Positions 1-63,377 of a stretch of 63,377 bases of DNA are shown here, piece by piece. Every line of letters starts with the position of its first letter. Within the stretch, counting starts at the first letter, position 1. Source of the DNA: Gemmatimonadales bacterium (GTDB lineage: Bacteria > Gemmatimonadota > Gemmatimonadetes > Gemmatimonadales > GWC2-71-9); the NCBI GenBank assembly GCA_036395695.1, contig DASWDA010000028.1, positions 1 through 63,377 on the forward strand. Reading direction: 5' to 3'. Both the position numbers and the translations under genes were made by a program. Under the pieces are notes generated by a model. That model worked only from the letters and a program-made list of their open reading frames with translations, searched no databases and was not told the DNA's origin.

Positions 1-36
1 GGCCAGTCGCCGAGCACACGGCCGTTCCCGCCGGAC

Positions 37-1635
37 GTGCTGGAGTTCTCCGTCGGTGGCATGAGCATGCCCGAAGCGATGGAGCACCACCACGACGATT
101 CGACTGCCTGGCCGATGCCGCCGGTGCCCGCGGGTCTGACGATGCTGCCCGCCGAGATGGCGCTGCGACCCGACGTGACTCCCTTTCTGCCCACCACGAA
201 TGAGCTCCTGCCCAACGCAGATTCGAATGAGGTCCTTCGTCTCAAAGACGGTGACATCGTCGATCTCGATGCCGAGCTCGTTCGCCGCACGATCGCCGGC
301 CACACCTTCACGATGTACAGCTACAACGGGCAGTATCCCGGACCGTTGATTGAAGTCACTCAAGGGTCAGAGATCATGGTGCGGTTCACAAATCACCTGC
401 CGGATTCGACGAGCATTCATTGGCATGGGATACGGCTGGAGAACGCGTTCGACGGGGTGGATGGGGTCAGCGACGCGTTCACGTACACGCTGCGGTTTCC
501 GGACGCGGGGATCTATTGGTACCATCCGCATATTCGCGAAGACATTCAGCAAGCGCTCGGCCTGTATGGCAACATTGTCGTGCGGGAGCGCGGCGCGCGC
601 GTACGCGCCAATCGCGAGCAGTTCCTGATGGTGCAGGACCTGCTGGTCGGGGATCCGGGCGGGGGGCTCATTCCGTTTGGACAAGAATCACCGACCCACG
701 CGCTGATGGGGCGGTTTGGCAACGTGTTTCTCGTGAACGGTGCGCCAGGGTACCGGCTCGCGGTGCGCCGCGGTGAGGTTGTGCGCTTTTACTTCACGAA
801 CGTGTCGAACACGCGCACGCTCAACCTCTCATTTCCTGGCGCGCGCATGAAGCTCGTCGCGACCGACGCCGGGCCATTCGCGCATGAGGCGTGGATCGAG
901 AGCGTGGTGATTGCGCCCGCGGAGCGCTACGTCGTAGACGTGCGCTTCGACAAACCCGGGAACGTCGCGCTGGTCAATAAGGTCATCGGACTCGATCATC
1001 TATTTGGACGGTTCTTCTCGATGGTTGATACGCTCGGCAACGTGGCGGTCGCTCCGCAGCGCGTCCATCGCGACCTGAGCCGTGCGTTTGCCGCCCTACG
1101 CCGCCATTCGCCGCCCTTCGCCGCCGCCTCTGCATACCTGAATCGTCCACCCGATCAGACGCTGGTCCTGACGCTGCGCACGGAGGGCCTCCCGTACATC
1201 ACCGAGCGCCTGATGCAACTCGACTCGATCTACTTCGCGCCGGTCGAGTGGGGCGGCACGATGCCGATGATGAATTGGGCGGCGACGGGACGGCAGGTGC
1301 GCTGGGTGCTGAAGGACCCGGCGAGCGGCCGCGAGAACATGGACATTGCGTGGCACTTCCGGCGGGGTGAGCCGGCGAAGATTCGCCTCGTCAACGAACG
1401 GCGTGCGTTCCACGGCATGCAGCATCCGATTCACCTGCACGGCCAACGGTTTCTCGTCCTGGCGGTGAACGGCGTGCCGAACGGCGATCTGGCGTGGAAG
1501 GACACCGTGCTGGTGCCGGCCGGTGCGGTGGTGGATATTCTGCTCGACACCCAGAACCCTGGCGACTGGATGCTGCATTGCCACATCGCCGAGCATCTCG
1601 CGGCCGGGATGATGATGCATTTCACCGTCGATTAG
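37..1635 (+). CDS. multicopper oxidase (three cupredoxin domains); possibly 5'-truncated at the window edge
   Basis: Copper-ligand motifs SIHWHG, YWYHPH, HPIHLHG and HCHIAEHLAAGM. The reading frame is open back to nt 1, so the true start may lie upstream. Confidence 0.85.
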   Translation: MLEFSVGGMSMPEAMEHHHDDSTAWPMPPVPAGLTMLPAEMALRPDVTPFLPTTNELLPNADSNEVLRLKDGDIVDLDAELVRRTIAGHTFTMYSYNGQYPGPLIEVTQGSEIMVRFTNHLPDSTSIHWHGIRLENAFDGVDGVSDAFTYTLRFPDAGIYWYHPHIREDIQQALGLYGNIVVRERGARVRANREQFLMVQDLLVGDPGGGLIPFGQESPTHALMGRFGNVFLVNGAPGYRLAVRRGEVVRFYFTNVSNTRTLNLSFPGARMKLVATDAGPFAHEAWIESVVIAPAERYVVDVRFDKPGNVALVNKVIGLDHLFGRFFSMVDTLGNVAVAPQRVHRDLSRAFAALRRHSPPFAAASAYLNRPPDQTLVLTLRTEGLPYITERLMQLDSIYFAPVEWGGTMPMMNWAATGRQVRWVLKDPASGRENMDIAWHFRRGEPAKIRLVNERRAFHGMQHPIHLHGQRFLVLAVNGVPNGDLAWKDTVLVPAGAVVDILLDTQNPGDWMLHCHIAEHLAAGMMMHFTVD

Positions 1636-1647
1636 CGAGGATCCTTC

Positions 1648-3048
1648 ATGTACGCGCTGACTCTGTTGCTTGCGCTCACCACGCAACGTCCCGATTCGCT
1701 GGCGGCGGCGGTCCGCGAATACGTCACGGTCGATACGTCGCTGCTGGCGCTGACCCACGTGCTGCTCGTCGATGGAACGGGCGCCGCTCCCAAGTCCGAT
1801 CAGACGGTCGTGATTCGCGCCGGCCGGATCTCGGCAGTGGGCCCAGCGGCGTCGGTGCCGATTCCCGCAGGCGCGCGCGTGATGGACATGAGCGGCTCGA
1901 CCGTGATCCCCGGCATCATCGGGATGCACGACCATCTCTTTTATACGGCGGCCGGTGGCCGCGCGGTGCAGATGGGATACACCGGGCCGCGCCTGTACCT
2001 CGGCTCGGGCGTCACGACGATTCGTACCACCGGCAGCCGTTCGCCGTATGCCGAAATCAATCTGAAAGACGCGATCGATCACGGGTTCGCGCCCGGTCCG
2101 CGCATCCACCTCACGGCGCCGTACATCACCGGTGAGAACGGCGGCGGCTCGATGGCGATTCTGAATTCCCCGGAGGCGGCGCGCCGCTTCGTGGACTATT
2201 GGGCGTCCGAAGGCGCGACGTGGATCAAGGCGTACACCGACATCCGGCGCGCGGAGCTGGGCGCCGCGATTCAGGAGGCGCACAAGAAGGGCATCAAGGT
2301 CACGGGGCATCTGTGCTCGGTGAGCTTCCAGGAAGCGGTGGCGCTCGGCATCGACAATCTCGAGCACGGCATGTTGACCGCGTCCGACTTCACGACCGGG
2401 AAGCAGGCGGACCTGTGCCCGGTCAATCTGATGACGCAGATCAGCGGCGCCGATCCCAAGGGTGATGCGGGGCAGGCCACGATCCGCTCGCTCGTCGACC
2501 ACCACGTGCCCATGACGTCCACGCTCGCCGTGTACGAGCCGTTCGTCGCGAATCGTCCGACGAAAGACGACCGCACGCTGCAGGCGATGGATCCGGGAGT
2601 GCGCGACAGCTACCTGAAGCAGCGCCAGCAGATCGACTCGAGCGGCACCGGGTGGGTGTCGCTGCAGGCGTTCAAGAACGCGATGGCGTTCGAACGCGCT
2701 TTCGTCGCCGCGGGCGGCCTCATGGCCGCGGGGGTCGATCCCACCGGCATCGGCGGCGCGCTGGCCGGCTTCGGCGACCAGCGCAACTACGAGCTCTTCA
2801 TCGAGGCGGGGTTCACCCCGCCGCAGGCGGTGCAGATCATGACCCTGAACGGCGCGAAGATCCTCGGCGTCCAGCAAGCGCTCGGCAGCGTCGAGACGGG
2901 CAAGCGGGCCGACCTGGTGGTGCTGCACGGCGACCTGACGGCGGACCCGTCAGTGATTCGCAGTCCCACGATCGTGTTTAAGGATGGCGTCGGCTACGAC
3001 TCGGCAAAGCTGCTTGCGTCGGTGCAGGGGAGGGTTGGCGTTAACTAG
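1648..3048 (+). CDS. amidohydrolase-family metal-dependent hydrolase with N-terminal signal-like segment
   Basis: 466-aa ORF. IPGIIGMHDHLF (HxH metal site), KVTGHL and DNLEHG segments, and a C-terminal ADLVVL...D block typical of the amidohydrolase superfamily. Confidence 0.72.
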   Translation: MYALTLLLALTTQRPDSLAAAVREYVTVDTSLLALTHVLLVDGTGAAPKSDQTVVIRAGRISAVGPAASVPIPAGARVMDMSGSTVIPGIIGMHDHLFYTAAGGRAVQMGYTGPRLYLGSGVTTIRTTGSRSPYAEINLKDAIDHGFAPGPRIHLTAPYITGENGGGSMAILNSPEAARRFVDYWASEGATWIKAYTDIRRAELGAAIQEAHKKGIKVTGHLCSVSFQEAVALGIDNLEHGMLTASDFTTGKQADLCPVNLMTQISGADPKGDAGQATIRSLVDHHVPMTSTLAVYEPFVANRPTKDDRTLQAMDPGVRDSYLKQRQQIDSSGTGWVSLQAFKNAMAFERAFVAAGGLMAAGVDPTGIGGALAGFGDQRNYELFIEAGFTPPQAVQIMTLNGAKILGVQQALGSVETGKRADLVVLHGDLTADPSVIRSPTIVFKDGVGYDSAKLLASVQGRVGVN

Positions 3049-3078
3049 TGCCCTTGCTAGTTTCTTGGCGCAGGTGAT

Positions 3079-3152
3079 GGCGGCGTAGCTCAGCTGGTCA
3101 GAGCAGCGGAATCATAATCCGCGGGTCGTCGGTTCGAGTCCGACCGCCGCTA
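3079..3152 (+). tRNA. tRNA with CAU anticodon (elongator Met, or Ile2 if lysidine-modified)
   Basis: Hand-folded cloverleaf: acceptor GGCGGCG/CGCCGCT (G1-U72 wobble), D arm GCTC-AGCTGGTCA-GAGC, anticodon arm GCGGA-ATCATAA-TCCGC, T arm GTCGG-TTCGAGT-CCGAC. No encoded CCA. The anticodon stem lacks the three consecutive G-C pairs of an initiator tRNA. Confidence 0.85.
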
Positions 3153-3162
3153 TGCGGGATCA

Positions 3163-3198
3163 GGCCCCGGGATACTTCGGTGTCCCGGGGCCGTTTGT
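3163..3198. terminator. 10-bp perfect hairpin between the tRNA and the convergent minus-strand gene
   Basis: GGCCCCGGGA (3163-3172), 10-nt loop, TCCCGGGGCC (3183-3192), followed by GTTTGT. It lies between convergent transcription units. The U-tract is weak. Confidence 0.45.
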
Positions 3199-3205
3199 CC
3201 CGAGG

Positions 3206-3673
3206 CTAGCGGTGCGGTGGGGTCGTCGGGGGCGGCAGGTCCGAATTGAAAATGTCGGCGACGATGAGCCACCGCCCATCTTTCTCCCGCCGCCGGACCT
3301 CCAGGAACTTCCCGTGGTCAGTCTGGCCGCTCGCGAATTCCGCCTGGAACGTCCCCCGGATGTAGGCGAGGTCACCGCGCCCGTTGATCTCGATCGCGGC
3401 CGCGGTGAAATGACTCAGCGGCGGCGTTTGCTTGATCCAGGCTCGGATCGCCGTGCGGCCTTGCAGCATCATCTGGTTCGGCGGCATGAACGCCGCATTG
3501 TCGGCGTACATCGCCGCGGCCATCGAATCGCGATGCATCACGACATACGCGGTGAAGCTGTCGAGCGAGGCCCGCATCGCCGTCTTGTCGGTGTCCATGA
3601 ATGTCTGTGGGCCGCCCGCCGAGCCGCACGCGAGCGCTCCCAACACCAGCGTGCATCCCATCACTGCTCGCAT
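3206..3673 (-). CDS. SnoaL-like/DUF4440-type small lipoprotein
   Basis: 155 aa. Lipoprotein-like N-terminus MRAVMGCTLVLGALAC. The rest resembles NTF2-like DUF4440 proteins (GRWLIVADIF near the C-terminus). Confidence 0.55.
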   Translation of the reverse strand: MRAVMGCTLVLGALACGSAGGPQTFMDTDKTAMRASLDSFTAYVVMHRDSMAAAMYADNAAFMPPNQMMLQGRTAIRAWIKQTPPLSHFTAAAIEINGRGDLAYIRGTFQAEFASGQTDHGKFLEVRRREKDGRWLIVADIFNSDLPPPTTPPHR

Positions 3674-3676
3674 AGG

Positions 3677-4261
3677 TCACCTCCGCTTCCAAACGACGGG
3701 TTTGATGTCCCGTGATCGTGCCTCCGCGAATTCTTGTGCCTCCTTGAGTTTGGTTTCGTATTCGATCCGCCATTCCGCCCGCATGTTGGACCGGAAGTAG
3801 GGCGCCGTCAGCAGCTCACCGCGCGGCTCGAACTCGCCGACCGCGATGACGTCACCGAGAAACAGCGTCGAGCTCCCGCTATCCATGACGTTGGCCACGC
3901 TGCATTCGAAGTGCGCGAAGCATTCATCCAGCACCGGGACGCCCGTCTTTCCTTTATGATGGGGAATCGCGGCCAGCTTGTCCTGGTCTCGCCCGCTGAA
4001 GAAGCCCAGGCGGTGCACCACATCGAGTTGTTTCGTATTGAGCAGGTGCAGGCAAAAGCGCCCCGTTTCGAAGATCATGTCGTGGCTGTAATTGAACTTG
4101 TGGATGTAGACCGACAGCCGCGGCACCGCAGGGACGATCGAGGCCCGCACCGCCGCATCGGAGATCATCCCGTTCTCTTTGCCGCCGCGCACCGCCGTGA
4201 TCGCGACAACGGGAGACGTGAGATTGCGCAGGAGTTGGTATGTGGAGTCAGGTTGGGCCAT
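3677..4261 (-). CDS. flavin reductase-like FMN-binding protein
   Basis: 194 aa. PVVAITAVRGGKENGMISDA and FECSVANVMDSGSSTLFLGDV blocks are typical of the flavin reductase domain. Confidence 0.7.
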   Translation of the reverse strand: MAQPDSTYQLLRNLTSPVVAITAVRGGKENGMISDAAVRASIVPAVPRLSVYIHKFNYSHDMIFETGRFCLHLLNTKQLDVVHRLGFFSGRDQDKLAAIPHHKGKTGVPVLDECFAHFECSVANVMDSGSSTLFLGDVIAVGEFEPRGELLTAPYFRSNMRAEWRIEYETKLKEAQEFAEARSRDIKPVVWKRR

Positions 4262-4273
4262 ACTTCAAGATAC

Positions 4274-5629
4274 ATGAGCACTGCTCACTTGCTGCCGGGG
4301 CGCGTGTTGGCTCACGTGCGAGACGCCGGGCTCTTCCGGGAGCCCGGGGAAGCGCTTATCGCGGTCTCTGGTGGCGTGGATTCCATTGTCTTGCTCGATT
4401 TGCTGAGCGACACCGCGAGCGAGCTCGGATTGTCCCTCGTGGTCGCCCACGTCGATCATGGTATTCAGTCGGACAGTCGGACGGTCGGACGGTCGGTCAA
4501 AACACTCGCAGAGAAGTACGGACTGCCATTCGAGTCCGCCGAGCTGCATCTCGGTCCCGACACGACTGAGACCGAAGCACGGCGCGCGCGGTATGCCTGG
4601 CTCCGTGAAGTGCAAAACCGTCGCGGCGCGAAGTACCTCGTCACGGCGCATCACGAAGACGACCAGGTCGAAACAATTCTGTTGCGTGCGCTGCGCGGCA
4701 GCGCCCCCGCCGGCCTCGCCGGTATCGCCGCGCGCGCGCGGGGCGGGCTCGTGCGGCCGCTCCTGCCGTTCACGCGTGCGGAGCTGCACAGCTACGCGAC
4801 CGAGCGTGGGCTGCCGCACTACGACGATCCCGCAAACCGTGACCCTCGGCACCTGCGCTCCTGGGTGCGCACCACGCTGCTCCCGCTCCTGAACGAGCGC
4901 CTCGGCGCGCGGCTGCGGCGTGACGTACTCGCGCAGGGACGACACGCGGCGAGTGATCGCCGAGCGTGGGATCAGATGCTGGATCTTGTCCCGGATTTGA
5001 GCCTGACCGTGCAGCGCGAGGGCTTTACCGTTGCCCGCGCCAGTGTGTGCGGCTATGATAACGCATTGTCCGTCGCACTTTTGCGCGCGGCGGCCCGCAG
5101 GGTCGGACTGATGCTCGGCCCGACCCGTGCGCGGCGCCTGGTGGAGCTGGCGCAGCGACCCTCCGGACGCCGTCTGCGGTTAGGGGATGGCTGGTCGGCC
5201 GAAGTCGCCTTCGACAAGCTGCGCGTGAGCCGTGAGCTAGGCAGTGGCATCGATTGCGCGCTTGAGCACGTATGGCCGTCCGGCGAGCAGGGGTCGGCTC
5301 GTTTTGGGGAGTTCGAGATCACTTGGGCTCCGGCGGCCGCACCGCCCACGATCGAGCGCGCGACGTGGACGACCTGGGTGGACGCGGCGGAGTGGCAGGT
5401 ACGGGCACCGGCCCGCGGCGATTCGTTGGTGCCGCTCGGCGGGGTCGGGCACCGGCCGCTGAAGCGGCTATTAATGGAAGCACGGGTTCCGCGCAGCGAG
5501 CGGCCGCGCTATCCCGTGGTCAGTCGAGGGGAAACCATTCTCTGGGTCCCGGGCATCTGTCGTAGTGCGGAAGGCGTACCGGCGCCCGGAACTCGAGCGG
5601 TGAGGTTGGATGTTATCGAGTATCGCTGA
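4274..5629 (+). CDS. tilS: tRNA(Ile)-lysidine synthase
   Basis: PP-loop ALIAVSGGVDSIVLLDLL, then HVDHG and TAHHEDDQVETILLR blocks. Start set at ATG 4274 because the upstream part of track ORF 3734..5629 overlaps the convergent flavin reductase gene. tilS-hpt-ftsH is a conserved gene order. Confidence 0.88.
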   Translation: MSTAHLLPGRVLAHVRDAGLFREPGEALIAVSGGVDSIVLLDLLSDTASELGLSLVVAHVDHGIQSDSRTVGRSVKTLAEKYGLPFESAELHLGPDTTETEARRARYAWLREVQNRRGAKYLVTAHHEDDQVETILLRALRGSAPAGLAGIAARARGGLVRPLLPFTRAELHSYATERGLPHYDDPANRDPRHLRSWVRTTLLPLLNERLGARLRRDVLAQGRHAASDRRAWDQMLDLVPDLSLTVQREGFTVARASVCGYDNALSVALLRAAARRVGLMLGPTRARRLVELAQRPSGRRLRLGDGWSAEVAFDKLRVSRELGSGIDCALEHVWPSGEQGSARFGEFEITWAPAAAPPTIERATWTTWVDAAEWQVRAPARGDSLVPLGGVGHRPLKRLLMEARVPRSERPRYPVVSRGETILWVPGICRSAEGVPAPGTRAVRLDVIEYR

Positions 5630-6140
5630 GCTGAAACGTGTCGTATTTGATGAAGAGACCATCGCGGAACGGGTGCGCGAGCTGGGGCAGGAGATCAGCG
5701 CGGCCTATCCCGACGGCGAGCTGCTGGTGCTGGGCCTGCTCAAGGGCAGCTTCATCTTTCTCAGTGATCTCGTGCGGAAGATCGATCGCCCGCTGCAGGT
5801 CGACTTCCTCGTTGCATCGAGCTACGGCGAAGGCACAGTGTCGAGCGGGAATGTGCGGCTGGTGTATGACCCCGAAACGGACCTGGCCGGGAAGCACATC
5901 CTGCTGGTCGAGGACATCATCGACACCGGCAAGACGTTGAACAAGCTGGTCGCGCTGCTGCGGCAGCGGCGGCCGCGGAGTTTGGAGATCTGTGCGCTGT
6001 TACACAAACATATCGCTGCACACCTGGAGCTGGAGGCGAAATTCCTGGGATTCGACGCCCCGACGCTATTCCTGGTCGGCTATGGCCTCGATCACGCGGA
6101 AAACTTCCGGCACCTTCCCTATATAGCGAGTCTGACATAG
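5610..6140 (+). CDS. hpt: hypoxanthine phosphoribosyltransferase
   Basis: PRPP-binding loop ILLVEDIIDTGKTL and a C-terminal VGYGLD block. Overlaps the tilS end. Confidence 0.92.
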   Translation: MLSSIAELKRVVFDEETIAERVRELGQEISAAYPDGELLVLGLLKGSFIFLSDLVRKIDRPLQVDFLVASSYGEGTVSSGNVRLVYDPETDLAGKHILLVEDIIDTGKTLNKLVALLRQRRPRSLEICALLHKHIAAHLELEAKFLGFDAPTLFLVGYGLDHAENFRHLPYIASLT

Positions 6141-8128
<1,988 letters not shown>

Positions 8129-8132
<4 letters not shown>

Positions 8133-9397
8133 CCGCTCCGCAAGCGGCAGACCTTTCCAAACTTCGGATCAATCGCGACGACCCACCGCCCGCGGTCAAG
8201 CGGGCGCTGGGTCGCGTGCTGTGGCTGGTTGGGGCAGCGGTGGTCATCATCGCGGTCGTGGTGGTCCTGGGCCGCGGCAGCGCGGTGCCGGCACAGGTGG
8301 TCACCGTAACTACGGCGGCGGAGGGCGGCGCAGGGGCGGCGAGGGGCGGCAACGGCGCGGTCGCTGTGGTTGCGAACGGATACGTTGTCGCGCGCACCAA
8401 GGCCGCCGTCTCCGCCAAGATTCCCGGCCGGCTGGCAATGCTGAATGTCAGCGAAGGCTCCCGCGTGCAGAGGGGCGACGTCATCGCGCGGCTCGATAAC
8501 GCGGATTACGCGGCCGCGGTGGGCCAGGCGGAAGCCGAACTCGCGAGCGCGAAGGCGACCCTGATCGAAACGCAATCCGATCGTGATCAGCTGCAGCGCG
8601 AATTCGTTCGCGTGCGCGACATCCGTGCGCAGAATCCCAATCTCATCTCGCCCCAGGACGTCGAGAACGCCGACAGTAAGGCGCGCCAGGCAGACGCGCG
8701 GGTCAGCGCGCAACAGGCGCGTGTGGATGCCGCGGCCGCGGGACTGCGGGTGGCGCAGGCCAATCTCGAGAACACCTACATTCGCGCGCCCTTCAGCGGG
8801 ACGGTGCTGCGCAAAGAGGCCGAGGTTGGGGAAGTCGTCGCGCCGTCCGTGGGCGGCGGTCTGACGCGCGGCGCCGTGGTGACGATGGCCGACCTCGCGA
8901 CGCTTGAGGTCGAAGTCGACGTCAACGAAGCCTACATCGCGCGGATCCAGAACGGGCAGCAGGCGCGGATCACGCTCGACGCCTACCCCGACACGGCGTT
9001 CCGTGGTGCGGTGCGCCAGGTGGTGCCGACCGCGGATCGCCAGCGGGCCACGGTGCAGGTGAAGGTCGCGATCGTCGATCGCGACCCGCGCATCCTCACC
9101 GAGATGGGCGCGAAGGTCGAGTTCCTCGCGCCGCCCCGGCCGGCACAGGTGGGTGCCGCCCAACCGGTCGAGCGCCCGCGCATCATCGTCCCCGCCGAAG
9201 CCGTGCGCAACGCCAACGGCCACGACGTCGTGTGGATCGTCCGCGACGGGCGGTTACAGAGTCGTGACGTTGACGCAGGTCCGGTCAGTGGTAACTTCCG
9301 CGAGATTCGTGCGGGACTCTCGGGTGGCGAGCAGCTGCTCGTGGGTGGGATTGAGACTCCCAAAGAGGGCCAACGCGTAAAACCGAATAATCAATGA
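8129..9397 (+). CDS. HlyD/MacA-family periplasmic adaptor subunit
   Basis: N-terminal TM, a coiled-coil hairpin region, and barrel-sandwich/beta-barrel blocks (IRAPFSGTV, VVTMADL). The GTG start overlaps the ftsH stop. Confidence 0.8.
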
Positions 9398-9451
9398 TCA
9401 ATGTTCAATGATCATTGATCATTGATCACTCAACATTGAACATTGGACATT
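9389..9451. repeat. AT-rich palindromic array of nine tandem heptamers filling the adaptor-ATPase spacer
   Basis: Reads AATCAAT GATCAAT GTTCAAT GATCATT GATCATT GATCACT CAACATT GAACATT GGACATT. The left and right halves are reverse complements (CAATGTTCAATG / CATTGAACATTG). CCGAAT flanks both ends. Confidence 0.8.
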
Positions 9452-9455
9452 CCGA

Positions 9456-10154
9456 ATGGCACTCGTCGAAATCCGCGACGTCTACAAGTCATTTCAGCGC
9501 GACACGCAAAAGATCGAAGTTTTCACGGGGCTCACCCTCGACATCGAAGCGGGCAGCTTCACCGCGCTGATGGGACCGTCGGGGTCGGGCAAGTCGACCC
9601 TCCTCAATCTCATCGCGGGGCTCGACAAGCCGACGCGCGGCTCGGTCCAGGTGGGGGGTGCGGCGGTCAGCGAGATGTCGGCGGGCCAGCTCGCCGCCTG
9701 GCGGTCGAGCAACATCGGGTTTGTGTTTCAGTCGTTCAACCTGCTGCCTGTGCTCACCGCGTATCAGAACGTCGAGCTCCCGCTCCTGCTCACCCGGTTG
9801 TCGGGCAGGGAACGCACTGAGCGCGTGAAGATCGCGCTCGACGTCGTGGGTCTCGCCGACCGTGCCGATCACTATCCCCGCCAGCTATCCGGCGGACAGG
9901 AGCAGCGCACCGCGATCGCGCGCGCGATCGTCGCCGATCCGACCGTCATGTTGCTCGATGAGCCGACGGGCCAGCTCGACGCCAGAAGCTCGCAGGAAGT
10001 GCTCGCGTTGCTGCAGCGGCTCAACAACGAGTTCAACAAGACGATCATCATCGTCACGCACGACGCGCACGCCGCCGAGCGCGCCAAGACGGTCCTGCAC
10101 CTCGAGAAGGGCGACCTGATCGAGAAGCCGCGCATGGCGGCGGCCGCCCGGTGA
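9456..10154 (+). CDS. ABC transporter ATP-binding protein (MacB/LolD type)
   Basis: Walker A GPSGSGKST, signature LSGGQEQR, Walker B MLLDEPTG, H-loop THD. Confidence 0.92.
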   Translation: MALVEIRDVYKSFQRDTQKIEVFTGLTLDIEAGSFTALMGPSGSGKSTLLNLIAGLDKPTRGSVQVGGAAVSEMSAGQLAAWRSSNIGFVFQSFNLLPVLTAYQNVELPLLLTRLSGRERTERVKIALDVVGLADRADHYPRQLSGGQEQRTAIARAIVADPTVMLLDEPTGQLDARSSQEVLALLQRLNNEFNKTIIIVTHDAHAAERAKTVLHLEKGDLIEKPRMAAAAR

Positions 10155-11293
10155 AGTACGTCCGGCTGGTGCTCGCCAACCTCGGCCGCCACAAGCTCCG
10201 GTCGATTCTGACGATCGCGAGCGTGGCGCTCGCGTTGTTCCTCTTCGCCTCGCTCCGCAGCGTCACCACGACGATGGCGGCGGCGGCGCAGTTCGGCGGC
10301 GCGCGCCGCCTGGTCACGCTGAACGCGACCGGGCTGGTCTTCCCGCTCCCCCTCGCCTACGGCAACCGGATCAAGGCGCTCCCCGGGGTCACCGGTCTCT
10401 CCTGGGCCAACTGGTTCGGCGGCCGGTACGGCGACGGCAAGAGCTTTTTCGCGAATTTTGCGGTCGATGCCGAGTCCTATCTCCACCTGTATCCCGAGAT
10501 CGTGATGCCGGCCGATCAGAAGCAGGCGTTCCTGCAGGATCGCACCGGCGCGATCATCGGCGAGCGTTTGATCAGTCAGTTCGGCTGGAAGCTGGGGCAG
10601 AACGTCACGCTGCAGGGGACCATTTTCCAGGGTGACTGGACGTTCAAGATCGACGGCGTCTACCACCCCACCGATCCGGCGATCGGGGACAACGTGCTGA
10701 TCTTCCATCACGACTACTTTGACGAGCGCATCGGCCGCGCGGGGATCGCCGGCTGGTACATCGTGGAGATCGATGATCCGGCGCACGCCCCCACCATCGC
10801 CAAGGCGATCGACGACGTGTTTCGCAACTCGAGCTCGCCGACCAAGACCGGCACGGAGCGGGAGTTCCAGGCGAGCTTCGCGACGATGTGGGGCAACGTC
10901 AGCTTCCTGATGAGCACGATCGGCCTGGCCGTGGTCTTCGCGATCTTGCTGGTCACGGCGAACGCCATGATGATGAGCGCGCGCGAGCGCACCGGCGAGA
11001 TCGCCGTGCTCAAGACCGTGGGCTTCTCGGACCGGCTGCTGTTCACCCTGGTGATGGTCGAGGCGGGCGTGCTGGCGCTGACCGGCGCGGCGATCGGCCT
11101 TGGCGGCGCGACGCTCCTCTATCCGGCGATCAACTTCAACGGCGCCGGCTTCCTGCCGGGCTTCAAAGTGGCGACGAGTACGTTGATCATCGGCGCACTC
11201 GTGGCTCTCGGCCTGATGCTGGCGAGCGGTCTCGTCCCAGCGGTGCGCGCGGCCCGACTGCCGATCGTCCAGGCCCTGCGGAAGGTCGAATGA
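10151..11293 (+). CDS. FtsX/MacB-family ABC permease 1
   Basis: 380 aa. N-terminal TM (LRSILTIASVALALFLF), a large periplasmic domain, and three C-terminal TMs including the ERTGEIAVLKTVGF block. Confidence 0.8.
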   Translation: MKYVRLVLANLGRHKLRSILTIASVALALFLFASLRSVTTTMAAAAQFGGARRLVTLNATGLVFPLPLAYGNRIKALPGVTGLSWANWFGGRYGDGKSFFANFAVDAESYLHLYPEIVMPADQKQAFLQDRTGAIIGERLISQFGWKLGQNVTLQGTIFQGDWTFKIDGVYHPTDPAIGDNVLIFHHDYFDERIGRAGIAGWYIVEIDDPAHAPTIAKAIDDVFRNSSSPTKTGTEREFQASFATMWGNVSFLMSTIGLAVVFAILLVTANAMMMSARERTGEIAVLKTVGFSDRLLFTLVMVEAGVLALTGAAIGLGGATLLYPAINFNGAGFLPGFKVATSTLIIGALVALGLMLASGLVPAVRAARLPIVQALRKVE

Positions 11294-12450
11294 TCCCCAT
11301 CGCCTACAACGTCCGCAGCGTGGTACAGCGACCCGTCTCCACCGCGCTCACCGCGCTCGGCGTCGGCCTGGTCGTTGCGGTATTCATCGGCATGCTCGCG
11401 CTCGCCAACGGCTTCAGCGCGGCGCTCGCCAAGACCGGGTCGAGCCGGAACGTCCTGGTGCTGCGCAAAGGCGCGGACTCCGAGCTCTCCAGCGGGCTCG
11501 GGCGCGACGTGTCGAGCATCGTGGCGGCCGACCCGCACGTCGCGACCGGCGCCGATGGCCGGCCGCTCGTGTCACCGGAAGTGTACGTCCTGATTCCGCT
11601 CGCGAAATCGTTCGACACCACGCAGATCGCCAACGTCGTCGCGCGGGGCGTCAGCGACCAGGCCTGGCAGGTGCGCAACAACGTCACGGTCACCGAAGGT
11701 CAAAAGCCGGCCTCCGGCCGCCCGGAAGTTTGCGTCGGCAGCCGCTTGACCAAGCGCTTTCCGCACACCGGCATCGGTCAGACGCTGCATTTCGGCGGCC
11801 GCGACTGGACGGTGACGTGCCACTTCACGGCGGCGGGCTCGGCCTTCGAGTCGGAGATCTGGGGCGAGAACGAGCAGTTCATGCCGGTGTTCCGCGGCGA
11901 GGTATTCCAGTCGATCAGTTTCCGGCTGAAAGACCCGGCCGCGTTCGAGGAAACGCAGCGCGCGCTGCAAGCGGACAAGCGCATGACGATCGACGTCCAT
12001 CGCGAATCGGAGTTTTACGCTCAGCAGTCGCAGCTCCTGGGCCGCATTCTCAGCTTCCTCGCGGTGATGATCACCGGCATCATGGCGGTGGGTGCCGTGT
12101 TTGGCGCCATCAACACGATGTACGCCGCCATCGCGTCGCGCGCGCCGGAAATCGGCGTGCTCCTCACGCTCGGCTTCAGGCCCTGGAGCGTGCTCGTGAG
12201 CTTCCTCGCCGAGTCGGCGTTCATCGCGGCGATCGGTGGATTGCTCGGATGCCTGTTCGCACTGCCGCTGAACGGCATCGTGACGAGCACCACGAACTGG
12301 TCGAGCTTCAGCGAGATCGCGTTCAGCTTCCGCGTGACGCCGGCGCTGCTGCTCGCCGGAGTGATCTTCGCGGTCGCGATGGGCATCGTCGGCGGGTTCT
12401 TCCCGGCGCTCCGCGCGGCACGTCTGCAGGTGGTCCAGGCGCTCAGGTGA
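11290..12450 (+). CDS. FtsX/MacB-family ABC permease 2
   Basis: Start taken at ATG 11290, overlapping the previous stop (ATGA). Same architecture as permease 1 (SRAPEIGVLLTLGF block). Confidence 0.8.
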   Translation: MIPIAYNVRSVVQRPVSTALTALGVGLVVAVFIGMLALANGFSAALAKTGSSRNVLVLRKGADSELSSGLGRDVSSIVAADPHVATGADGRPLVSPEVYVLIPLAKSFDTTQIANVVARGVSDQAWQVRNNVTVTEGQKPASGRPEVCVGSRLTKRFPHTGIGQTLHFGGRDWTVTCHFTAAGSAFESEIWGENEQFMPVFRGEVFQSISFRLKDPAAFEETQRALQADKRMTIDVHRESEFYAQQSQLLGRILSFLAVMITGIMAVGAVFGAINTMYAAIASRAPEIGVLLTLGFRPWSVLVSFLAESAFIAAIGGLLGCLFALPLNGIVTSTTNWSSFSEIAFSFRVTPALLLAGVIFAVAMGIVGGFFPALRAARLQVVQALR

Positions 12451-13631
12451 AAGTCACCGCGCTCGCCGCGCACACACCGGAAGCGGTGCGCGCGGCGCTC
12501 GCGGCCCGCGGCTGGGAAGAGCAACCGGCCTGGTTCGCCGCCACCGGCATCCAGCCTCTCGTCGTGCTCATCGAAGACATCAGTGAACCGGAGCGCGAGG
12601 CACTCGTGCATTGGGGCACCAAGTCCGGCGCCGATGTGCTCACTGGGGACTCGGGGCTCGGGACTGGGGGCTGGGCCCTTGTGGCGGGAGCTGCGAGCCG
12701 CATCGCGCCACTCGCGCGTTACGACCGAGTACCTGCCGAGCTGTCGCGCCTTGCCCCCGAACTCGGGAAGCTGCTCGCCGCGCGGGCCGAACCGGCACGC
12801 ACCTGGGCGATTCGCGGCGCCGAGGTGTCGCTCGAAAAGCCGGTGATCATTGGCATCGTCAACGTGACACCCGACTCGTTTTCTGACGGTGGCCAGCTGC
12901 CGTCAGCCGATGCCGCGATCGCGCACGGCGAACGGCTGATGGCTGATGGCAGCCGGCTGTTGGACGTGGGCGGTGAATCCACGCGTCCCGGTGCGGCGGC
13001 GGTCCCGGTTTCGGAAGAGATCGCGCGCGTCGTACCGGTGATTCGAGGCCTCGTCCGGCGGGGAATCGGCCCCGTGTCGGTCGACACTCGGAAGGCCGAA
13101 GTCGCGCGGGCCGCCCTGGACGCCGGTGCGGTGATCGTCAACGACGTCTCCGGACTGCGTTCCGACGCGGAGCTGGCGGGCGCCGTCGGAGACGCCCAGG
13201 CGGGCGTCATTCTCATGCATATGCGCGGGACGCCGGAGACGATGGATGACCTGGCGACGTACGATCATGTCGCCCCGGAGATCGCCGCGGAGCTTGCGGC
13301 GCTGGCGGAGAAGGCCGAGCGGGCCGGGATTGCGCGCGAGCGGATCGCGGTCGACCCGGGATTCGGGTTTGCCAAGACGGCCACCCAGAATCTCCGGCTG
13401 CTCGATGAACTGGCATCGGTCGTCGCGCTGGGCTATCCTGTAGCGGTCGGCCCGTCGCGCAAACGGTTTCTGGGTGCCGCGACCGGCCGGCCCGTGGAGG
13501 ACCGCGATCGCGCCACGGCCGTCGCCTGCGCCCTCGCCTGGGAGCGGGGGGCGCGGCTGTTCCGGGTGCACGACGCCCGGCTGACACACGAAGCCCTTGC
13601 ACTGGCGAGCGCCACGACCAATCCACCGTGA
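12447..13631 (+). CDS. folP: dihydropteroate synthase with a ~125-aa N-terminal extension
   Basis: The DHPS core starts at VIIGIVNVTPDSFSDGG, followed by LLDVGGESTRPG, VSVDT, NDVSG, DPGFGFAK and GPSRKRF. GTG 12447 overlaps the upstream stop (GTGA). An alternative in-frame start at GTG 12825 would remove the extension. Confidence 0.85.
   Translation: MKVTALAAHTPEAVRAALAARGWEEQPAWFAATGIQPLVVLIEDISEPEREALVHWGTKSGADVLTGDSGLGTGGWALVAGAASRIAPLARYDRVPAELSRLAPELGKLLAARAEPARTWAIRGAEVSLEKPVIIGIVNVTPDSFSDGGQLPSADAAIAHGERLMADGSRLLDVGGESTRPGAAAVPVSEEIARVVPVIRGLVRRGIGPVSVDTRKAEVARAALDAGAVIVNDVSGLRSDAELAGAVGDAQAGVILMHMRGTPETMDDLATYDHVAPEIAAELAALAEKAERAGIARERIAVDPGFGFAKTATQNLRLLDELASVVALGYPVAVGPSRKRFLGAATGRPVEDRDRATAVACALAWERGARLFRVHDARLTHEALALASATTNPP
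12643..12677. repeat. G-rich tandem heptamer array inside the folP N-terminal extension
   Basis: CTGGGGA CTCGGGG CTCGGGA CTGGGGG CTGGGCC. Encodes GDSGLGTGGW. Confidence 0.7.
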
Positions 13632-14428
13632 ACGTCGACGCCTTCAAGTTCCTGTCGCCGCGGCTCTGGCCGGATCTCTTCGAGATCCTGGTCGTGTCGT
13701 TCGTCGTCTACCGGTTCCTGCTGTTCCTCGTCGGGACCCGCGCGCTGCAGATCGTCATCGGTCTCGTAATTCTGTCGCTGACCTACTTCGTGGCCGTGTT
13801 CGCCAAGTTCACGATGATCAGCACGCTGCTGGGCGTCGTGTTCACCTACGGCGCCTTCGCGGCCGTCGTCGTCTTCCAGCCGGAGCTGCGCAACGCGCTG
13901 GCGCGGCTCGGCCAGTCGCGCCTCATGCGCGCGTTCTCGCGCGGCGACCGGCAGTCGGTGGCCGAAGAGATCGCGGAAGCGCTGGACCGGCTGTCGCGCG
14001 CCAGCACCGGCGCGATCATCGCAGTCGAAGGGGACATCGGACTGGAAGAGTTCATCACCACCGGCGTGCCGATGGAAGCGAAGGTCTCGGCCGACCTCGT
14101 GACGACGATCTTCACGCCGTACTCGCCGCTGCACGACGGCGCGGTCCTGATCCGCGGCGATCAGATCATCGGCGCGGGGTGCGTGCTGCCGCTTACGCAG
14201 TTCAAGGTCGCCGACAAATCGCTCGGCACGCGTCACCGCGCGGCGCTCGGGCTCTCCGAAGAGACCGATGCGACGGTGCTCGTCGTCTCGGAAGAGACGT
14301 CGACGATCTCCGTCGCGAGCCACGGCCTGCTGTATCGCCACCTCACGCCACAACAGGTACGCGATCTGCTCTCCGGCGCCGTGTCGCATCTCGAGGGCGG
14401 CGAGCGCGTGACTCAGCCTGCCACCTAA
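13628..14428 (+). CDS. cdaA: diadenylate cyclase CdaA (membrane-anchored DAC domain)
   Basis: Three N-terminal TMs. DAC motifs DGAVLI and GTRHRAALGLSEETDA, then VVSEETSTISV. The GTG start overlaps the folP stop. Confidence 0.9.
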   Translation: MNVDAFKFLSPRLWPDLFEILVVSFVVYRFLLFLVGTRALQIVIGLVILSLTYFVAVFAKFTMISTLLGVVFTYGAFAAVVVFQPELRNALARLGQSRLMRAFSRGDRQSVAEEIAEALDRLSRASTGAIIAVEGDIGLEEFITTGVPMEAKVSADLVTTIFTPYSPLHDGAVLIRGDQIIGAGCVLPLTQFKVADKSLGTRHRAALGLSEETDATVLVVSEETSTISVASHGLLYRHLTPQQVRDLLSGAVSHLEGGERVTQPAT

Positions 14429-14480
14429 ACCACCCTACCGGGAGGCGGCCGCGGTCGCGCTCCTGGTCCTCATCGGATAT

Positions 14481-16709
14481 GTGATCACCCTCGCGCCCAC
14501 GGTCACCCTGTGGGATGCCGGGGAATTCATCACCGCCGCGAAGGTGCTCGGCATACCGCATCCGCCGGGGACGCCGTTGTTCGTGTTGTTGGGAAACGTC
14601 TGGGGTGGCGTGGTCAGACTCGGCAGCTACGCGTGGCGGCTGAATCTGATGAGCGCCTGTTTCTCCGCGGCCGGCGCCGGGTGCCTGTTTCTGGTCGCGC
14701 AGCGGCTGCTCGTGGGCGAGGTGCCATGGCTCAGGACGGGCGGCGCGGCCGCGGCCGCGATCCTGTCGGCGTTCACATTCACAGGATGGCAGAACAGCAA
14801 CGAGACCGAGGTCTATACGGTCGCGACATTCAGTATCGCCGCGATCTGCTGGTCGTGCGTGAGATGGCGCGACGTGCGGGGAACCCCGCGCGCGCCGCAC
14901 ATTCTGCTGCTCATCGTCTACGTCGCGGCACTGTCGATCGGCAATCACCTGCTGGCGTTGCTCGTCGGACCCGCCGTCTCGCTCTTCATCGCGTTCACGC
15001 TCCGGGCGGCGCCCGCGCTCGATCGGGACGAGCGGCGGATGGAATGGGCCGAGTGGGCGACGCTCACCGCGCTGTGGATCGTGTTGGTTGGTGGTGGGCT
15101 GGGCAACCTGCTGCTGCTCGTTGTCGGTGGGGCGTTGCTCCTGGGCGCGGTAGTGGCCTGCGCCCTGGCGGGGTCGCGCGCCTTCCCGGTTCTGGCGATC
15201 GGCATCGCGGCCGTCGGGATTTCGATCTACGCGTTCCTCTACATCCGCGCCGGCCTCCATCCGCTGCTCAACGAGGCCGACCCCGAGCAGTGGCGGCCGC
15301 TCCTCGCCGTCGTCCGGCGCGAGCAGTTCGGGAGCCGCGGCCTGCTGGACAATCCGATGATGCCGGGCGACCCCAGGACTCTCAAGATTTTCGGCCAGCA
15401 GTTCGTCAACTTTTTCCAATACTGCTCCTGGCAGTGGGGGCGCTCGCTCCCGGCCGTGGCCATGGTCGTCGTCGCGCTGGTGTTCGTCACGCTGGGAATC
15501 TTTGGATTCGAATTCGCGCGGCGACAGGACCGGGGCGTCGTGGTGCTGCTGGGTGTGCTGTGGCTCGTCACGGGCGCCGGGCTCGTGATCTACATGAACT
15601 TCAAGGCGGGATTCTCGCTGTTGTGGAATGAGTACACGACGATCGCGCAGCATGAGGTGCGCGAGCGCGACTACTTCTTCGTCGTGAGCTTCCAGGTCTG
15701 GGGCATGTTCGCCGCCTTCGGGCTCGTGCGCCTGGTGCGCGCGCTGTCCGTGGCCGCGCCGTCGCGCTGGGGCATCGCGGTCGCTTCGCTTGTGACGCTG
15801 CTCCCGTTCGGCGCCAACCTCACCGCGGCCTCGCGCCGTGGCGCGGACAGGACCGCGGCGCGCGACTTCGCCTACAACCTGTTGCAGTCCGTCGAGCCGT
15901 ATGGCGTGCTGTTCGGCTTCGGTGACAACGACACCTTCCCGGTCTGGTATCTGCAAGAGGTCGAGGGCGTCCGGCAGGATGTGACGCTCATCAATCTCTC
16001 GCTCGCCAATCTCGACTGGTATCTGCGCCAGTTGGCAGAGCGGCCGGTCCGACCGTTCGATCCTGCGGGCGCGCCCGCGCTGTATCGCGCGGTAGCGCCC
16101 GCCCAGCCGCCGCCCGGGCCCGCGTTGCGCCTCACCGAGCAGGACATCGAAAGCATGACACCGGTACAGATGCGCGATGACGGCGTGTTCCGCTCGGGCA
16201 ACTTCGAGCTGCCGATGCGGAAGGGACAGGTGCTCAACACGGCCGATCAGGTGATCCTCTACACCATCGCCGCCTATCTGCCCAACCGACCGGTGACCTT
16301 CGGCGTGGCGTCCGGCCGCGGCGCGTGGCTCGGCATGGATCCGCATCTGGTGTTCCAGGGACTCGCCTTCAAAGTCGTCCCACGCCCCGACACCGTGCGC
16401 CGCTTCGTGCGCGGCATTCAGGGTACCATGGTCGACTCTGCGCGCACGCGGGTGCTCGTCGATTCCGTGTTCACATTTGGGGGGATGTTCGGCCCCGACT
16501 CCCTCGAGCTCGAGCCCGCCGCCGAGCAGGTGGCCCTGTCGTTTTCGGTTCCCTGGATCGAGCTGGGCAACATCGCGGCCACCCGTGGCGACCAGCGGCA
16601 GGCACTGGCCTACCTGCGCCGGGCCTACCATCTCAATCCCAGCAAAGCGCTTGCGGACGTGATCACCCGAACCGAGACCCAGGGGGTACAGAGCCTGTTT
16701 AGGCGTTAA
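14481..16709 (+). CDS. DUF2723-family polytopic membrane protein (glycosyltransferase-like)
   Basis: TLAPTVTLWDAGEFITAAKVLGIPHPPGTPLF signature at the N-terminus, followed by many TM segments. The in-frame upstream sequence (AAAVALLVLIGY) looks like part of TM1 but has no ATG, GTG or TTG, so the start is uncertain. Confidence 0.72.
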   Translation: MITLAPTVTLWDAGEFITAAKVLGIPHPPGTPLFVLLGNVWGGVVRLGSYAWRLNLMSACFSAAGAGCLFLVAQRLLVGEVPWLRTGGAAAAAILSAFTFTGWQNSNETEVYTVATFSIAAICWSCVRWRDVRGTPRAPHILLLIVYVAALSIGNHLLALLVGPAVSLFIAFTLRAAPALDRDERRMEWAEWATLTALWIVLVGGGLGNLLLLVVGGALLLGAVVACALAGSRAFPVLAIGIAAVGISIYAFLYIRAGLHPLLNEADPEQWRPLLAVVRREQFGSRGLLDNPMMPGDPRTLKIFGQQFVNFFQYCSWQWGRSLPAVAMVVVALVFVTLGIFGFEFARRQDRGVVVLLGVLWLVTGAGLVIYMNFKAGFSLLWNEYTTIAQHEVRERDYFFVVSFQVWGMFAAFGLVRLVRALSVAAPSRWGIAVASLVTLLPFGANLTAASRRGADRTAARDFAYNLLQSVEPYGVLFGFGDNDTFPVWYLQEVEGVRQDVTLINLSLANLDWYLRQLAERPVRPFDPAGAPALYRAVAPAQPPPGPALRLTEQDIESMTPVQMRDDGVFRSGNFELPMRKGQVLNTADQVILYTIAAYLPNRPVTFGVASGRGAWLGMDPHLVFQGLAFKVVPRPDTVRRFVRGIQGTMVDSARTRVLVDSVFTFGGMFGPDSLELEPAAEQVALSFSVPWIELGNIAATRGDQRQALAYLRRAYHLNPSKALADVITRTETQGVQSLFRR

Positions 16710-16720
16710 ATTGAGCGGCT

Positions 16721-17398
16721 ATGGGTTTCGAGGCCCTGCCCGAGCGGCTGGCACAGGTACGAGCCGTGTTGGCGCAGCGCGCCGCGCAGCCCGTGACGAT
16801 TGTCGCGGTGACGAAGGGATTTGGAACGGACGCGATCCGCGCGGCACTCGCCGCCGGGATCGCCGACATCGGTGAGAACCGCGTCCAGGAAGCGGTGCAG
16901 AAACAGGAGGAGCTAGGAGCGGGGAATCGGGAGCTGGGGATTCGGTGGCATCTCATCGGCCATCTCCAGCGCAATAAGGCCAAAGTCGTGCCGGGTCGAT
17001 TCGAGCTCGTGCACTCCGTTGATTCCGTCGAATTGGCGACGGAGTTGGATCGCAAAGCAGAAGTGCCGCTCCGGGTGCTGTTGCAAGTAAACGTTGCGGG
17101 CGAGTCGCAAAAAAGCGGCTGCGCACTCGACGAGACGCCGGCGCTGGCGCGAGCGGTGGCCGCGCTCCCGCATCTCCGGTTGGAAGGCATGATGACGATG
17201 GCACCACTGACTGACGACGAAGACGTGCAGCGCCGGACCTTCCGGGGTCTGCGAGTCTTGCGCGATAGGATCAAGGAGGAGGAAGGGCTATGGCTGCCGA
17301 CCCTCTCGATGGGGATGTCAGGCGACTACGCTTCAGCGGCCCAAGAGGGAGCAACGGTGATCCGATTGGGTACCGTCCTGTTCGGACCGAGGACATGA
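16721..17398 (+). CDS. yggS: YggS-family pyridoxal-phosphate homeostasis protein
   Basis: VAVTKG (PLP lysine), WHLIGHLQRNK and LSMGMSGDY blocks. Confidence 0.87.
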   Translation: MGFEALPERLAQVRAVLAQRAAQPVTIVAVTKGFGTDAIRAALAAGIADIGENRVQEAVQKQEELGAGNRELGIRWHLIGHLQRNKAKVVPGRFELVHSVDSVELATELDRKAEVPLRVLLQVNVAGESQKSGCALDETPALARAVAALPHLRLEGMMTMAPLTDDEDVQRRTFRGLRVLRDRIKEEEGLWLPTLSMGMSGDYASAAQEGATVIRLGTVLFGPRT

Positions 17399-17865
17399 AC
17401 GACGAAGCGTTCAACCTGACGCCGCACGACATCCGCAAGCAGGACTTTCGCAAAACCCTGCGCGGGTACGACACGCTGGGCGTCGACGATTTCCGCGTCC
17501 GCGTCGCGGACGCGCTCGAGCGCGCCATCCGCGAGCGCCAGATCCTGGAGGAGCGCGTCAACGCCCTGACCGAACAGCTGCGCGTGTTTCGCGAGCGCGA
17601 AAAAGCGATGAACGAGGCGCTCGTCGCGGCGCAGCAGCTGCGCCAGGATTCGCGGGCGGCGGCTGACCGCGAGGGGCAGGTGATCCTGCGCGAGGCCGAG
17701 GCCGCGGCGAAGCGGTTGCTCGACGAGGCGAAGAGCGCCGAGGGCGCCGTGAAGACGCGCATGGCCGAGACCGAGCGTCAGTTCCAACAGTACGTCGGCG
17801 GCTTCCGCGCGCTGCTCGAGCGCCAGCTCGCCGAGCTCCGCGCCCTCGACGGTCACCGCGGGTGA
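17395..17865 (+). CDS. DivIVA-domain protein
   Basis: LTPHDIRKQDFRKTLRGYDTLGVDDF N-terminal DivIVA motif, then coiled coil. ATG 17395 overlaps the yggS stop (ATGA). Confidence 0.8.
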   Translation: MNDEAFNLTPHDIRKQDFRKTLRGYDTLGVDDFRVRVADALERAIRERQILEERVNALTEQLRVFREREKAMNEALVAAQQLRQDSRAAADREGQVILREAEAAAKRLLDEAKSAEGAVKTRMAETERQFQQYVGGFRALLERQLAELRALDGHRG

Positions 17866-18674
17866 CACAGGTCGCCGCAGCGGTTCGCGCCGTGCAGGCG
17901 CGGACTGCCGTCGTTCCGGAAGTCGCGATCATTCTCGGAACGGGACTCGGGGCGTTGGCCGACCAGCTGAAGGCCGAGACGACGCTCCCCTACGCCGATG
18001 TGCCCGGGTTCCCGCGTCCGACGGTCGAGACCCATGCGGGCCGGCTGCTGCTCGGGACGCTGGGCGGCCGCCGCGTCGCGATGATGCAGGGCCGCTTCCA
18101 TCGCTACGAAGGGTACACGCTGCAGCAGGTCGCGTTTCCCGTGCGCGTGCTGCGCGCTCTGGGCGCTCAGACCTTGATCGTCTCCAACGTCTCAGGCGGG
18201 ATGCATCCGCTCTGGGCAACAGGCGATCTCGTGCTGCTCTCGGATCACATCAACCTGCTCGGCGACAACCCGCTGGCGGGGCCGAATGTCGACGCCGAGG
18301 GTCCGCGGTTTCCCGATATGTCCGCCGCGTACGATCCGGAGCTCCGCACACTCGCCCGCGCGGTCGCGCTCGAACATAAAATCGTGTTGCGCGAGGGCGT
18401 GTACGTCGCGGTGCCGGGTCCGAACCTCGAGACGCGGGCCGAGTACCGGATGCTGCGCGCCCTGGGCGGCGACGTCGTCGGGATGAGCACCGTGCCCGAG
18501 GTGATCACGGCGGTCCATCAGGGCATGCGGGTCCTGGGGCTCTCGATCATCACCGACAATTGTTTGCCCGACGCGCTCGAGCCGACGTCGGTCGAGAAAA
18601 TCATCGCCGTCGCCCGTGGTGCGGAGCCGAAGCTCGCGACGGTCGTGCGCGGCGTGCTGGAGCGTCTCGGCTAG
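17862..18674 (+). CDS. purine nucleoside phosphorylase (PNP family, inosine/guanosine type)
   Basis: GRFHRYEGY, VSNVSGG, VGMSTVPEV and GLSIITD blocks. Confidence 0.87.
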   Translation: MTQVAAAVRAVQARTAVVPEVAIILGTGLGALADQLKAETTLPYADVPGFPRPTVETHAGRLLLGTLGGRRVAMMQGRFHRYEGYTLQQVAFPVRVLRALGAQTLIVSNVSGGMHPLWATGDLVLLSDHINLLGDNPLAGPNVDAEGPRFPDMSAAYDPELRTLARAVALEHKIVLREGVYVAVPGPNLETRAEYRMLRALGGDVVGMSTVPEVITAVHQGMRVLGLSIITDNCLPDALEPTSVEKIIAVARGAEPKLATVVRGVLERLG

Positions 18675-21865
<3,191 letters not shown>

Positions 21866-21866
<1 letters not shown>

Positions 21867-22288
21867 TGCCGACGAAGTCGACGAAGCTGAAGGCCAAAGC
21901 CGGCCTCAACAAGAAACAGTTGACCCATCTCGAGAAGCGGCTGCTCGAAGAGCGCGCCCGCGTCATCAAGGAGCTGGGTCATTATGGCGAGTCGTTCAAT
22001 TCGAGCCTGCAGGCATCAGATGGCGACCTCTCGAGCTACTCGTTCCACATGGCCGATCAGGGCACCGACGCGATGGAGCGCGAGAAGCAGTTTCTGTTCG
22101 CGTCGCAGGAAGGGCGCTACCTCTGGCACGTGAACGAAGCGCTGCGCCGGCTGTACAGCGCCCCCGACCGCTTCGGCCGCTGCGAGCAATGCGGCGACTC
22201 GATCGGATTCGACCGACTCGATGCCCTCCCACACGCCCGCCTCTGCATCAAGTGCAAGGCCAGAGAGGAAGATGGTAAACGCCGCTGA
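21866..22288 (+). CDS. DksA/TraR-family C4 zinc-finger protein
   Basis: CEQCGDSI...LCIKCK four-Cys finger preceded by a coiled coil. Confidence 0.8.
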
Positions 22289-22787
22289 GCGCAGGCTGTT
22301 CTGGGGGACGGCAGTCGCCGTCGTCGTTTCCGATTTCGCGACCAAACTGATCGCCGAGTCGCTCCTCGCGCGGCGCCTGCCGCTCGCGGTGATCGGCGAT
22401 GTGGTGCAGTTCCGTCTGGTCTTCAACGAAGGCGCGGCGTTCGGCTTGCACGTGGGCGACAACTCGCGCTGGATCTTCCTCGGCCTCGCGATCATCGCGC
22501 TGTTCGTGCTCGCCTCCCTGGTACGCGGGACGCGCCCCGGCGACCGGTTCCGTCTCCTTGCGCTGGCGCTCGTCTGCGGGGGCGCCGTCGGGAACCTCAT
22601 CGACCGCATTCGCAGCGCGCAGGGCGTCGTCGATTTCGTGGACGTGGGCATCGGTGCCTGGCGCTGGCCGACGTTCAATGTCGCCGACTCGGCGATCACC
22701 GTCGGCGCGATCGCACTCGGACTCTCGCTGTGGCAGGAAGGCCGCGCGCAGCAACGGGCGAAGGAGGCGCGGGCGGCCGAGCCTTGA
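22272..22787 (+). CDS. lspA: lipoprotein signal peptidase (signal peptidase II)
   Basis: NEGAAFG, GGAVGNLIDR and FNVADSAI motifs. Start chosen at ATG 22272 within track ORF 22221..22787. Confidence 0.87.
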   Translation: MVNAAERRLFWGTAVAVVVSDFATKLIAESLLARRLPLAVIGDVVQFRLVFNEGAAFGLHVGDNSRWIFLGLAIIALFVLASLVRGTRPGDRFRLLALALVCGGAVGNLIDRIRSAQGVVDFVDVGIGAWRWPTFNVADSAITVGAIALGLSLWQEGRAQQRAKEARAAEP

Positions 22788-23794
22788 ACCTCACGTTTTG
22801 TGTGATTGTTCAGTCTGAACGTCTCGACAAGTTTCTCGCTGACCAGCTCGCTCTCTCCCGCACACAGGCCGGACGCCTCATCGCCGATAAACGCGTGACC
22901 GCGCGCGGCACAGCGCTGCGCGCCTCCGCCCTGCTGGAACGCGGGACGGAAGTGACGGTCGACCTGCCGGACGAAGACCCCCCACGCAGCTACACGCCGT
23001 TTCACGCCGATTTACGCTTTGTGTTCGAGGATGAGCATCTCGCCGTGCTCGACAAGCCCGCGGGACTCGTCGTCCATCCCGGTCCCGGCCACTGGAACGA
23101 CACGCTGGTGAATGTGCTGGTTGGGCGGGGCACCGATCTGTCGGGCGGCGCGGCGGCGGAAGCCGGCCGTCCGGGTATCGTGCATCGCCTCGATCGCGAC
23201 ACCTCGGGGCTGCTGGTCGTCGCGAAGAGCGATCTGGCGCATCGGCGCCTCGCCGGCGCGATCGAACGCCGCACGGTGAAGCGCGTCTACGCCGCGCTCG
23301 TGTGGGGTCACCTGCGCAAGAGTCCCGTCGATATCGAGGCCCCGATCGCGCGCCATCCCAAAGAGCGCAAGCGCATGACGGTGGCAGAAGGCGGCCGCCA
23401 CGCCGTCACGCACGCGGCACTCGTGGCGCGCTTCGCGCACAGCGATCTGTTGCGCGTGCGGCTCGGCACCGGCCGGACGCACCAGATTCGCGTGCACCTC
23501 GCGCACGTCGGGTGCCCGATCGTCGGCGACCGCGAGTACACGTTCGGCGGCAGTCGCCGCGTGACGCCGTCATCGCGCAATGAGGCCGAGCGACTCGAGC
23601 GGCTCGCGCCACGGCAGCTGCTGCACGCCGCCGCGCTGTCGTTCACGCATCCGGTGACCGGTGCGCCGGTCGCCCTGACGTCGGAATGGCCGGAGGACTT
23701 GCGTCCCGCGCTGGCCGAAGCGGCCGGAGACGCGAATTTGCTTGCCGAGCGCAACCCCTTGCAGTATCTTGGTTTCTTCGCATCCGATGACTGA
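22784..23794 (+). CDS. rluD: 23S rRNA pseudouridine synthase, RluD/RluA family
   Basis: S4 domain (ERLDKFLADQL), catalytic HRLDRDTSGLLVVAK, and a GRTHQIRVH block. The TTG 22784 start overlaps the lspA stop; GTG 22802 is an alternative. Confidence 0.85.
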   Translation: MNLTFCVIVQSERLDKFLADQLALSRTQAGRLIADKRVTARGTALRASALLERGTEVTVDLPDEDPPRSYTPFHADLRFVFEDEHLAVLDKPAGLVVHPGPGHWNDTLVNVLVGRGTDLSGGAAAEAGRPGIVHRLDRDTSGLLVVAKSDLAHRRLAGAIERRTVKRVYAALVWGHLRKSPVDIEAPIARHPKERKRMTVAEGGRHAVTHAALVARFAHSDLLRVRLGTGRTHQIRVHLAHVGCPIVGDREYTFGGSRRVTPSSRNEAERLERLAPRQLLHAAALSFTHPVTGAPVALTSEWPEDLRPALAEAAGDANLLAERNPLQYLGFFASDD

Positions 23795-24296
23795 CGGAAG
23801 CCTCGTCTCCGCTCGCTTACTCGTGTTCCGCGTGGGAGCACTGGTGTGCGCCGCCGAGGTGGACCAAGTGCGGGAGATTCTCCCGCGCCTCCCAACGACG
23901 CGTATCCCGGGCGCGCCCCCGGTCGTGGCGGGGCTCGTGAATGTCCGCGGCACTCTGGTGACGGTCGTGGAAGGGTGGCGTGCGCTGGGCCAGGCACCGC
24001 CGGGTTCGCCCGCATCCCCCCCCGCCGAGACGTCCCAGACTCAAGCGCCTGAGGCTGCGGGCTCGACGATCATCCTCGAGATGGGCAAGGGTGAGTCGGG
24101 GGGCGAGGGACAGCTGATCGGGTTTACGGTGGATGAGGTGATGGACATGCTCGCGGGTGGTGCGACGACGCTGGAAGACCGCACCGGTCTTCCGGGCGTC
24201 GATCCCACGCTGGTGCGGGCGGTCGGGCGGCGGAATGGTGAACTGTTCATCGTGTTGGACGTCGCGGCGCTGTTGGGCCCGATTCTGACTACTTAA
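23787..24296 (+). CDS. cheW: CheW-domain coupling protein (with Pro/Ser- and Gly-rich insert)
   Basis: LLVFRVGALVCAAEVDQVREI and VVAGLVNVRGTLVTVV CheW blocks. ATG 23787 overlaps the rluD 3' end by 8 nt. Confidence 0.8.
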   Translation: MTDGSLVSARLLVFRVGALVCAAEVDQVREILPRLPTTRIPGAPPVVAGLVNVRGTLVTVVEGWRALGQAPPGSPASPPAETSQTQAPEAAGSTIILEMGKGESGGEGQLIGFTVDEVMDMLAGGATTLEDRTGLPGVDPTLVRAVGRRNGELFIVLDVAALLGPILTT

Positions 24297-24306
24297 GGAG
24301 CGCGCA

Positions 24307-24669
24307 GTGAGCCACACGGTTCTCGTCTGTGACGACGCGATCTTCATGCGCACGATGATCACCGACATCCTGGCGCAGGCCGGATTCGAGATCGTCGGCG
24401 AGGCGGAGACCGGCACGCAGGCCGTCGAGAAGTATCGGCAACTCAAGCCGGACCTGGTCACGATGGACATCGTGATGCCCGACATGGGCGGCATCGACGC
24501 GGTCCGCGAGATCGTGAAACAGGATCCCGACGCGAAGATCCTGATGTGCAGCGCCATGGGGCAGCAGGCGCTGGTGGTCGAAGCCATCCAGGCGGGTGCC
24601 AAGGACTTCGTCGTCAAGCCGTTCCAGCCCTCCCGCGTCCTCGAAGCCGTGCAGCGCGTTCTGGGCTAG
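24307..24669 (+). CDS. cheY: CheY-like single-domain response regulator
   Basis: Receiver motifs VCDDA, DLVTMDIVMP, SAMG and KPF. GTG start preceded by AAGGAG. Confidence 0.9.
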   Translation: MSHTVLVCDDAIFMRTMITDILAQAGFEIVGEAETGTQAVEKYRQLKPDLVTMDIVMPDMGGIDAVREIVKQDPDAKILMCSAMGQQALVVEAIQAGAKDFVVKPFQPSRVLEAVQRVLG

Positions 24670-24671
24670 CG

Positions 24672-26615
24672 ATGGACCTTTCGCAGTACGCCGAGCTGTT
24701 CCTGGCCGAGAGCCGCGAGCACTTGAGCGCCTGCAATCAGCTGCTGCTCGAGTGGGAGCGAACCCCAACCTCCGCGGAGCCGGTCGGCGGCCTGTTCCGC
24801 GCGGTGCACACGATCAAGGGGATGGCGGCGACGATGGGCTACGCCAAAGTCGCCGATCTCGCGCACCGCATGGAAAACCTGCTCGACCATCTGCGCCGCG
24901 GCGGCCGGGCACCTGCCGGCGACGTCATTCAACTGCTGTTTCGCGCCACTGACGCGCTCGAAAAAGCGGTCGAGCTCGCCGTCCAGGGCCGCGAGCCCGA
25001 AGCGGATGTCGCCGCGATTCTCGCCGACATCGACGGGGCCGCTGCCGCGCATCACGCGAAACCTGCCGCACAGCCCAGCGCGCTCGCGCGCTTCACGCTT
25101 GCGACTCCTGAGCCCGACGCGCCTGACTCCCCGAGTCTAGCTGCTGCGTCGGTTGCGTCTGATGCATCTGGCAGAACCCCCCTTGTCCAGGTGGTGATCC
25201 GGTCGGAAGCGCCCCTGAAAGGTGCGCGCGCGATGCTGGTCGTTCGCAAAGTCCAGACCCTCGGCACGGTCAACCGCGTGCAGCCGTCGCTCGCCGCGTT
25301 CGAATCGGACGATTTCGACGGTCGCTTCTCGTTCGAGCTCGACACCGCGAAGTCGGCGACCGACATCGAAGCCGTCATCCGGTCTGTGGGCGACGTCGAA
25401 CGCGTCAGCTTCGGTGGCGCGGCCGGCGACGAAGGCCAGGTCTCGCCCGCGGAAAGCGCGGGACGCGGCCGCCACATCCGGGTGGATCTGCGCCGGCTCG
25501 ATACGCTGATGGATCTGATCGGCGAGCTGGTCACCGAACGCGGCCGCCTGAATGAGCTCGCCGCGCGGTGGGTGGGCAAAGATCCGGAGATCGACGAAGT
25601 CGCGATCCATATCTCGCGCCTGTCCGCCGATCTGCAGAACGAAATCATCCAGGCGCGCATGACGCCGGTGTGGCAGGTGTTCGACCGCTTTCCCCGGCTC
25701 GTGCGCGACGTCGCGCGCCAGCTCGGCAAGCAGGTGGCCTTCCGGGTGGAAGGCAAGGAGATCGAGCTCGATCGCGAAATCCTCGACGAGCTCGGCGATC
25801 CACTGGTGCATCTGCTGCGCAACGCCGTCGACCACGGGATCGAGTCGCCGGCCGAACGGAAGCGGCTCAAGAAGGACCCGGAGGGGGAGATCGTGCTGGC
25901 GGCGGTGCGCGAGCGCTCCAGTGTGGCGATCAGCATCTCCGACAACGGCCGCGGCATCGATCGCGCCCAGATTCTCGAGAAGGCGAAGCGCGAGGGCGTC
26001 CTCGGGCCCCACGTCGAGACGCTGTCGGATGACCAGCTGCTGCGCGTGCTCGCGCGGCCCGGATTCTCGACCGCCGAGGCGGTGACCAGCGTTTCCGGAC
26101 GCGGCGTGGGCATCGACGTCGCCATGACGCGGATTCGCGCGCTCGGCGGCTCGGTCGAGATCCGCACCGAGCCGGGGAAGGGCACGGCCTTCGTGCTGCG
26201 GCTGCCGGTCACGCTGGCCATCGTGCGCGCGCTGATCGCCGCCGTCGGGCACGAGCGCTACGCGCTGCCGCTCACCTATGTCGCCGAGACGGTCGAGTTC
26301 GGCACGGTGCCGTTGACGACGATGGAAGGTCGCGACGCGATCGTGCTGCGCGATCGGGTCGTCCCCCTGGTCGATCTCCGCAAACTCCTGGAGACAAATG
26401 GCGGCGCCCCTGCGCCGCCGCCGCGCCGTCCGGTGATTGTGTTGGAGATGGGCGAGCGGCGGGCCGGGATTGTGGTGGACGGGATGTTGAGCCAGCAGGA
26501 AATCGTGGTGAAAGGATTCGACGCGCCGCAGGGCACGCTGCCGGTCTTCAGCGGCGCGACGATCATGGGTGATGGAGTGCCCGCGTTGATTCTCGATGCG
26601 GCGGGTCTGGTCTAA
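24672..26615 (+). CDS. cheA: chemotaxis histidine kinase CheA (P1-P5)
   Basis: Hpt site AVHTIKGMAATMG. HATPase blocks HLLRNAVDHGIE, DNGRGID and GRGVGIDV. C-terminal CheW-like P5. Start at ATG 24672 inside track ORF 24546..26615. Confidence 0.94.
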   Translation: MDLSQYAELFLAESREHLSACNQLLLEWERTPTSAEPVGGLFRAVHTIKGMAATMGYAKVADLAHRMENLLDHLRRGGRAPAGDVIQLLFRATDALEKAVELAVQGREPEADVAAILADIDGAAAAHHAKPAAQPSALARFTLATPEPDAPDSPSLAAASVASDASGRTPLVQVVIRSEAPLKGARAMLVVRKVQTLGTVNRVQPSLAAFESDDFDGRFSFELDTAKSATDIEAVIRSVGDVERVSFGGAAGDEGQVSPAESAGRGRHIRVDLRRLDTLMDLIGELVTERGRLNELAARWVGKDPEIDEVAIHISRLSADLQNEIIQARMTPVWQVFDRFPRLVRDVARQLGKQVAFRVEGKEIELDREILDELGDPLVHLLRNAVDHGIESPAERKRLKKDPEGEIVLAAVRERSSVAISISDNGRGIDRAQILEKAKREGVLGPHVETLSDDQLLRVLARPGFSTAEAVTSVSGRGVGIDVAMTRIRALGGSVEIRTEPGKGTAFVLRLPVTLAIVRALIAAVGHERYALPLTYVAETVEFGTVPLTTMEGRDAIVLRDRVVPLVDLRKLLETNGGAPAPPPRRPVIVLEMGERRAGIVVDGMLSQQEIVVKGFDAPQGTLPVFSGATIMGDGVPALILDAAGLV

Positions 26616-26628
26616 TTAAGGGAGCGAC

Positions 26629-27246
26629 ATGGAAGACGTCCGGGATCTAAAGGCGCTGCAGCTCGACGCGCTCAGAGAAGTCGCCAACATCGGCGCGGGC
26701 CATGCGGCGACGGCGCTGTCGCAGCTCACGCACCGGCGCATCATGATCTCGGTGCCGGAGATCAACATTGCCCGGCTCGAAGACGTGCCGGGGCTGATCG
26801 GCGATCCGCAGGAAGTCGTCGCCGCGGTCCTCATGCACATGCTCGGCGATTTGACGGGACGCACGCTGCTCATGTTCCCCGAGCCCGTCGGCCGGCAGCT
26901 GTGCGACATGCTGCTCAAGCGCCCCCTCGGGACGACCCAAACGTTCGAGACAATCGAGCAGTCGTGCATCAAGGAGGCGGGCAACATCCTCTCGGGCGCG
27001 TACATGAACGCGCTGTCGGAGTTCATGGGGATGCTGCTGCTGCCGTCGGTGCCGAGCCTCGTGGTGGATCTCTCGGCGGCGGTCCTCACGACGACGTACC
27101 TGAACTTCGGGCACGACCGGGACTTCGTGTTTTGCGTCGAGACCGAGTTCAATATCGATGCCCAGGACGGGCTGCGCGGCCATTTCCTGCTCCTGCCCGA
27201 CCTGGCGTCGCTCAAGGCGATTTTCGACGCCATTCGGTTGACTTGA
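26629..27246 (+). CDS. cheC: CheC-type CheY-P phosphatase
   Basis: Two D/S-x3-E-x2-N sites: DALREVAN and SCIKEAGN. Confidence 0.85.
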   Translation: MEDVRDLKALQLDALREVANIGAGHAATALSQLTHRRIMISVPEINIARLEDVPGLIGDPQEVVAAVLMHMLGDLTGRTLLMFPEPVGRQLCDMLLKRPLGTTQTFETIEQSCIKEAGNILSGAYMNALSEFMGMLLLPSVPSLVVDLSAAVLTTTYLNFGHDRDFVFCVETEFNIDAQDGLRGHFLLLPDLASLKAIFDAIRLT

Positions 27247-29942
27247 CGGTCTCAGAGCGTGACGTAGCGGTCCTGAGGTCCTTTGCCCGCCGGATCGATC
27301 CCTCCGATGCGGGCGCGCATAACAATCTCGGCGTTCTCTATTACCAAAAAGCCCTCGTCCCCGAGGCGATCGAGCAGTTCACCCGCGCCCTCGAGCTCGA
27401 CCCGCGCATGCAGGTCGCGCAGCGGAATCTCGAGATCGCCTACCACAACACCGGGTACTACGACCGCCGCGTGGCCGAGCTCCAGGAGAAGCTGCGCAGC
27501 GCGCCCGACGAGCGCGACGCGCGCTGGGAGCTGGGCCGCACGTACGCGATCATGGGCGCCTCCGAGGAAGCAGTCGCCGAATTCGAAGAGCTGCTGGCGC
27601 ACAAGCCCAAGGACGTGGCGGCGATCATCCAGCTCGGACTCGCCGAGAAGTCCCGCGGACGCCTGGAAGTGGCGACCGAGTGGTTCCTGCGGGCCGTCGA
27701 AGAAGAGCCGGACTCCTCCGTCGTCCACTTCTATCTTGGCGAGGTCTACTACAACCGCGGGCTGAACGAGCCGGCGCTGACCGCCCTCGAGCGCGCCGTC
27801 TCGCTCAATCCCGACAACGCGAACGCGCATTACCTGATGGCGTTCGTGCTGGGCGACATGGGGCGGCACCAGGACGCGCGCGCCGCGTCGAAGCGCGCCA
27901 TCCAGCTGAACCCGCCGCTGGCGCGCGCGCAGACCAACCTGTCGCTGGAGCGCTACCGCGCCGAACGCCAGTCGGCCGAGCACCGCCTGCGCGAGCACCC
28001 CGCGCCCGAGGTCGTCGAGGGGAGCGAGCTCGCGCATTACAACCTCGGCCTCGCGTTCCGGCAGAAGGGCTACTACGCCGAGGCGCTGCGCGAGTACCGC
28101 CTCGCGATCGACCGCGGCGAGGATCGCAGGCTGGTGCGCCAGGCGATGGCGGAAGTCCATCTCCTCAAGCGCGACTTCACCGATGCGCTCGAGCTGTACG
28201 AGTCGCTGATCCATGAGATCCCCGACTCGCCCAAGCTCTGGAACGAGCGCGGCGTCGTGTTGCATCAGGCGGGCCGGACGGCGGACGCGCTGACGTCCTA
28301 CCGTCAGGCGACGGAGGTCGATCCCCGCTACGCGCTCGCGTGGAACAACATCGGCGTCGTGCTCGCGCATCAGGCCGATACCGAAGATGCGATCGAGGGA
28401 TTTCGGAAAGCCTTGCAGCTTTCGCCGGCGTTCGTCGGCGCCCGCCTCAACCTCGCGCTGCTCCTGACCCATCTGCGCCGCTTCCAGCTCGCGCTCGAAG
28501 CGTATCGCCAGGTGCTGGCGGAACAGCCGGGCTCCGCGCCGGCGTGGAACGGCGTGGGGCTCGTGCTCGTCGAGCTGAAGCGCTTCCCCGACGCCCGGAA
28601 CGCCTTCGTCCGGGCCGTCGAGGCTGATCCGCAGAACGCGGGCGCCCACTACAACCTCAGTTTCACGCTCTCGAACCTCGGCGACTACGACGGCGCGCTG
28701 CGCGCGACCAAGCGCGCGCTCGAGCTGGACCCGTATTACGTGTCGCAGAAGTTCGCGCTGGCGATCGATCTGCAGTATGAGACGGTCGCGATCGGCATCG
28801 TGCCCGAGATCTCGGCCGACGTCGCGGCCGAGAGCCTGGGCGGCGACTTCGCGTTCGACCAGCGGCTGCTCGACAACATCTTCCAGGAGCTGGAGCCGCC
28901 CGCGGGCGCGGCCCAGGCCGCGCCCGCCGGCCTGGCCAAGCGGGCGGACGATCCGCTGGCCTTGGCGCGCGATTACGTGAGCAAGGGAATGATGGACCTC
29001 GCCGTGGCGGAAGCGATGCGCGCCGTGCAGCGCGGCGCGGACCGGGGCCAGGCCGCCACGCTGATCGGCGACAGCTATGCCCGCCGCGGCCTGCACGGGG
29101 AGGCGCTGGAGCGCTACCGCGAGGCGCGCACGCTCGATGCCGCCAACGCTCCGGCCGCGCTCGGCGAGGTGAAGAGCCTGCTCGCCGTGCACCGCTCCGC
29201 CGAAGCGCTGCCGCTCGCCGAAGCGCTGGTCGCCCAGGCGCCCGAAGACGTCGAGGTGCTCGTCGCCGCCGCGAAGGCGCGCGCGGCGACGGGCGACGCG
29301 GCCAGCGCGCTGACGGCGCTGCGGCAGGCGCAGACCCGCGCGCCGAACAGGGCCGATCTGCACAAGCTGCAGGGCGACATCGCCCTGAAAGTCGGCGACC
29401 GCCAGGGCGCCCGCGCGGCGTACCGTTCGGCGCTCGATCTCGATGAAGGGTTCGTGCAGGTCTGGCTCGATCTCGGGCGGCTGCACGAACAGGACGAAGA
29501 GTGGGTGGAAGCGCAGCGCGCGTACGAAGCGGCGCTCGAAGCGCTGCCGACCTTCCACGAGGCGGGGCTCGCGCACGCCGACCTGCTCCGGCGCACGGGG
29601 AGTCTGCGGACCGCCGTCGTGCGGCTCGCCGAGATGCTGGAGCAGGATCCTTACGACATGGACGCGCTGCTCCTGCTCGGTCGCACGCTGCTCGACGACA
29701 AGCGCAGCGTCGAGGCGCTCGAGGCGTTCCGGCGCGCGCTGAAATTCGACCCCGAGCACACCGGTGCACTGTTCTACCTGGGCGTGACGCTCGCGAAGCT
29801 GCAGCGCTACACCGAAGCGGTGGCCGCGTGGGACCGCGTGACGCGCATCGATCCGGGCGGGCCGTTCGCGCAACGCGCGCGGATGCACGCGCGGACCGCC
29901 GTCGACCTGCAGCACATCTTCGCCACCTCGGACGCGGCCTAG
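27243..29942 (+). CDS. large TPR-repeat protein (~899 aa)
   Basis: Repeated A-x-x-Y-x-x-A-L-x-L-x-P TPR units throughout (NLGVLYYQ..AIEQFTRALELDP and similar). Start set at TTG 27243, overlapping the cheC stop. The upstream part of track ORF 26901..29942 overlaps cheC out of frame. Confidence 0.7.
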   Translation: MTVSERDVAVLRSFARRIDPSDAGAHNNLGVLYYQKALVPEAIEQFTRALELDPRMQVAQRNLEIAYHNTGYYDRRVAELQEKLRSAPDERDARWELGRTYAIMGASEEAVAEFEELLAHKPKDVAAIIQLGLAEKSRGRLEVATEWFLRAVEEEPDSSVVHFYLGEVYYNRGLNEPALTALERAVSLNPDNANAHYLMAFVLGDMGRHQDARAASKRAIQLNPPLARAQTNLSLERYRAERQSAEHRLREHPAPEVVEGSELAHYNLGLAFRQKGYYAEALREYRLAIDRGEDRRLVRQAMAEVHLLKRDFTDALELYESLIHEIPDSPKLWNERGVVLHQAGRTADALTSYRQATEVDPRYALAWNNIGVVLAHQADTEDAIEGFRKALQLSPAFVGARLNLALLLTHLRRFQLALEAYRQVLAEQPGSAPAWNGVGLVLVELKRFPDARNAFVRAVEADPQNAGAHYNLSFTLSNLGDYDGALRATKRALELDPYYVSQKFALAIDLQYETVAIGIVPEISADVAAESLGGDFAFDQRLLDNIFQELEPPAGAAQAAPAGLAKRADDPLALARDYVSKGMMDLAVAEAMRAVQRGADRGQAATLIGDSYARRGLHGEALERYREARTLDAANAPAALGEVKSLLAVHRSAEALPLAEALVAQAPEDVEVLVAAAKARAATGDAASALTALRQAQTRAPNRADLHKLQGDIALKVGDRQGARAAYRSALDLDEGFVQVWLDLGRLHEQDEEWVEAQRAYEAALEALPTFHEAGLAHADLLRRTGSLRTAVVRLAEMLEQDPYDMDALLLLGRTLLDDKRSVEALEAFRRALKFDPEHTGALFYLGVTLAKLQRYTEAVAAWDRVTRIDPGGPFAQRARMHARTAVDLQHIFATSDAA

Positions 29943-29945
29943 CGT

Positions 29946-31094
29946 ATGGCGATCGAAGGACCGCTCCGCGAGCTCGGGATCCACGACGTCTTCCAGCTGC
30001 TCGACTTGAGCCGGAAGACGGGCGCGTTGCGGGTCACCTCCGAGCTGCGCCACAACGAGGGCAAGATCTACTTCGATAACGGCGTCGTGGTGTCGGCGGA
30101 GATTCGCAGCAACCCGCACCCGCTCGGTGCGCTGCTGCTGCGCACCGGCAAAATCGCCGAGGCCGATCTCGAGCGGGCGCGTGACATGCAGCAGCGGCAG
30201 GGCGACAAGCGCCGCCTCGGCGAGATCCTCGTGGCGCTCGGCGTCATCACCCAGCGCGAGGTCGAGCGCCAGATCCACTTCCAGATCGAGGAAGTCGTCT
30301 TCGAGGTCATGAGCTGGAACGAAGGCTACTTCTCGTTTGCGGAAGAGGCCGAGAGCAAGGTGCCCACCGAGGTCACGGTCCGCATCCCGGTGGAAGCGCT
30401 CTTGATGGAAGGCGCGCGCCGCATCGATGAATGGTCCCGGATCGAGAACCGCATTCCCCACGTCGGCGTCGTGCCCTCGCTCGCGCCGCCGCCCGAAGGC
30501 GGCGGCGGCGAGCTGGATCTCCTGCCGCCCGAGTGGGAAGTGCTCGCGCTCATCGACGGCGACCGCTCCGTGCGGGGCCTCGCGACCGAGCTGGGGCGGT
30601 CCGATTTCGAAGTCGCCAAGACGCTGTTCGGCCTCGAAAGCGCCGGCGTGATCGTCCTCGTGGATCCCGGGACGGCCAAGCGCGGACGGCCGGGCGCCGG
30701 CAGTGACCTCGCGGAGCTCGTCGCAGAGCTGATCGCGAAGGCTGAGACTGCCCTGCACGCCAAGGACCTCGACGCCGCCCGCGCCGCCGCCGAGCAAGCC
30801 GGCAGTATGCAGCCGCACGACGCGACGATTCATCTCCTGCTCGGCCGCATCCACCTGGCGCAGGGGCACGCGTCCGCCGCTGCCGAGGAGCTGCGGCGCG
30901 CGCTGCGGCTCGATCCGTTGCTCGCCGCGACGCATCGCTACCTGGGATTCGCCCTCGTCGCGATGGGCCGGTTCGGCGAAGCCGTGCAAAGCTGGGACCA
31001 GTGGGAGCGCCTGGCGCGCACGACGGAAGAGGAGGCGTACAAACCGGACGTGCAGCGCGCCCGCGAAGCCGCGCGAGTGTTCAGCAATGGCTGA
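29946..31094 (+). CDS. PATAN (DUF4388) domain protein with helical insert and C-terminal TPR
   Basis: N-terminal GPLRELGIHDVFQLLDLSRKTGALRV, typical of DUF4388/PATAN. Tandem RLGxxLV..Q helical motifs, then TPR-like repeats. Confidence 0.7.
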   Translation: MAIEGPLRELGIHDVFQLLDLSRKTGALRVTSELRHNEGKIYFDNGVVVSAEIRSNPHPLGALLLRTGKIAEADLERARDMQQRQGDKRRLGEILVALGVITQREVERQIHFQIEEVVFEVMSWNEGYFSFAEEAESKVPTEVTVRIPVEALLMEGARRIDEWSRIENRIPHVGVVPSLAPPPEGGGGELDLLPPEWEVLALIDGDRSVRGLATELGRSDFEVAKTLFGLESAGVIVLVDPGTAKRGRPGAGSDLAELVAELIAKAETALHAKDLDAARAAAEQAGSMQPHDATIHLLLGRIHLAQGHASAAAEELRRALRLDPLLAATHRYLGFALVAMGRFGEAVQSWDQWERLARTTEEEAYKPDVQRAREAARVFSNG

Positions 31095-31911
31095 CGAGAT
31101 CCGCGCGCTCTCGGCGCAGCTCGCGCAGGATCCACAGAGCCTCGTGTTCCTGCGGCTGGGCGAAGCCTTGCGCCGCAAGGGACAGCTCGATTCCGCGACC
31201 CGAGTCGCGATGAACGGGCTCGAGCGGCATCCGCATCTCGCCGACGCGCACGACTTGTACGCGCGGATCCTGACCGACAAGCACGATTACGCGCGCGCGT
31301 TCGACGAGTGGGACATGGCCGTCCGGATCGCGCCCAACCATACCGGCGCCCTGAAGGGACTCGCGTTTCTCTATTTCAAGGTCGGCGATATCGCCCAGGC
31401 CGAAACCCATCTCGAGCAGGCGCGCAAGGTCGAGCCCGACGATCCGACCATCGACCAGGCGTTTGAGATGATCCGCGGCGGGGCACATGCGCCGCCCGCC
31501 GCCGCCCCTTCGCCGCCCCCCGCCGCCCCAGCGCCGGCAGCGGGTGCGCTCGATGAAACGCGCGTTTTCGCGGGATTAGAGGGCGCCAACGAAGGCCTCC
31601 TGCTCATCGACGGCGCGGGACGTGTCCTGGGTGGGTCGCTCCGCGATCGATCGGGCTCGGATGTCACCGACAGCGTCGCCGCCTATCTTGCCGGCGTCTC
31701 GCAGGAAGCGGCCCGGACCGCGAAGCTGCTGGGGCTGGGAGCCTGGAACGGTTTGTCGGCGGAAGGACAGCACGGCAACGTGCACCTGGCGCATCCGACG
31801 CCCGAAGCGCTGCTCCTCGTCGTCCGCGAGCGCGGGACGCCGCTCGGCCGCCTCGCGATTCTCGCGCAGCGGGCGACGGCGCTGGCGCGCCGCTGGCTGG
31901 AGCGGCAATGA
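31087..31911 (+). CDS. TPR - Pro/Ala linker - Roadblock/LC7 fusion protein
   Basis: N-terminal TPR units, an APSPPPAAPAPAAG linker, and a C-terminal Roadblock-like block GLLLIDGAGRVLGGSL...ALLLVVRERGTPLGRL. Confidence 0.68.
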   Translation: MADEIRALSAQLAQDPQSLVFLRLGEALRRKGQLDSATRVAMNGLERHPHLADAHDLYARILTDKHDYARAFDEWDMAVRIAPNHTGALKGLAFLYFKVGDIAQAETHLEQARKVEPDDPTIDQAFEMIRGGAHAPPAAAPSPPPAAPAPAAGALDETRVFAGLEGANEGLLLIDGAGRVLGGSLRDRSGSDVTDSVAAYLAGVSQEAARTAKLLGLGAWNGLSAEGQHGNVHLAHPTPEALLLVVRERGTPLGRLAILAQRATALARRWLERQ

Positions 31912-32261
31912 CGAAGGGCGGACCACTCGATCTGATCACCCGCGTGCGAGGCGTCCGCGGCGCGATGCTGGTCTCGGCGGAGGACGGCCTCGTCGTGGCC
32001 GAGCAGCTCATGGAGGGGATCAAGGGCGGCGCCGTGGCCGCGCTCGCCGCGAGCCTCGCCGGCCGCCTGCGCCGGGCGATGGAAGCGGCGGGGACCGGGA
32101 CGAGCGTCTTTTGGCACCTGCAGGCGGAGCAGGGCGCGCTGCTGGTCGTTCCCGGTGGGCACAATGCCGGTGGCATCCTGGTCGTCGCGGTTGCGGAGCC
32201 CGATGTGAACATCGGCCTGGTGCGCCTCGAGCTACTGCGAGCGGCGGAGACGATGGTATGA
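31908..32261 (+). CDS. Roadblock/LC7 domain protein (MglB-like)
   Basis: 117 aa. VRGVRGAMLVSAEDGLVVAE...GALLVVP...ILVVAV pattern. ATG overlaps the previous stop. Confidence 0.75.
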   Translation: MTKGGPLDLITRVRGVRGAMLVSAEDGLVVAEQLMEGIKGGAVAALAASLAGRLRRAMEAAGTGTSVFWHLQAEQGALLVVPGGHNAGGILVVAVAEPDVNIGLVRLELLRAAETMV

Positions 32262-32734
32262 GTCAACAGACCCGCGCCGTCGAAAACTGGACGCTGCAAC
32301 CGCTCACCGACTTCGTGCGGGAAGCATCGGCGCGCCTGGTCCTGGTGCTCACGCCGTCGGGGCAGGTGCTGGCGCAATCGGGATTCTCGCGCGCCGTCGA
32401 TGTCATGTCGTCCGCGGCGCTGGCGGCGGCGATCGTCGCCTCCACCGGCGAGCTGGCGCGCCAGCTGCGGCAGCCGCCCTTCGCGGCGCTCAGCCATCAG
32501 GGGCCCAAGACCGGTTTCTTCCTGGCCACCTTCGCGACCGATCGCGGCACGCTGGCGGTGCTCGCCGTCTACGATATGGACGTTTCATCGCTCGGCTTGG
32601 TTCAGTTATTCTATGAGCAGCTTGCGGCGGACTTGAAGACGGCGAGTCCGAAGGGGGCGGTCCCCAAGCAGGTGCTCGCGGCCGACTTCGAGCGCGAGTT
32701 GACGGACAGCCTCAACACGCTGTTTGGGAGATAG
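32258..32734 (+). CDS. Roadblock/LC7-like protein with C-terminal extension
   Basis: [18 protein letters not shown]...GFFLATF...LAVLAVYD pattern. ATG 32258 overlaps the previous stop (ATGA). Confidence 0.62.
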
Positions 32735-32736
32735 CG

Positions 32737-33339
32737 GTGTCCCTGGTCAACTTCACGACCCGCGAGATCACGTGCAAAATCGTCTACTACGGACCTGGGC
32801 GGTCCGGAAAGACGACCAATCTCCATTACATTTACGGCCGCGTGCCGGAAACTCGGCGCGGGCGCATGGTGTCGCTCGCTACGCAGACCGACCGCACCCT
32901 GTTCTTCGACTTCCTGCCGATCGATCTGGGCCAGATCTCCGGATTCTCGACGCGGTTTCAGCTCTACACCGTCCCGGGCCAGGTCTATTACAACGCCACG
33001 CGGCGACTCGTGCTCCAGGGCGCGGACGGCGTGGTGTTCGTCGGGGACAGTCAAGCCCGGCAGCTCGATGAGAATGTCGAAAGTCTGCAGAACCTCCAGA
33101 GCAATCTGCTCGAGCACGGCATCGATGTGCGCACCATGCCGCTGGTGATGCAATACAACAAGCAGGACCTGCCCGCCGAGCTGATCCTGCGGCAGGAGGA
33201 CCTCGACGACGCGCTCAACTTCCGGAGCGTGCCGAGCTTCGCGGCCGACGCGCTGCACGGCAGAGGGGTGTTCGAGACCCTCAAGTCGATCTCGGAGCTC
33301 GTGCTCAAGAGGCTGGCGGCGGGAACCCCCGCGACATGA
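32737..33339 (+). CDS. mglA: MglA-family Ras-like small GTPase
   Basis: Collinear with Myxococcus MglA as I recall it: [15 protein letters not shown] (P-loop), [11 protein letters not shown] (intrinsic Arg), YTVPGQ (catalytic Gln), NKQD. Confidence 0.93.
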
Positions 33340-35288
33340 CCAGCACGCTCAATCCCCGCTTCACGTTCGACACGTTCGTGGTCGGCGCGGCGAACCGCCT
33401 GGCCGTCACCGCCGGGCGTACCGTCGCGGAGAATCCGGGCTCGGCCTACAACCCGCTCTTCATCTATAGTGGCTCGGGGTTGGGCAAGACGCACGTGCTG
33501 ATGGCCATCGGGCACGCCGCCAAGGTCATCGCGTCGCAGCTGAACATCGAGTACCTGACGCTCGACGAGTACGTCGAGGCGTTCCACGCCGCGATCGCGG
33601 CGGGGCAGGGCGACGCTTTCCGGCGCCGGTTCCAGAACGTCGATGTGTTGCTCGTCGACGACGTCCAGTTCCTCACCAATCGCAAGGAGATGCAGACCGA
33701 GCTGCTTCGCCTGACCGAGGCGCTGCAGCAGTCAGGGCACCAGATCGTGCTCGCGAGCGATCGCCCGCCGGCCGAGATCGCGGACCTGGACGAGCGTCTC
33801 ATCTCGCGCTTTTCCGGCGGGCTCGTCGTCGATATGGGCATCCCCGACTACGAAACACGCGTCGCCATTCTGCGCCGCAAGGCCGAGGAGCGTGGCACGA
33901 AGTTCCAGCCGGGAGTCCTCGAGACCGTCGCGAAAATCGAGTACCCGAACGTGCGCGAGTTGATGGGCGCGCTCAATCGCCTGATCGCCTTCCAGGCGGT
34001 GAACGACACGCCGATCAATGCCGATGCCGCGAGCAAGGTGTTGGGTATTCCTACCGGCGCTTCACCGACCGCCGCCTCATCTACCGCCGCTTCATCTACC
34101 GCCGTCTCACCAGATGAGTTTTCCCAGTTCCTGACCGATGTCACCGTCACGGTCGGCAAAGCCGTCGAGGCGTGGCGTGCGCGGGTGACCGAGGCGGTGA
34201 TGCGCTGGGAGGGCGAGGGCTACCGGACGGGCCGCCTCGAAAAGCTCCTCGATCAGGAGACGCCGGCCGCGGTGGACGAAGTGATCGCGTCGTACGTGCG
34301 GGACGTGGACCGGCTCAAGGCGCTCGAGGCGGAAGTGGCGGTGCTCGATCCCCAGGCCGCGGGTGAGAAAGTCTTCCGCGATCCCGACCACATGGAAGCC
34401 GCCGAGGCGGCCGCCGCGAAGGTTCGGGACGGCGCGGCCCCGCCGCCGGCTCCGTCGGGCGCATTTCCGCTCGACGCGTACCTTGCCGGGCCGTCCAACG
34501 AGGTGGCCCTGAACGCCGCGCGCGATTGTGTCGCGAAGCCCGGGACGAAATACAATCCCCTCGTGATCGTCGGCCGCAGCGGGCTCGGCAAGACGCACCT
34601 GCTCAACGCGATCGGCCTCGAGCTCGCGAAAAAGAAGAACGCGGTGGTCGCCTGCCTGTCGACCCAGCAGTTCGTCGACGAGCTGATTGCCGCCATTGAC
34701 GGCAACCGGGTGGACTGGTGGCGCGCGCGCTATCGGCGCGCGACGGCCCTGCTGCTCGACGACATCCATCTGCTCTCCGGCAAGGAGCGCACGCAGGAAG
34801 AGCTGTTCAACCTTTTCAATCAGCTGGTCGACGCCGACCGGCAGCTCATCTTCACGGCGCCCGCGCATCCGAACACGCTCGAGGGCCTCGAGGAGCGCAT
34901 CGTGTCGCGGCTCGAAGGCGGGCTCGTGACGGAGATCGCGGAGCCGGACAAGGAGCTGCGCCGGAGCATGCTCGAGCGCCTGCTCACCCACCAGCACGTG
35001 GCGCTCGAGCCGGCGCTGCTCGACTACCTGGCGGACCGGCCCATCGATTCCGTCCGCAACCTGACCGGCGTGGTTCAGCGCGTGGTCGAGGCCGCCGCCG
35101 CGCAGGACGCGCCCGTGACGGCGGGTCTGGCGCGCGATGTGCTGGAGGGAGCGCCTCCGCCGCGCCGCACGGCGGGGCTGCGCACCAGCGGCATCGTCGT
35201 GTCGAGCGCCGGCGGCGTGCGCAGCCGGGAGAAGATGGTCTGGGACTGGCCCACCGCTGCTGATCGCGTCATCGAGGATCTGCGCTGA
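33336..35288 (+). CDS. tandem double DnaA-type AAA+ ATPase lacking DnaA domains I and IV
   Basis: Two copies of the DnaA domain-III motif set. Copy 1: GSGLGKTHV / LLVDDVQFL / SRFSGGL / [11 protein letters not shown]. Copy 2: [10 protein letters not shown] / LLLDDIHLL / SRLEGGL / [11 protein letters not shown]. No C-terminal HTH. The ATG overlaps the mglA stop. Confidence 0.8.
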
Positions 35289-36904
35289 TGGCCATCAAAG
35301 GCTCGCTCAAGGAAGCGTCGCTCCCCGACGTGCTGCAGCTCCTGGCGCTGGGGCAGAAAACCGGCTGCCTGTCGATCGCCGACCGCTCCAACTTCGGCTA
35401 CATCTATTTCGACCGGGGCCGGATTTCCTACGCGTCGATCGTGAACCGCCGCGATCGGCTCGGCGACATCCTCGTGAAGCACGAGAAGATCACGCAGGAC
35501 CAGCTGGACGCCGCGATCCACCGCCAGGCGAAAGAGCGCGACAAGAAGCTGGGCGAGATTCTCGTGCTCCAGAGCGTGCTCACGCAGCAGGAGCTCGAGC
35601 GCTACATGCGCATGCAGATCGAGGAGTCGGTCTACTATCTCTTCACGTGGACGCAGGGCACGTTCAACTTCGAAGCCGACGTCCGCCCGGAGCAGCAGGA
35701 CTTCCTGGTCTCGATCAACCCGGAGTCCCTGCTGCTCGAGGGCGCGCGGCGCGTGGACGAGTGGGGCCTGATCGAGAAAAAGATCCCGTCGTTCGATCTG
35801 ATCTTCCTCGTGGACCGCGACCGCCTGGCCATCAGCGACGCAAAGCTGACGGAAATGCAGGATCGCCTGCTGCCGCTGCTCGACGGCTCGCGCGACGTCA
35901 ATCAGGTCATCGAAGATTCCGGCCTGGGGGAATTCGAGGTCGGGAAGGCGCTCTACGGCCTCGTCACCGCCGGCTTCCTGCATCGCGCCGGCCGCACCGC
36001 CAGCGCTGAAGACGTGAAGATGACCGACGCGCGGGTGGAGGAGCACCGCAACCTCGGCATCGCCTTCTACAAGACGGGCATGCTCGACGAAGCGGCGCGC
36101 GAATTTCGCCGCGTCGCCGAGCTGCGCGCGACGGATGCCAACGCGCACTTCTTCATCGGCCTGGTCGCGCTGAAGCAGGCGCGCTGGCGCGAGGCAATGG
36201 AAGCGCTGCGGCTCGCCGCCGAAAAAGGCGGGTCACGGCCCGCCGTGCTCCACAATCTGGGGCTCGCCTACGAGCAGGTCGGCCGGCTGGAGGATGCGGA
36301 AGCGGCCTACTCCGAGGCGGCCACGCGCGCGCGCACCGATCCACGGGTGTACGTGGGATGGGGCATCGTCGCGCTGAAGCAGGGCGACCATGCCAGCGCC
36401 GCCGGGCGGCTCGACCGCGCCAAGGAGCTGTTCGCCGACAAGGTGCCCCCGATCTGGTTCTGGGCGCGCGCACTCGTCGCGGCGTCGGCGGGCGATTTCG
36501 AGACGGCGGAACAGGTGGCCGTGCAGGCCGTCGAAAAGCATCCGCACAACGGCGTGTTGCGCAACAATCTCGCCGTGCTGCACGAGCTGGCGGGTGCGCT
36601 GCCACAAGCCGAGGAGCTGGCGCGCGCCGCGCTCCAGGACGAGCCGTCCCTGCCGCAGCTGTCCAAGAATCTCGGCGACCTGGCCTACCGCGGCTCGCGC
36701 TACGATGAAGCCTGGGCGCTGTATCAGCGCGCGATCGAGCTGTCGCCCGAGCTGGGCGATGACGTCTACTTCAAGCTCGGCAACATCGCGTACAAGCGAA
36801 ACGAGCGCGACCAGGCGAGCGAGCTGTGGCGGCGCGCGCTCGAGCTGAATCCCAAACACGAGCTCGTCAAGGCCAATCTGGACACCCTGAGCAGTTTGTC
36901 GTGA
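35288..36904 (+). CDS. PATAN (DUF4388) domain protein with helical insert and long C-terminal TPR region
   Basis: GSLKEASLPDVLQLLALGQKTGCLSI N-terminus. Paralogous to 29946..31094 over the first ~230 aa, then multiple TPR units. Confidence 0.7.
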   Translation: MAIKGSLKEASLPDVLQLLALGQKTGCLSIADRSNFGYIYFDRGRISYASIVNRRDRLGDILVKHEKITQDQLDAAIHRQAKERDKKLGEILVLQSVLTQQELERYMRMQIEESVYYLFTWTQGTFNFEADVRPEQQDFLVSINPESLLLEGARRVDEWGLIEKKIPSFDLIFLVDRDRLAISDAKLTEMQDRLLPLLDGSRDVNQVIEDSGLGEFEVGKALYGLVTAGFLHRAGRTASAEDVKMTDARVEEHRNLGIAFYKTGMLDEAAREFRRVAELRATDANAHFFIGLVALKQARWREAMEALRLAAEKGGSRPAVLHNLGLAYEQVGRLEDAEAAYSEAATRARTDPRVYVGWGIVALKQGDHASAAGRLDRAKELFADKVPPIWFWARALVAASAGDFETAEQVAVQAVEKHPHNGVLRNNLAVLHELAGALPQAEELARAALQDEPSLPQLSKNLGDLAYRGSRYDEAWALYQRAIELSPELGDDVYFKLGNIAYKRNERDQASELWRRALELNPKHELVKANLDTLSSLS

Positions 36905-37680
36905 GCAAAGCTCCTCTGGAGCGAGGTTTCGAAGCGCTGACGGAAAAGATCTCACGCGAGCGGGGAGTCAGCTGCGGGTCGTACAAGGATAAATGCCTGA
37001 AGCGCCGCATCGCGGTGCGCATGCGCGCCCGCGGCGCCCATACCTACGAAGACTACGGCAAGATTCTCGATCACGACGCGCACGAGTACCAGGAGCTCCT
37101 CGACGCGCTCACGATCAACGTCACCAAGTTCTTCCGCAACGCCGAAACCTGGACCGCGCTCCGGCCCCATCTGGAGGCGCTCGCCAGGAGACGTCCCACA
37201 CTGCGGGTGTGGTCGGCGGGATGCGCCTCGGGCGAGGAGCCGTACACGATCGCCGTGCTCATGACAGAGCTGGGCGCCCAGGGTGTCATCGACGCGACCG
37301 ACGTCGATCGATTGAGCCTCGAGCGCACCCGGCAGGCGCATTATCCGGACGCGGCGTTCACCGAGATGCCGTCGCACCTCAGGCGCCGCTATTTCGAGGG
37401 CGGCCGGCCGGTGCACGAGGTCCGCGAGCTCGTGCGCGTCCAAAGCCACGATTTGATGCGGGAGCGTCCCCCGCATCCGCCGTACGACCTGATCGTGTGC
37501 CGCAACGTCGTGATTTACTTCGAGCGCCAGGCCCAGGAGCGGCTGTTTCAGACCTTTGTGGATGCGCTGGCGCCCGGGGGCGTACTCCTGCTCGGAAAAG
37601 TCGAAACCCTGTTCGGCCCCGCGCGCGAGCGCCTCACTCTCGTCGATCCGCGCGAGCGGATTTACGTACGGCCCGGGTGA
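36901..37680 (+). CDS. cheR: chemotaxis protein methyltransferase CheR
   Basis: INVTKFFRN, VWSAGCASGEEPY and IVCRNVVIYF blocks. GTG 36901 overlaps the upstream stop (GTGA). Confidence 0.88.
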   Translation: MSKAPLERGFEALTEKISRERGVSCGSYKDKCLKRRIAVRMRARGAHTYEDYGKILDHDAHEYQELLDALTINVTKFFRNAETWTALRPHLEALARRRPTLRVWSAGCASGEEPYTIAVLMTELGAQGVIDATDVDRLSLERTRQAHYPDAAFTEMPSHLRRRYFEGGRPVHEVRELVRVQSHDLMRERPPHPPYDLIVCRNVVIYFERQAQERLFQTFVDALAPGGVLLLGKVETLFGPARERLTLVDPRERIYVRPG

Positions 37681-38159
37681 AAGAAGTCATCGTCAAAGTC
37701 GCCGATTGGGCGGCCGAGCGTGGCGATGGCGTCCTGGTCACCCTCGGACTCGGTTCCTGCGTCGCGATCATGCTGCACGATCCGCAAACCAGAACGGGCG
37801 CGATGGCGCACGTCCTGCTGCCGTCGACCAGCCTCGTGCGCGATCTCACGAACCGCGCCAAGTTCCCGGAAACCGCCGTGCCGCTGCTCATCGAGCGGCT
37901 CAAGGCGCTCGGGGCGGACCCGCGGCGACTCGTGGCAAAGCTGGCTGGCGGCGCCCGCATGTTCAGCCAGCTCGTCACCCCCGGCACCATCCAGATGGGC
38001 GAGCGCAACGTCCTGGCCTCGCGCACCGCGCTCCGCGCCGCGGCCATCCCGGTCATTCGTGAGGCCGTGGGCGGCGACCGCGGCCGCAGCGTGCGGTTTT
38101 ACGTGACGGATGGCCGGGTGGAGATCCGGTCGGTGGGAGTCGATGCCGCCGTCATCTGA
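37677..38159 (+). CDS. cheD: chemoreceptor glutamine deamidase CheD
   Basis: [14 protein letters not shown] (catalytic Cys), MAHVLLP and GERNV blocks. GTG 37677 overlaps the cheR stop. Confidence 0.85.
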
Positions 38160-39234
38160 CGCGTCCGGCCGCCCGAGCGTCGTCGTCGCCGACGACAGCG
38201 CGCTGATGCGCCGAGTGCTGGTCGATGTCCTCGGCGCCGAGTTTCGCGTCGTCGCCACGGCGCGCGACGGTCTCGACGCGATCAGCAAAGTGCACGAGCA
38301 CAGGCCCGACGTCGTCACGCTCGATCTCGAGATGCCGCGGCTCGATGGGCTGGGCGCCATCGGCTACATCATGTCCGAGTCGCCGCGGCCGATCGTCGTC
38401 GTCAGCGCGCACGCCGGGCCGGGCACGCAGTCCGCGATTCGCGCCCTCGAGCTGGGCGCGGTGGAAATCGTCGCCAAACCGCCCCCCGAAGTCTTCGGTC
38501 ATCCGCGCGCCGCGCTCGAGGCGCTCGCGCCGGAGCTCATCGGCGCCGTGCGCCGGGCGCTCGCGGCGGACCTCTCGCACGTCAAGGTGTTGGCGCGCCC
38601 GCCGGCGCCGGTGGTTCACCCGCCCGAGCACGCGCTGCGCGGGCGCGCCGTGCTCGCCGTGGGCGTCGCCGCCTCGACCGGTGGTCCGCGCGCGCTCGCC
38701 GACGTCGTCCCGCGCCTGCCGACGGGGCGCGGCGCCGCGATCTTCATCGTGCAGCACATGCCGCCGAAGTTCACGCGCAGTCTCGCCGAGCGGCTCGACT
38801 CCATGAGCCCGTTGCGCGTCGTCGAGGCGGCCGACGGCACCCCGATTGTGGCTGACACGGCGTACGTGGCCCCGGGCGATTATCATATGCGGGTGCGTTC
38901 TGCTCCCGACGGACCTGTCATCGCGCTCGACCAATCCGCGCCCCTGTGGGGCGTCCGTCCCGCGGCCGATCCCTTGTTCCGCTCCATCGCCGAGGTCTAT
39001 GGCGCCCGCGGCATTGGGGTCGTGCTCACGGGCATGGGGCGCGACGGGGCCAGCGGCCTGCGCGCGATGCATGATGCCGGCGGCACCGGGCTCGCCCAGG
39101 ATCGGGAAACGGCGGTGATTCCAGGAATGCCGGTGGCGGCGGTGCAGGCGGGCGGCGTCGATGCGGTCCTCCCGCTCGGTCAGATTGCCGACCGCGTCGC
39201 AGCCGAGTTGCTGCGGAGACGGCAGAAATCATGA
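38143..39234 (+). CDS. cheB: protein-glutamate methylesterase/deamidase CheB (REC + esterase)
   Basis: Receiver ([20 protein letters not shown]) and esterase ([22 protein letters not shown]) blocks. The track start at 38110 is also possible. Confidence 0.9.
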
Positions 39235-39240
39235 CTCGAC

Positions 39241-39313
39241 AGGCTAAAGCCTGCGCTCGGCAATGCGGTGTCCTTAAGGACAATGTTGTGCCGAGCCCAC
39301 CCTTGAGGGTGGG
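39241..39313 (+). promoter_or_regulatory. structured leader: three consecutive hairpins in the only sizeable gap of the che cluster
   Basis: AGGC-TAAA-GCCT (39241-39252). GCTCGGCA...TGCCGAGC (39255-39296) with an inner TGTCC-TTAA-GGACA stem. CCCACCC-TTGA-GGGTGGG (39296-39313), ending 6 nt before ATG 39320. Confidence 0.4.
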
Positions 39314-39319
39314 AAAACC

Positions 39320-39739
39320 ATGAAGGGTTATTTGCTCGTGCGTTCCGAGGGGAAATCGTACGGCCTGCCAGTCGCCCGCGTGCTCGAGGTGGGTGACGCC
39401 ACGGAAGTGCTTGCCATTCCGCGCAATCTGCCCGCGGTGCGGGGCCTGACGCCGCTGCGCGGACGGCTCGTCCCGCTGATTCATCTGGGTGCGCTGCTCA
39501 CGGGGAGCGAAGCACCACCCGCCGGCGGCCACGCGGTGCGCACGGTCGTCCTCGTCGAGCTCGGCGCGAGCGGGCGGCAGGTCGCCTTCGAAGTCGATGA
39601 CGCCGATGCGGTCGTGCGCGAGCAGCCGCTGCCCGTGCCGCGCGGCCAGGCGCTGCCGTGGGCGGCCGGGGTGGCGGAACGGGAGGGGGGATTGGTGCCG
39701 ATCCTCGACCTCGACGCGCTCGGGGATCGCATTACGTGA
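39320..39739 (+). CDS. cheW: CheW-domain protein
   Basis: YLLVRSEGKSYGLPVARVLEV and VRGLTPLRGRLVPLIHL blocks. Confidence 0.8.
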   Translation: MKGYLLVRSEGKSYGLPVARVLEVGDATEVLAIPRNLPAVRGLTPLRGRLVPLIHLGALLTGSEAPPAGGHAVRTVVLVELGASGRQVAFEVDDADAVVREQPLPVPRGQALPWAAGVAEREGGLVPILDLDALGDRIT

Positions 39740-40212
39740 CGACCACGACGTTGAGCTCGGGCGGCGACGATGTGCAGCTGGTCACGTTCAAAGTGGGCGG
39801 CCAGGATTTCGCGTTCAACATTTTTCAGGTCGAGCGCATCCTGCGGTATGAAGCGCCCGCGCCGTTGCCGAAGGCGCCCGAGTTTCTCGAGGGCGTGCTG
39901 CAGTATCAGGGCGGTGCCGTGCCGCTCATCGATCTGCGCAAGCGGCTCGGCGCGGAGGCGCCGCTGCGCGAGGACACGCGGACCGTCATCCTCGAGTTCG
40001 ATGGCGGCAAGATCGGCATGATTGTCGACACCGTGACCGAGGTGATGCAGGTATCCGCGCAGGCGGTGACGCCGCCGCCGGGCATCGTCCGCGGACTGGC
40101 CGCGGAGTACATCTCCGGCCTCCTCGTGCAGAACGGACGCACGATCGTCGTCCTGAACACGAACAAGCTGCTGAACTCGAAAGAAAAACTGGCTCTGCAG
40201 GGAGCCACGTGA
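39736..40212 (+). CDS. cheW: CheW-domain protein
   Basis: LVTFKVGGQDFAFNIFQVERIL, FLEGVLQYQGGAVPLIDL and IGMIVDTVTEV blocks. GTG 39736 overlaps the upstream stop. Confidence 0.85.
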   Translation: MTTTTLSSGGDDVQLVTFKVGGQDFAFNIFQVERILRYEAPAPLPKAPEFLEGVLQYQGGAVPLIDLRKRLGAEAPLREDTRTVILEFDGGKIGMIVDTVTEVMQVSAQAVTPPPGIVRGLAAEYISGLLVQNGRTIVVLNTNKLLNSKEKLALQGAT

Positions 40213-41081
40213 TGGCTGAAACACCGGTCGCGGCGCTGCGCCGGGAATACGATGCCATCGCCCGGCAGCTCGAGGGGGGGGGCCCCTCGGGCAACGCCGA
40301 GCGCGAAGCCGCCAAGCGGGAGATCATCGCCTTTTTCAAGAAGGTCGACGGGATGCTGGGCGAGATGACCCAGTTGAAGGACGACATCCGCCAACTCGTC
40401 GATCGCTACAAGCAGCTGGCCGCCGACACCAAGCAGGCCGCGGCGCCCGAGTTCACCGGGCAGCGACCCGTGCTGCATGCCGATCATATCGGCGCGACCA
40501 CGTTCATCGAAAAGGGATGGAGTCTCATCTCGTTGGGCGACCACGCCGGGGCGATTCAAGCGCTCACCAAGGCACTCCAGCTCTCGCCCGGGGAGACGCA
40601 GGCGGAATCGCTGCTCGGCTGGGCACAGATGCTGCACGAGGACTACGACGATGCCCTCGGCACCTTCCAGAAAGTGCTGATGAAGGAGCCCGCCAATTCT
40701 CTCGCGCGCATCAACGTCGGCTACATCTGCCTGAAGAAGCGGATCTTTGGCGAAGCGATCGAGCATCTCTCGAAGGCGATCCGGCTGGACAACGACAAGA
40801 AGGCGACGCTGTACGCCCATTTCTATCTCGGGCTCGTCTACCTGCAGCGCGAGATGTTCGAGGACGCGGAGACGTTCTTCGAGAAGACCATCAAGCTCGG
40901 CCCGAATCTGATCGAAGCCTATTACGAGCTGGGACGCGCGCACTGGTTCGCCGGCGACCAGGACAAGGCCAAGTCCACGTGGGGGGACGGCTTCAAGGCG
41001 AACAAGTTCAATCCCTGGGGCAAGAAGTGTCAGGAGATGCTGGAGCTTGTCGCCAAGGGCGAGGAGCCGCCGCGAGAATAG
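40209..41081 (+). CDS. coiled-coil + TPR protein
   Basis: N-terminal coiled-coil segment, then TPR units (AIQALTKALQLSP, ALGTFQKVLMKEP, AIEHLSKAIRLD, ETFFEKTIKLGP). Confidence 0.7.
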   Translation: MMAETPVAALRREYDAIARQLEGGGPSGNAEREAAKREIIAFFKKVDGMLGEMTQLKDDIRQLVDRYKQLAADTKQAAAPEFTGQRPVLHADHIGATTFIEKGWSLISLGDHAGAIQALTKALQLSPGETQAESLLGWAQMLHEDYDDALGTFQKVLMKEPANSLARINVGYICLKKRIFGEAIEHLSKAIRLDNDKKATLYAHFYLGLVYLQREMFEDAETFFEKTIKLGPNLIEAYYELGRAHWFAGDQDKAKSTWGDGFKANKFNPWGKKCQEMLELVAKGEEPPRE

Positions 41082-41977
41082 CGCTGCTTGCCCTGCTGCT
41101 GCAGGGTCCGGTTGCACCGTCGCATCCCCCCGTTGCCATCACCGTTGGGCGCGTGACCGCGATTGCCTGGCCGACGCAGGAGGGGCTCGCCACGTCGCTC
41201 GCGGAGGTCGCCGATCATGCGCGCGACTTCCCCGGCATCGGCGCCATGCCCGACCGTCCCATCCGGCTGATCCTCGCGCCGACGCGCGCGCAGTACGACT
41301 CGCTCACGCGCGGCCGGCTGCCGCTCTGGAGCGAAGGCGCCGCGTTCCCGGATGCCGGGACGATCGTGCTGTTGACCGTCCAACCGTCCGCCCGTCCGGC
41401 CGTCCTCCGGCACGAGCTTGGCCACCTCGCGCTGCGCTGGCACGTCGGTCGCTACGTCCCCCTCTGGTTTGAAGAAGGTTATGCCGCGGTCGCGGCCCAG
41501 GAGTGGGACCGGCTCGACGCGTTGCGCCTGAACTGGCAGCTCGCGCGCGGCGTGCGCATGGATCTCGACGACGTCGATCGGGCGTTGCGGGGCGCGCGGG
41601 GCGACGCGGAGACGGGCTATGCGCTCGCGACGACCGCCGTGCTCCTGCTGGAACGCTGGGGCGGGGATCGCGGACTCGCGCCGCTGCTCGCCAACCTGCG
41701 CTCGGCCGAGTCGTTCGATGCCGCGCTGCGCACGACCTACCACGTCACAGAAGGCGATTTCGAGCTGCGCTGGCAGCGCGACGTCGGCTCACGCTACGGC
41801 TGGCTGTCGTGGCTGGCGGCGCTTGGATTCTTCTGGCTGGCGATCGGCGCGCTGCTCGTCGCGCTGATCGGGCTGCGGCGCAGACGCGACCGGCGCAAGC
41901 GCGCCGCACTGGAGGCGGAGGGCGCCGCCGAGGCGGATGAAAGCCAACTGCTTGACGATGTTGGGATTAACGAATAG
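41027..41977 (+). CDS. peptidase-MA-like zinc metalloprotease with C-terminal TM anchor
   Basis: HELGH zinc motif followed by WFEEGYA. C-terminal TM WLSWLAALGFFWLAIGALLVALIGL, then a basic stretch. Start uncertain: GTG 41027 is the nearest ATG/GTG/TTG-type start upstream of the signal-like IALLALLLQG segment. Confidence 0.55.
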   Translation: MSGDAGACRQGRGAAARIALLALLLQGPVAPSHPPVAITVGRVTAIAWPTQEGLATSLAEVADHARDFPGIGAMPDRPIRLILAPTRAQYDSLTRGRLPLWSEGAAFPDAGTIVLLTVQPSARPAVLRHELGHLALRWHVGRYVPLWFEEGYAAVAAQEWDRLDALRLNWQLARGVRMDLDDVDRALRGARGDAETGYALATTAVLLLERWGGDRGLAPLLANLRSAESFDAALRTTYHVTEGDFELRWQRDVGSRYGWLSWLAALGFFWLAIGALLVALIGLRRRRDRRKRAALEAEGAAEADESQLLDDVGINE

Positions 41978-41990
41978 ACTCCAGCCCCGA

Positions 41991-42176
41991 ATGCCGGACC
42001 AAACACTTGCCCGTTCGCGCCTCCGCTTCGGACCCAAGAACTACATCGTTCTTGGTGGCGCGGCCGTGTCCCTGGTGCTCGGTTACTGGCTGTTGTCGAA
42101 GGGATCCACAACGCTCGCGCCGGTGCTGCTCGTCCTGGGCTACTGCGTTTTGTTTCCAGTAGGCCTGGCCCTTTAG
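41991..42176 (+). CDS. small two-TM membrane protein (DUF3098-like)
   Basis: 61 aa from ATG 41991. FGPKNYIVLGGAAVSLVLGYWLL and a second hydrophobic helix. Confidence 0.5.
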   Translation: MPDQTLARSRLRFGPKNYIVLGGAAVSLVLGYWLLSKGSTTLAPVLLVLGYCVLFPVGLAL

Positions 42177-42199
42177 CACCTCCGCCCCCCCAATGGCAC

Positions 42200-42273
42200 G
42201 GGCGAATAGCTCAGCGGTTCAGAGCGCCTGCCTTACACGCAGGATGTCGGGGGTTCGAATCCCTCTTCGCCCA
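42200..42273 (+). tRNA. tRNA-Val (UAC anticodon)
   Basis: Hand-folded: acceptor GGGCGAA/TTCGCCC, D arm GCTC-AGCGGTTCA-GAGC, anticodon arm CCTGC-CTTACAC-GCAGG, T arm GGGGG-TTCGAAT-CCCTC. Confidence 0.9.
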
Positions 42274-42308
42274 TTGGTGTAGCAGCCTCTTACGGAGGAA
42301 CGAACAGA

Positions 42309-44129
42309 GTGAGAGCGCTTCAATTCGCCGTGGCTCTAACGGTCGGTGTTGCGATCACGGCAGCCGCACAGCTCGCCGCGCCGCAACAGCCGAGCGAACG
42401 ACTCCTCATCCTGCCGCTCATGTGGGGCACCTCGGCCGATTCGGCCAGCGCCATCACGCTCTCGGACGCCGTCCGGGACCGCGTGACGCAGCTCGTCAAG
42501 AACAAAATCATGGTGGTGACCAAGGCAAAGCTGTGCGAAGCGCTCGCGCAGTCGGGATTCCCCTGCAACGGTCTGCTCGACGATCAGCAGGCGAAGCAGC
42601 TCGCCCGGTTCCTGCAAGTGCACGCCTACGTGACCGGCGCGTACGCGAAAAGCGGCGCGAATCTGACGGCCGATGTGCAGATGATCGACATCGCCAGCTC
42701 GGGGATCGCGGGACGCTTCACGGCGACGAACGGGAATCCGGGCACCGCGGCCGCCCTCGCCGAGATCATCGCGCAACACATCGCGACGACGGTGCGGCTC
42801 AGCGAAGGGGTCCGCAACTGCAACGATGAGCGGAAGAAGGGCCGGTTCGCGCAGGCCCGCGCCGAAGCACAGAAGGCATTGACCATCGATCCGAATTCCA
42901 CCGGGGCGTATCTGTGTATCGCCACGATCTTCGAGGCAATGCGCGCGCCGATCGACAGCGTCATCGCCGCGTCGGTTCTCGCGCTCAAGGGCGATTCGTG
43001 TAACGGGACGGCGTGGGAGAAGATCGCCAGCGGTTATCAGCAGAAGGGCGACAGCGTGCGGGCTCTCGATGCCTACATCAGTCAGCTCTGCGGTGAGCCT
43101 CGCAACACGCAGAAGCGGTTGGGGATCGCGCAGCTGGCCAGACAGATGAAGAAGCCGGAGCGCGCGGTCGACGTCGTGAACGACGGGCTCAAGTTAACCC
43201 CCGGCGATCCGCAGCTGCTCGACATGAAGCTGACGATTTGCACCGAGTCCAGCAATTTCAAATGCGCGCTCGACGTGTGGGCCGCCAAGGCGGATCGCGA
43301 TAGCGCGCTGTTCGGCGACACGATGTTCCTGAAGCCCGCGCTGGGAGCGGCGCAACAGGTCGCCGATACCCAGGTGCTCCTACGCTTCACCAAGGGCGCC
43401 TATCAGCACTTCCCCAACAATCCGATCTACATTCGGGCGCGCGCCGGTGCCTTCGAGCTGGCGGGGCAAACCGACTCCGCGATCGGGTACTACCGAAAAG
43501 CGCTGGTCATCGAGCCGAACGACATCGGGACCAGCCTGCAGATCGGCAAGACCCTGATCGACCGCGCGGTCTACGACACGGCCACGGCGCGCCGGCTGCG
43601 AGAGGCCAAGGACACGGTTGGGTTACGGCGGCTGCAGGAAGCCTTTGCCGTCCGCGTGGATTCCGCTCGCCCCTTGCTCCGGCCGGGCCTCGCCTCGGCC
43701 GACTCGGGTCAGCGGCTCGCGGCCGCGGTGATCATGCTGACCGGCGGATCCAAGCTTGCCCAGGCCGCCGCGTATGACGCGGCCTATCGCTGGCTCGATT
43801 CGTTGCTCACGATCGTCGCGCCGAAAACCCCCACGGACACCTTGGGGCCGAAATACCAGGTGCGGATCAACGCGAGCTTCTGGTACGGGCTGTCGTCGGT
43901 GCTGACGCTGACGGGACCGTATACCAGGATGACCAAGGCCAAAGGCCCGGAGCGATGCACAGAAGCGCGCAGCGTGTTCGATCGGCTGTCGAAAACCAAG
44001 GCCGCGATGCTGCTGGGCCGGCGCGTGCACCCGCCCACGGCGGACCAGATGCTCAACTTCGTAGCCCAGTACGAAAAGGCGAAGCCATCGGTACAGGCGG
44101 CGTTCAAATGCCGGCCGCCGTTGAATTGA
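42309..44129 (+). CDS. secreted TPR-repeat protein
   Basis: Signal-like N-terminus MRALQFAVALTVGVAITAAAQ. TPR-like units (e.g. AIGYYRKALVIEPND). GGAGGA lies 11 nt upstream of GTG 42309. Confidence 0.62.
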   Translation: MRALQFAVALTVGVAITAAAQLAAPQQPSERLLILPLMWGTSADSASAITLSDAVRDRVTQLVKNKIMVVTKAKLCEALAQSGFPCNGLLDDQQAKQLARFLQVHAYVTGAYAKSGANLTADVQMIDIASSGIAGRFTATNGNPGTAAALAEIIAQHIATTVRLSEGVRNCNDERKKGRFAQARAEAQKALTIDPNSTGAYLCIATIFEAMRAPIDSVIAASVLALKGDSCNGTAWEKIASGYQQKGDSVRALDAYISQLCGEPRNTQKRLGIAQLARQMKKPERAVDVVNDGLKLTPGDPQLLDMKLTICTESSNFKCALDVWAAKADRDSALFGDTMFLKPALGAAQQVADTQVLLRFTKGAYQHFPNNPIYIRARAGAFELAGQTDSAIGYYRKALVIEPNDIGTSLQIGKTLIDRAVYDTATARRLREAKDTVGLRRLQEAFAVRVDSARPLLRPGLASADSGQRLAAAVIMLTGGSKLAQAAAYDAAYRWLDSLLTIVAPKTPTDTLGPKYQVRINASFWYGLSSVLTLTGPYTRMTKAKGPERCTEARSVFDRLSKTKAAMLLGRRVHPPTADQMLNFVAQYEKAKPSVQAAFKCRPPLN

Positions 44130-44171
44130 CCTCCCCCCGGGTCTATATTCCGGCGCTCCGTAAGGGGCTTT

Positions 44172-44245
44172 GGGGCTGTAGCTCAGCTGGTTAGAGTGCC
44201 GGTCTGTCACACCGGAGGTCGCGGGTTCGAGCCCCGTCAGCCCCG
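44172..44245 (+). tRNA. tRNA-Asp (GUC anticodon)
   Basis: Hand-folded: acceptor GGGGCTG/CAGCCCC, D arm GCTC-AGCTGGTTA-GAGT, anticodon arm CCGGT-CTGTCAC-ACCGG, T arm GCGGG-TTCGAGC-CCCGT. Confidence 0.9.
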
Positions 44246-44263
44246 CCTCAAGGTTCCGACCGC

Positions 44264-44301
44264 AAACCCCCGCCCCTTTGTGGCGGGGGTTTTCTTATTT
44301 T
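44264..44301 (+). terminator. rho-independent terminator after tRNA-Asp
   Basis: AAACCCCCGCC, 7-nt loop, GGCGGGGGTTT, followed by TTTTCTTATTTT. Confidence 0.78.
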
Positions 44302-44306
44302 GGAGC

Positions 44307-45263
44307 GTGCCCACGGCCGCCTCAGGCTCCTCGATTCACTACCACACCCCGGTCCTTGCCGCGGCGGTGAGAGAGTGGGCGCGGGGCGGCACCCGCGCGG
44401 TCGACGCGACGCTCGGCGGCGGCGGCCACGCCGCGATCCTGCGGGACGCAGGGGCGAAAGTCCTGGGCCTCGATCGCGATCCCGAGGCAATCGCCGCCGC
44501 GCAGAGTCGTTTGGGTACTGACATCGAATATCTCGAAGCGTCGTTTGCCGCCCGTACCGCGCTTGCCGCCATTGCAGCGTTCCACCCCGACCGCATTCTC
44601 CTCGACCTCGGTGTCAGCTCGCATCAACTCGACACGCCGGATCGCGGCTTCACCTTCCGGCCCGGCACCCCGCTCGATATGCGGATGCGGGGCAAGGGGA
44701 TGAGGGAAGGAGAAAAGGGAATAACCGCGCGAGATGTCCTGAACACCTGGCCGGTTGAGCGGCTGGGCGCGGTGTTTACGGACTACGCGGACGAACGACG
44801 CGGGCGTGCGCTGGCGAGAGAGGTCATCAGGCGCCGCCTCACTGCCGCCTTTGTGATCAGCGACGATTTCGTGAACGCGATTCGGGCGGTTTTGGGGCCG
44901 CGCTCGGGGCCGCCCGATTTCGCGCGCCTGTTTCAGGCGCTCCGCATCGCCGTGAATGAGGAGCTCGACGCGCTGACGACGGCGTTGCCGGCACTGCGCG
45001 ATGCGCTCGTGCCGGCCGGCCGCCTGGGAGTGATTACGTACCACTCCGGGGAAGACCGCATCGTGAAGCACGCGTTTCGGGAGTGGGGCCGGGAGTGCAT
45101 CTGTCCGCCCCGCCAGCCGGTGTGCACGTGCCGCGGCCGGGCGCTGGGTCGTGTGCTGACCAAGAAGCCGATCGCTCCTCCATCCGACGAAATCGCGTCC
45201 AATCCCCGCGCGCGATCGGCCCGGTTCCGGGCCTTCGAAACTGCGGCGGCAGATGACGTTTAG
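44307..45263 (+). CDS. rsmH: 16S rRNA (cytosine1402-N4)-methyltransferase RsmH (MraW)
   Basis: HTPVL, DATLGGGGH, LGVSSHQLD, PLDMRM and ITYHSGEDRIVK blocks. The track start at 44196 lies inside the tRNA, so GTG 44307 is used. Confidence 0.85.
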   Translation: MPTAASGSSIHYHTPVLAAAVREWARGGTRAVDATLGGGGHAAILRDAGAKVLGLDRDPEAIAAAQSRLGTDIEYLEASFAARTALAAIAAFHPDRILLDLGVSSHQLDTPDRGFTFRPGTPLDMRMRGKGMREGEKGITARDVLNTWPVERLGAVFTDYADERRGRALAREVIRRRLTAAFVISDDFVNAIRAVLGPRSGPPDFARLFQALRIAVNEELDALTTALPALRDALVPAGRLGVITYHSGEDRIVKHAFREWGRECICPPRQPVCTCRGRALGRVLTKKPIAPPSDEIASNPRARSARFRAFETAAADDV

Positions 45264-45540
45264 AGGCCGTCACTGGATCGCGTTCTGGCTCGTCGCGCTG
45301 CTCGCGGCGCTCTGGCTCGTCATCGCCCGGCAAACCTCCGCCCTCAATTCGGCGCGCGCCCTGGCGGACCTGCGTGAAGAGCGCGCGGCGTTGGAAGGCC
45401 GCCGTGCCGATCTCGATCGGAGGGTGCGGACCGCGCAGAGCCGGGCGGTGCTGTTGCCGCGGGCACGAAAGCAGGGGCTCCGGCTCCCCGCTGATACGGA
45501 GATCATCCTCATTCCCGCTCCCGCACGGGCCCCGAACTGA
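45253..45540 (+). CDS. ftsL: FtsL-like cell-division protein
   Basis: 95 aa with a single TM (WIAFWLVALLAALWLVIA) followed by coiled coil. Sits in the canonical position between rsmH and ftsI. Confidence 0.62.
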   Translation: MTFRGRHWIAFWLVALLAALWLVIARQTSALNSARALADLREERAALEGRRADLDRRVRTAQSRAVLLPRARKQGLRLPADTEIILIPAPARAPN

Positions 45541-47495
45541 TGGCGAAGCCCCTCGTACGCCTTCGCGTTGTCGAGATCGGTCTCGCTGCCGGGCTGGTGG
45601 CGCTCGTGCTGCGGGCGGCGCAGGTGCAGCTCGTCGAGGGCCACAAGTACGCCGCGGCCGCCAGGGCGCAGCGCACCGAGCGGGTCGTGCTCGACGCGCG
45701 GCGCGGTACGCTGTTCGATCGCCACGGTCTCGGTCTCGCGCTGACCCAGGAGACCTATCACGTTGGTATCGCGCCCAACGAGCTGCGCGATCCGGCACGC
45801 GACGCCGCGACGATCGCGCGCCAGCTGCGGGTCGCGCTGCGGGACGTGGAGCGCGGGCTGCGCCGCCGCTATGCGTGGTTCGCCGGGCCCTTCACGACGG
45901 CCGACGTGCAGCCACTGCGCACGACCCGGGGCGTCCATCTCGAGCCCGTGCTGCGCCGCTTCTACCCGTCGGCCGAGTTCGCGCGGGCGGTGATAGGGAG
46001 GGTGGGGGAGGATGGTCGAGGTGGTGGAGGTGGTGGAGGAGGGCTGGAGCGGCTCCTCGACAGTCTGCTGGCCGGCACGCCTGGTGCCGCCGTGGTACTC
46101 AAGGATCGGTCGGGCCGTGAGTACGAATCGCCCGCCCGCGTGATTGCCGAGCCGGTGGCGGGCAACGACGTCGTCCTGACGCTCGATGCCGAGCTTCAGG
46201 AAATCGCGCAGCGCGCGCTCGATGATGCGATCGACAATATGCAGGCCGATGGCGGCGACGTCGTGATGCTCGATCCTCAATCCGGTGAAGTCCTCGCCGT
46301 CGCGTCCCGGCGCGCGGACGGCAGCATGCGACCCAGCGCGTTCACCGAGACGTTCGAGCCGGGATCGCTCGCCAAGATCTTCGCAGCGGCCGCGCTCATC
46401 ACGTACAATCGCGTGCGGCCGGGCGAGCACGTGTCGGGAGAGGGAGGGCGCTACCGGCTGCCCGATCGCGTGGTCACCGACGAGCATCCGTTGCCCTCGC
46501 TGACGCTGGCGGACGCGATTCGGGTGTCGAGCAACATCGCGCTCGTGAAGTTCGCGGCACGCCTGCACCCCAACGAGCAGTACGGGGTGCTCCGCGCGTT
46601 CGGGTTCGGGGCACCGACCGGCGTCGAATTTCCCGCCGAGTCGCCGGGGCGGCTGCGCCCGCCCCGGGAGTGGTCGCGACCCAGTTCCGCGAGCCTCGCG
46701 ATCGGCTACGAGCTGGCGGTCACGCCGATCCAGCTGGCCGCGGCCTACGGTGCCATCGCCAACAACGGCGTGCTGCTCGAGCCGACGCTGATTCGCGAGA
46801 TCCGCGCTCCCAACGGCACGGTGCGCTACCGGCACCGCGCGGAGCCGGTGCGCCGGGTAATATCCCCGGAGGTCGCGGCCAAGCTGCGTGACCTCCTGCG
46901 CGGCGTCGTGGAGCAGGCGGGAGGGACCGGTGAGCGGGCCGCGCTCGCCAATTTTCAACTTGCCGCAAAGACCGGCACGGCGCGGCGCGTCGTCGGCGGC
47001 CACTACGCCGCGGGACAGTACACCGCGTCGTTCGCCGCGCTGTTTCCCGCCGATGAGCCGCAGCTCGTGGTCGTGATGAAAATCGACAATCCCCAGAAGG
47101 GCAGTTACTTCGCGGCGCAGACGGCCGCGCCGGTCACGCGTTCGATGCTGGAGCAGGCGCTTGCCGCCCGTACCGTGGCGCTCGATCGCGCCCGGCTCTC
47201 CAACGTGGCGGCCACCGCCGACCACGCGCGCCTCGATGAGCCCGACGGCGTCGTGCCCTACGTCGTCCCGTGGCCATACGCCCGGGACACGGCAGCGACC
47301 GAGCCGGACCGGATCATCCCCAACGTGACCGGTCAGCCCCTGCGCGAGGCGATCCGTGCGTTGCATCGGCGTGGCTTCCAGGTCGTGGTCAAAGGCTGGG
47401 GCGTCATTCACCACACCTGGCCGGCGCACGGGGAACATGCGGCGCCGGGCACGACGATCACGGTATTCGCCGAACCTCCTCCCGTCAGGCGATGA
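45540..47495 (+). CDS. ftsI: class B penicillin-binding protein (FtsI/PBP3-like) with C-terminal PASTA domain
   Basis: Transpeptidase motifs (SLAKIF region, SSN, KTGT). The C-terminal IPNVTGQPLREAIRALHRRGFQVVVKG block is PASTA-like. Confidence 0.9.
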   Translation: MAKPLVRLRVVEIGLAAGLVALVLRAAQVQLVEGHKYAAAARAQRTERVVLDARRGTLFDRHGLGLALTQETYHVGIAPNELRDPARDAATIARQLRVALRDVERGLRRRYAWFAGPFTTADVQPLRTTRGVHLEPVLRRFYPSAEFARAVIGRVGEDGRGGGGGGGGLERLLDSLLAGTPGAAVVLKDRSGREYESPARVIAEPVAGNDVVLTLDAELQEIAQRALDDAIDNMQADGGDVVMLDPQSGEVLAVASRRADGSMRPSAFTETFEPGSLAKIFAAAALITYNRVRPGEHVSGEGGRYRLPDRVVTDEHPLPSLTLADAIRVSSNIALVKFAARLHPNEQYGVLRAFGFGAPTGVEFPAESPGRLRPPREWSRPSSASLAIGYELAVTPIQLAAAYGAIANNGVLLEPTLIREIRAPNGTVRYRHRAEPVRRVISPEVAAKLRDLLRGVVEQAGGTGERAALANFQLAAKTGTARRVVGGHYAAGQYTASFAALFPADEPQLVVVMKIDNPQKGSYFAAQTAAPVTRSMLEQALAARTVALDRARLSNVAATADHARLDEPDGVVPYVVPWPYARDTAATEPDRIIPNVTGQPLREAIRALHRRGFQVVVKGWGVIHHTWPAHGEHAAPGTTITVFAEPPPVRR

Positions 47496-48961
47496 GATCT
47501 TTGAAAGAGATTGTGGACGCGCTGGCGCATGCCGGCGTCCTGGTCGACGCGCCCGACGCGCTGCCGGAGATCACGGGCCTGACGGCGGATGCGCGACGCC
47601 TCGAGCGCGGCATGCTGTTTTGCGCCGTGCGCGGCGCGGTGCTCGACGGTCACAGTTTTGTCGCGGACGCCGCGGCGCGCGGCGCGGCAGCGGCGCTGGT
47701 CGAGTCGCGACAGTCGGTCGGGATTCCGCAGATCGTGGTCCAGAGCGGGGGCGGACGGCGCGCCGCGGCGATTGCCGCCGAAGCGTGGTATGGCCGGCCC
47801 GCGGCACGGCTGCAGCTCGTCGGTGTGACGGGAACGAACGGCAAGACGACTTCGGTCATTCTCGCGCGACACGTGCTGAGCGCCCTGTGGCCGATGGGGG
47901 CGATCGGGACGCTCGGCGCGTTCGATCCGGCGGGGGCGCCGGTCGAAAGCGAGGCCGGGAATCTGACGACGCCCGGTCCGATCGACCTCCAGGCGACGCT
48001 CGCGGCCATGGTAGACCGCGGCGCGGCCGGCGTCGCGATGGAAGTGTCGTCCCACAGTCTCGATCAGGGCCGCGTCGATGGCCTCGTGTTTCAAGCCGCC
48101 ATTTTCACCAACCTGACGCGCGACCACCTCGACTATCACGAGACGTTCGAGGCCTACTTCGCCGCCAAAGCCAGGCTCGTCGGATACCTCGCCGCCGATG
48201 CCGGTCTGGCGGTGATCAACGCGGACGACGCCGCCTGGGCCCGGCTCCCGCGCACGCCGCGGCGGATCACATTTTCCGCCACCGGCCAGACCGCTGACGT
48301 GACGGCGCGGGACGTGCGCGTGGATTCCAAGGGAGCGCGCTTCACGCTGGTGACGAAGCAGGGAAGTCACCCCGTGGCGCTGCCGCTGCTCGGGCGGTTC
48401 AACGTCGCGAACGCGGTGGGGGTCGCGGCCTGTGCCGTGGGCCTCGCCGTCCAGCCCCGCGTGGTTGCCGAGCGCCTCTCGACGTCGCCCCAGGTGCCCG
48501 GCCGCATGGAGCGGATCGCGGCCGACCCTTGCGTGATTCTGCGCGACTACGCGCACACCCCCGACGCGCTCGAGCGGGCGCTCGAAACGATCCGCGAAGT
48601 GACGTCGCCCAAAGGCCGGGTGATCGTCGTGTTCGGAGCCGGCGGGGACCGCGACCGCGGCAAGCGGGCTCCCATGGGTGAAATCGCCGTCCGCCTGGCC
48701 GACGTCGCGATCGCGACGTCGGACAATCCGCGGACTGAGGATCCCGAGCGGATTTTGGACGACGTCGAGGCCGGGATGACGGCGCGGCAGCACTATCGGG
48801 TCGTCGACCGGCGCGCGGCCATCGGCCAGGCGCTCGAGCTGGCGCGCCAGGGCGACACGATCCTGCTCGCGGGTAAGGGCCACGAGACCTATCAGGTCGT
48901 CGGCACGACCAAAGAGCCGTTCGACGAGCGGGAAGTAGTCCGCAGCCTGGGGGCGAACTGA
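47492..48961 (+). CDS. murE: UDP-N-acetylmuramoyl-L-alanyl-D-glutamate--2,6-diaminopimelate ligase
   Basis: GVTGTNGKTT P-loop and a DNPR motif (TSDNPRTEDP). ATG 47492 overlaps the ftsI stop. Confidence 0.93.
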   Translation: MRSLKEIVDALAHAGVLVDAPDALPEITGLTADARRLERGMLFCAVRGAVLDGHSFVADAAARGAAAALVESRQSVGIPQIVVQSGGGRRAAAIAAEAWYGRPAARLQLVGVTGTNGKTTSVILARHVLSALWPMGAIGTLGAFDPAGAPVESEAGNLTTPGPIDLQATLAAMVDRGAAGVAMEVSSHSLDQGRVDGLVFQAAIFTNLTRDHLDYHETFEAYFAAKARLVGYLAADAGLAVINADDAAWARLPRTPRRITFSATGQTADVTARDVRVDSKGARFTLVTKQGSHPVALPLLGRFNVANAVGVAACAVGLAVQPRVVAERLSTSPQVPGRMERIAADPCVILRDYAHTPDALERALETIREVTSPKGRVIVVFGAGGDRDRGKRAPMGEIAVRLADVAIATSDNPRTEDPERILDDVEAGMTARQHYRVVDRRAAIGQALELARQGDTILLAGKGHETYQVVGTTKEPFDEREVVRSLGAN

Positions 48962-50337
48962 TGGGGGCTCGGGGCTCGGGGCTCGGGACTGGGCGGTCAT
49001 GGACCAGCGACGAAGTCGCTGCCGCGCTCGGCGTGCCCTCGCCCGCCAAGCTCCGGTTTTCGGCAATCTCCACTGACACCAGACACCTGACACCAGGCAC
49101 CCTTTTTGTCGCTCTCAAAGGAGAAAAGTTCGACGCGCACAACTTCCTCGACAAAGCCAAAGCAGCCGGCGCCACGGCCGCCGTCGTGCGTCGCGGCACT
49201 CCGAAGGTGGACGGGCTGGCCTTTTTTGAAGTGGACGACACGCTCACCGCGCTCGGGCTGCTCGCGCGCGCGCGGCGCCGCATGTTCCCCGACGGGACGC
49301 CGGTTGTCGCGATCACCGGATCGAGCGGCAAGACGAGCACCAAGGAGATGATTCGCGCGGCGTTGGGCGCCCGCTACCGCGTCCATGCGACCGCGGCCAA
49401 TCTCAACAATCTGATCGGCGTCCCGTTGACGATCCTCAGTGCCCCGGAAAACACGGAGGCGCTGGTGGTCGAAGCGGGGGCGAGCGTGCCGGGCGAGATC
49501 GCCCGGCTGCGCGACATCATCGAGCCGACGATCGCCGTGATCACGAACGTCGGCTACGCCCACGTCGAGGGTTTCGGGTCGCTCGAAGGCGTGATGGCCG
49601 AGAAGCTGTCGTTGCTCGATCGCGTGCCCGTGGCCGTGCTTGGCTCCGGGCCCGAAGCGATGTGGCCCGAAGCGCGCCGCCGGACGCAGGTGATCCCGGC
49701 CGCGCTGCACGGCAAGAGCGCCGACGACAGCTTACTCGACCGCTACCTCGACAAGGACGGGCATCCCCAGCTGTCGCTCGATTCCGGGGAAAAGGTGACC
49801 CTGCCGGCGCTTGGCATCCATCAGCTCGAGAACGCCCAGATCGCGCTGGCCGTGGCGCAGCGTGCCGGGGTGGAGCACGACGCCGCCGTGCGCGCGCTCG
49901 CCGGGCTCCAGCTGCCGGAGGGGCGGGGCAACGTGCGGGAGATCGGCGACATGGTGGTGATCGACGACACCTACAACGCCAACCCCGCCTCGATGCGCCG
50001 GGCCGTGCAGACGGCGGACTGGCTGGCGCGGCGGCAGCGCCGGCCGCTGGTGGTGGTCGTGGGCACGATGTTGGAGTTAGGGCCGGAAAGTGCAAGATTG
50101 CACGCCGAAGCGGCGCGCGAAATCGCCCAGCGCAAGCCGGCGCTCGTGGCGGCGGTGGGCACGTTTGCGCGCGTGTTCGAGGGGCAGCGAGAGGCGCTCG
50201 GAGGCCGGCTCATTACGGCCGCCGACGCGGACGCCCTCGGACCGAAGTTGAAATCGGCGTTGCGTGGGAACGAGCTGGTGTTGCTCAAAGCGTCACGGGG
50301 AGTGGCCTTGGAACGTGTCCTCAACTACCTGACCTGA
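48961..50337 (+). CDS. murF: UDP-N-acetylmuramoyl-tripeptide--D-alanyl-D-alanine ligase
   Basis: ISTDTRHLTPGTLFVALKGEKFDAHNF, ITGSSGKTSTKE and DDTYNANP blocks. Start shares 1 nt with the murE stop (TGATG). Confidence 0.9.
   Translation: MGARGSGLGTGRSWTSDEVAAALGVPSPAKLRFSAISTDTRHLTPGTLFVALKGEKFDAHNFLDKAKAAGATAAVVRRGTPKVDGLAFFEVDDTLTALGLLARARRRMFPDGTPVVAITGSSGKTSTKEMIRAALGARYRVHATAANLNNLIGVPLTILSAPENTEALVVEAGASVPGEIARLRDIIEPTIAVITNVGYAHVEGFGSLEGVMAEKLSLLDRVPVAVLGSGPEAMWPEARRRTQVIPAALHGKSADDSLLDRYLDKDGHPQLSLDSGEKVTLPALGIHQLENAQIALAVAQRAGVEHDAAVRALAGLQLPEGRGNVREIGDMVVIDDTYNANPASMRRAVQTADWLARRQRRPLVVVVGTMLELGPESARLHAEAAREIAQRKPALVAAVGTFARVFEGQREALGGRLITAADADALGPKLKSALRGNELVLLKASRGVALERVLNYLT
48964..48998. 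repeat. G-rich tandem heptamer array at the murF 5' end
   Basis: GGGGCTC GGGGCTC GGGGCTC GGGACTG GGCGGTC. Encodes GARGSGLGTGR. Confidence 0.8.
49075..49102. repeat. second tandem heptamer array in murF
   Basis: GACACCA GACACCT GACACCA GGCACCC. Overlies the conserved DTRHLTPGT motif and uses locally atypical AGA, ACA and CCA codons. Confidence 0.75.
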
Positions 50338-51455
50338 TGCTCTATCACCTCCTCGCGCCGCTCGCACGCCAGCACATCATTTTCAATCTCTTCAACTACA
50401 TCACGTTCCGTGCAGCGGGCGCGACCGTTACGGCGCTGCTGCTGGCCTTCATCGTCGGTCCCTGGGTCATCGGGAAGCTGCGCGAGCATCGGATCGGGCA
50501 AATCGTCCGCGCCGAGGGGCCCACGAGTCATCACGGCAAACGCGGTACGCCGACGATGGGCGGATTGATCATCCTCCTCGCGACGATCGTGCCGACGCTG
50601 CTCTGGGCGCGGCTCGACAGCCGCTATGTCATCGTCACCGTGGTCGCCACGCTGTGGATGGGGCTGATCGGGTTTCTCGACGACTACTTGAAGATCGTTC
50701 GCGGGCAATCGCAGGGACTGGTGGCCCGCTGGAAACTCGTCGGCCAGGTGTCGTTCGGACTCGGGTTGGGTGTCTATCTCCTGCTGTTTCCCCTGATCGA
50801 TGCAAATCCGCACGCGACGCAGCTGCCGCTCTTCAAGTACATCGTGTGGGTGCTGCCGTGGCCGATCTATCTGGCTTTCGTGACGTTCGTGACGACGGCG
50901 AGCTCGAATGCTGTGAACCTGACCGATGGGCTGGATGGTCTCGCGGCGGGGCTCACGGTCATCGCCGCCGGTGCCTTCGCGATCTTCTGCTACCTCTTCG
51001 GCCGGGTGGACGCCGCCCGCTACCTCGGCGTCCTGCATCTCCCCGGCGCGGGGGAGCTGACGATTTTCTGCGGTGCCTTGATGGGCGCCTCGCTCGGCTT
51101 TCTCTGGTTCAACGCGTATCCGGCGCAGGTCTTCATGGGCGACACCGGCGCGTTGGCGATCGGCGGCGCGCTCGGCACGGTCGCGATCCTGCTCAAGACC
51201 GAGTTCCTGCTGGTCATCGCCGGCGCGGTGTTCGTCGCCGAAACGGTATCGGTCCTCATCCAGACAACGACGTACAAGTGGCGCAAGCGGCGCTACGGGA
51301 AAGAGTACGCGGATGCGCACAGGGTCTTTCGTATGGCGCCGTTGCACCACCATTTCGAGAAACTGGGCTGGGCGGAGCCGCAGGTCGTCATGCGGTTCTA
51401 TATCCTGGGCGTCCTGAGCGCGATGATCGCGCTGGCCACGCTCAAGGTGCGATGA
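50337..51455 (+). CDS. mraY: phospho-N-acetylmuramoyl-pentapeptide transferase
   Basis: KRGTPTMGG, NAVNLTDGLDGLA, VFMGDTGALAIGG and APLHHHFE blocks. ATG 50337 shares 1 nt with the murF stop (TGATG). Confidence 0.95.
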   Translation: MLYHLLAPLARQHIIFNLFNYITFRAAGATVTALLLAFIVGPWVIGKLREHRIGQIVRAEGPTSHHGKRGTPTMGGLIILLATIVPTLLWARLDSRYVIVTVVATLWMGLIGFLDDYLKIVRGQSQGLVARWKLVGQVSFGLGLGVYLLLFPLIDANPHATQLPLFKYIVWVLPWPIYLAFVTFVTTASSNAVNLTDGLDGLAAGLTVIAAGAFAIFCYLFGRVDAARYLGVLHLPGAGELTIFCGALMGASLGFLWFNAYPAQVFMGDTGALAIGGALGTVAILLKTEFLLVIAGAVFVAETVSVLIQTTTYKWRKRRYGKEYADAHRVFRMAPLHHHFEKLGWAEPQVVMRFYILGVLSAMIALATLKVR

Positions 51456-52837
51456 TCGAGCAGGCGCGCCTCGTCCCGGAAGCCTGGCGCCGCGCGGGGA
51501 GCGTGGTGGCGATCATCGGGCTCGGCAAGAGCGGCGTGGCGGCGGCGCGCCTCCTCGCCCGCGAAGGGGTCCGCGTCTACGCCAGTGACGCGTCCGATCA
51601 TCCGTATGCGGGCGAAGCCGCGGAAGCGCTGAAGAGCGTGCCGTGGGTGGACGTCGAGATCGGCCGCCACGATCTCACCAAGATTCGCCAGGCCGCCGGG
51701 TTGGTCGTGTCGCCGGGCGTGCCGCCGGATGCACCGGTGCTGACCGCGGCGCGGCACGCCGGCGTGGAGATCGTCTCCGAGCTCGACCTGGGCTTCCGCG
51801 CCCTCGCGGCGCTGCAGCCCGGCACGCACAGCATCGCGATCACCGGCACGAACGGGAAAACGACGACGACGGCATTGGTCGCCCACCTGCTCAGCGCGGC
51901 CGGTTTGCAGTCGACGACCGCGGGGAACATCGGCCGGCCGGTCACCGATCTCGCGATGGCGGATGAGCGCTATCAATGGCTCAGCCTCGAGGTGTCGTCG
52001 TTTCAGCTGCACGACAGCCCCAACTTCGCTCCCGACATCGGTGTGATGACGAACCTCGCGCCCGATCACCTCGACCGCTATCCCTCGGCGCAGGCGTACT
52101 ACGCCGACAAGCGTCTGCTCTTCCGCAACGCGAGCGCGGACAACGTCTGGATCCTGAACGGCGATGACGCGCTGGTGCTCGAGCTCGCGCACGGGGTGCC
52201 GGGACGCCGGGTGCTGTTTTCGCTTGTGAAGCCGGCCGCTGCCTGGTACGACGCACCGGCCCTCGTCTTGCGGCTCGGCGCTGACGCGCTGCTCGAGCGC
52301 GAAGCGCTGCACCTGCTCGGCGACCACAACGTCGCGAACGCGCTCGCCGCAGCGCTTGCCGTGCGCGAAGCCGGCGTTCCCGCCTCATTGATCGGCGAAG
52401 GCCTGCGCTCCTTCCACGCGCTGCCGCATCGTCTCGAGCCGGTCCGCGAAGTGGACGGCGTCGAGTGGATCAACGATTCCAAGGCGACGAACATCGCGGC
52501 GACGACTGTGGCGGTGCTTGCCATGCAGCGGCCGTTCGTCCTGCTGCTCGGGGGCCGGCACAAAGGCGAGCCCTATACCAGCCTGGCGCCGCTCCTCGCG
52601 AAACGGTGCCGGCTGGTGATCGCCTACGGAGAAGCGGGACCGCTCGTCGAGCAGGACCTTGGGGGCAAGGTGCCGCTCGAGCGCGGCAGCACGTTCGAGG
52701 ATGTCGTGGCACGGGCCGGTCTCGCCGCGCAGCCGGGTGACGCGGTGCTGCTCTCTCCCGCCTGCTCGAGCTACGACATGTTCAAGAATTACGAACAGCG
52801 GGGGGCCACATTCCGGCGAATCGTCGAAGCGCTGTAG
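51452..52837 (+). CDS. murD: UDP-N-acetylmuramoylalanine--D-glutamate ligase
   Basis: GLGKSGVAAARLL, ITGTNGKTTT and INDSKATN blocks. ATG 51452 overlaps the mraY stop. Confidence 0.93.
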   Translation: MIEQARLVPEAWRRAGSVVAIIGLGKSGVAAARLLAREGVRVYASDASDHPYAGEAAEALKSVPWVDVEIGRHDLTKIRQAAGLVVSPGVPPDAPVLTAARHAGVEIVSELDLGFRALAALQPGTHSIAITGTNGKTTTTALVAHLLSAAGLQSTTAGNIGRPVTDLAMADERYQWLSLEVSSFQLHDSPNFAPDIGVMTNLAPDHLDRYPSAQAYYADKRLLFRNASADNVWILNGDDALVLELAHGVPGRRVLFSLVKPAAAWYDAPALVLRLGADALLEREALHLLGDHNVANALAAALAVREAGVPASLIGEGLRSFHALPHRLEPVREVDGVEWINDSKATNIAATTVAVLAMQRPFVLLLGGRHKGEPYTSLAPLLAKRCRLVIAYGEAGPLVEQDLGGKVPLERGSTFEDVVARAGLAAQPGDAVLLSPACSSYDMFKNYEQRGATFRRIVEAL

Positions 52838-52872
52838 CCTGGGAAGGACGGCTGCTCGCGGTCGTCACGGCG

Positions 52873-53937
52873 GTGCTGGTCGTGTTCGGTCTCGCCGCGG
52901 TGTACGGCGCGTCGAGTCTCGTGACCGTGGCCGGCGGCCAGGTTGGCGCGAGCTTCGCGCTCCGCCAGGCGGTCGGCGCAGCGGTGGGCGGCTTGCTGGC
53001 GATCGTCTTCGCGCGCACCGACTACCATCGCTGGCGTGAGTGGGCCTGGCCGCTGCTGGGCGTCACGATGTTCCTCCTCCTCCTTCCGCTGTTGCCGTTC
53101 ACCCACTTCATCACGCCGACCATCAATGGCGCGCGGCGCTGGGTGAACCTCGGCATCCTGACGCTGCAACCTTCGGAGCTCGCGAAATTCGCCGTCGTGG
53201 TGTGGTGCGCGATGCTGGCCGCCAAGAAGGGGGAACAGCTGCGTGACTTCAAGCACGGCGTGCTTCCCTTTGTCGTCATTCTCGGGCCCGTCATCGGGCT
53301 GATTTTCCTCGAGCCCCATCTTTCCATGGCACTGCTCGTCGCCCTCCTCGCGGGCAGCGTGCTATTCACGGCCGGCGCACGGATCGGGCACTTCCTCGTC
53401 CTGGGTGCGGCGGCGGGACCGCTGCTGTTCGGCGCGGTGGCGAGCGCACAGTACCGGCTCGCGCGCGTCCTCACGTTCCTGAATCCCGGCGCCGCGCCGG
53501 CGGAAGCCACGTGGCAAGTGCAACAGTCGCTCACCGGCATCGGGGCTGGGCAGCTGCTCGGCGCGGGATTCGGACAGGGCCAGCAGAAGCTCGGCTATCT
53601 GCCGTACGCGTATTCCGATTTCATCTTCTCGACGATCGGTGAGGAGTGGGGCTTCCTGGGCGTCCTGGCGATCGCGCTGCTCTTCGGCACGTTCGTGTGG
53701 CTCGGGTTTCGCATCGCGCGCAACGCCCCCGATCTGTTCGGGCAGCTGCTGGCGACCGGCATCAGCGTGATGGTCGGATTGAGTGTCGTCGTGCACATGG
53801 GCGTGAGTCTCGCCGTCATTCCCGCCACCGGAGTCACGCTGCCGTTCATGTCGTATGGGCGGTCCTCGCTGATTGTTGCACTGGCGGCGACCGGTGTGTT
53901 GGCGAGCGTTGGTCGAGCCCGGAGAGCAATGCAATGA
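52873..53937 (+). CDS. ftsW: SEDS-family peptidoglycan glycosyltransferase FtsW
   Basis: RWVNLGILTLQPSELAKF, PDLSMAL-like, SDFIFSTIGEEWGF and GVTLPFMSYGRSS blocks. The N-terminus may extend upstream, where the frame is open but has no ATG, GTG or TTG. Confidence 0.9.
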   Translation: MLVVFGLAAVYGASSLVTVAGGQVGASFALRQAVGAAVGGLLAIVFARTDYHRWREWAWPLLGVTMFLLLLPLLPFTHFITPTINGARRWVNLGILTLQPSELAKFAVVVWCAMLAAKKGEQLRDFKHGVLPFVVILGPVIGLIFLEPHLSMALLVALLAGSVLFTAGARIGHFLVLGAAAGPLLFGAVASAQYRLARVLTFLNPGAAPAEATWQVQQSLTGIGAGQLLGAGFGQGQQKLGYLPYAYSDFIFSTIGEEWGFLGVLAIALLFGTFVWLGFRIARNAPDLFGQLLATGISVMVGLSVVVHMGVSLAVIPATGVTLPFMSYGRSSLIVALAATGVLASVGRARRAMQ

Positions 53938-54042
53938 GGAATGCGAAATGCGGAATGCGAAATGTTATGGTGAGCTTCGAGCCGCGATCCAACTGTTCGA
54001 ACCTCACCGATAGACTTCGCATTTCGCATTTCGCCTTCCGCC
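53932..54042. repeat. hairpin-capable element with tandem-heptamer arms filling the ftsW-murG spacer
   Basis: Left arm: CAATGAG GAATGCG AAATGCG GAATGCG AAATGTT. Right arm: CTTCGCA TTTCGCA TTTCGCC TTCCGCC, which is largely the reverse complement of the left. Inner GGTGAG...CTCACC and GTTCGAAC palindromes. Confidence 0.8.
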
Positions 54043-54043
54043 T

Positions 54044-55129
54044 TTGAAGATCTTAATCGCCGGCGGCGGCACTGGCGGCCACCTCATGCCGGCGCTCGCG
54101 TTGGCGCGCGTGGCCACCGATCTCGGTCACGAGGTCGTGCTCGTCGGCGCGACCCGCGGCATCGAAGCTCAGATCCTGCCGCGCCATCCATTTCGATTTC
54201 AGCTTCTGCCGCTGGAGCCGATCTACCGGCGCGCGTGGTGGCGCAACTTGCGCTGGCCGGTGATCGCCGTGCGCGCGTGGCGCGCGGCGGGTCGCGTCCT
54301 CAGAGACGAGCGTCCGGCGATCGTCATCGGTACCGGTGGCTACGCCGCGGGGCCCGTGCTGTGGCGCGCGCAAAACGCCGGGCTTCCGACGGCGCTGCAA
54401 GAACAGAACGCGTTCCCCGGAGTCACACAACGCTTGCTCTCCCGGCGCGCGCAACAAGTGCACCTCGGATTCCCGGAAGCGCGGCTGCGCCTGTCGCCCG
54501 GACCGCATACCAAGGTGTTCGTCTTCGGCAATCCGATCACGCCACCGGGCCGGGTGGATCCCGCCGCCGCACGCGGCGAGTTTGGTCTCACAGCGGAGCG
54601 CCGCACGCTGCTCGTATTTGGCGGGAGTCAGGGGGCGCGCGCGTTGAACGAGACGATCGCGCGCACGCTGCAACGCGGCTTGCTCGGCGACGTGAATCTG
54701 TTGTGGGGAACGGGCACGATGCACCTGGATCGTTACGCGCCGCTCGCGGTGCCCGGCCGAGTCGTCGTGCGGGGCTTCTTCGATCCGATCGGCACGGCGT
54801 ACGGCGCCGCGCACCTCGTCGTCGCGCGCGCGGGCGCGATGACGGTGTCCGAGCTGTGCGCCTGGGGGAAGCCGAGCGTCCTCGTGCCGTTGCCCACGGC
54901 AGCAGCGGATCACCAAACCTTCAACGCCCGAGCGCTCGCGAACGCCGGCGCGAGCGTCTTGCTGCTCGAGCGGGAGCTCACCCCGGAGGGTTTTGCAAAA
55001 ACGGTCGGCAGGCTGATTCGGGACGACAAACGCCTGGACGCCCTGGCCCGGAGTGCCCGTGGCAGGGGTCACCCGAACGCCGCCCGAACCATCATGGAAA
55101 AGGTTTTAGAGCTTTCGCAAGTTGCGTAG
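54044..55129 (+). CDS. murG: undecaprenyldiphospho-muramoylpentapeptide beta-N-acetylglucosaminyltransferase
   Basis: ILIAGGGTGGHLMPALA, GGYAAGP, FGGSQGA and RAGAMTVSEL blocks. TTG start. Confidence 0.93.
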   Translation: MKILIAGGGTGGHLMPALALARVATDLGHEVVLVGATRGIEAQILPRHPFRFQLLPLEPIYRRAWWRNLRWPVIAVRAWRAAGRVLRDERPAIVIGTGGYAAGPVLWRAQNAGLPTALQEQNAFPGVTQRLLSRRAQQVHLGFPEARLRLSPGPHTKVFVFGNPITPPGRVDPAAARGEFGLTAERRTLLVFGGSQGARALNETIARTLQRGLLGDVNLLWGTGTMHLDRYAPLAVPGRVVVRGFFDPIGTAYGAAHLVVARAGAMTVSELCAWGKPSVLVPLPTAAADHQTFNARALANAGASVLLLERELTPEGFAKTVGRLIRDDKRLDALARSARGRGHPNAARTIMEKVLELSQVA

Positions 55130-55153
55130 ATTTCGTATATTAGCTGCCCACAG

Positions 55154-56563
55154 ATGACCTTGTTTCGAACCGGGGATCCCCGACCCATCCATCTCATGGG
55201 CATAGCCGGGGCGGGGATGAGCGCCTTGGCTCTTATTGCCAGGCACCGGGGCGTCGCCATAACTGGTTGTGATTCAGACACTTCCGGGACAGGCGTTGAT
55301 GACCTGACCGCGCTGGGAATTCCCGTTTGGAAGGGCCACGATCCGAGCCATGTGGAAGGGGCTCGGGCAGTTGTAGTTACGGCCGCGGTCCCACGGGATC
55401 ACCCGGAGCTGCTCAAGGCCCGTGCCTTGGGCCTGCCGGTCGTGCGTCGCGCGGATGCACTGGGGGAGCTGGTCGCTGGCGGAAAAGAGGGCGTCGTGGC
55501 GGTCGCCGGCACACACGGCAAGACGACCACCACGGTGATGGTCACTGAGGCTCTCACGGCCGCCAGGCGAAATCCCACGGGACTCGCCGGCGGCCGTGTC
55601 GCAGCGTGGGGAGGCAACGCCCGGATCGGCGGCGACGACTTGTTCGTCGTCGAGGCCGATGAGTACGACAAGGCCTTTTTGTCGCTGACGCCGACGATCG
55701 CAGTGGTGAACAACGTCGAGGCCGATCACCTCGAGTGCTACGGCAGCATGGAGGCGCTCGAGGATGCGTTCGTCGAGTTCGCGAGTCGAGCGGAGCGGGT
55801 GATCATCGGCGCCGACGACGCGGGAGCGGACCGGGTGGCGTTGCACGTGACGGCGCCGGTGTGGCGCGTGGGTCACGGTGCCACGGCGGATGTGCGGATT
55901 CGCGCGGTGCGGCTCGAGCCTGGCGGCTCGCGCGCGATGATCGCGCTGCCCGGCGGGCACACGATCGATCTGGCGTTGGCCGTGCCAGGATTGCACAACG
56001 TGCGCAACGCCGCCGCCGCGCTCGCGGTGTTGCAGGCGCTCGGGGCGGATGTGCAGGCGGGCGCGCAGGCGCTGGCGGAGTTTCGCGGCGTTGGCCGGCG
56101 GTTCGAGCGGTTGGGGGAAGCGGGAGGAGTGACTGTGGTGGATGATTACGCGCACCACCCGACGGAAGTCAGCGCGACGCTCGCGGCTGCGCGGCAAGCG
56201 TTCCCCGGGCGTCGGGTGATCGCCGTGTTTCAGCCGCACCTGTTTTCGCGGACGGCGTTGCACGGCGAAGCGCTCGGCAAGGCGCTCGCGGCGGCGGACG
56301 TGGTCGTCGTCGCGCCGATCTATGCGGCGCGCGAGCAGCCGCAGGACGGCGTGACGCACCATCTGGTGGTGCGCGGCGCGACACGCGCCGGCGCGGCGAC
56401 CGTGGCGGTGCGCGATCGCGCCACGCTGACGAATCACGTCGCGCGCGCGGTGCGGGAAGGCGACGTCGTGTTCACGCTCGGCGCGGGCGACATCACGCGA
56501 GTGGGACCCGAGCTGCTGAGTAGGCTCGGAGCGGGGAACGGGAAGAACGGAGCAGTCGCATGA
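55154..56563 (+). CDS. murC: UDP-N-acetylmuramate--L-alanine ligase
   Basis: HLMGIAGAGMSALA, VAGTHGKTTTT, DEYDKAF and DDYAHHPTE blocks. Confidence 0.93.
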   Translation: MTLFRTGDPRPIHLMGIAGAGMSALALIARHRGVAITGCDSDTSGTGVDDLTALGIPVWKGHDPSHVEGARAVVVTAAVPRDHPELLKARALGLPVVRRADALGELVAGGKEGVVAVAGTHGKTTTTVMVTEALTAARRNPTGLAGGRVAAWGGNARIGGDDLFVVEADEYDKAFLSLTPTIAVVNNVEADHLECYGSMEALEDAFVEFASRAERVIIGADDAGADRVALHVTAPVWRVGHGATADVRIRAVRLEPGGSRAMIALPGGHTIDLALAVPGLHNVRNAAAALAVLQALGADVQAGAQALAEFRGVGRRFERLGEAGGVTVVDDYAHHPTEVSATLAAARQAFPGRRVIAVFQPHLFSRTALHGEALGKALAAADVVVVAPIYAAREQPQDGVTHHLVVRGATRAGAATVAVRDRATLTNHVARAVREGDVVFTLGAGDITRVGPELLSRLGAGNGKNGAVA

Positions 56564-57303
56564 GGCTGAAGCTGCGGCTGCCGCGGTTCCCGCGCGTGTC
56601 GTGGCGCGTGTTGGCGTGGGCGGGCGCAGCGATTCTCGTCATGGTGACCTGGATGACGGCGCCGCTCGCCTTGCGCCGCGTGCGGTTCTTCCGCGTGCGG
56701 CAGGTGGAAATCATCGGCATCCGCTATCTCGATGCCGATCAGGTGTTGGGAGCGCTGCGACTGCCCGAGCATGCGAGTGTGTTCGACGACACCCAAGTGC
56801 TCGCCGAGCGCTTGCGCGGACTGGACGGTGTTGCCGATGCTTCGGTCAGCCGCCGCCCGCCCGCGTCGTTGAAAGTGATCGTGCGTGAGATCGAGCCGGT
56901 GGCACTCTTGATGAGCGGACGGGGCGCGCTGGCGCCGGTCGATGCCGATGCACGAGCGCTGCCGTTCGATATCACGAGTCTCGACCTGCCCATCGTCCGG
57001 TCGGGAGGCGGGGGGGCAGACTCCGCTGTGGTCGGGTTGCTGGCACGGGTGCAGGCCGTCGATCCCGCGCTGTTTCAGACGATCGATGCCGCGCGGCGGA
57101 CCGAGACGCCACGCGGAGACGTGCTTCTCGAGCTTGGAGGCGCTCATCGCGTGCTGCTCAGCCGCGATGCGGGGCCGGAGGTGATCGAGGCGGTGGTGAT
57201 GGTGGCGAGAGACCTGGCCGCGAAAGCGCGCCCCTATGCCGAGCTCGACGCCCGCTTTGCGGGACAGGTCGTGGTGCGGCGTCGCGGTGCGGGCACCGTC
57301 TGA
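56560..57303 (+). CDS. ftsQ: cell-division protein FtsQ (POTRA)
   Basis: Single TM, then a POTRA-like block FFRVRQVEIIGIRYLD. Canonical position between murC and ftsA. Confidence 0.75.
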   Translation: MRLKLRLPRFPRVSWRVLAWAGAAILVMVTWMTAPLALRRVRFFRVRQVEIIGIRYLDADQVLGALRLPEHASVFDDTQVLAERLRGLDGVADASVSRRPPASLKVIVREIEPVALLMSGRGALAPVDADARALPFDITSLDLPIVRSGGGGADSAVVGLLARVQAVDPALFQTIDAARRTETPRGDVLLELGGAHRVLLSRDAGPEVIEAVVMVARDLAAKARPYAELDARFAGQVVVRRRGAGTV

Positions 57304-58553
57304 TGCCAGAGCGTCGCCTCGTCGCCGGACTCGACCTCGGCAGCACGAAAACGTGCGCCGTGATCGCGGAGCTGGCGGGCGACCTGCCGCGCGCGCCGCT
57401 CGCCAAGATTCTCGGCGTCGGCCTCGCAAAAAACACCGGCGTGCGCCGCGGGATGGTGCGCGATATCGACGAGACGACGCGCTCCGTCGCCGCCGCGCTC
57501 AAGGATGCGGAACGGATGGCGGGCGCCCGCGTGCCCGACGTCACCTGCGGGATCGCGGGCGAGCACGTGTCGGCGCGGGGATCGACCGGTGTGGTGGCCG
57601 TGAGTGCCGAGGAAATCAGCCCGCAAGATGTGGCGCGGGTGAACGAGGTCGCGCGCGCGGTGTCGCTGGGACGCGACCACGAGCTGCTGCACGACATTCC
57701 GCAGGAATACGTCGTGGACCAGCAGAGGGGCATCTCCGATCCGATCGGCATGACGGGGACGCGGCTCGAGGTGGAGATGTATCTCGTGACGGTGCAGTCC
57801 ACCGCCGCGCAGAATCTCCGCAAGAGCGTGCAGCGCGCCGGCTACCGCGTCGCCGACCTCGTGCTCGAGCCGCTGGCGGCGTCGTACGCGGTGCTGACCG
57901 ATGACGAGAAAGAGCTGGGTGTCGCCCTCGTCGAAGTGGGCGGCAGCTCGACGGGCGTCGCGATCTTTCACGAAGGCAAAATCCGCCACCTCGCATCGCT
58001 CAAGTTCGCGGGCGGCCACGTCACCAGTGATTTGGTCCAAGGCCTCGGAGTGACACAGTCCGACGCCGAGCGACTGAAAGAGCGGCATGGCGCGGCCTAC
58101 ACGCCGCTCGTCGATGCGGGCGAGATGGTGACCCTGCCGTCGACTCCCGGGCAGGGGGCGCGCACCGCCTCGCGCGAGCTCGTCGCCCACATCATCCACC
58201 AGCGCGTGGACGAGATCTTCCAGCTCGTGGGCCGCGAGTTCGAGCGCGCCGGGTACGGCGCGGGCCGGCTGCCGGCCGGCGTCGTGCTCTCCGGTGGCAC
58301 GGCGCACCTGCCGGGCATGGTCGAGCTGGCACGTGAGGTATTCGCCGCGCCAGTGCGTGCCGGCCATCCGGAGCTCGGTATCTCCGGACTCGTCGACAGC
58401 GTCCAGGCGCCGCGGTACGCCGTGCCGGTCGGGTTGGTGCTGTACGCGGCGCGCAAGTCTGCTCAGGGCGGGGGAGCTCCGGGCGTGTTGTTCGGCGGTC
58501 GACCCGACAAACTGTTTGCGCCTCTCAAGAGATGGTTGCAGGACTTCTTCTGA
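57303..58553 (+). CDS. ftsA: cell-division protein FtsA
   Basis: Actin-fold blocks VAGLDLGSTKTCAV, VEVGGSSTGVAIF and GVVLSGGTAHLPG. Confidence 0.94.
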   Translation: MPERRLVAGLDLGSTKTCAVIAELAGDLPRAPLAKILGVGLAKNTGVRRGMVRDIDETTRSVAAALKDAERMAGARVPDVTCGIAGEHVSARGSTGVVAVSAEEISPQDVARVNEVARAVSLGRDHELLHDIPQEYVVDQQRGISDPIGMTGTRLEVEMYLVTVQSTAAQNLRKSVQRAGYRVADLVLEPLAASYAVLTDDEKELGVALVEVGGSSTGVAIFHEGKIRHLASLKFAGGHVTSDLVQGLGVTQSDAERLKERHGAAYTPLVDAGEMVTLPSTPGQGARTASRELVAHIIHQRVDEIFQLVGREFERAGYGAGRLPAGVVLSGGTAHLPGMVELAREVFAAPVRAGHPELGISGLVDSVQAPRYAVPVGLVLYAARKSAQGGGAPGVLFGGRPDKLFAPLKRWLQDFF

Positions 58554-58569
58554 GCCCTAGGGGAGAACC

Positions 58570-59748
58570 ATGATCTTCGAACTCGAAGAAACCGTTACGC
58601 AGAACGCGCGAATGAAAGTCGTCGGCGTCGGTGGGGGCGGCGGCAACGCCCTCAACCGCATGATCGACGAGCACGTGAGCGGCGTCGAGTTCATTTCGGT
58701 CAACACCGATGCTCAGGCGCTCCTCAACAACAAGGCCGACGTCAAAGTCCAGATCGGCAAGAAGCTGACGCGCGGGCTCGGCGCCGGGGCGCGGCCCGAG
58801 ATCGGCCGCCAGGCGATCGAGGAAAACCGCGACGAAGTGCTGCATTCGCTGCAGGGGGCGGATCTCGTGTTCGTGACCTGCGGCATGGGCGGCGGCACCG
58901 GCACGGGGGCGGCGCCGATCATCTCGCAGGTCGCCCGCGATCTCGGGGCGCTCACGATCGGGATCTGCACGAAGCCGTTCCTGTTCGAGGGCCGCAAGCG
59001 CATGCGTCAGGCGGAGATGGGCATCGCCGAGATGCGCAAGCACGTGGACACGATGATCGTCGTGCCCAACGAGCGGCTGCTGGCGGTCGTCGGGAAGGGC
59101 ATCCCGTTCCAGGATGCGCTGAAGAAGGCGGACGAAGTGCTGCTCCACGCCACGCAGGGCATTTCGGCCCTCATCTGTGTCACCGGGCTCGTCAATGTAG
59201 ATTTCGCCGACGTCCGCACCGTGATGCAGAACGGCGGCGCGGCGCTGATGGGGACGGGCCAGGGACGCGGCGAGAACCGGGCGATGGAGGCGGCGCAGCA
59301 GGCGATTTCAAGCCCGCTGCTCGACAACATCTCGATCGGCGGCGCGACGGGCGTGCTGATCAACATCACCGGCGGCGAGGACCTGACGCTGGGCGAAGTG
59401 ACGCAGATCAGCGAGGCGATTCACGACGCCGCGGGCGACGAGGCCGAGATCATCTTCGGCGCGGTGAACGATCCGGCGATGCACGGGGAAGTGCGCATCA
59501 CCGTCATCGCGACCGGGTTCGACAAGACGGGCGCGATGGCCGATGCCCTGGCGGGCGTCCAGCGTCCCGCGGCCGGTGTGCTGCCGTTCCGCGATCGTGG
59601 GGCCCGGCCGACGCCGGTGCCGCCGCCGGGGTTCGCCAAGCCGGCCGAAACTCAGCCGAAGCGTCCGGGCGGACCCGCGCAGGCGCCGCTGAATCCCGAG
59701 TTGAATGAAATGGAAATCCCGACGTTCATTCGGAGACAGATGGACTAA
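58570..59748 (+). CDS. ftsZ: cell-division GTPase FtsZ
   Basis: GVGGGGGNA, tubulin signature GMGGGTGTGAAP, NVDFADV, and the C-terminal peptide IPTFIRRQ. Confidence 0.98.
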   Translation: MIFELEETVTQNARMKVVGVGGGGGNALNRMIDEHVSGVEFISVNTDAQALLNNKADVKVQIGKKLTRGLGAGARPEIGRQAIEENRDEVLHSLQGADLVFVTCGMGGGTGTGAAPIISQVARDLGALTIGICTKPFLFEGRKRMRQAEMGIAEMRKHVDTMIVVPNERLLAVVGKGIPFQDALKKADEVLLHATQGISALICVTGLVNVDFADVRTVMQNGGAALMGTGQGRGENRAMEAAQQAISSPLLDNISIGGATGVLINITGGEDLTLGEVTQISEAIHDAAGDEAEIIFGAVNDPAMHGEVRITVIATGFDKTGAMADALAGVQRPAAGVLPFRDRGARPTPVPPPGFAKPAETQPKRPGGPAQAPLNPELNEMEIPTFIRRQMD

Positions 59749-61019
59749 TGGTCTGGCGAGCGAGTCCCTATGTTGCGGCCGGTGTGCTCGCCGCCGGCAT
59801 GCTCGGGTGGGCTGCACACGAAGCGTGGTCGTCGCGGCAGATTCCCGTCGCGCTGCCGATTGTCGTGACCAGTGCCTATGACGAGTGGGCCGATACGCTC
59901 GGCCGCCGCGAGATGTTGTCCGACGTGCTGGAGCGGGCGGGGATCAGCGGCCGCGAGTACGTCGCCTTCATGAAAGCCACGCACGTCCTCAATCCCCGGC
60001 GCATGCAGCCGGGGCTCATCTTCGAAATGCGGCGGTTGAAGGGAACGACCGTCGCCAATCGGTTGGGCGTCCGGCTCGATCCCGAGCGGCACCTGCTGAT
60101 GAATCGCCGCGGCGGCGACTCGGGGTGGGTCGAGGCGGTCGAAGACATCCCGTGGACCACCGAGCGGCTGCGGACCACCGCCGTCATTCAATCGAACCTG
60201 TACGACGCCCTCGACGCCGCGATTCCTGATTCCTTCCTGCCCATGCGCCAGCGCGTTGCCCTGGCCTGGGCCATCGCCGACGTCTACGACTGGGAAGTGG
60301 ACTTCACGCGCGATCTGCGTCCGGGCGACCGTGTCGAGGTTTTGATCGAGCGGCTGGAGTCGCCCGGAGGGGAACGACGTTTCGGTCGCGTTTTGGCTGC
60401 GCGCGTTGATGTCGCGGGATCGCCCAGCTTCGCATTTGCCTACCAGAACGCCTTTTACGATGATCGCGGGCGGTCGTTGCGCCGCGCCTTTCTCCGTGCG
60501 CCGCTGCGCTTCAGCCACATCTCGAGCCGCTTTGGCGGGCGCTTTCATCCGATTCTCAAGCGCTGGAGAACGCACGAGGGCACGGATTACGCGGCGGGGT
60601 ACGGGACGCCGGTGCGCGCCACGGCGGACGGCATCGTCACGGAAGCCGGGCGCAACGGCGGCTACGGCAACTTGATCGAGATTCGCCATGCCAACGGCAT
60701 TCGCACCCGCTACGGGCACCTCTCGAAGTTCGCCAAGGGGCTGCACGTGGGACAGCACGTCCTCCAGGAGCAGACGATCGGGTACGTGGGCTCGACGGGG
60801 CTGTCCACCGGCCCGCACCTGCATTACGAGTTTCTGGTGAATGGCCGGCCCACGAATCCGCAGCGCAAGGACGCCGGCGCCGGCGAGCCCGTGCCGTCGA
60901 AGTTGAAGTCGCAGTTCGACGACGTGCGTGCGCAGCTCCTGGCGGAGCTCGAGCCGACCGGTATTCCGTCCGCGGCAGCGGCGCTCGGCAATGCGGCCGC
61001 TCCGGCGCGCGACGACTAG
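59748..61019 (+). CDS. M23-family (LytM) metallopeptidase with N-terminal membrane anchor
   Basis: HEGTDYAA, GYGNLIEIRH and GSTGLSTGPHLHYE motifs. The ATG shares 1 nt with the ftsZ stop. Confidence 0.87.
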   Translation: MVWRASPYVAAGVLAAGMLGWAAHEAWSSRQIPVALPIVVTSAYDEWADTLGRREMLSDVLERAGISGREYVAFMKATHVLNPRRMQPGLIFEMRRLKGTTVANRLGVRLDPERHLLMNRRGGDSGWVEAVEDIPWTTERLRTTAVIQSNLYDALDAAIPDSFLPMRQRVALAWAIADVYDWEVDFTRDLRPGDRVEVLIERLESPGGERRFGRVLAARVDVAGSPSFAFAYQNAFYDDRGRSLRRAFLRAPLRFSHISSRFGGRFHPILKRWRTHEGTDYAAGYGTPVRATADGIVTEAGRNGGYGNLIEIRHANGIRTRYGHLSKFAKGLHVGQHVLQEQTIGYVGSTGLSTGPHLHYEFLVNGRPTNPQRKDAGAGEPVPSKLKSQFDDVRAQLLAELEPTGIPSAAAALGNAAAPARDD

Positions 61020-61023
61020 CCCC

Positions 61024-61058
61024 CAGCCACCAGCCACCACCCTCCTCACCGACACATC
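61024..61058. repeat. degenerating tandem heptamer array filling the spacer before hisA
   Basis: CAGCCAC CAGCCAC CACCCTC CTCACCG ACACATC. Confidence 0.6.
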
Positions 61059-61060
61059 GC

Positions 61061-61759
61061 GTGGAGCTCTACCCCGCCGTCGATATAGAAGGCGGGCGCG
61101 TCGCACGCGCCCACGGCGAGCTGACGCACCCGCTCGCGGCCCTCGACACCTTCATCCGCGCCGGCGCCAAGTGGATTCACCTGGTCGACATGGACCGCGC
61201 GTTCGGGGGGGGGCGCAAGGACAACCATGAGCTCATCGGCGCGGTGCTGAGCGCGGCCGCGACGCGCGTCCAGGTGCAGGTCGGCGGCGGTCTGTTTCGG
61301 GAAACGGACATCGATCAGATGTTCAACCTGGGCGCGACGCGCGTCGTCATAGGGCCGCGCGGCGCGGTGGACTCGGCGTTAGTCGAGCGGCTCGTCAAAC
61401 GCCACGGCGCGCGCCGGCTCGCCGCCGGCATCGACGCGAGGGACGGCCGCGTCGCCCCGCGCGGCACGGCGGACATTCTCGATCTGACGGCAGCGGAGCT
61501 CGCGACGCGTGTCGCGGCACTCGGGATCCGGACGATCATCTACAATGAGGTGACGCGCGACGGCAAGCTGACCGGCCCCGACACCGAGGGAGCGCGGAGG
61601 CTTGCCGGACTCGGCATAGACGTCATTGTATCGGGTGGCGTCGGGTCGCTCGACGACCTGCGCGCCGCGCGGGCGGCGGGACTCGCCGGAATCTGTGTCG
61701 GTCGCGCGCTGTACGACGGCAAGTTCACGATCGCCGAGGCGCTCGCGTGTCTCTCGTAA
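61061..61759 (+). CDS. hisA: HisA/PriA-family (beta/alpha)8 ProFAR isomerase
   Basis: LYPAVDIEGGRV, VQVGGG, DGKLTGPD and VIVSGGVGSLDDL blocks. GTG start. No other his genes are in the window. Confidence 0.78.
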   Translation: MELYPAVDIEGGRVARAHGELTHPLAALDTFIRAGAKWIHLVDMDRAFGGGRKDNHELIGAVLSAAATRVQVQVGGGLFRETDIDQMFNLGATRVVIGPRGAVDSALVERLVKRHGARRLAAGIDARDGRVAPRGTADILDLTAAELATRVAALGIRTIIYNEVTRDGKLTGPDTEGARRLAGLGIDVIVSGGVGSLDDLRAARAAGLAGICVGRALYDGKFTIAEALACLS

Positions 61760-63377
61760 CGTTGCGAATCGTCGCAGTGCTGGCGCTGATCCTCCTGCTC
61801 TGGAATCCGGCCAGCTCGCGGCTGCTCCCCGCGGGCGATCAACCGATCGTGCTGCTTGACGCCTCGCTCAGCATGTCGGGATCGCCGTGGCACGCGGCGC
61901 TCGACAGCGCGCGGCGCTACGCGCGAGAGCGGGCGGTCGTCTGGCGCTTCGGCACCGGCGTCGCGTCGCTCGACACCACGCCGCCGACCGCGGGTGCGAG
62001 CCACCTCGGACCGGCACTCGAGGCCGCCGCGGGGCGGGCCGGTGAAGTGGTGGTCGTGACGGATGGAAATGTCGATGACCTGGCCGGCATTCCGCCCGAT
62101 CTGCTGCGCCGGCCGCGCGTGATCCTCGCGCCGCGAGCGCCATTCTTCGATGCGTACGTTGCGGCCGTCGAGGGGCCGAGGCATGTGACGCGAAGCGATA
62201 CCATCCCGCTCAGGGTGAGTTACGGTGTAGCTGGGGTTCGGGGCTCGGGACTCGGGGCTCGGAATGCATCGATCGTGGTGAGTGTCGCCGACCGCCGGCT
62301 GACGTCGCAGCGAGTGACGCTACCCGATAGCGGGACACTTTCCACTGAGGTCACGTTTCCCGTGTCCCGAATCCCGAATCCCGGTTGGTCAGTGCTCGAG
62401 GTCCGTCTGGATGGCGTCGGTGACGCCGAGCCTCGAGACGACAGCCGTCAGTTCGTCGTTGACGTGAGCCTCGTGCCCGCCGCCGTCCTCTTCGCGTCGC
62501 CGCCCGACTGGGACGCGCGGTTCCTCGCCCGCATCATGCGCGACGTCGCACGGGTACCAGTCAAGGTGTTCGTCGAGACGGAAGCGGGCCGCTGGCGTGA
62601 CGGCGCAACGCTGGCGCCGGTTGCGACGACCGATCTGACGCGGGCGGCGGCGAACGCTCGCCTCGTGATCGCGACGGGTGAGCCGGGGCGGGCGCGGGCG
62701 TTTACCACCGATTCCCACAGCGCGTTGCTGCTGTGGCCAACCACTGGGCAAACGGGCGATTGGTACGTGGAGCGGCCGGTGTCCTCACCATTCACGGCCG
62801 CGCTTGCGGGCGTGGCGTGGGATTCACTTCCGCCGGCGACAGCCGTCACGATGCAGGTGCGCGACTCTGGGTCCGCCGCGACGGTCGCGCTGGCGGCGCG
62901 ACTGGCGCGTCGCGGCGCAGCGCGCCCGATCGTGATCCTCGAGCAGCACGGCAGTCAGCGCGTCGCGACGGTCACCGCCGCCGGATTGTGGCGCTGGGCC
63001 TTCCGCGGCGGGGCCGCCGAGGAAGCCTATCGGAGTGTGGTGGCGGCGATAGTGGACTGGCTCCTGGGGGAGCGGGGAGTGGGAAGCCGGGAGCGGGCGG
63101 TGCCCGAAGCGCTCGAGCTGGCGAACGGCCTTCCGATCGTTTGGCGCTGGACATCGGCGGACAGCGCGCACGCGCTGGCGGTGACGTTGCGCAGCAAAGA
63201 CAGCACGCGCACCGACACGCTGCGGTTCGACCCGTCAGGTCGCGCCGAACTGCTGCTGCCACCCGGCGTCTATCGCTACGCCTTGAGTGGCGGCACGGAG
63301 CAGGGTGTCATCGCGGTCGAGACGTACTCCGATGAATGGTTGCCGCGCGCGCCCACGCTCAGCGCTCAGCCGGGCGA
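61747..63377 (+). CDS. membrane-anchored VWA-like protein (BatA/BatB-like), 3'-partial
   Basis: Absent from the ORF track because it has no stop in the window. I translated it by hand from GTG 61747 and it is open to nt 63377. N-terminal TM IVAVLALILLLW and a MIDAS-like motif VLLDASLSMSG. Overlaps the hisA 3' end by 13 nt. Confidence 0.6.
   Translation, partial: MSLVTLRIVAVLALILLLWNPASSRLLPAGDQPIVLLDASLSMSGSPWHAALDSARRYARERAVVWRFGTGVASLDTTPPTAGASHLGPALEAAAGRAGEVVVVTDGNVDDLAGIPPDLLRRPRVILAPRAPFFDAYVAAVEGPRHVTRSDTIPLRVSYGVAGVRGSGLGARNASIVVSVADRRLTSQRVTLPDSGTLSTEVTFPVSRIPNPGWSVLEVRLDGVGDAEPRDDSRQFVVDVSLVPAAVLFASPPDWDARFLARIMRDVARVPVKVFVETEAGRWRDGATLAPVATTDLTRAAANARLVIATGEPGRARAFTTDSHSALLLWPTTGQTGDWYVERPVSSPFTAALAGVAWDSLPPATAVTMQVRDSGSAATVALAARLARRGAARPIVILEQHGSQRVATVTAAGLWRWAFRGGAAEEAYRSVVAAIVDWLLGERGVGSRERAVPEALELANGLPIVWRWTSADSAHALAVTLRSKDSTRTDTLRFDPSGRAELLLPPGVYRYALSGGTEQGVIAVETYSDEWLPRAPTLSAQPG
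62233..62267. repeat. G-rich tandem heptamer array (left member of an inverted pair) inside the CDS
   Basis: GGGGTTC GGGGCTC GGGACTC GGGGCTC GGAATGC. Confidence 0.8.
62354..62388. repeat. C-rich tandem heptamer array (right member of the inverted pair) inside the CDS
   Basis: CGTTTCC CGTGTCC CGAATCC CGAATCC CGGTTGG. Its reverse-complement units GGATTCG and GGACACG match the left-array units GGGTTCG and GGACTCG at 6 of 7 positions. Confidence 0.75.

Follow-up and report, generated by a model that had tools for sequence, protein, structure and literature searches.

At one locus of Gemmatimonadota, a phylum of soil bacteria, genes for chemotaxis, a polarity GTPase, putative c-di-GMP sensors, and a double DnaA-type ATPase are packed together, which raises the question of whether their products act as one system and what they control. 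Probably, they steer a polar motility machine. The locus was studied in a stretch of 63,377 nucleotides, herein referred to as the window. Its central part consists of seven genes on the plus strand. They encode a PATAN(DUF4388)-TPR protein (29946-31094; herein PATAN 1), a TPR-Roadblock fusion (31087-31911), a small Roadblock/LC7 protein of 117 aa (31908-32261), an MglB-like Roadblock protein of 158 aa (32258-32734), the Ras-like polarity GTPase MglA (32737-33339), a tandem AAA+ ATPase of the DnaA domain III type (33336-35288), and a second PATAN(DUF4388)-TPR protein with a longer TPR array (35288-36904; herein PATAN 2). In this order, the genes are joined by overlaps of 8, 4, and 4 nt, a gap of 2 nt, and overlaps of 4 and 1 nt; the last of them overlaps by 4 nt the cheR gene, which starts with GTG at position 36901. 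The first-pass annotation had described a compact seven-gene string joining a Che pathway with MglA/MglB, PATAN-TPR proteins, and a double DnaA-like ATPase. The open reading frames and the Pfam matches agree with this description for all seven genes, their domains, and every junction, including the translational coupling, the TPR-Roadblock fusion being the soft point. The two PATAN-TPR proteins are indeed paralogous, as proposed (33% identity, 1e-49), and the symmetry ascribed to the core amounts merely to these paralogs standing on either side of the block.

The seven genes belong to a longer string of 18 mostly overlapping genes, which occupies 17 kb of the same strand (23787-41081, from cheW to a gene herein referred to as TPR3). 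The string encodes a Che phosphorelay, MglA with an MglB-type Roadblock protein, two more Roadblock proteins, three cytoplasmic TPR proteins, the two PATAN-TPR proteins, and the tandem ATPase. The seven genes had been regarded as the evolutionary unit, but cheY, cheC, and a large TPR gene upstream, as well as TPR3 downstream, travel with them. Within positions 23000-42900, 13 terminator-like sites were found vs. 9.8 ± 3.9 expected, which is no excess, and no excess of promoter-like sites was found inside this region.

On the left side, the string begins with the first of three cheW genes (23787-24296; Pfam CheW, 8.5e-22), whose ATG overlaps the stop codon of rluD by 8 nt, as read from the sequence. 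It is followed, on the plus strand throughout, by cheY for a single-domain response regulator (24307-24669; Response_reg, 4e-31), cheA (24672-26615), cheC for a CheY-P phosphatase (26629-27246; Pfam CheC, 1.1e-21), and the gene for a large cytoplasmic TPR protein of about 900 aa (895 aa; 27243-29942; Pfam TPR families, up to 2.4e-87). The TTG start of this last gene overlaps the cheC stop codon by 4 nt. No hydrophobic segment was seen in its product, and the gene is syntenic in every locus reaching that position. On the right side, also on the plus strand, lie the methyltransferase gene cheR (36901-37680; Pfam CheR, 1.9e-44), cheD (37677-38159; Pfam CheD, 5.2e-27), cheB for a methylesterase with a receiver domain (38110-39234, start codon uncertain; CheB_methylest, 2.3e-63; Response_reg, 7.5e-20), two further cheW genes (39320-39739 and about 39658-40212; Pfam CheW, 5.5e-18 and 2.1e-33), and, as the last gene of the signaling string, TPR3 for a cytoplasmic TPR protein (40209-41081; TPR_2, 3.7e-26; also supported by synteny). 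The flanks had been listed correctly as cheW-cheY-cheA-cheC with the large TPR gene on the left and cheR-cheD-cheB on the right; the two cheW genes and the TPR gene further right had been omitted.

The Che part had initially been framed after the Frz pathway. Judged from its protein sequences, it is of the Thermotoga/Bacillus type and not Frz-like. In Pfam searches, CheA has the classical five-domain layout (Hpt, P2, dimerization, HATPase, and CheW domains) and no receiver domain. For CheY, the closest counterpart is that of Thermotoga (T. maritima CheY, 1tmy; 2e-51), and CheC matches the NCBIfam model for Thermotogales CheC with 4.3e-47, under the equivalog cut-off.

Neither a gene order unique to this genome nor an unlinked state of the parts in relatives was found. 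The order is kept in 80 of 80 Gemmatimonadales species-level loci, over the part that each locus spans, and thus the arrangement is not due to chance. It is also kept in L081, L083, L085, and L086, with the tandem ATPase only 33-59% identical; these include deep relatives in which its identity is just 33-40%. Identity of MglA is 74-99% across the loci, and the most conserved gene of the string is cheY, with 93-100% identity in Gemmatimonadales and 70-90% in the deep relatives. Within the phylum Gemmatimonadota, the string has been inherited vertically. Its Che part is separable from the inner block. Thus, in locus L085 the cheW, cheA, cheR, cheD, and cheB genes are absent and cheY, cheC, and TPR3 are kept, while locus L081 lacks the two further cheW genes. 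In locus L088, all che genes and MglA are lost, and the reduced block includes only the MglB-like ortholog, the double-DnaA gene, PATAN 2, and a Peptidase_MA-like gene. Since the kinase and adaptation genes (L085) and MglA (L088) can be lost, the parts are not obligatorily one machine. The PATAN 2 gene always overlaps the tandem ATPase gene (the window, L081, L083, L085, and L088), an arrangement that indicates translational coupling.

The fifth of the seven genes is identified by its sequence as a genuine MglA of the group 1 type. It aligns over the full length with M. xanthus MglA (5ymx, 1.5e-72), including the P-loop, the arginine of TDRTLFFDF, and the YTVPGQ (TxxGQ) motif. The MglB-like protein, encoded directly 5' of mglA, scores 25.6 bits on Robl_LC7 (Pfam cut-off, 23 bits) and matches M. 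xanthus MglB (PDB 6h5b_B, 5.1e-9) and the NCBIfam MglB model (2e-7). The small Roadblock protein matches Robl_LC7 with 38.4 bits (1e-9) and the Roadblock protein of PDB 7f8m with 1.1e-6. The fusion protein has an N-terminal TPR part (TPR_19, 3e-11) and a divergent C-terminal Roadblock part, which at 22.4 bits (1e-4) falls just below the Pfam cut-off and is backed by NCBIfam MglB (3.8e-5) and by hhalign to both other Roadblock genes (P about 1e-3).

Both PATAN-TPR proteins contain TPR repeats and score far above the DUF4388 cut-off of 25 bits (114 bits, 4.8e-33 for PATAN 1; 132 bits, 1.5e-38 for PATAN 2). A tandem motif of the MshEN type is inserted in the PATAN domain, at residues 59-113 of PATAN 1 and 57-110 of PATAN 2. 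The NCBIfam model NF053729 for this c-di-GMP motif gives 42.1 and 48.9 bits, respectively (cut-off, 38), and the motif columns are near-invariant in 73 orthologs of PATAN 1 and 83 of PATAN 2. In a profile search against the PDB, the insert matched only the MshEN domains of PilF, PilB, and MshE (6e-14 to 1e-4), and in a Foldseek search the AF2 model of the PATAN 2 insert matched MshE bound to c-di-GMP (5htl, rmsd 1.2 Å, four helices). With MshE, PilB, and Thermus PilF (Wang et al., 2016; PMC5013675), the inserts share the tandem 24-residue motif, and motif II of either PATAN protein is an exact fit to the published pattern. In contrast to these proteins, where MshEN forms the N-terminus of a secretion ATPase, the motif lies here within PATAN and binding is predicted. 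Motif I is degenerate: its positions 10/11 deviate from the relaxed motif as published. The inserts therefore do not necessarily bind c-di-GMP. From the sequence matches and the structural model, the two PATAN-TPR proteins are probably c-di-GMP sensors.

The tandem ATPase matches Bac_DnaA in two stretches (7.8e-103, 342 bits), and Foldseek places its AF2 model on B. subtilis DnaA domain III (TM 0.94). The chain includes a first AAA+ module (residues 1-236), a disordered linker, a family-specific helical mid-domain (261-366), a second AAA+ module (372-604), and a disordered tail. The two modules are paralogous (34% identity, 7e-45). As in DnaA and Hda, each is of the domain III type with Walker A (GxGKTH), Walker B (DD), box VII, and sensor-II arginines. 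Across 29 diverse members, both modules retain Walker A, Walker B, and the sensor-II arginine without exception, and both ATP sites are intact. The window protein has box VII arginines in either module, and across the family they occur in 16-24 of the 29 members. Module 1 shows 45-48% identity with B. subtilis DnaA domain III and 59% with a genuine DnaA fragment, P0261, which carries DnaA domain I and groups with module 1 in a tree. On the Hda model, module 2 reaches 182 bits (cut-off, 194.8). Unlike DnaA and Hda, the protein has two modules per chain. No Pfam match to Bac_DnaA_C or DnaA_N was found, which indicates the absence of DnaA domains I and IV and of a DNA-binding domain, and the Hda clamp-binding motif was not seen at its N-terminus by sequence reading. 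Further differences are its location among signaling genes and a conserved C-terminal peptide, EK..W.WP...R..E, in which E632, K633, W638, R644, and E647 are invariant and P639 occurs in 28 of 29 members, although the tail is predicted to be disordered. In two other assemblies, proteins that fuse MshEN to a DnaA-type ATPase are encoded between pilD and pilB-pilT-pilC-pilS-pilR; a crude neighbor-joining tree lacking support values places them as an independent duplication, not as orthologs. Proteins fusing TPR with a DnaA-type ATPase also exist.

The string is invariably bounded by ileS-lspA-rluD on one side and by the cell-division (dcw) cluster on the other. In L081, L083, and L085, the three loci extending far enough, it again lies between rluD and rsmH-ftsL-ftsI. 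Three envelope genes always lie 3' of the signaling genes (41144-44129, plus strand; identified by Pfam, hydrophobicity, and synteny) and probably form a separate functional unit: one for a Peptidase_MA_2-like protein with a C-terminal membrane helix (from 41144, start approximate; Pfam, hydrophobicity), a two-helix membrane ORF of 61 aa (41991-42176; hydrophobicity), and one for a TPR protein with a signal peptide (42309-44129; Pfam, N-terminus). No MCP, flagellar, pilus, or gliding gene was found within the 63-kb window, which bears out the earlier observation on flagellar, type IV pilus, and gliding genes. The device had also been called self-contained, and this is wrong because the window includes neither a receptor nor output machinery. 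With no receptor, pilus, or flagellar gene within 63 kb, the output is one that we purely infer.

The reading we favor, with a probability of about 45%, is that phosphorylated CheY and c-di-GMP feed an MglA/MglB switch, which is carried by the TPR, Roadblock, and PATAN proteins and the AAA+ protein and controls an organelle at the pole, in all likelihood type IV pili. CheA would phosphorylate the very highly conserved CheY, and CheC would reset it. CheY-P may act on the assembly of Roadblock, TPR, and PATAN proteins and thereby toggle MglA between the GTP-bound and GDP-bound states, by analogy with the phosphorylated Frz response regulators acting on MglB/RomR in Myxococcus. Binding of c-di-GMP to the PATAN proteins would be the second input. 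The tandem ATPase may spend ATP on the assembly, remodeling, or timing of the complex, and its invariant C-terminal peptide probably docks on one of the TPR domains. As its output, the switch would determine where a polar motility organelle, with genes outside this locus, is placed or how active it is. The likeliest such organelle is type IV pili, reached via PATAN and TPR effectors on PilB/PilC, and a polar flagellum would be the alternative. PATAN has been described as an output domain that binds the pilus motor (Han et al., bioRxiv 2021.06.11.447907), and in Myxococcus PATAN proteins are among the candidates linked to the MglA effector SgmX (PMC11580455), a TPR protein described as such in two reports (PMC7519303, PMC7668184).

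Instead of one pathway, the string may hold two independent systems, flagellar chemotaxis genes and a separate polarity module, co-transcribed for reasons of history or dosage and with no signal from CheY to MglA; this is rather unlikely. A Che part with Thermotoga-like CheY and CheC, CheD, and a classical CheA is of a type that is normally flagellar, and a polar flagellum is known in Gemmatimonas species (PMC9862903), so the che genes could have a conventional job. The inner block also survives the losses of the kinase and adaptation genes in L085, of the extra cheW genes in L081, and of all che genes in L088. However, cheY and cheC are still attached to the block in L085 after the loss of the other che genes, which argues for CheY-P as an input of the block. 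Moreover, the che genes are not contiguous but split around the block, with 4-nt overlaps with its first and last genes, and this layout is kept in every locus, among the 80, that spans it, as well as in L081 and L083, although the proteins diverge by 40-60%.

Gemmatimonas has been described as budding in division, and the cyanobacterial PatA localizes to division sites. Both would suit a block that regulates the cell cycle, the division site, or polar growth (budding) by marking a pole or the plane of division, together with the dcw genes, and whose main output is not motility. The rsmH-ftsL-ftsI-murE...ftsA-ftsZ genes are found directly downstream of the string in the window, in L081, L083, and L085, and in several Gemmatimonadaceae loci, with no mraZ between. 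Nevertheless, this role is distinctly improbable: the three envelope genes and a 330-nt gap with the only promoter-like site separate the signaling genes from rsmH, the reduced block of L088 has no dcw cluster after it, a place next to housekeeping clusters may simply mean that this part of the chromosome is old and stable, and what MglA, the MshEN motif, and PATAN are known to do argues for pili and motility. There is, finally, a small chance that the tandem ATPase regulates replication by co-assembling with DnaA or inactivating it in an Hda-like manner, which would couple environmental and polarity signals to initiation. The resemblance of module 2 to Hda and the box VII arginines of the window protein are in its favor, and the similarity of module 1 to a genuine DnaA fragment makes a link to replication conceivable. 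Against it stand the missing DnaA domains and clamp-binding motif, the only partial conservation of the box VII arginines in the family, gene neighbors that are signaling and scaffold proteins only in every lineage, and the recruitment of DnaA-type ATPases into pilus clusters elsewhere.

Among the closest known systems is the Frz-MglA/MglB(/RomR/MglC) system of M. xanthus. Shared features are a Che-type phosphorelay, a group 1 MglA, an MglB-type Roadblock GAP, extra Roadblock paralogs, TPR proteins as plausible MglA effectors, and the presumed logic, in which a phosphorylated single-domain response regulator flips the GTPase polarity switch. In Myxococcus these genes lie at separate loci, whereas in Gemmatimonadales they form one string, with CheA unfused to a receiver and with CheY, CheC, and CheD of Thermotoga/Bacillus character. 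No FrzCD-type receptor or FrzZ was found in the window, and no RomR/RomX-type gene was evident among the annotated products. The PATAN-MshEN-TPR proteins and the tandem ATPase are additional here and unreported for the Myxococcus module in the literature searched. The PatA-type (PATAN-REC) regulators PixE and PixG of Synechocystis likewise tie PATAN to a chemotaxis-like pathway, as an output domain binding PilB1 and PilC (bioRxiv 2021.06.11.447907). Here, PATAN is fused to TPR and not to a receiver, so phosphorylation must arrive through a separate CheY, and MglA, Roadblock, and AAA+ partners are present.

The first-pass annotation regarded the system as largely uncharacterized. No paper describing a Che-MglA-PATAN-tandem ATPase operon of Gemmatimonadota was found in the literature searched, but PATAN genes beside mglA/mglB are already on record: according to Wuichet and Sogaard-Andersen (2015; PMC4316618), they were noted by Makarova et al. 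(2006). In these surveys, the embedding in a che operon, the tandem ATPase, the MshEN-type insert, and the phylum-wide synteny go unreported, and only PATAN, MglA, and MglB symbols are recorded. Table S2 of PMC4316618 gives 'PATAN>MglA>-PATAN>' for Gemmatimonas aurantiaca T-27, which is probably the locus studied here, with the tandem DnaA-like ATPase as the unnamed '-' gene.

All seven ORFs listed in the first-pass annotation were found on the plus strand at their original coordinates (29946-36904). The first gene encodes a PATAN-TPR protein, herein referred to as PATAN1 (29946-31094), with a DUF4388 match of 114.2 bits (cut-off 25) and TPR repeats. It is followed by genes for a TPR protein with a weak Roadblock match (31087-31911; Robl_LC7, 22.4 bits, cut-off 23), a Roadblock protein of 117 aa (31908-32261; Robl_LC7, 38.4 bits), an MglB-like Roadblock protein of 158 aa (32258-32734; Robl_LC7, 25.6 bits), a small GTPase, MglA (32737-33339; Arf-like Pfam match), a double-DnaA ATPase (33336-35288; Bac_DnaA, 342 bits over two stretches), and a second PATAN-TPR protein, PATAN2 (35288-36904; DUF4388, 132 bits, many TPRs). 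The reported junctions are exact: the first three gene pairs overlap by 8, 4, and 4 nt, the fourth pair is separated by 2 nt, the next two pairs overlap by 4 and 1 nt, and the PATAN2 gene overlaps cheR by 4 nt. PATAN1 and PATAN2 are paralogues (33% identity, 1e-49), as are the two AAA+ halves of the double-DnaA protein (34% identity, 7e-45).

The GC content of the window is about 67%, and many long antisense ORFs were found, including a minus-strand ORF of 1342 aa (27252-31280) opposite the genes for TPR and PATAN proteins. These minus-strand ORFs were judged to be artefacts of the high GC content, not genes, because the plus-strand genes are coherent, domain-bearing, and syntenic. Under a third-position GC filter, a crude one, most but not all of the plus-strand genes pass, and the ORF at 27252-31280 fails.

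Upstream of the seven genes, the order is ileS, a gene for a DksA-type zinc-finger protein, lspA, rluD, and then cheW, cheY, cheA, cheC, and a gene for an 895-aa TPR protein. Downstream are cheR, cheD, cheB, two cheW genes, and genes for a 290-aa TPR protein (TPR3, 40209-41081), a Peptidase_MA_2-like membrane protein, a 61-aa protein with two helices, and a secreted TPR protein. This region is followed by the whole dcw cluster (rsmH to ftsZ), which has no mraZ. Gene coupling reaches beyond the seven genes. At rluD/cheW, the stop of the first gene and the start of the second overlap by 8 nt; at the junction of cheC with the large TPR gene (27243-29942), which begins with TTG, the overlap is 4 nt, as it is for both cheR/cheD and cheW3/TPR3. 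No hydrophobic segments were found in any product from cheW to TPR3 (23787-41081). The three genes past TPR3 encode envelope proteins and probably form a different unit. A consensus scan detected no excess of terminators within 23000-42900, and its sole promoter-like site, a sigma-70-like one (41952-41980), precedes the secreted TPR gene, in the intergenic gap.

The 61-aa ORF (41991-42176) has two predicted membrane helices and lies between the Peptidase_MA-like and secreted TPR genes, which are 330 nt apart, with the sigma-70-like site just upstream of the ORF. No NCBIfam match was found for it, and a counterpart gene of 61-63 aa is called at the same position in the divergent relative loci L081 and L085. 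The rsmH gene starts 67 nt past the secreted TPR gene (44129-44196). Since the same short spacing without mraZ was found in L081, L085, and a third divergent locus, L083, the che/MglA string is a fixed upstream neighbor of dcw in the phylum.

Close metagenomic relatives of the double-DnaA protein number in the thousands. All those with a named source organism belong to Gemmatimonadales or Gemmatimonadota, including those from searches with distant members; most of the hits carry no source name. In an exhaustive search against 50%-identity cluster representatives, full-length members reach 33% identity. Genomes, one per GTDB species, were scanned with the family-specific mid-domain (A2) as the query, so that ordinary dnaA genes were avoided. 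In total, 343 loci were found, the best 80 of which all belong to Gemmatimonadales. By tblastn, each of these best 80 loci has the same order over the part spanned: cheW-cheY-cheA-cheC-TPR-PATAN-TPR/Robl-Robl-MglB-MglA-2xDnaA-PATAN-cheR-cheD-cheB-cheW-cheW-TPR-peptidase-TPR(-rsmH). Hence, the gene order is not unique to this genome but is shared by relatives, including deep ones, where the locus stays between rluD and rsmH-ftsL-ftsI. Where the Gemmatimonadales loci are more divergent, identity is still 93-95% for CheY and 85-91% for MglA, whereas that of the neighbors drops to 45-80%.

Natural variants of the locus differ in gene content. L081 lacks the two cheW genes following cheB. L085 lacks cheW, cheA, cheR, cheD, and cheB but retains cheY, cheC, the large TPR gene, all seven genes, and TPR3. 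L088 (9564-14310) contains only genes for an MglB-like Roadblock protein (34% identity to the MglB-like protein of the window), an 897-aa double-DnaA protein, a PATAN-TPR protein, and a peptidase-like protein; no MglA is present. CheY and CheC go together with the block, from which the kinase and adaptation genes can be separated, and the tightest set consists of the MglB-like protein, the double-DnaA protein, and PATAN2. The gene order proposed for the seven-gene unit in the first-pass annotation is kept, but the evolutionary unit has other boundaries. L085, without the kinase, and L088, without MglA, are natural reduced loci that can serve as evolutionary "deletion mutants" for dissecting the system.

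The full-length GTPase matches MglA of Myxococcus xanthus (5ymx, 1.5e-72) and of Thermus (3t12, 6e-69) by phmmer. In the alignment with the M. xanthus protein, the P-loop GPGRSGKTT is aligned to GPGLCGKTT, and the motifs TDRTLFFDF and LYTVPGQV are the same in both proteins. In M. xanthus MglA, R53 is an intrinsic arginine finger, T78 replaces the Asp of Ras, and Q82 is the catalytic residue of the TxxGQ motif (PMC3000849, PMC3199381). The catalytic motifs are intact in the window protein, and by these alignments it is a genuine group 1 MglA. The 158-aa Roadblock gene, separated from mglA by the 2-nt gap, matches MglB (6h5b_B, 5.1e-9); its product is MglB-like by fold and family, with a putative GAP activity on MglA. 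The TPR fusion has a divergent Roadblock half (NCBIfam MglB, 3.8e-5; profile-profile P ~1e-3). For PDB entry 7f8m, matched by the 117-aa Roadblock protein, nothing relevant to an MglC-like identity was found in the literature, and the name MglC was not applied. The locus also differs from the actinobacterial conservon (CvnA-D), a set of four genes for a membrane histidine kinase, a Roadblock protein, a DUF742 protein, and an MglA-like GTPase: here, DUF742 and a membrane histidine kinase are absent, the kinase is CheA, and the GTPase is group 1 MglA-like.

The set of Che proteins is complete, including CheA, CheW, CheY, CheC, CheD, CheR, and CheB. CheY matches Thermotoga maritima CheY (1tmy) at 2e-51, and CheC matches the Thermotogales CheC model at 4.3e-47, under the equivalog cut-off. 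CheA contains only the Hpt, P2, H-kinase_dim, HATPase_c, and CheW domains and has no receiver. Neither an MCPsignal domain nor a dual-REC, FrzZ-like protein was found among the ORFs scanned across the window, and MCP, pilus, flagellar, and gliding genes are absent from the window, the last three as noted in the first pass. The Frz system, in contrast, has a CheA-receiver fusion (FrzE), a cytoplasmic FrzCD-type receptor, and the dual-receiver FrzZ in its cluster. The module is thus not Frz-like, and by its gene content and the CheY and CheC similarities it is classified as Thermotoga/Bacillus-like (flagellar-class). In Che systems of this type, CheY-P would be expected to bind FliM, and the genes to be linked to flagellar ones.

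The AF2 model of the tandem ATPase (650 aa; pLDDT 82.6) comprises two AAA+ modules, both predicted with confidence, a helical mid-domain (residues 261-366), and a disordered linker (239-261) and tail (607-650). Its top fold match is domain III of Bacillus subtilis DnaA (TM 0.94). At E <= 0.01, only PF00308 (twice) and generic AAA families were matched; no match was found for DnaA_N (domain I) or Bac_DnaA_C (domain IV), both of which were detected in genuine DnaA controls. The Hda model TIGR03420 matches module 2 only, with 182.1 bits (cut-off 194.8), and Hda is a single-domain protein as opposed to the 650-aa tandem. On these domain criteria, the tandem ATPase qualifies neither as a DnaA initiator nor as Hda. 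Among 29 diverse members, each of the two modules has invariant Walker A and Walker B motifs and an invariant sensor-II arginine, leaving the catalytic motifs of both AAA+ modules intact. Module 1 is a close copy of genuine DnaA domain III, as indicated by a neighbor-joining tree of DnaA modules, a crude one without support values, and by P0261, a DnaA fragment with domain I that is 59% identical to module 1.

Additionally, a C-terminal peptide of the tandem ATPase (residues 632-650, window 35230-35288), with the pattern E-K-x-V-W-x-W-P...D-R-x-I-E-E, is kept down to 33% overall identity. E632, K633, W638, R644, and E647 are invariant in the 29 diverse members, and P639 is present in 28 of them. 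Because this invariant peptide is located in a disordered tail and the operon encodes five cytoplasmic TPR-bearing proteins, the peptide is suggested to be a candidate docking motif for a TPR domain of the operon. Foldseek matches to p97/Cdc48 reflect the two-AAA+ topology only (rmsd >25 Å) and were set aside.

On the DnaA equivalog model TIGR00362, the tandem protein scores 509 bits (cut-off 343.9), and many of its relatives are named "chromosomal replication initiator protein DnaA" by JGI. Therefore, the second "DnaA" in these genomes is mislabeled by automated annotation. A third kind of tandem DnaA was found in P0197 (673 aa), which has two DnaA ATPase modules, sisters in the tree, together with the DNA-binding domain IV of DnaA.

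In both PATAN proteins, the PF14332 (DUF4388/PatA_N) match exceeds the gathering score. PatA-type response regulators have PATAN followed by REC, whereas here TPR repeats are C-terminal and no Response_reg match was found. Within the PATAN domain, an MshEN-like insert is present in both proteins. NF053729, the model for an MshE-related c-di-GMP-binding motif (cut-off 38), matches residues 59-113 of PATAN1 (42.1 bits, window 30120-30284) and residues 57-110 of PATAN2 (48.9 bits, window 35456-35617). A profile of the insert built from orthologues matches almost only MshEN domains in PDB, including Thermus PilF (5.9e-14), PilB (8e-9), Vibrio cholerae MshE (6e-7), and an entry named "c-di-GMP binding domain of PilF" (2e-5); outside MshEN, only a YqeY entry was matched, marginally (0.006). 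The AF2 model of the PATAN region is of moderate quality (insert pLDDT ~80-87) and has four helices in the insert. Foldseek ranked c-di-GMP-bound structures of MshE and PilF highest (rmsd 1.1-1.3 Å, 30-33% identity; 1.2 Å for 5htl). GATOR1/KICSTOR chains matched this model with a probability of ~0.15 and were set aside.

The relaxed MshEN motif of Wang et al. 2016 (PMC5013675) was used for comparison. Motif II fits exactly in PATAN1 and PATAN2, which account for two of the four matches in a six-frame translation of the window. Motif I departs from the relaxed motif at positions 10/11, and at position 21 as well in PATAN1. The motif columns are almost invariant among 73 and 83 orthologues. Thus, the helical insertion of PATAN appears to be a tandem MshEN-type motif with predicted c-di-GMP binding. 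MshEN of pilus ATPases binds c-di-GMP (PMC5013675), and PATAN of the cyanobacterial PatA-type regulators, where it is the output domain, binds PilB1 and PilC (bioRxiv 2021.06.11.447907).

In other assemblies, type IV pilus genes are associated with DnaA-type ATPase modules and MshEN c-di-GMP domains. P0209 (1876 aa) and P0210 (1990 aa) consist of MshEN, a DnaA ATPase, a Glu/Ala-rich stretch of ~1100 aa, apparently a coiled coil, and another DnaA ATPase; P0257 and P0471 are fusions of TPR and a DnaA ATPase. P0210, P0209, and further MshEN-DnaA paralogues are encoded between pilD and pilB in two unrelated assemblies (L087, 4309-15923; L090, 2681-13179), and in one of the two cases the pilus cluster runs on as pilT-pilC-pilS-pilT/U-pilR. 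Orthology of these giants to the tandem ATPase was rejected: the crude neighbor-joining tree places their two modules as sisters, together with ordinary DnaA. From this placement, the giants represent an independent recruitment, and they look like an uncharacterized pilus-linked family of DnaA-derived ATPases, separate from the one in Gemmatimonadota.

In Myxococcus, MglA and MglB determine front-rear polarity and act on pili via the TPR protein SgmX (PMC7519303, PMC7668184), and the Frz response regulators act on this polarity module (PMC3441718, PMC10329633). For a string with the composition, coupling, and conservation observed here, we propose that an MglA switch, held on the Roadblock, TPR, and PATAN proteins, would receive two inputs, CheY-P (reset by CheC) and c-di-GMP, and that the tandem ATPase would assemble or time the complex. 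The output would be a polar organelle. This general reading, from CheY-P and c-di-GMP through MglA to a polar organelle, is tentative, with a probability of roughly 45%. Type IV pili would be the most likely such organelle and, as a specific claim, are doubtful. The chemosensory-to-polarity device of the first-pass annotation is thereby supported in part; its output and all interactions are what we infer.

The main competing explanation is that the che genes form an ordinary flagellar pathway merely sharing the string. The Che proteins are of the flagellar type, Gemmatimonas has a polar flagellum (PMC9862903), and the che genes are separable in L085, L081, and L088; however, the cheY-cheC pair is retained with the block, and the split of the che genes around it is conserved, which makes this explanation rather unlikely. 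The constant position of the block before dcw would suit a regulator of division or budding, a role that appears unlikely given the envelope genes intervening before dcw and is further weakened by the reduced locus L088. Finally, the 59% identity of module 1 to real DnaA would suit a role of the tandem protein as a replication regulator acting on DnaA, but the DNA-binding and clamp motifs are missing and the gene neighborhood is one of signaling, leaving such a function very improbable.

Returning to the MglA-switch reading, the locus could be a chemosensory control of an MglA polarity switch, known in type, whereas the non-replicative tandem DnaA ATPase could be new in kind. Signaling from chemosensory systems to MglA is known mainly from Myxococcus, where the parts are scattered over the genome and the links proved hard to find. 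In Gemmatimonadota, an abundant soil phylum, the candidate partners are side by side and conserved phylum-wide, so that an indirect network is reduced to a short list of interactors that can be tested: CheY, CheC, three Roadblock proteins, the TPR scaffolds, and the PATAN proteins. Two additions were unexpected, the apparent c-di-GMP input through the MshEN insert in PATAN and the DnaA-derived tandem ATPase without a DNA-binding domain. Should the ATPase really belong to the switch, the replication-initiator fold would have been put to a new use there, which would also account for the second annotated "DnaA" in these genomes. A more speculative proposal, possible but not favored, is that the tandem protein is the founding member of a non-replicative class among DnaA-derived ATPases, forming, with the c-di-GMP-binding PATAN-TPR and Roadblock proteins, an ATP-driven core of a machine for polarity and pilus control. 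The operon would then join phosphorylation, GTP, ATP, and c-di-GMP signals in one complex, and motility control would have gained DnaA modules on two or more occasions, once in Gemmatimonadota and once in the MshEN-DnaA coiled-coil giants of pilD-pilB clusters.

In the literature searched, no description was found of the che embedding, of a tandem DnaA-like ATPase as a partner, of the phylum-wide synteny, or of any link between the insert in these PATAN proteins and MshEN. Makarova et al. 2006 described PATAN genes adjoining mglA/mglB, a finding cited by Wuichet and Sogaard-Andersen (2015; PMC4316618), whose Table S2 gives "PATAN>MglA>-PATAN>" for G. aurantiaca T-27; the gene left without a name there ("-") probably encodes the tandem ATPase. 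The locus should interest specialists in bacterial polarity. A DAC-domain gene for a c-di-AMP synthase (CdaA/DisA_N-type) was also found in the window (13628-14428), located amid the housekeeping genes tilS, ftsH, and folP and unlinked to the string.

Follow-up and report, generated by a model that had tools for sequence, protein, structure and literature searches.

A tandem DnaA-type AAA+ protein encoded in an MglA/Roadblock/PATAN operon of Gemmatimonadales

A soil Gemmatimonadales bacterium encodes a protein with two DnaA domain III (AAA+) modules in a single chain, and its gene lies inside a polarity and chemosensory operon. The open reading frame starts with ATG, occupies positions 33336-35288 on the plus strand and yields a product of 650 aa. 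It belongs to the window, by which we mean the whole stretch of 63,377 nucleotides analysed here. We named the protein dDnaA. It presents two PF00308 domains and has neither domain I nor domain IV of DnaA. The original prediction of a tandem DnaA protein is confirmed in nearly every detail, far beyond chance. The fixation of a tandem DnaA core in such an operon suggests that the ATP switch of the replication initiator may have been reused for signalling.

Two DnaA domain III modules in one chain

The Pfam search places Bac_DnaA (PF00308) at aa 5-166 (E 2.3e-56) and again at aa ~377-532 (E 3.5e-45). Likewise, DnaA domain III used as a tblastn query gives exactly two matches, at 33333-34043 and 34464-35147. 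Module 1 is a complete domain III (aa 1-236, 33336-34043), and the N-terminus of dDnaA coincides with the boundary of this domain. Module 2 covers aa 377-606 (34464-35153). The composition of two DnaA domain III modules, as first read from the sequence, is supported in agreement by the open reading frame, both PF00308 matches, the TIGR00362 model and Foldseek. The absence of domain I, and of domain IV after either module, had also been claimed, and it holds. Neither DnaA_N (PF11638) nor Bac_DnaA_C (PF08299) has a Pfam match in the 650 aa. Domains I and IV as tblastn queries gave no match, neither across the window nor among 93 related loci. The AlphaFold2 model has good individual domains (mean pLDDT 86.4). 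Its pTM is just 0.48, so the placement of module 1 relative to module 2 is not predicted by this model.

Both modules are more similar to true DnaA domain III than to Hda, IstB or DnaC. The identity to canonical DnaA domain III is 43% for module 1 and 34% for module 2, and each module is nearer to DnaA than to its sister. Module 1 aligns with domain III of Bacillus subtilis DnaA (8bv3) at E 3e-60. The top Foldseek matches are DnaA domain III structures, namely 8bv3_A (TM 0.94, rmsd 1.5 Å) and 2z4r_A (TM 0.90). In the NCBIfam model of DnaA, TIGR00362 (437 positions), each half covers positions ~100-335. They score 281 and 230 bits, and neither module alone reaches the cutoff of 343.9 bits. Their sum, 509 bits, exceeds it, which accounts for the DnaA annotations in the sources. 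With the Hda model TIGR03420 (cutoff 194.8 bits), the modules score 88 and 98 bits and the full chain 182 bits. In the remaining Hda/HdaA models, including NF006571 and NF005982, dDnaA stays far under the cutoffs of 268-300. The scores with the IstB and DnaC models are 5-10 times lower. A regular-expression search of the protein found no beta-clamp-binding motif (QL[SDP]LF-like). Profile and structure searches place both modules in the DnaA clade, and not in another AAA+ clade. We rejected dDnaA as an Hda, given the model cutoffs and the absence of the clamp motif, and as a helper of the IstB/DnaC type, given the far lower scores of those models.

Every motif quoted in the original prediction is found in the protein. 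In module 1 of the window genome, all the catalytic motifs are intact. They consist of Walker A (K51), Walker B (D108/D109), sensor I (S141-D142-R143), box VII (R154/R158) and sensor II (R207). Its Walker A (GSGLGKTH, aa 46-53) lies exactly at the predicted positions 33471-33494. Module 2 conserves Walker A (K419), Walker B (D475/D476), box VII (R521/R525) and sensor II (R574), and it is intact save for sensor I. For its Walker A, the motif and the start at 34572 had been given correctly. However, the end at 34597 was 4 nt short, and the motif occupies aa 413-422 (34572-34601). As previously noted, the SDR of sensor I in module 1 corresponds to APA in module 2. This change and the lower identity to canonical DnaA agree with module 2 being the more diverged copy. 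In the AlphaFold2 model, both modules show two helices between beta2 and beta3, the place where the initiator-specific insertion of DnaA sits.

We counted the conservation of these motifs in 69 dDnaA family members. The Walker A lysine and the Walker B aspartate of module 1 are present in all of them (69/69), and the sensor II arginine in 62/69. Only 51/69 members keep module 1's own arginine finger, and 59/69 keep that of module 2. The P-loop, Walker B and lid of module 2 are lost in ~14/69 members, nearly all of which have its arginine finger intact. Both arginine fingers are lost in a few members (P0126, P0134, P0148, P0153 and P0195), so hydrolysis by an arginine finger cannot be universal in the family. 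The invariant Walker residues of module 1 argue for selection on nucleotide chemistry, on binding at the least. From the motifs, we infer that dDnaA binds and hydrolyzes ATP.

The modules are joined by a low-complexity stretch, encoded by a 15-nt repeat, and by a helical linker, in agreement with the original prediction. TRF finds the tandem repeat at 34051-34109 (3.9 copies, 81% matches). The corresponding joint (aa 242-261) has a pLDDT <50 and is predicted to be disordered. Close homologues measure 645, 650 and 655 aa, lengths that would fit a change in the number of repeat copies. The linker is specific to the family (aa 258-372, 34107-34451) and presents the motifs DEFxxFL, RWxxEG[YF]RTxRLExLL and FRDPD. 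In the AlphaFold2 model, its helices are at 262-294, 299-305, 313-337 and 350-365. Each of the residues F265, G295, L301 and P350 is shared by 59-65 of the 69 members. Searches of Pfam with the window linker and 22 family linkers, together with a PDB profile search, gave only chance-level matches (E ~0.01 or higher). At the other end of the protein, a tether that is disordered in the model (aa 611-635) leads to a conserved C-terminal motif, EKxVWxWP (35226-35285). Across all clades, K633 is kept in 59/69 members, W638 in 65/69 and P639 in 54/69. This motif has no Pfam match. The conservation of the linker and of the C-terminal motif equals that of the AAA+ cores.

Gene neighbourhood and family distribution

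All the genes of the cluster are on the plus strand. At its head, Pfam identifies cheW (23742-24296), cheY (24307-24669, also from its open reading frame), cheA (~24669-26615) and cheC/X (26629-27246). They are followed by a large protein with matches to many TPR families, whose open reading frame extends over 26901-29942. Its true start is probably at ~27250, past cheC, considering that homologues align from ~aa 120. Next come a PATAN (DUF4388/PatA_N) and TPR protein of 382 aa (29946-31094; PF14332, E 4.8e-33) and a fusion of TPR and Roadblock of 274 aa (31087-31911; TPR families and Robl_LC7). A second Roadblock/LC7 gene encodes 117 aa (31908-32261; PF03259, E 1e-9), and its product matches the Roadblock-domain protein 7f8m (E 1.1e-6). 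The mglB-like Roadblock gene (158 aa, 32258-32734; Robl_LC7) has an ATGA overlap with the gene upstream. Its product matches MglB of Myxococcus xanthus (6h5b_B, E 5e-9). Immediately before dDnaA lies mglA, which encodes a small Ras-like GTPase of 200 aa (32737-33339). It is a genuine MglA. It matches M. xanthus MglA (5ymx/6izw) over the full length at E 1.5e-72. In this alignment, TVPGQ replaces DxxGQ, and the intrinsic arginine is found in DRTLFFD.

The mglA stop overlaps the dDnaA ATG (ATGA). At the other side, the dDnaA stop shares one base with the ATG of the following gene (TGATG). Both junctions were described in the original prediction and are present in the sequence. The following gene encodes a second PATAN and TPR protein of 538 aa (35288-36904; PF14332, E 1.5e-38, plus TPR). 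Pfam then identifies cheR (36901-37680), with a GTGA junction to the PATAN gene, cheD (~37680-38159), cheB (38110-39234; CheB_methylest and REC) and two cheW genes (39320-39739 and 39658-40212). The conserved tail consists of a TPR protein (40209-41081) and a Peptidase_MA_2 protein (within the open reading frame 40517-41977), both from Pfam. The flanks of the cluster are ileS/lspA/rluD and dcw. In distant relatives as well, it has the divIVA-ileS block on one side and the dcw cell-division cluster on the other. In the scan for promoters and terminators, the counts did not exceed those of shuffled sequence (13 terminator-like sites, 9.3 +/- 3.2 expected). No partner of the RomR/RomX type appears among the window genes scanned, and no pilus genes are present in the window.

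We defined the dDnaA family by two PF00308 modules, the motifs of the helical linker and the C-terminal EKxVWxWP. The window protein presents all these features. The family is found in at least 199 species-level genomes, and the best 80 are nearly all Gemmatimonadales. More than 100 homologues share at least 89% identity (lengths 632-656 aa). Relatives down to ~33% identity keep the whole architecture, including the linker and EKxVWxWP. Outside the close set, the genome names are "Gemmatimonadetes/Gemmatimonadota/Gemmatimonadales bacterium" and, once, "Candidatus Cloacimonetes bacterium 4572_55". The public labels of the members are "DnaA/Hda family protein" or, wrongly, "replication initiator", and JGI names many of them "chromosomal replication initiator protein DnaA". 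Apparently, dDnaA is a conserved family without a prior description.

The linkage to mglA and the Roadblock genes is conserved. In 79 of the 80 species-level loci, mglA is immediately upstream of dDnaA, and a PATAN/TPR gene is downstream also in 79/80. The 4-nt overlap between the dDnaA start and the mglA stop appears in every locus with an intact start (78/78). In 75/78 loci, the dDnaA stop and the PATAN gene are separated by -1, 0 or +1 nt. The gene order with mglA and Roadblock genes persists in relatives of 35-45% identity.

The deeper clades present a different picture. MglA is missing in some of their loci, and the Che genes can be missing too. MglA was not detected on two short relative contigs (one of them the 3.3-kb L086), in L088, or in the phosphorelay locus L094. 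The claim that dDnaA is integral to the MglA/Roadblock operon is supported, with a refinement for these deeper clades. Conversely, a PATAN gene directly adjoins dDnaA even in loci without MglA. It does so in the distant loci L081-L085, L087, L089, L091, L093 and L095, usually together with TPR and Roadblock genes. The loci without an adjacent PATAN gene are L088, L094 and the contig L086. PATAN is the most constant neighbour of dDnaA, adjacent in nearly all the clades sampled. With PATAN the more constant neighbour and MglA absent in deeper clades, dDnaA belongs to a PATAN/TPR/Roadblock module, which MglA and Che join in this lineage. The order of the PATAN/TPR gene and then Peptidase_MA_2 extends to distant relatives. 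One dDnaA variant, that of L094, carries a fused receiver domain, and its gene cluster comprises hybrid kinase, Hpt and REC genes. Related tandem-DnaA proteins, which form a different family, are fused to MshEN and adjoin pilD and a gene for a pilB-like ATPase. A link to type IV pili derives from this other family and from cyanobacterial PATAN proteins. Since the dDnaA cluster lies beside dcw, a role in division or growth would fit equally well.

Possible function of dDnaA

We favour, with moderate confidence, the reading that dDnaA serves a PATAN/TPR/Roadblock polarity-output module as a switch or scaffold that depends on nucleotide, and that it is not a replication initiator. In this lineage, the module would also hold MglA and MglB, wired to a Che-type phosphorelay. 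Judging from conservation, module 1 may be the catalytic ATP site, and the box VII arginine finger of module 2 could reach this site within one chain. Such a contact would mimic the head-to-tail contact between DnaA molecules and form a pseudo-dimer. Without sensor I, the site of module 2 probably serves regulation or acts slowly. The conformation or oligomerisation of the pseudo-dimer would then depend on its ATP state. The idea of a pseudo-dimeric ATP switch fits the asymmetric conservation of the motifs, at least in sequence. The helical linker and the tethered EKxVWxWP peptide are candidate docking sites, and the adjacent PATAN and/or TPR proteins their likeliest partners. Both partners and output of dDnaA are putative. 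A polar machine, for which type IV pili or the division/growth apparatus are plausible candidates, may receive the signals of MglA-GTP and Che through the complex. A bolder version is rather unlikely. Here, the ATP-driven, head-to-tail self-assembly chemistry of DnaA would have been captured and duplicated, with its DNA binding lost. A new kind of polarity or signalling element would have arisen, a pseudo-dimer or filament gated by nucleotide, with MglA and Che input. Through its PATAN/TPR output, it would determine where a polar machine sits (type IV pili or budding/division), and it would perhaps contact genuine DnaA, tying polarity to initiation.

Other explanations share part of the same evidence. 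dDnaA might regulate initiation by co-oligomerising with genuine DnaA, as a filament cap or by an Hda-like arginine-finger stimulation, and so couple polarity, chemosensory or division cues to replication. The identity of both modules to DnaA, each closer to it than to its sister, points in this direction. So do the two beta2-beta3 helices and the box VII arginines in both modules, and the position of the cluster between divIVA-ileS and dcw, distant relatives included. Nevertheless, we consider this role unlikely. The Hda-type clamp motif is absent, the Hda models stay under their cutoffs and several members have no box VII. Moreover, the conserved partners are signalling proteins, and the vicinity lacks replication genes, DnaA boxes and a skew switch. 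It is more doubtful still that dDnaA is mainly a structural scaffold, a pseudo-enzyme hub for TPR, PATAN and Roadblock proteins that binds ATP and does not turn it over. The missing sensor I of module 2, the loss of its P-loop in ~14/69 members, the absence of both arginine fingers in several members, and the strong conservation of the non-enzymatic linker and C-terminal peptide would be expected from a scaffold. However, the Walker residues of module 1 are invariant, its sensor II is nearly so, and its catalytic motifs are all intact in the window genome. Finally, the polarity module could be anchored to the chromosome through the ssDNA surface of DnaA domain III, by binding ssDNA or the nucleoid. 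In module 2, R485 (in GKERTQEE) and I451 are kept in 25/41 and 20/41 members. We take them to be the equivalents of R245 (B-motif) and V211 (H-motif) in E. coli DnaA. We judge this very improbable, because module 1 lost both residues (H84 and E118) and the conservation in module 2 is partial, in about half of the members. Likewise, the protein has no dsDNA-binding domain for targeting, and nothing in the context points to DNA transactions.

The original prediction placed dDnaA outside any replication locus, and the origin tests bear this out. We found no DnaA boxes (TTATCCACA, <=1 mismatch) in 63 kb and no switch of GC skew, which is positive across the whole window. There is no dnaN at the dDnaA locus, and its neighbours are che, mglA and dcw genes. 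The region was rejected as an origin on these grounds, and dDnaA as the replicative DnaA for the lack of domains I and IV, DnaA boxes and origin-like skew. Among canonical-length proteins, the match closest to module 1 (P0223) is a Myxococcota DnaA, and no Gemmatimonadales DnaA was present among the cluster look-ups. The JGI names and the summed TIGR00362 score could still lead one to see in dDnaA the DnaA of the genome. Alternatively, dDnaA could be an IstB/DnaC-type ATPase that helps a mobile element. Both ideas are already contradicted and scarcely tenable. The single modules stay below the TIGR00362 cutoff, and the initiator domains and origin features are absent. The IstB and DnaC scores are low, and a mobile-element helper does not fit because the synteny is stable over 80 species. 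Our preferred reading continues to be the switch or scaffold in the polarity-output module.

Comparison with known systems and significance

Both dDnaA modules match the full PF00308, as domain III of DnaA does in B. subtilis (8bv3/8btg), Thermotoga maritima (2z4r) and Aquifex aeolicus (1l8q/2hcb/3r8f). The likeness extends to Walker A/B, the box VII arginines and sensor II, with TM 0.90-0.94 and 34-43% identity. In contrast to DnaA, dDnaA has two modules per chain and no domain I, domain II linker or domain IV helix-turn-helix. It lies off the origin, in a signalling operon, and has gained a novel helical domain as well as a C-terminal peptide. Hda/HdaA is the DnaA paralogue for the regulatory inactivation of DnaA. 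Like it, dDnaA is a DnaA-family AAA+ protein without a DNA-binding domain, whose arginine finger could act in trans. However, Hda/HdaA has a single module and an N-terminal clamp-binding motif, while dDnaA has two modules, no clamp motif and another context. As in the type II AAA+ proteins (p97/Cdc48, NSF and ClpB), there are two modules per chain, one of them catalytically better conserved. Nevertheless, the dDnaA modules belong to the initiator clade, are ~140 linker residues apart and are not stacked. AAA+ proteins of the initiator clade form open spirals and not closed rings. The whole-chain Foldseek alignment to p97 is poor (rmsd >20 Å, 15% identity).

The cluster resembles the MglA/MglB systems of M. 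xanthus and Thermus, with Frz input and TPR effectors. It has a true MglA, an MglB-like and further Roadblock proteins, TPR proteins and Che. Known effectors of MglA include TPR proteins such as SgmX. In the literature searched on DnaA with MglA, Roadblock or PATAN, no described MglA module holds an AAA+ ATPase, in agreement with the earlier remark that no module with a DnaA/Hda-type ATPase is known. More broadly, our search for links of DnaA or DnaA-like proteins to MglA, Roadblock, PATAN, Gemmatimonadetes, pili or polarity returned nothing relevant. In Gemmatimonas aurantiaca, the MglA-PATAN neighbourhood of GAU_1409 is given as "PATAN>MglA>-PATAN>" (PMC4316618, Table S2). The unclassified gene "-" of that table stands where dDnaA sits in the window. 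The constant PATAN beside dDnaA recalls the cyanobacterial PATAN regulators of type IV pili (PixE and PixG). Chemosensory systems use PATAN as an output domain. It co-occurs with GspE_N/MshEN and, in Synechocystis, binds the N-terminal part of PilB1 and PilC, which are pilus motor proteins (bioRxiv 10.1101/2021.06.11.447907). Unlike PixE and PixG, the PATAN proteins of the window are fused to TPR and not to a receiver, and their partner would be a DnaA-type ATPase.

The label "chromosomal replication initiator DnaA" is wrong for this family and can mislead the prediction of origins in Gemmatimonadota MAGs. The GAU_1409 region of the cultured G. aurantiaca T-27 may hold a related locus, which could open the idea to tests in culture.

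The AAA+ module of DnaA is the textbook example of a single-purpose engine that opens replication origins. To our knowledge, its paralogues (Hda, DnaC/DnaI and IstB) all still handle DNA, and MglA-type polarity systems have so far relied on a GTPase only. If our reading is true, dDnaA would be a clear case of the DnaA engine reused for signalling and polarity, across a bacterial order and its deeper uncultured relatives. It would also add an ATPase to the MglA-type polarity systems and provide a candidate partner for the PATAN-TPR proteins.

Domain composition and fold of dDnaA

The dDnaA gene (window 33336..35288, + strand) starts with ATG and encodes 650 aa. The Pfam family Bac_DnaA (PF00308) matches the product completely and twice, at aa 5-166 (E 2.3e-56) and aa ~377-532 (E 3.5e-45). 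Likewise, tblastn with DnaA domain III gives exactly two matches in the window, at 33333-34043 and 34464-35147. Bac_DnaA_C and DnaA_N have no Pfam match in dDnaA, and DnaA domains I and IV have no tblastn match in the window or in 93 related loci. Among the NCBIfam models, the DnaA equivalog TIGR00362 (437 positions) aligns with each half over positions ~100-335, with 281 and 230 bits. The alignment of module 1 with domain III of Bacillus subtilis DnaA (8bv3/8btg, E 3e-60) spans the whole module.

We modelled dDnaA with AlphaFold2 from a 41-sequence family alignment (mean pLDDT 86.4). Searched against the PDB with Foldseek, the model is closest to structures of DnaA domain III: 8bv3_A (TM 0.94) and 2z4r_A (TM 0.90), followed by 3r8f, 1l8q and 2hcb. 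In the model, both modules present two helices between beta2 and beta3, the site of the initiator-specific insertion of DnaA. The original prediction of two consecutive domain III modules, with domains I and IV missing, is thus borne out, and the profile and structure searches (Pfam, NCBIfam, Foldseek) keep both modules in the DnaA clade.

Three other identities were considered and rejected on their defining features. A replicative DnaA fails without domains I and IV and without DnaA boxes in the window. The Hda model gives the halves 88 and 98 bits (cutoff 194.8), and the IstB and DnaC/DnaI models score far below TIGR00362. dDnaA is a DnaA-family AAA+ protein whose architecture and context are new.

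In the window protein, canonical DnaA domain III shares 43% identity (208 bits) with module 1 and 34% (156 bits) with module 2, and the modules share 33% (139 bits) with each other. The family medians are 165, 131 and 93 bits, respectively. Canonical domain III is therefore closer to each module than the sister module is, and module 2 is the more diverged copy, as had been proposed.

Asymmetry of the ATP sites, and the connecting segments

The motifs read from the sequence were all found in their places; the one correction concerns the second Walker A, whose end coordinate had been set 4 nt too low. All motifs are intact in the window protein, except sensor I of module 2, where TAPA does replace TSDR. 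We counted their conservation in 69 family members. The Walker A lysine and the first Walker B aspartate are invariant in module 1 (69/69 each) and present in 55 and 57 members in module 2. The sensor I Asp-Arg pair is conserved in 52 members in module 1; in module 2, 30 keep the Asp and 34 the Arg. Sensor II arginine is found in 62/69 and 45/69 (the lid is missing in 18). The box VII arginine finger is retained in 51 members in module 1 and 59 in module 2. Module 2 has lost the P-loop, Walker B and lid together in ~14 of the 69, and nearly all of these retain box VII, typically DDRLRSRFEGGL.

This asymmetry is what would be expected if module 2 supplied the arginine finger that completes the ATP site of module 1, and we infer such a role from these counts. 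The two elements would form the conserved functional unit, a DnaA-DnaA interface copied within one chain. The pTM of the AlphaFold2 model is 0.48, so the relative placement of the modules is not fixed by it.

The modules are joined by a low-complexity, disordered stretch (aa 242-261) and, as predicted, a helical linker. The former is encoded by a 15-nt tandem repeat at 34051-34109 (3.9 copies). Lengths of close homologues peak at 645, 650 and 655 aa, with intermediates; these 5-residue steps suggest loss or gain of repeat copies. The linker consists of four helices (aa 262-365), with F265, W291, G295, L301 and P350 near-invariant. After module 2, a disordered tether (aa 611-635) precedes a tail motif, EKxVWxWPxxxDRxIEE, that every clade shares (K 59/69, W 65/69). 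Linker and tail match no Pfam family or PDB sequence. Since both are conserved in members with and without MglA, they more likely contact PATAN, TPR or the AAA+ modules of dDnaA than MglA.

The che/mglA/dDnaA cluster and its conservation

The gene directly upstream of dDnaA is a genuine mglA (E 1.5e-72 to Myxococcus xanthus MglA, full length), with the TVPGQ and DRTLFFD signatures. Upstream of it lie an MglB-like Roadblock gene (32258..32734; E 5e-9 to MglB 6h5b_B), a second Roadblock gene (31908..32261) and a TPR-Roadblock fusion; farther upstream are a PATAN(DUF4388)-TPR gene and a large TPR gene. CheW, CheY (24307..24669), CheA and CheC/X head the cluster. Downstream of dDnaA are a second PATAN-TPR gene, CheR, CheD, CheB, two CheW, TPR and Peptidase_MA_2. 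The che set (window 23742-41977) thus holds CheA, CheY, three CheW, CheC/X, CheR, CheB and CheD. In the window ORFs examined with Pfam we saw no methyl-accepting chemotaxis protein; the chemoreceptor is either encoded elsewhere or unconventional.

The claimed overlaps, ATGA with the mglA stop and TGATG with the PATAN start, are both present. Most junctions overlap by 1-8 nt or leave gaps of a few nt, and the sequence scan found no terminator signal above background inside the cluster, so it is probably a single ~18-kb operon.

Cell-division neighbourhoods flank the cluster on both sides: yggS-divIVA-pnp-ileS-(small ORF)-lspA-rluD (16721-23794) and mraW-ftsL-ftsI-murE-murF-...-murD-ftsW-murG-murC (44196-56563). 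The same flanking genes recur in relatives at 35-39% identity (loci L084, L091, L095). The 63 kb contain no DnaA box, even with one mismatch allowed, and the window shows no GC-skew switch. With these flanks and the che/mglA neighbours, the locus lies outside a replication context, as first proposed, and is not an origin region.

A relative is encoded in at least 199 stretches of GTDB contigs (one genome per species). The best 80 of these have 71-98% identity and labels nearly all Gemmatimonadales or Gemmatimonadota. Among these 80, mglA lies directly upstream and a PATAN-TPR gene directly downstream in 79 each, and the Roadblock, TPR and che order is unchanged wherever the contig extends that far. 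In all 78 start-intact loci there is a 4-nt overlap between the mglA stop and the dDnaA start codon (ATG 48, GTG 30); the gap to PATAN is -1, 0 or +1 nt in 75 of them. Two loci, L045 and L061, have ~75% identity and identical synteny to the window in MAGs labelled Myxococcales and Thermoleophilaceae; they are most likely mis-binned Gemmatimonadales contigs.

The anticipated linkage to mglA and Roadblock genes persists in relatives at 35-45% identity, with the order che - TPR - PATAN - TPR/Roadblock - Roadblock - MglB - MglA - dDnaA - PATAN/TPR. Some also share the flanks, with rluD on the upstream side and mraW-ftsL-ftsI on the downstream side. In a low-GC clade (34% identity) the order is CheW-CheY-CheA-AAA_22-CheW-CheC-TPR-PATAN-dDnaA, without MglA or Roadblock genes; its 272-aa AAA_22/nSTAND-like NTPase gene lies between cheA and cheW (L081 2035-2853; L093 3743-4561). 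A minimal set, Roadblock-dDnaA-PATAN/TPR-Peptidase_MA_2, follows rluD directly in another clade, without MglA or Che genes, and one member has just a TPR protein next to it. MglA/MglB and Che genes, present in Gemmatimonadales and several deeper branches, are not universal; the partner that varies least is PATAN, together with TPR and Roadblock.

Family range, variants and proposed function

Hundreds of near-identical relatives occur in Gemmatimonadales MAGs and in metagenomes from soil, under the names 'DnaA/Hda family protein', 'hypothetical protein' or, in JGI/IMG, 'chromosomal replication initiator protein DnaA' (P0017, P0028, P0107 and others). The last label arises because both modules together score 509 bits, above the TIGR00362 cutoff (343.9), while each alone falls below it. 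A mislabelled dDnaA could lead searches for the origin astray in Gemmatimonadota MAGs. In an exhaustive HMMER search over representatives clustered at 50% identity, many ~650-aa relatives match residues 1-650 unbroken, down to 33-35% identity, so the architecture is old. Beyond the close set, the named relatives are Gemmatimonadetes, Gemmatimonadota or Gemmatimonadales MAGs, apart from a single MAG labelled 'Cloacimonetes bacterium 4572_55'; the range outside Gemmatimonadota is known from few MAG labels.

One member, P0214 (L094 9249-11465), has a receiver domain of the response-regulator type at its C-terminus, and the phosphorelay genes clustered around it encode a PAS hybrid histidine kinase, a REC-HD protein and two Hpt/REC pairs. 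More distant proteins fuse two DnaA modules to MshEN (GspE_N), their genes lying between those for a prepilin peptidase and a PilB-like MshEN-T2SSE ATPase. On an unrelated metagenomic contig with this arrangement (L090 1738-16490), three or four DnaA-AAA+ proteins lack domain IV; MshEN/GspE_N is fused to two of them (921 and 1876 aa), the longer with ~1100 aa of coiled coil separating its modules. Further non-canonical architectures in metagenomes are P0300, P0363, P0297 (WxxEG[FL]xTxxLE-like repeats resembling the dDnaA linker, a single module, then zinc ribbons), P0257 (TPR repeats, then one module) and P0197 (two modules and an end resembling domain IV by eye).

A role as a regulator of DnaA and replication is attractive, as the modules are still strongly DnaA-like and the cluster adjoins divIVA and the dcw genes. 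Alternatively, dDnaA could be a non-catalytic scaffold, or an anchor to ssDNA or the nucleoid; in module 2, the B-motif arginine and H-motif isoleucine are retained by about half of the members, consistent with the anchor. The reading with the best support makes dDnaA a non-replicative ATP switch or scaffold that derives from DnaA and would serve as output component in a PATAN/TPR/Roadblock module; here this module would also include MglA/MglB, under Che control. The fixed operon position and coupling, the receiver-domain fusion and the MshEN fusions beside pilus genes support this reading. So does published work on PATAN, a chemosensory output domain shown to co-occur with GspE_N and to bind PilC and the N-terminal region of PilB (bioRxiv 10.1101/2021.06.11.447907). 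TPR proteins, described as MglA effectors, point the same way. The link to pili is indirect.

In the literature searched, we found no paper joining a DnaA-like ATPase to MglA, Roadblock, PATAN or Gemmatimonadetes polarity. In a survey of prokaryotic small GTPases, the Gemmatimonas aurantiaca GAU_1409 entry gives the neighbourhood 'PATAN>MglA>-PATAN>' (PMC4316618 Table S2), with an unclassified gene in the slot that dDnaA holds in the window. While its function is read from context only, the dDnaA finding is real, conserved and accessible to experiment.
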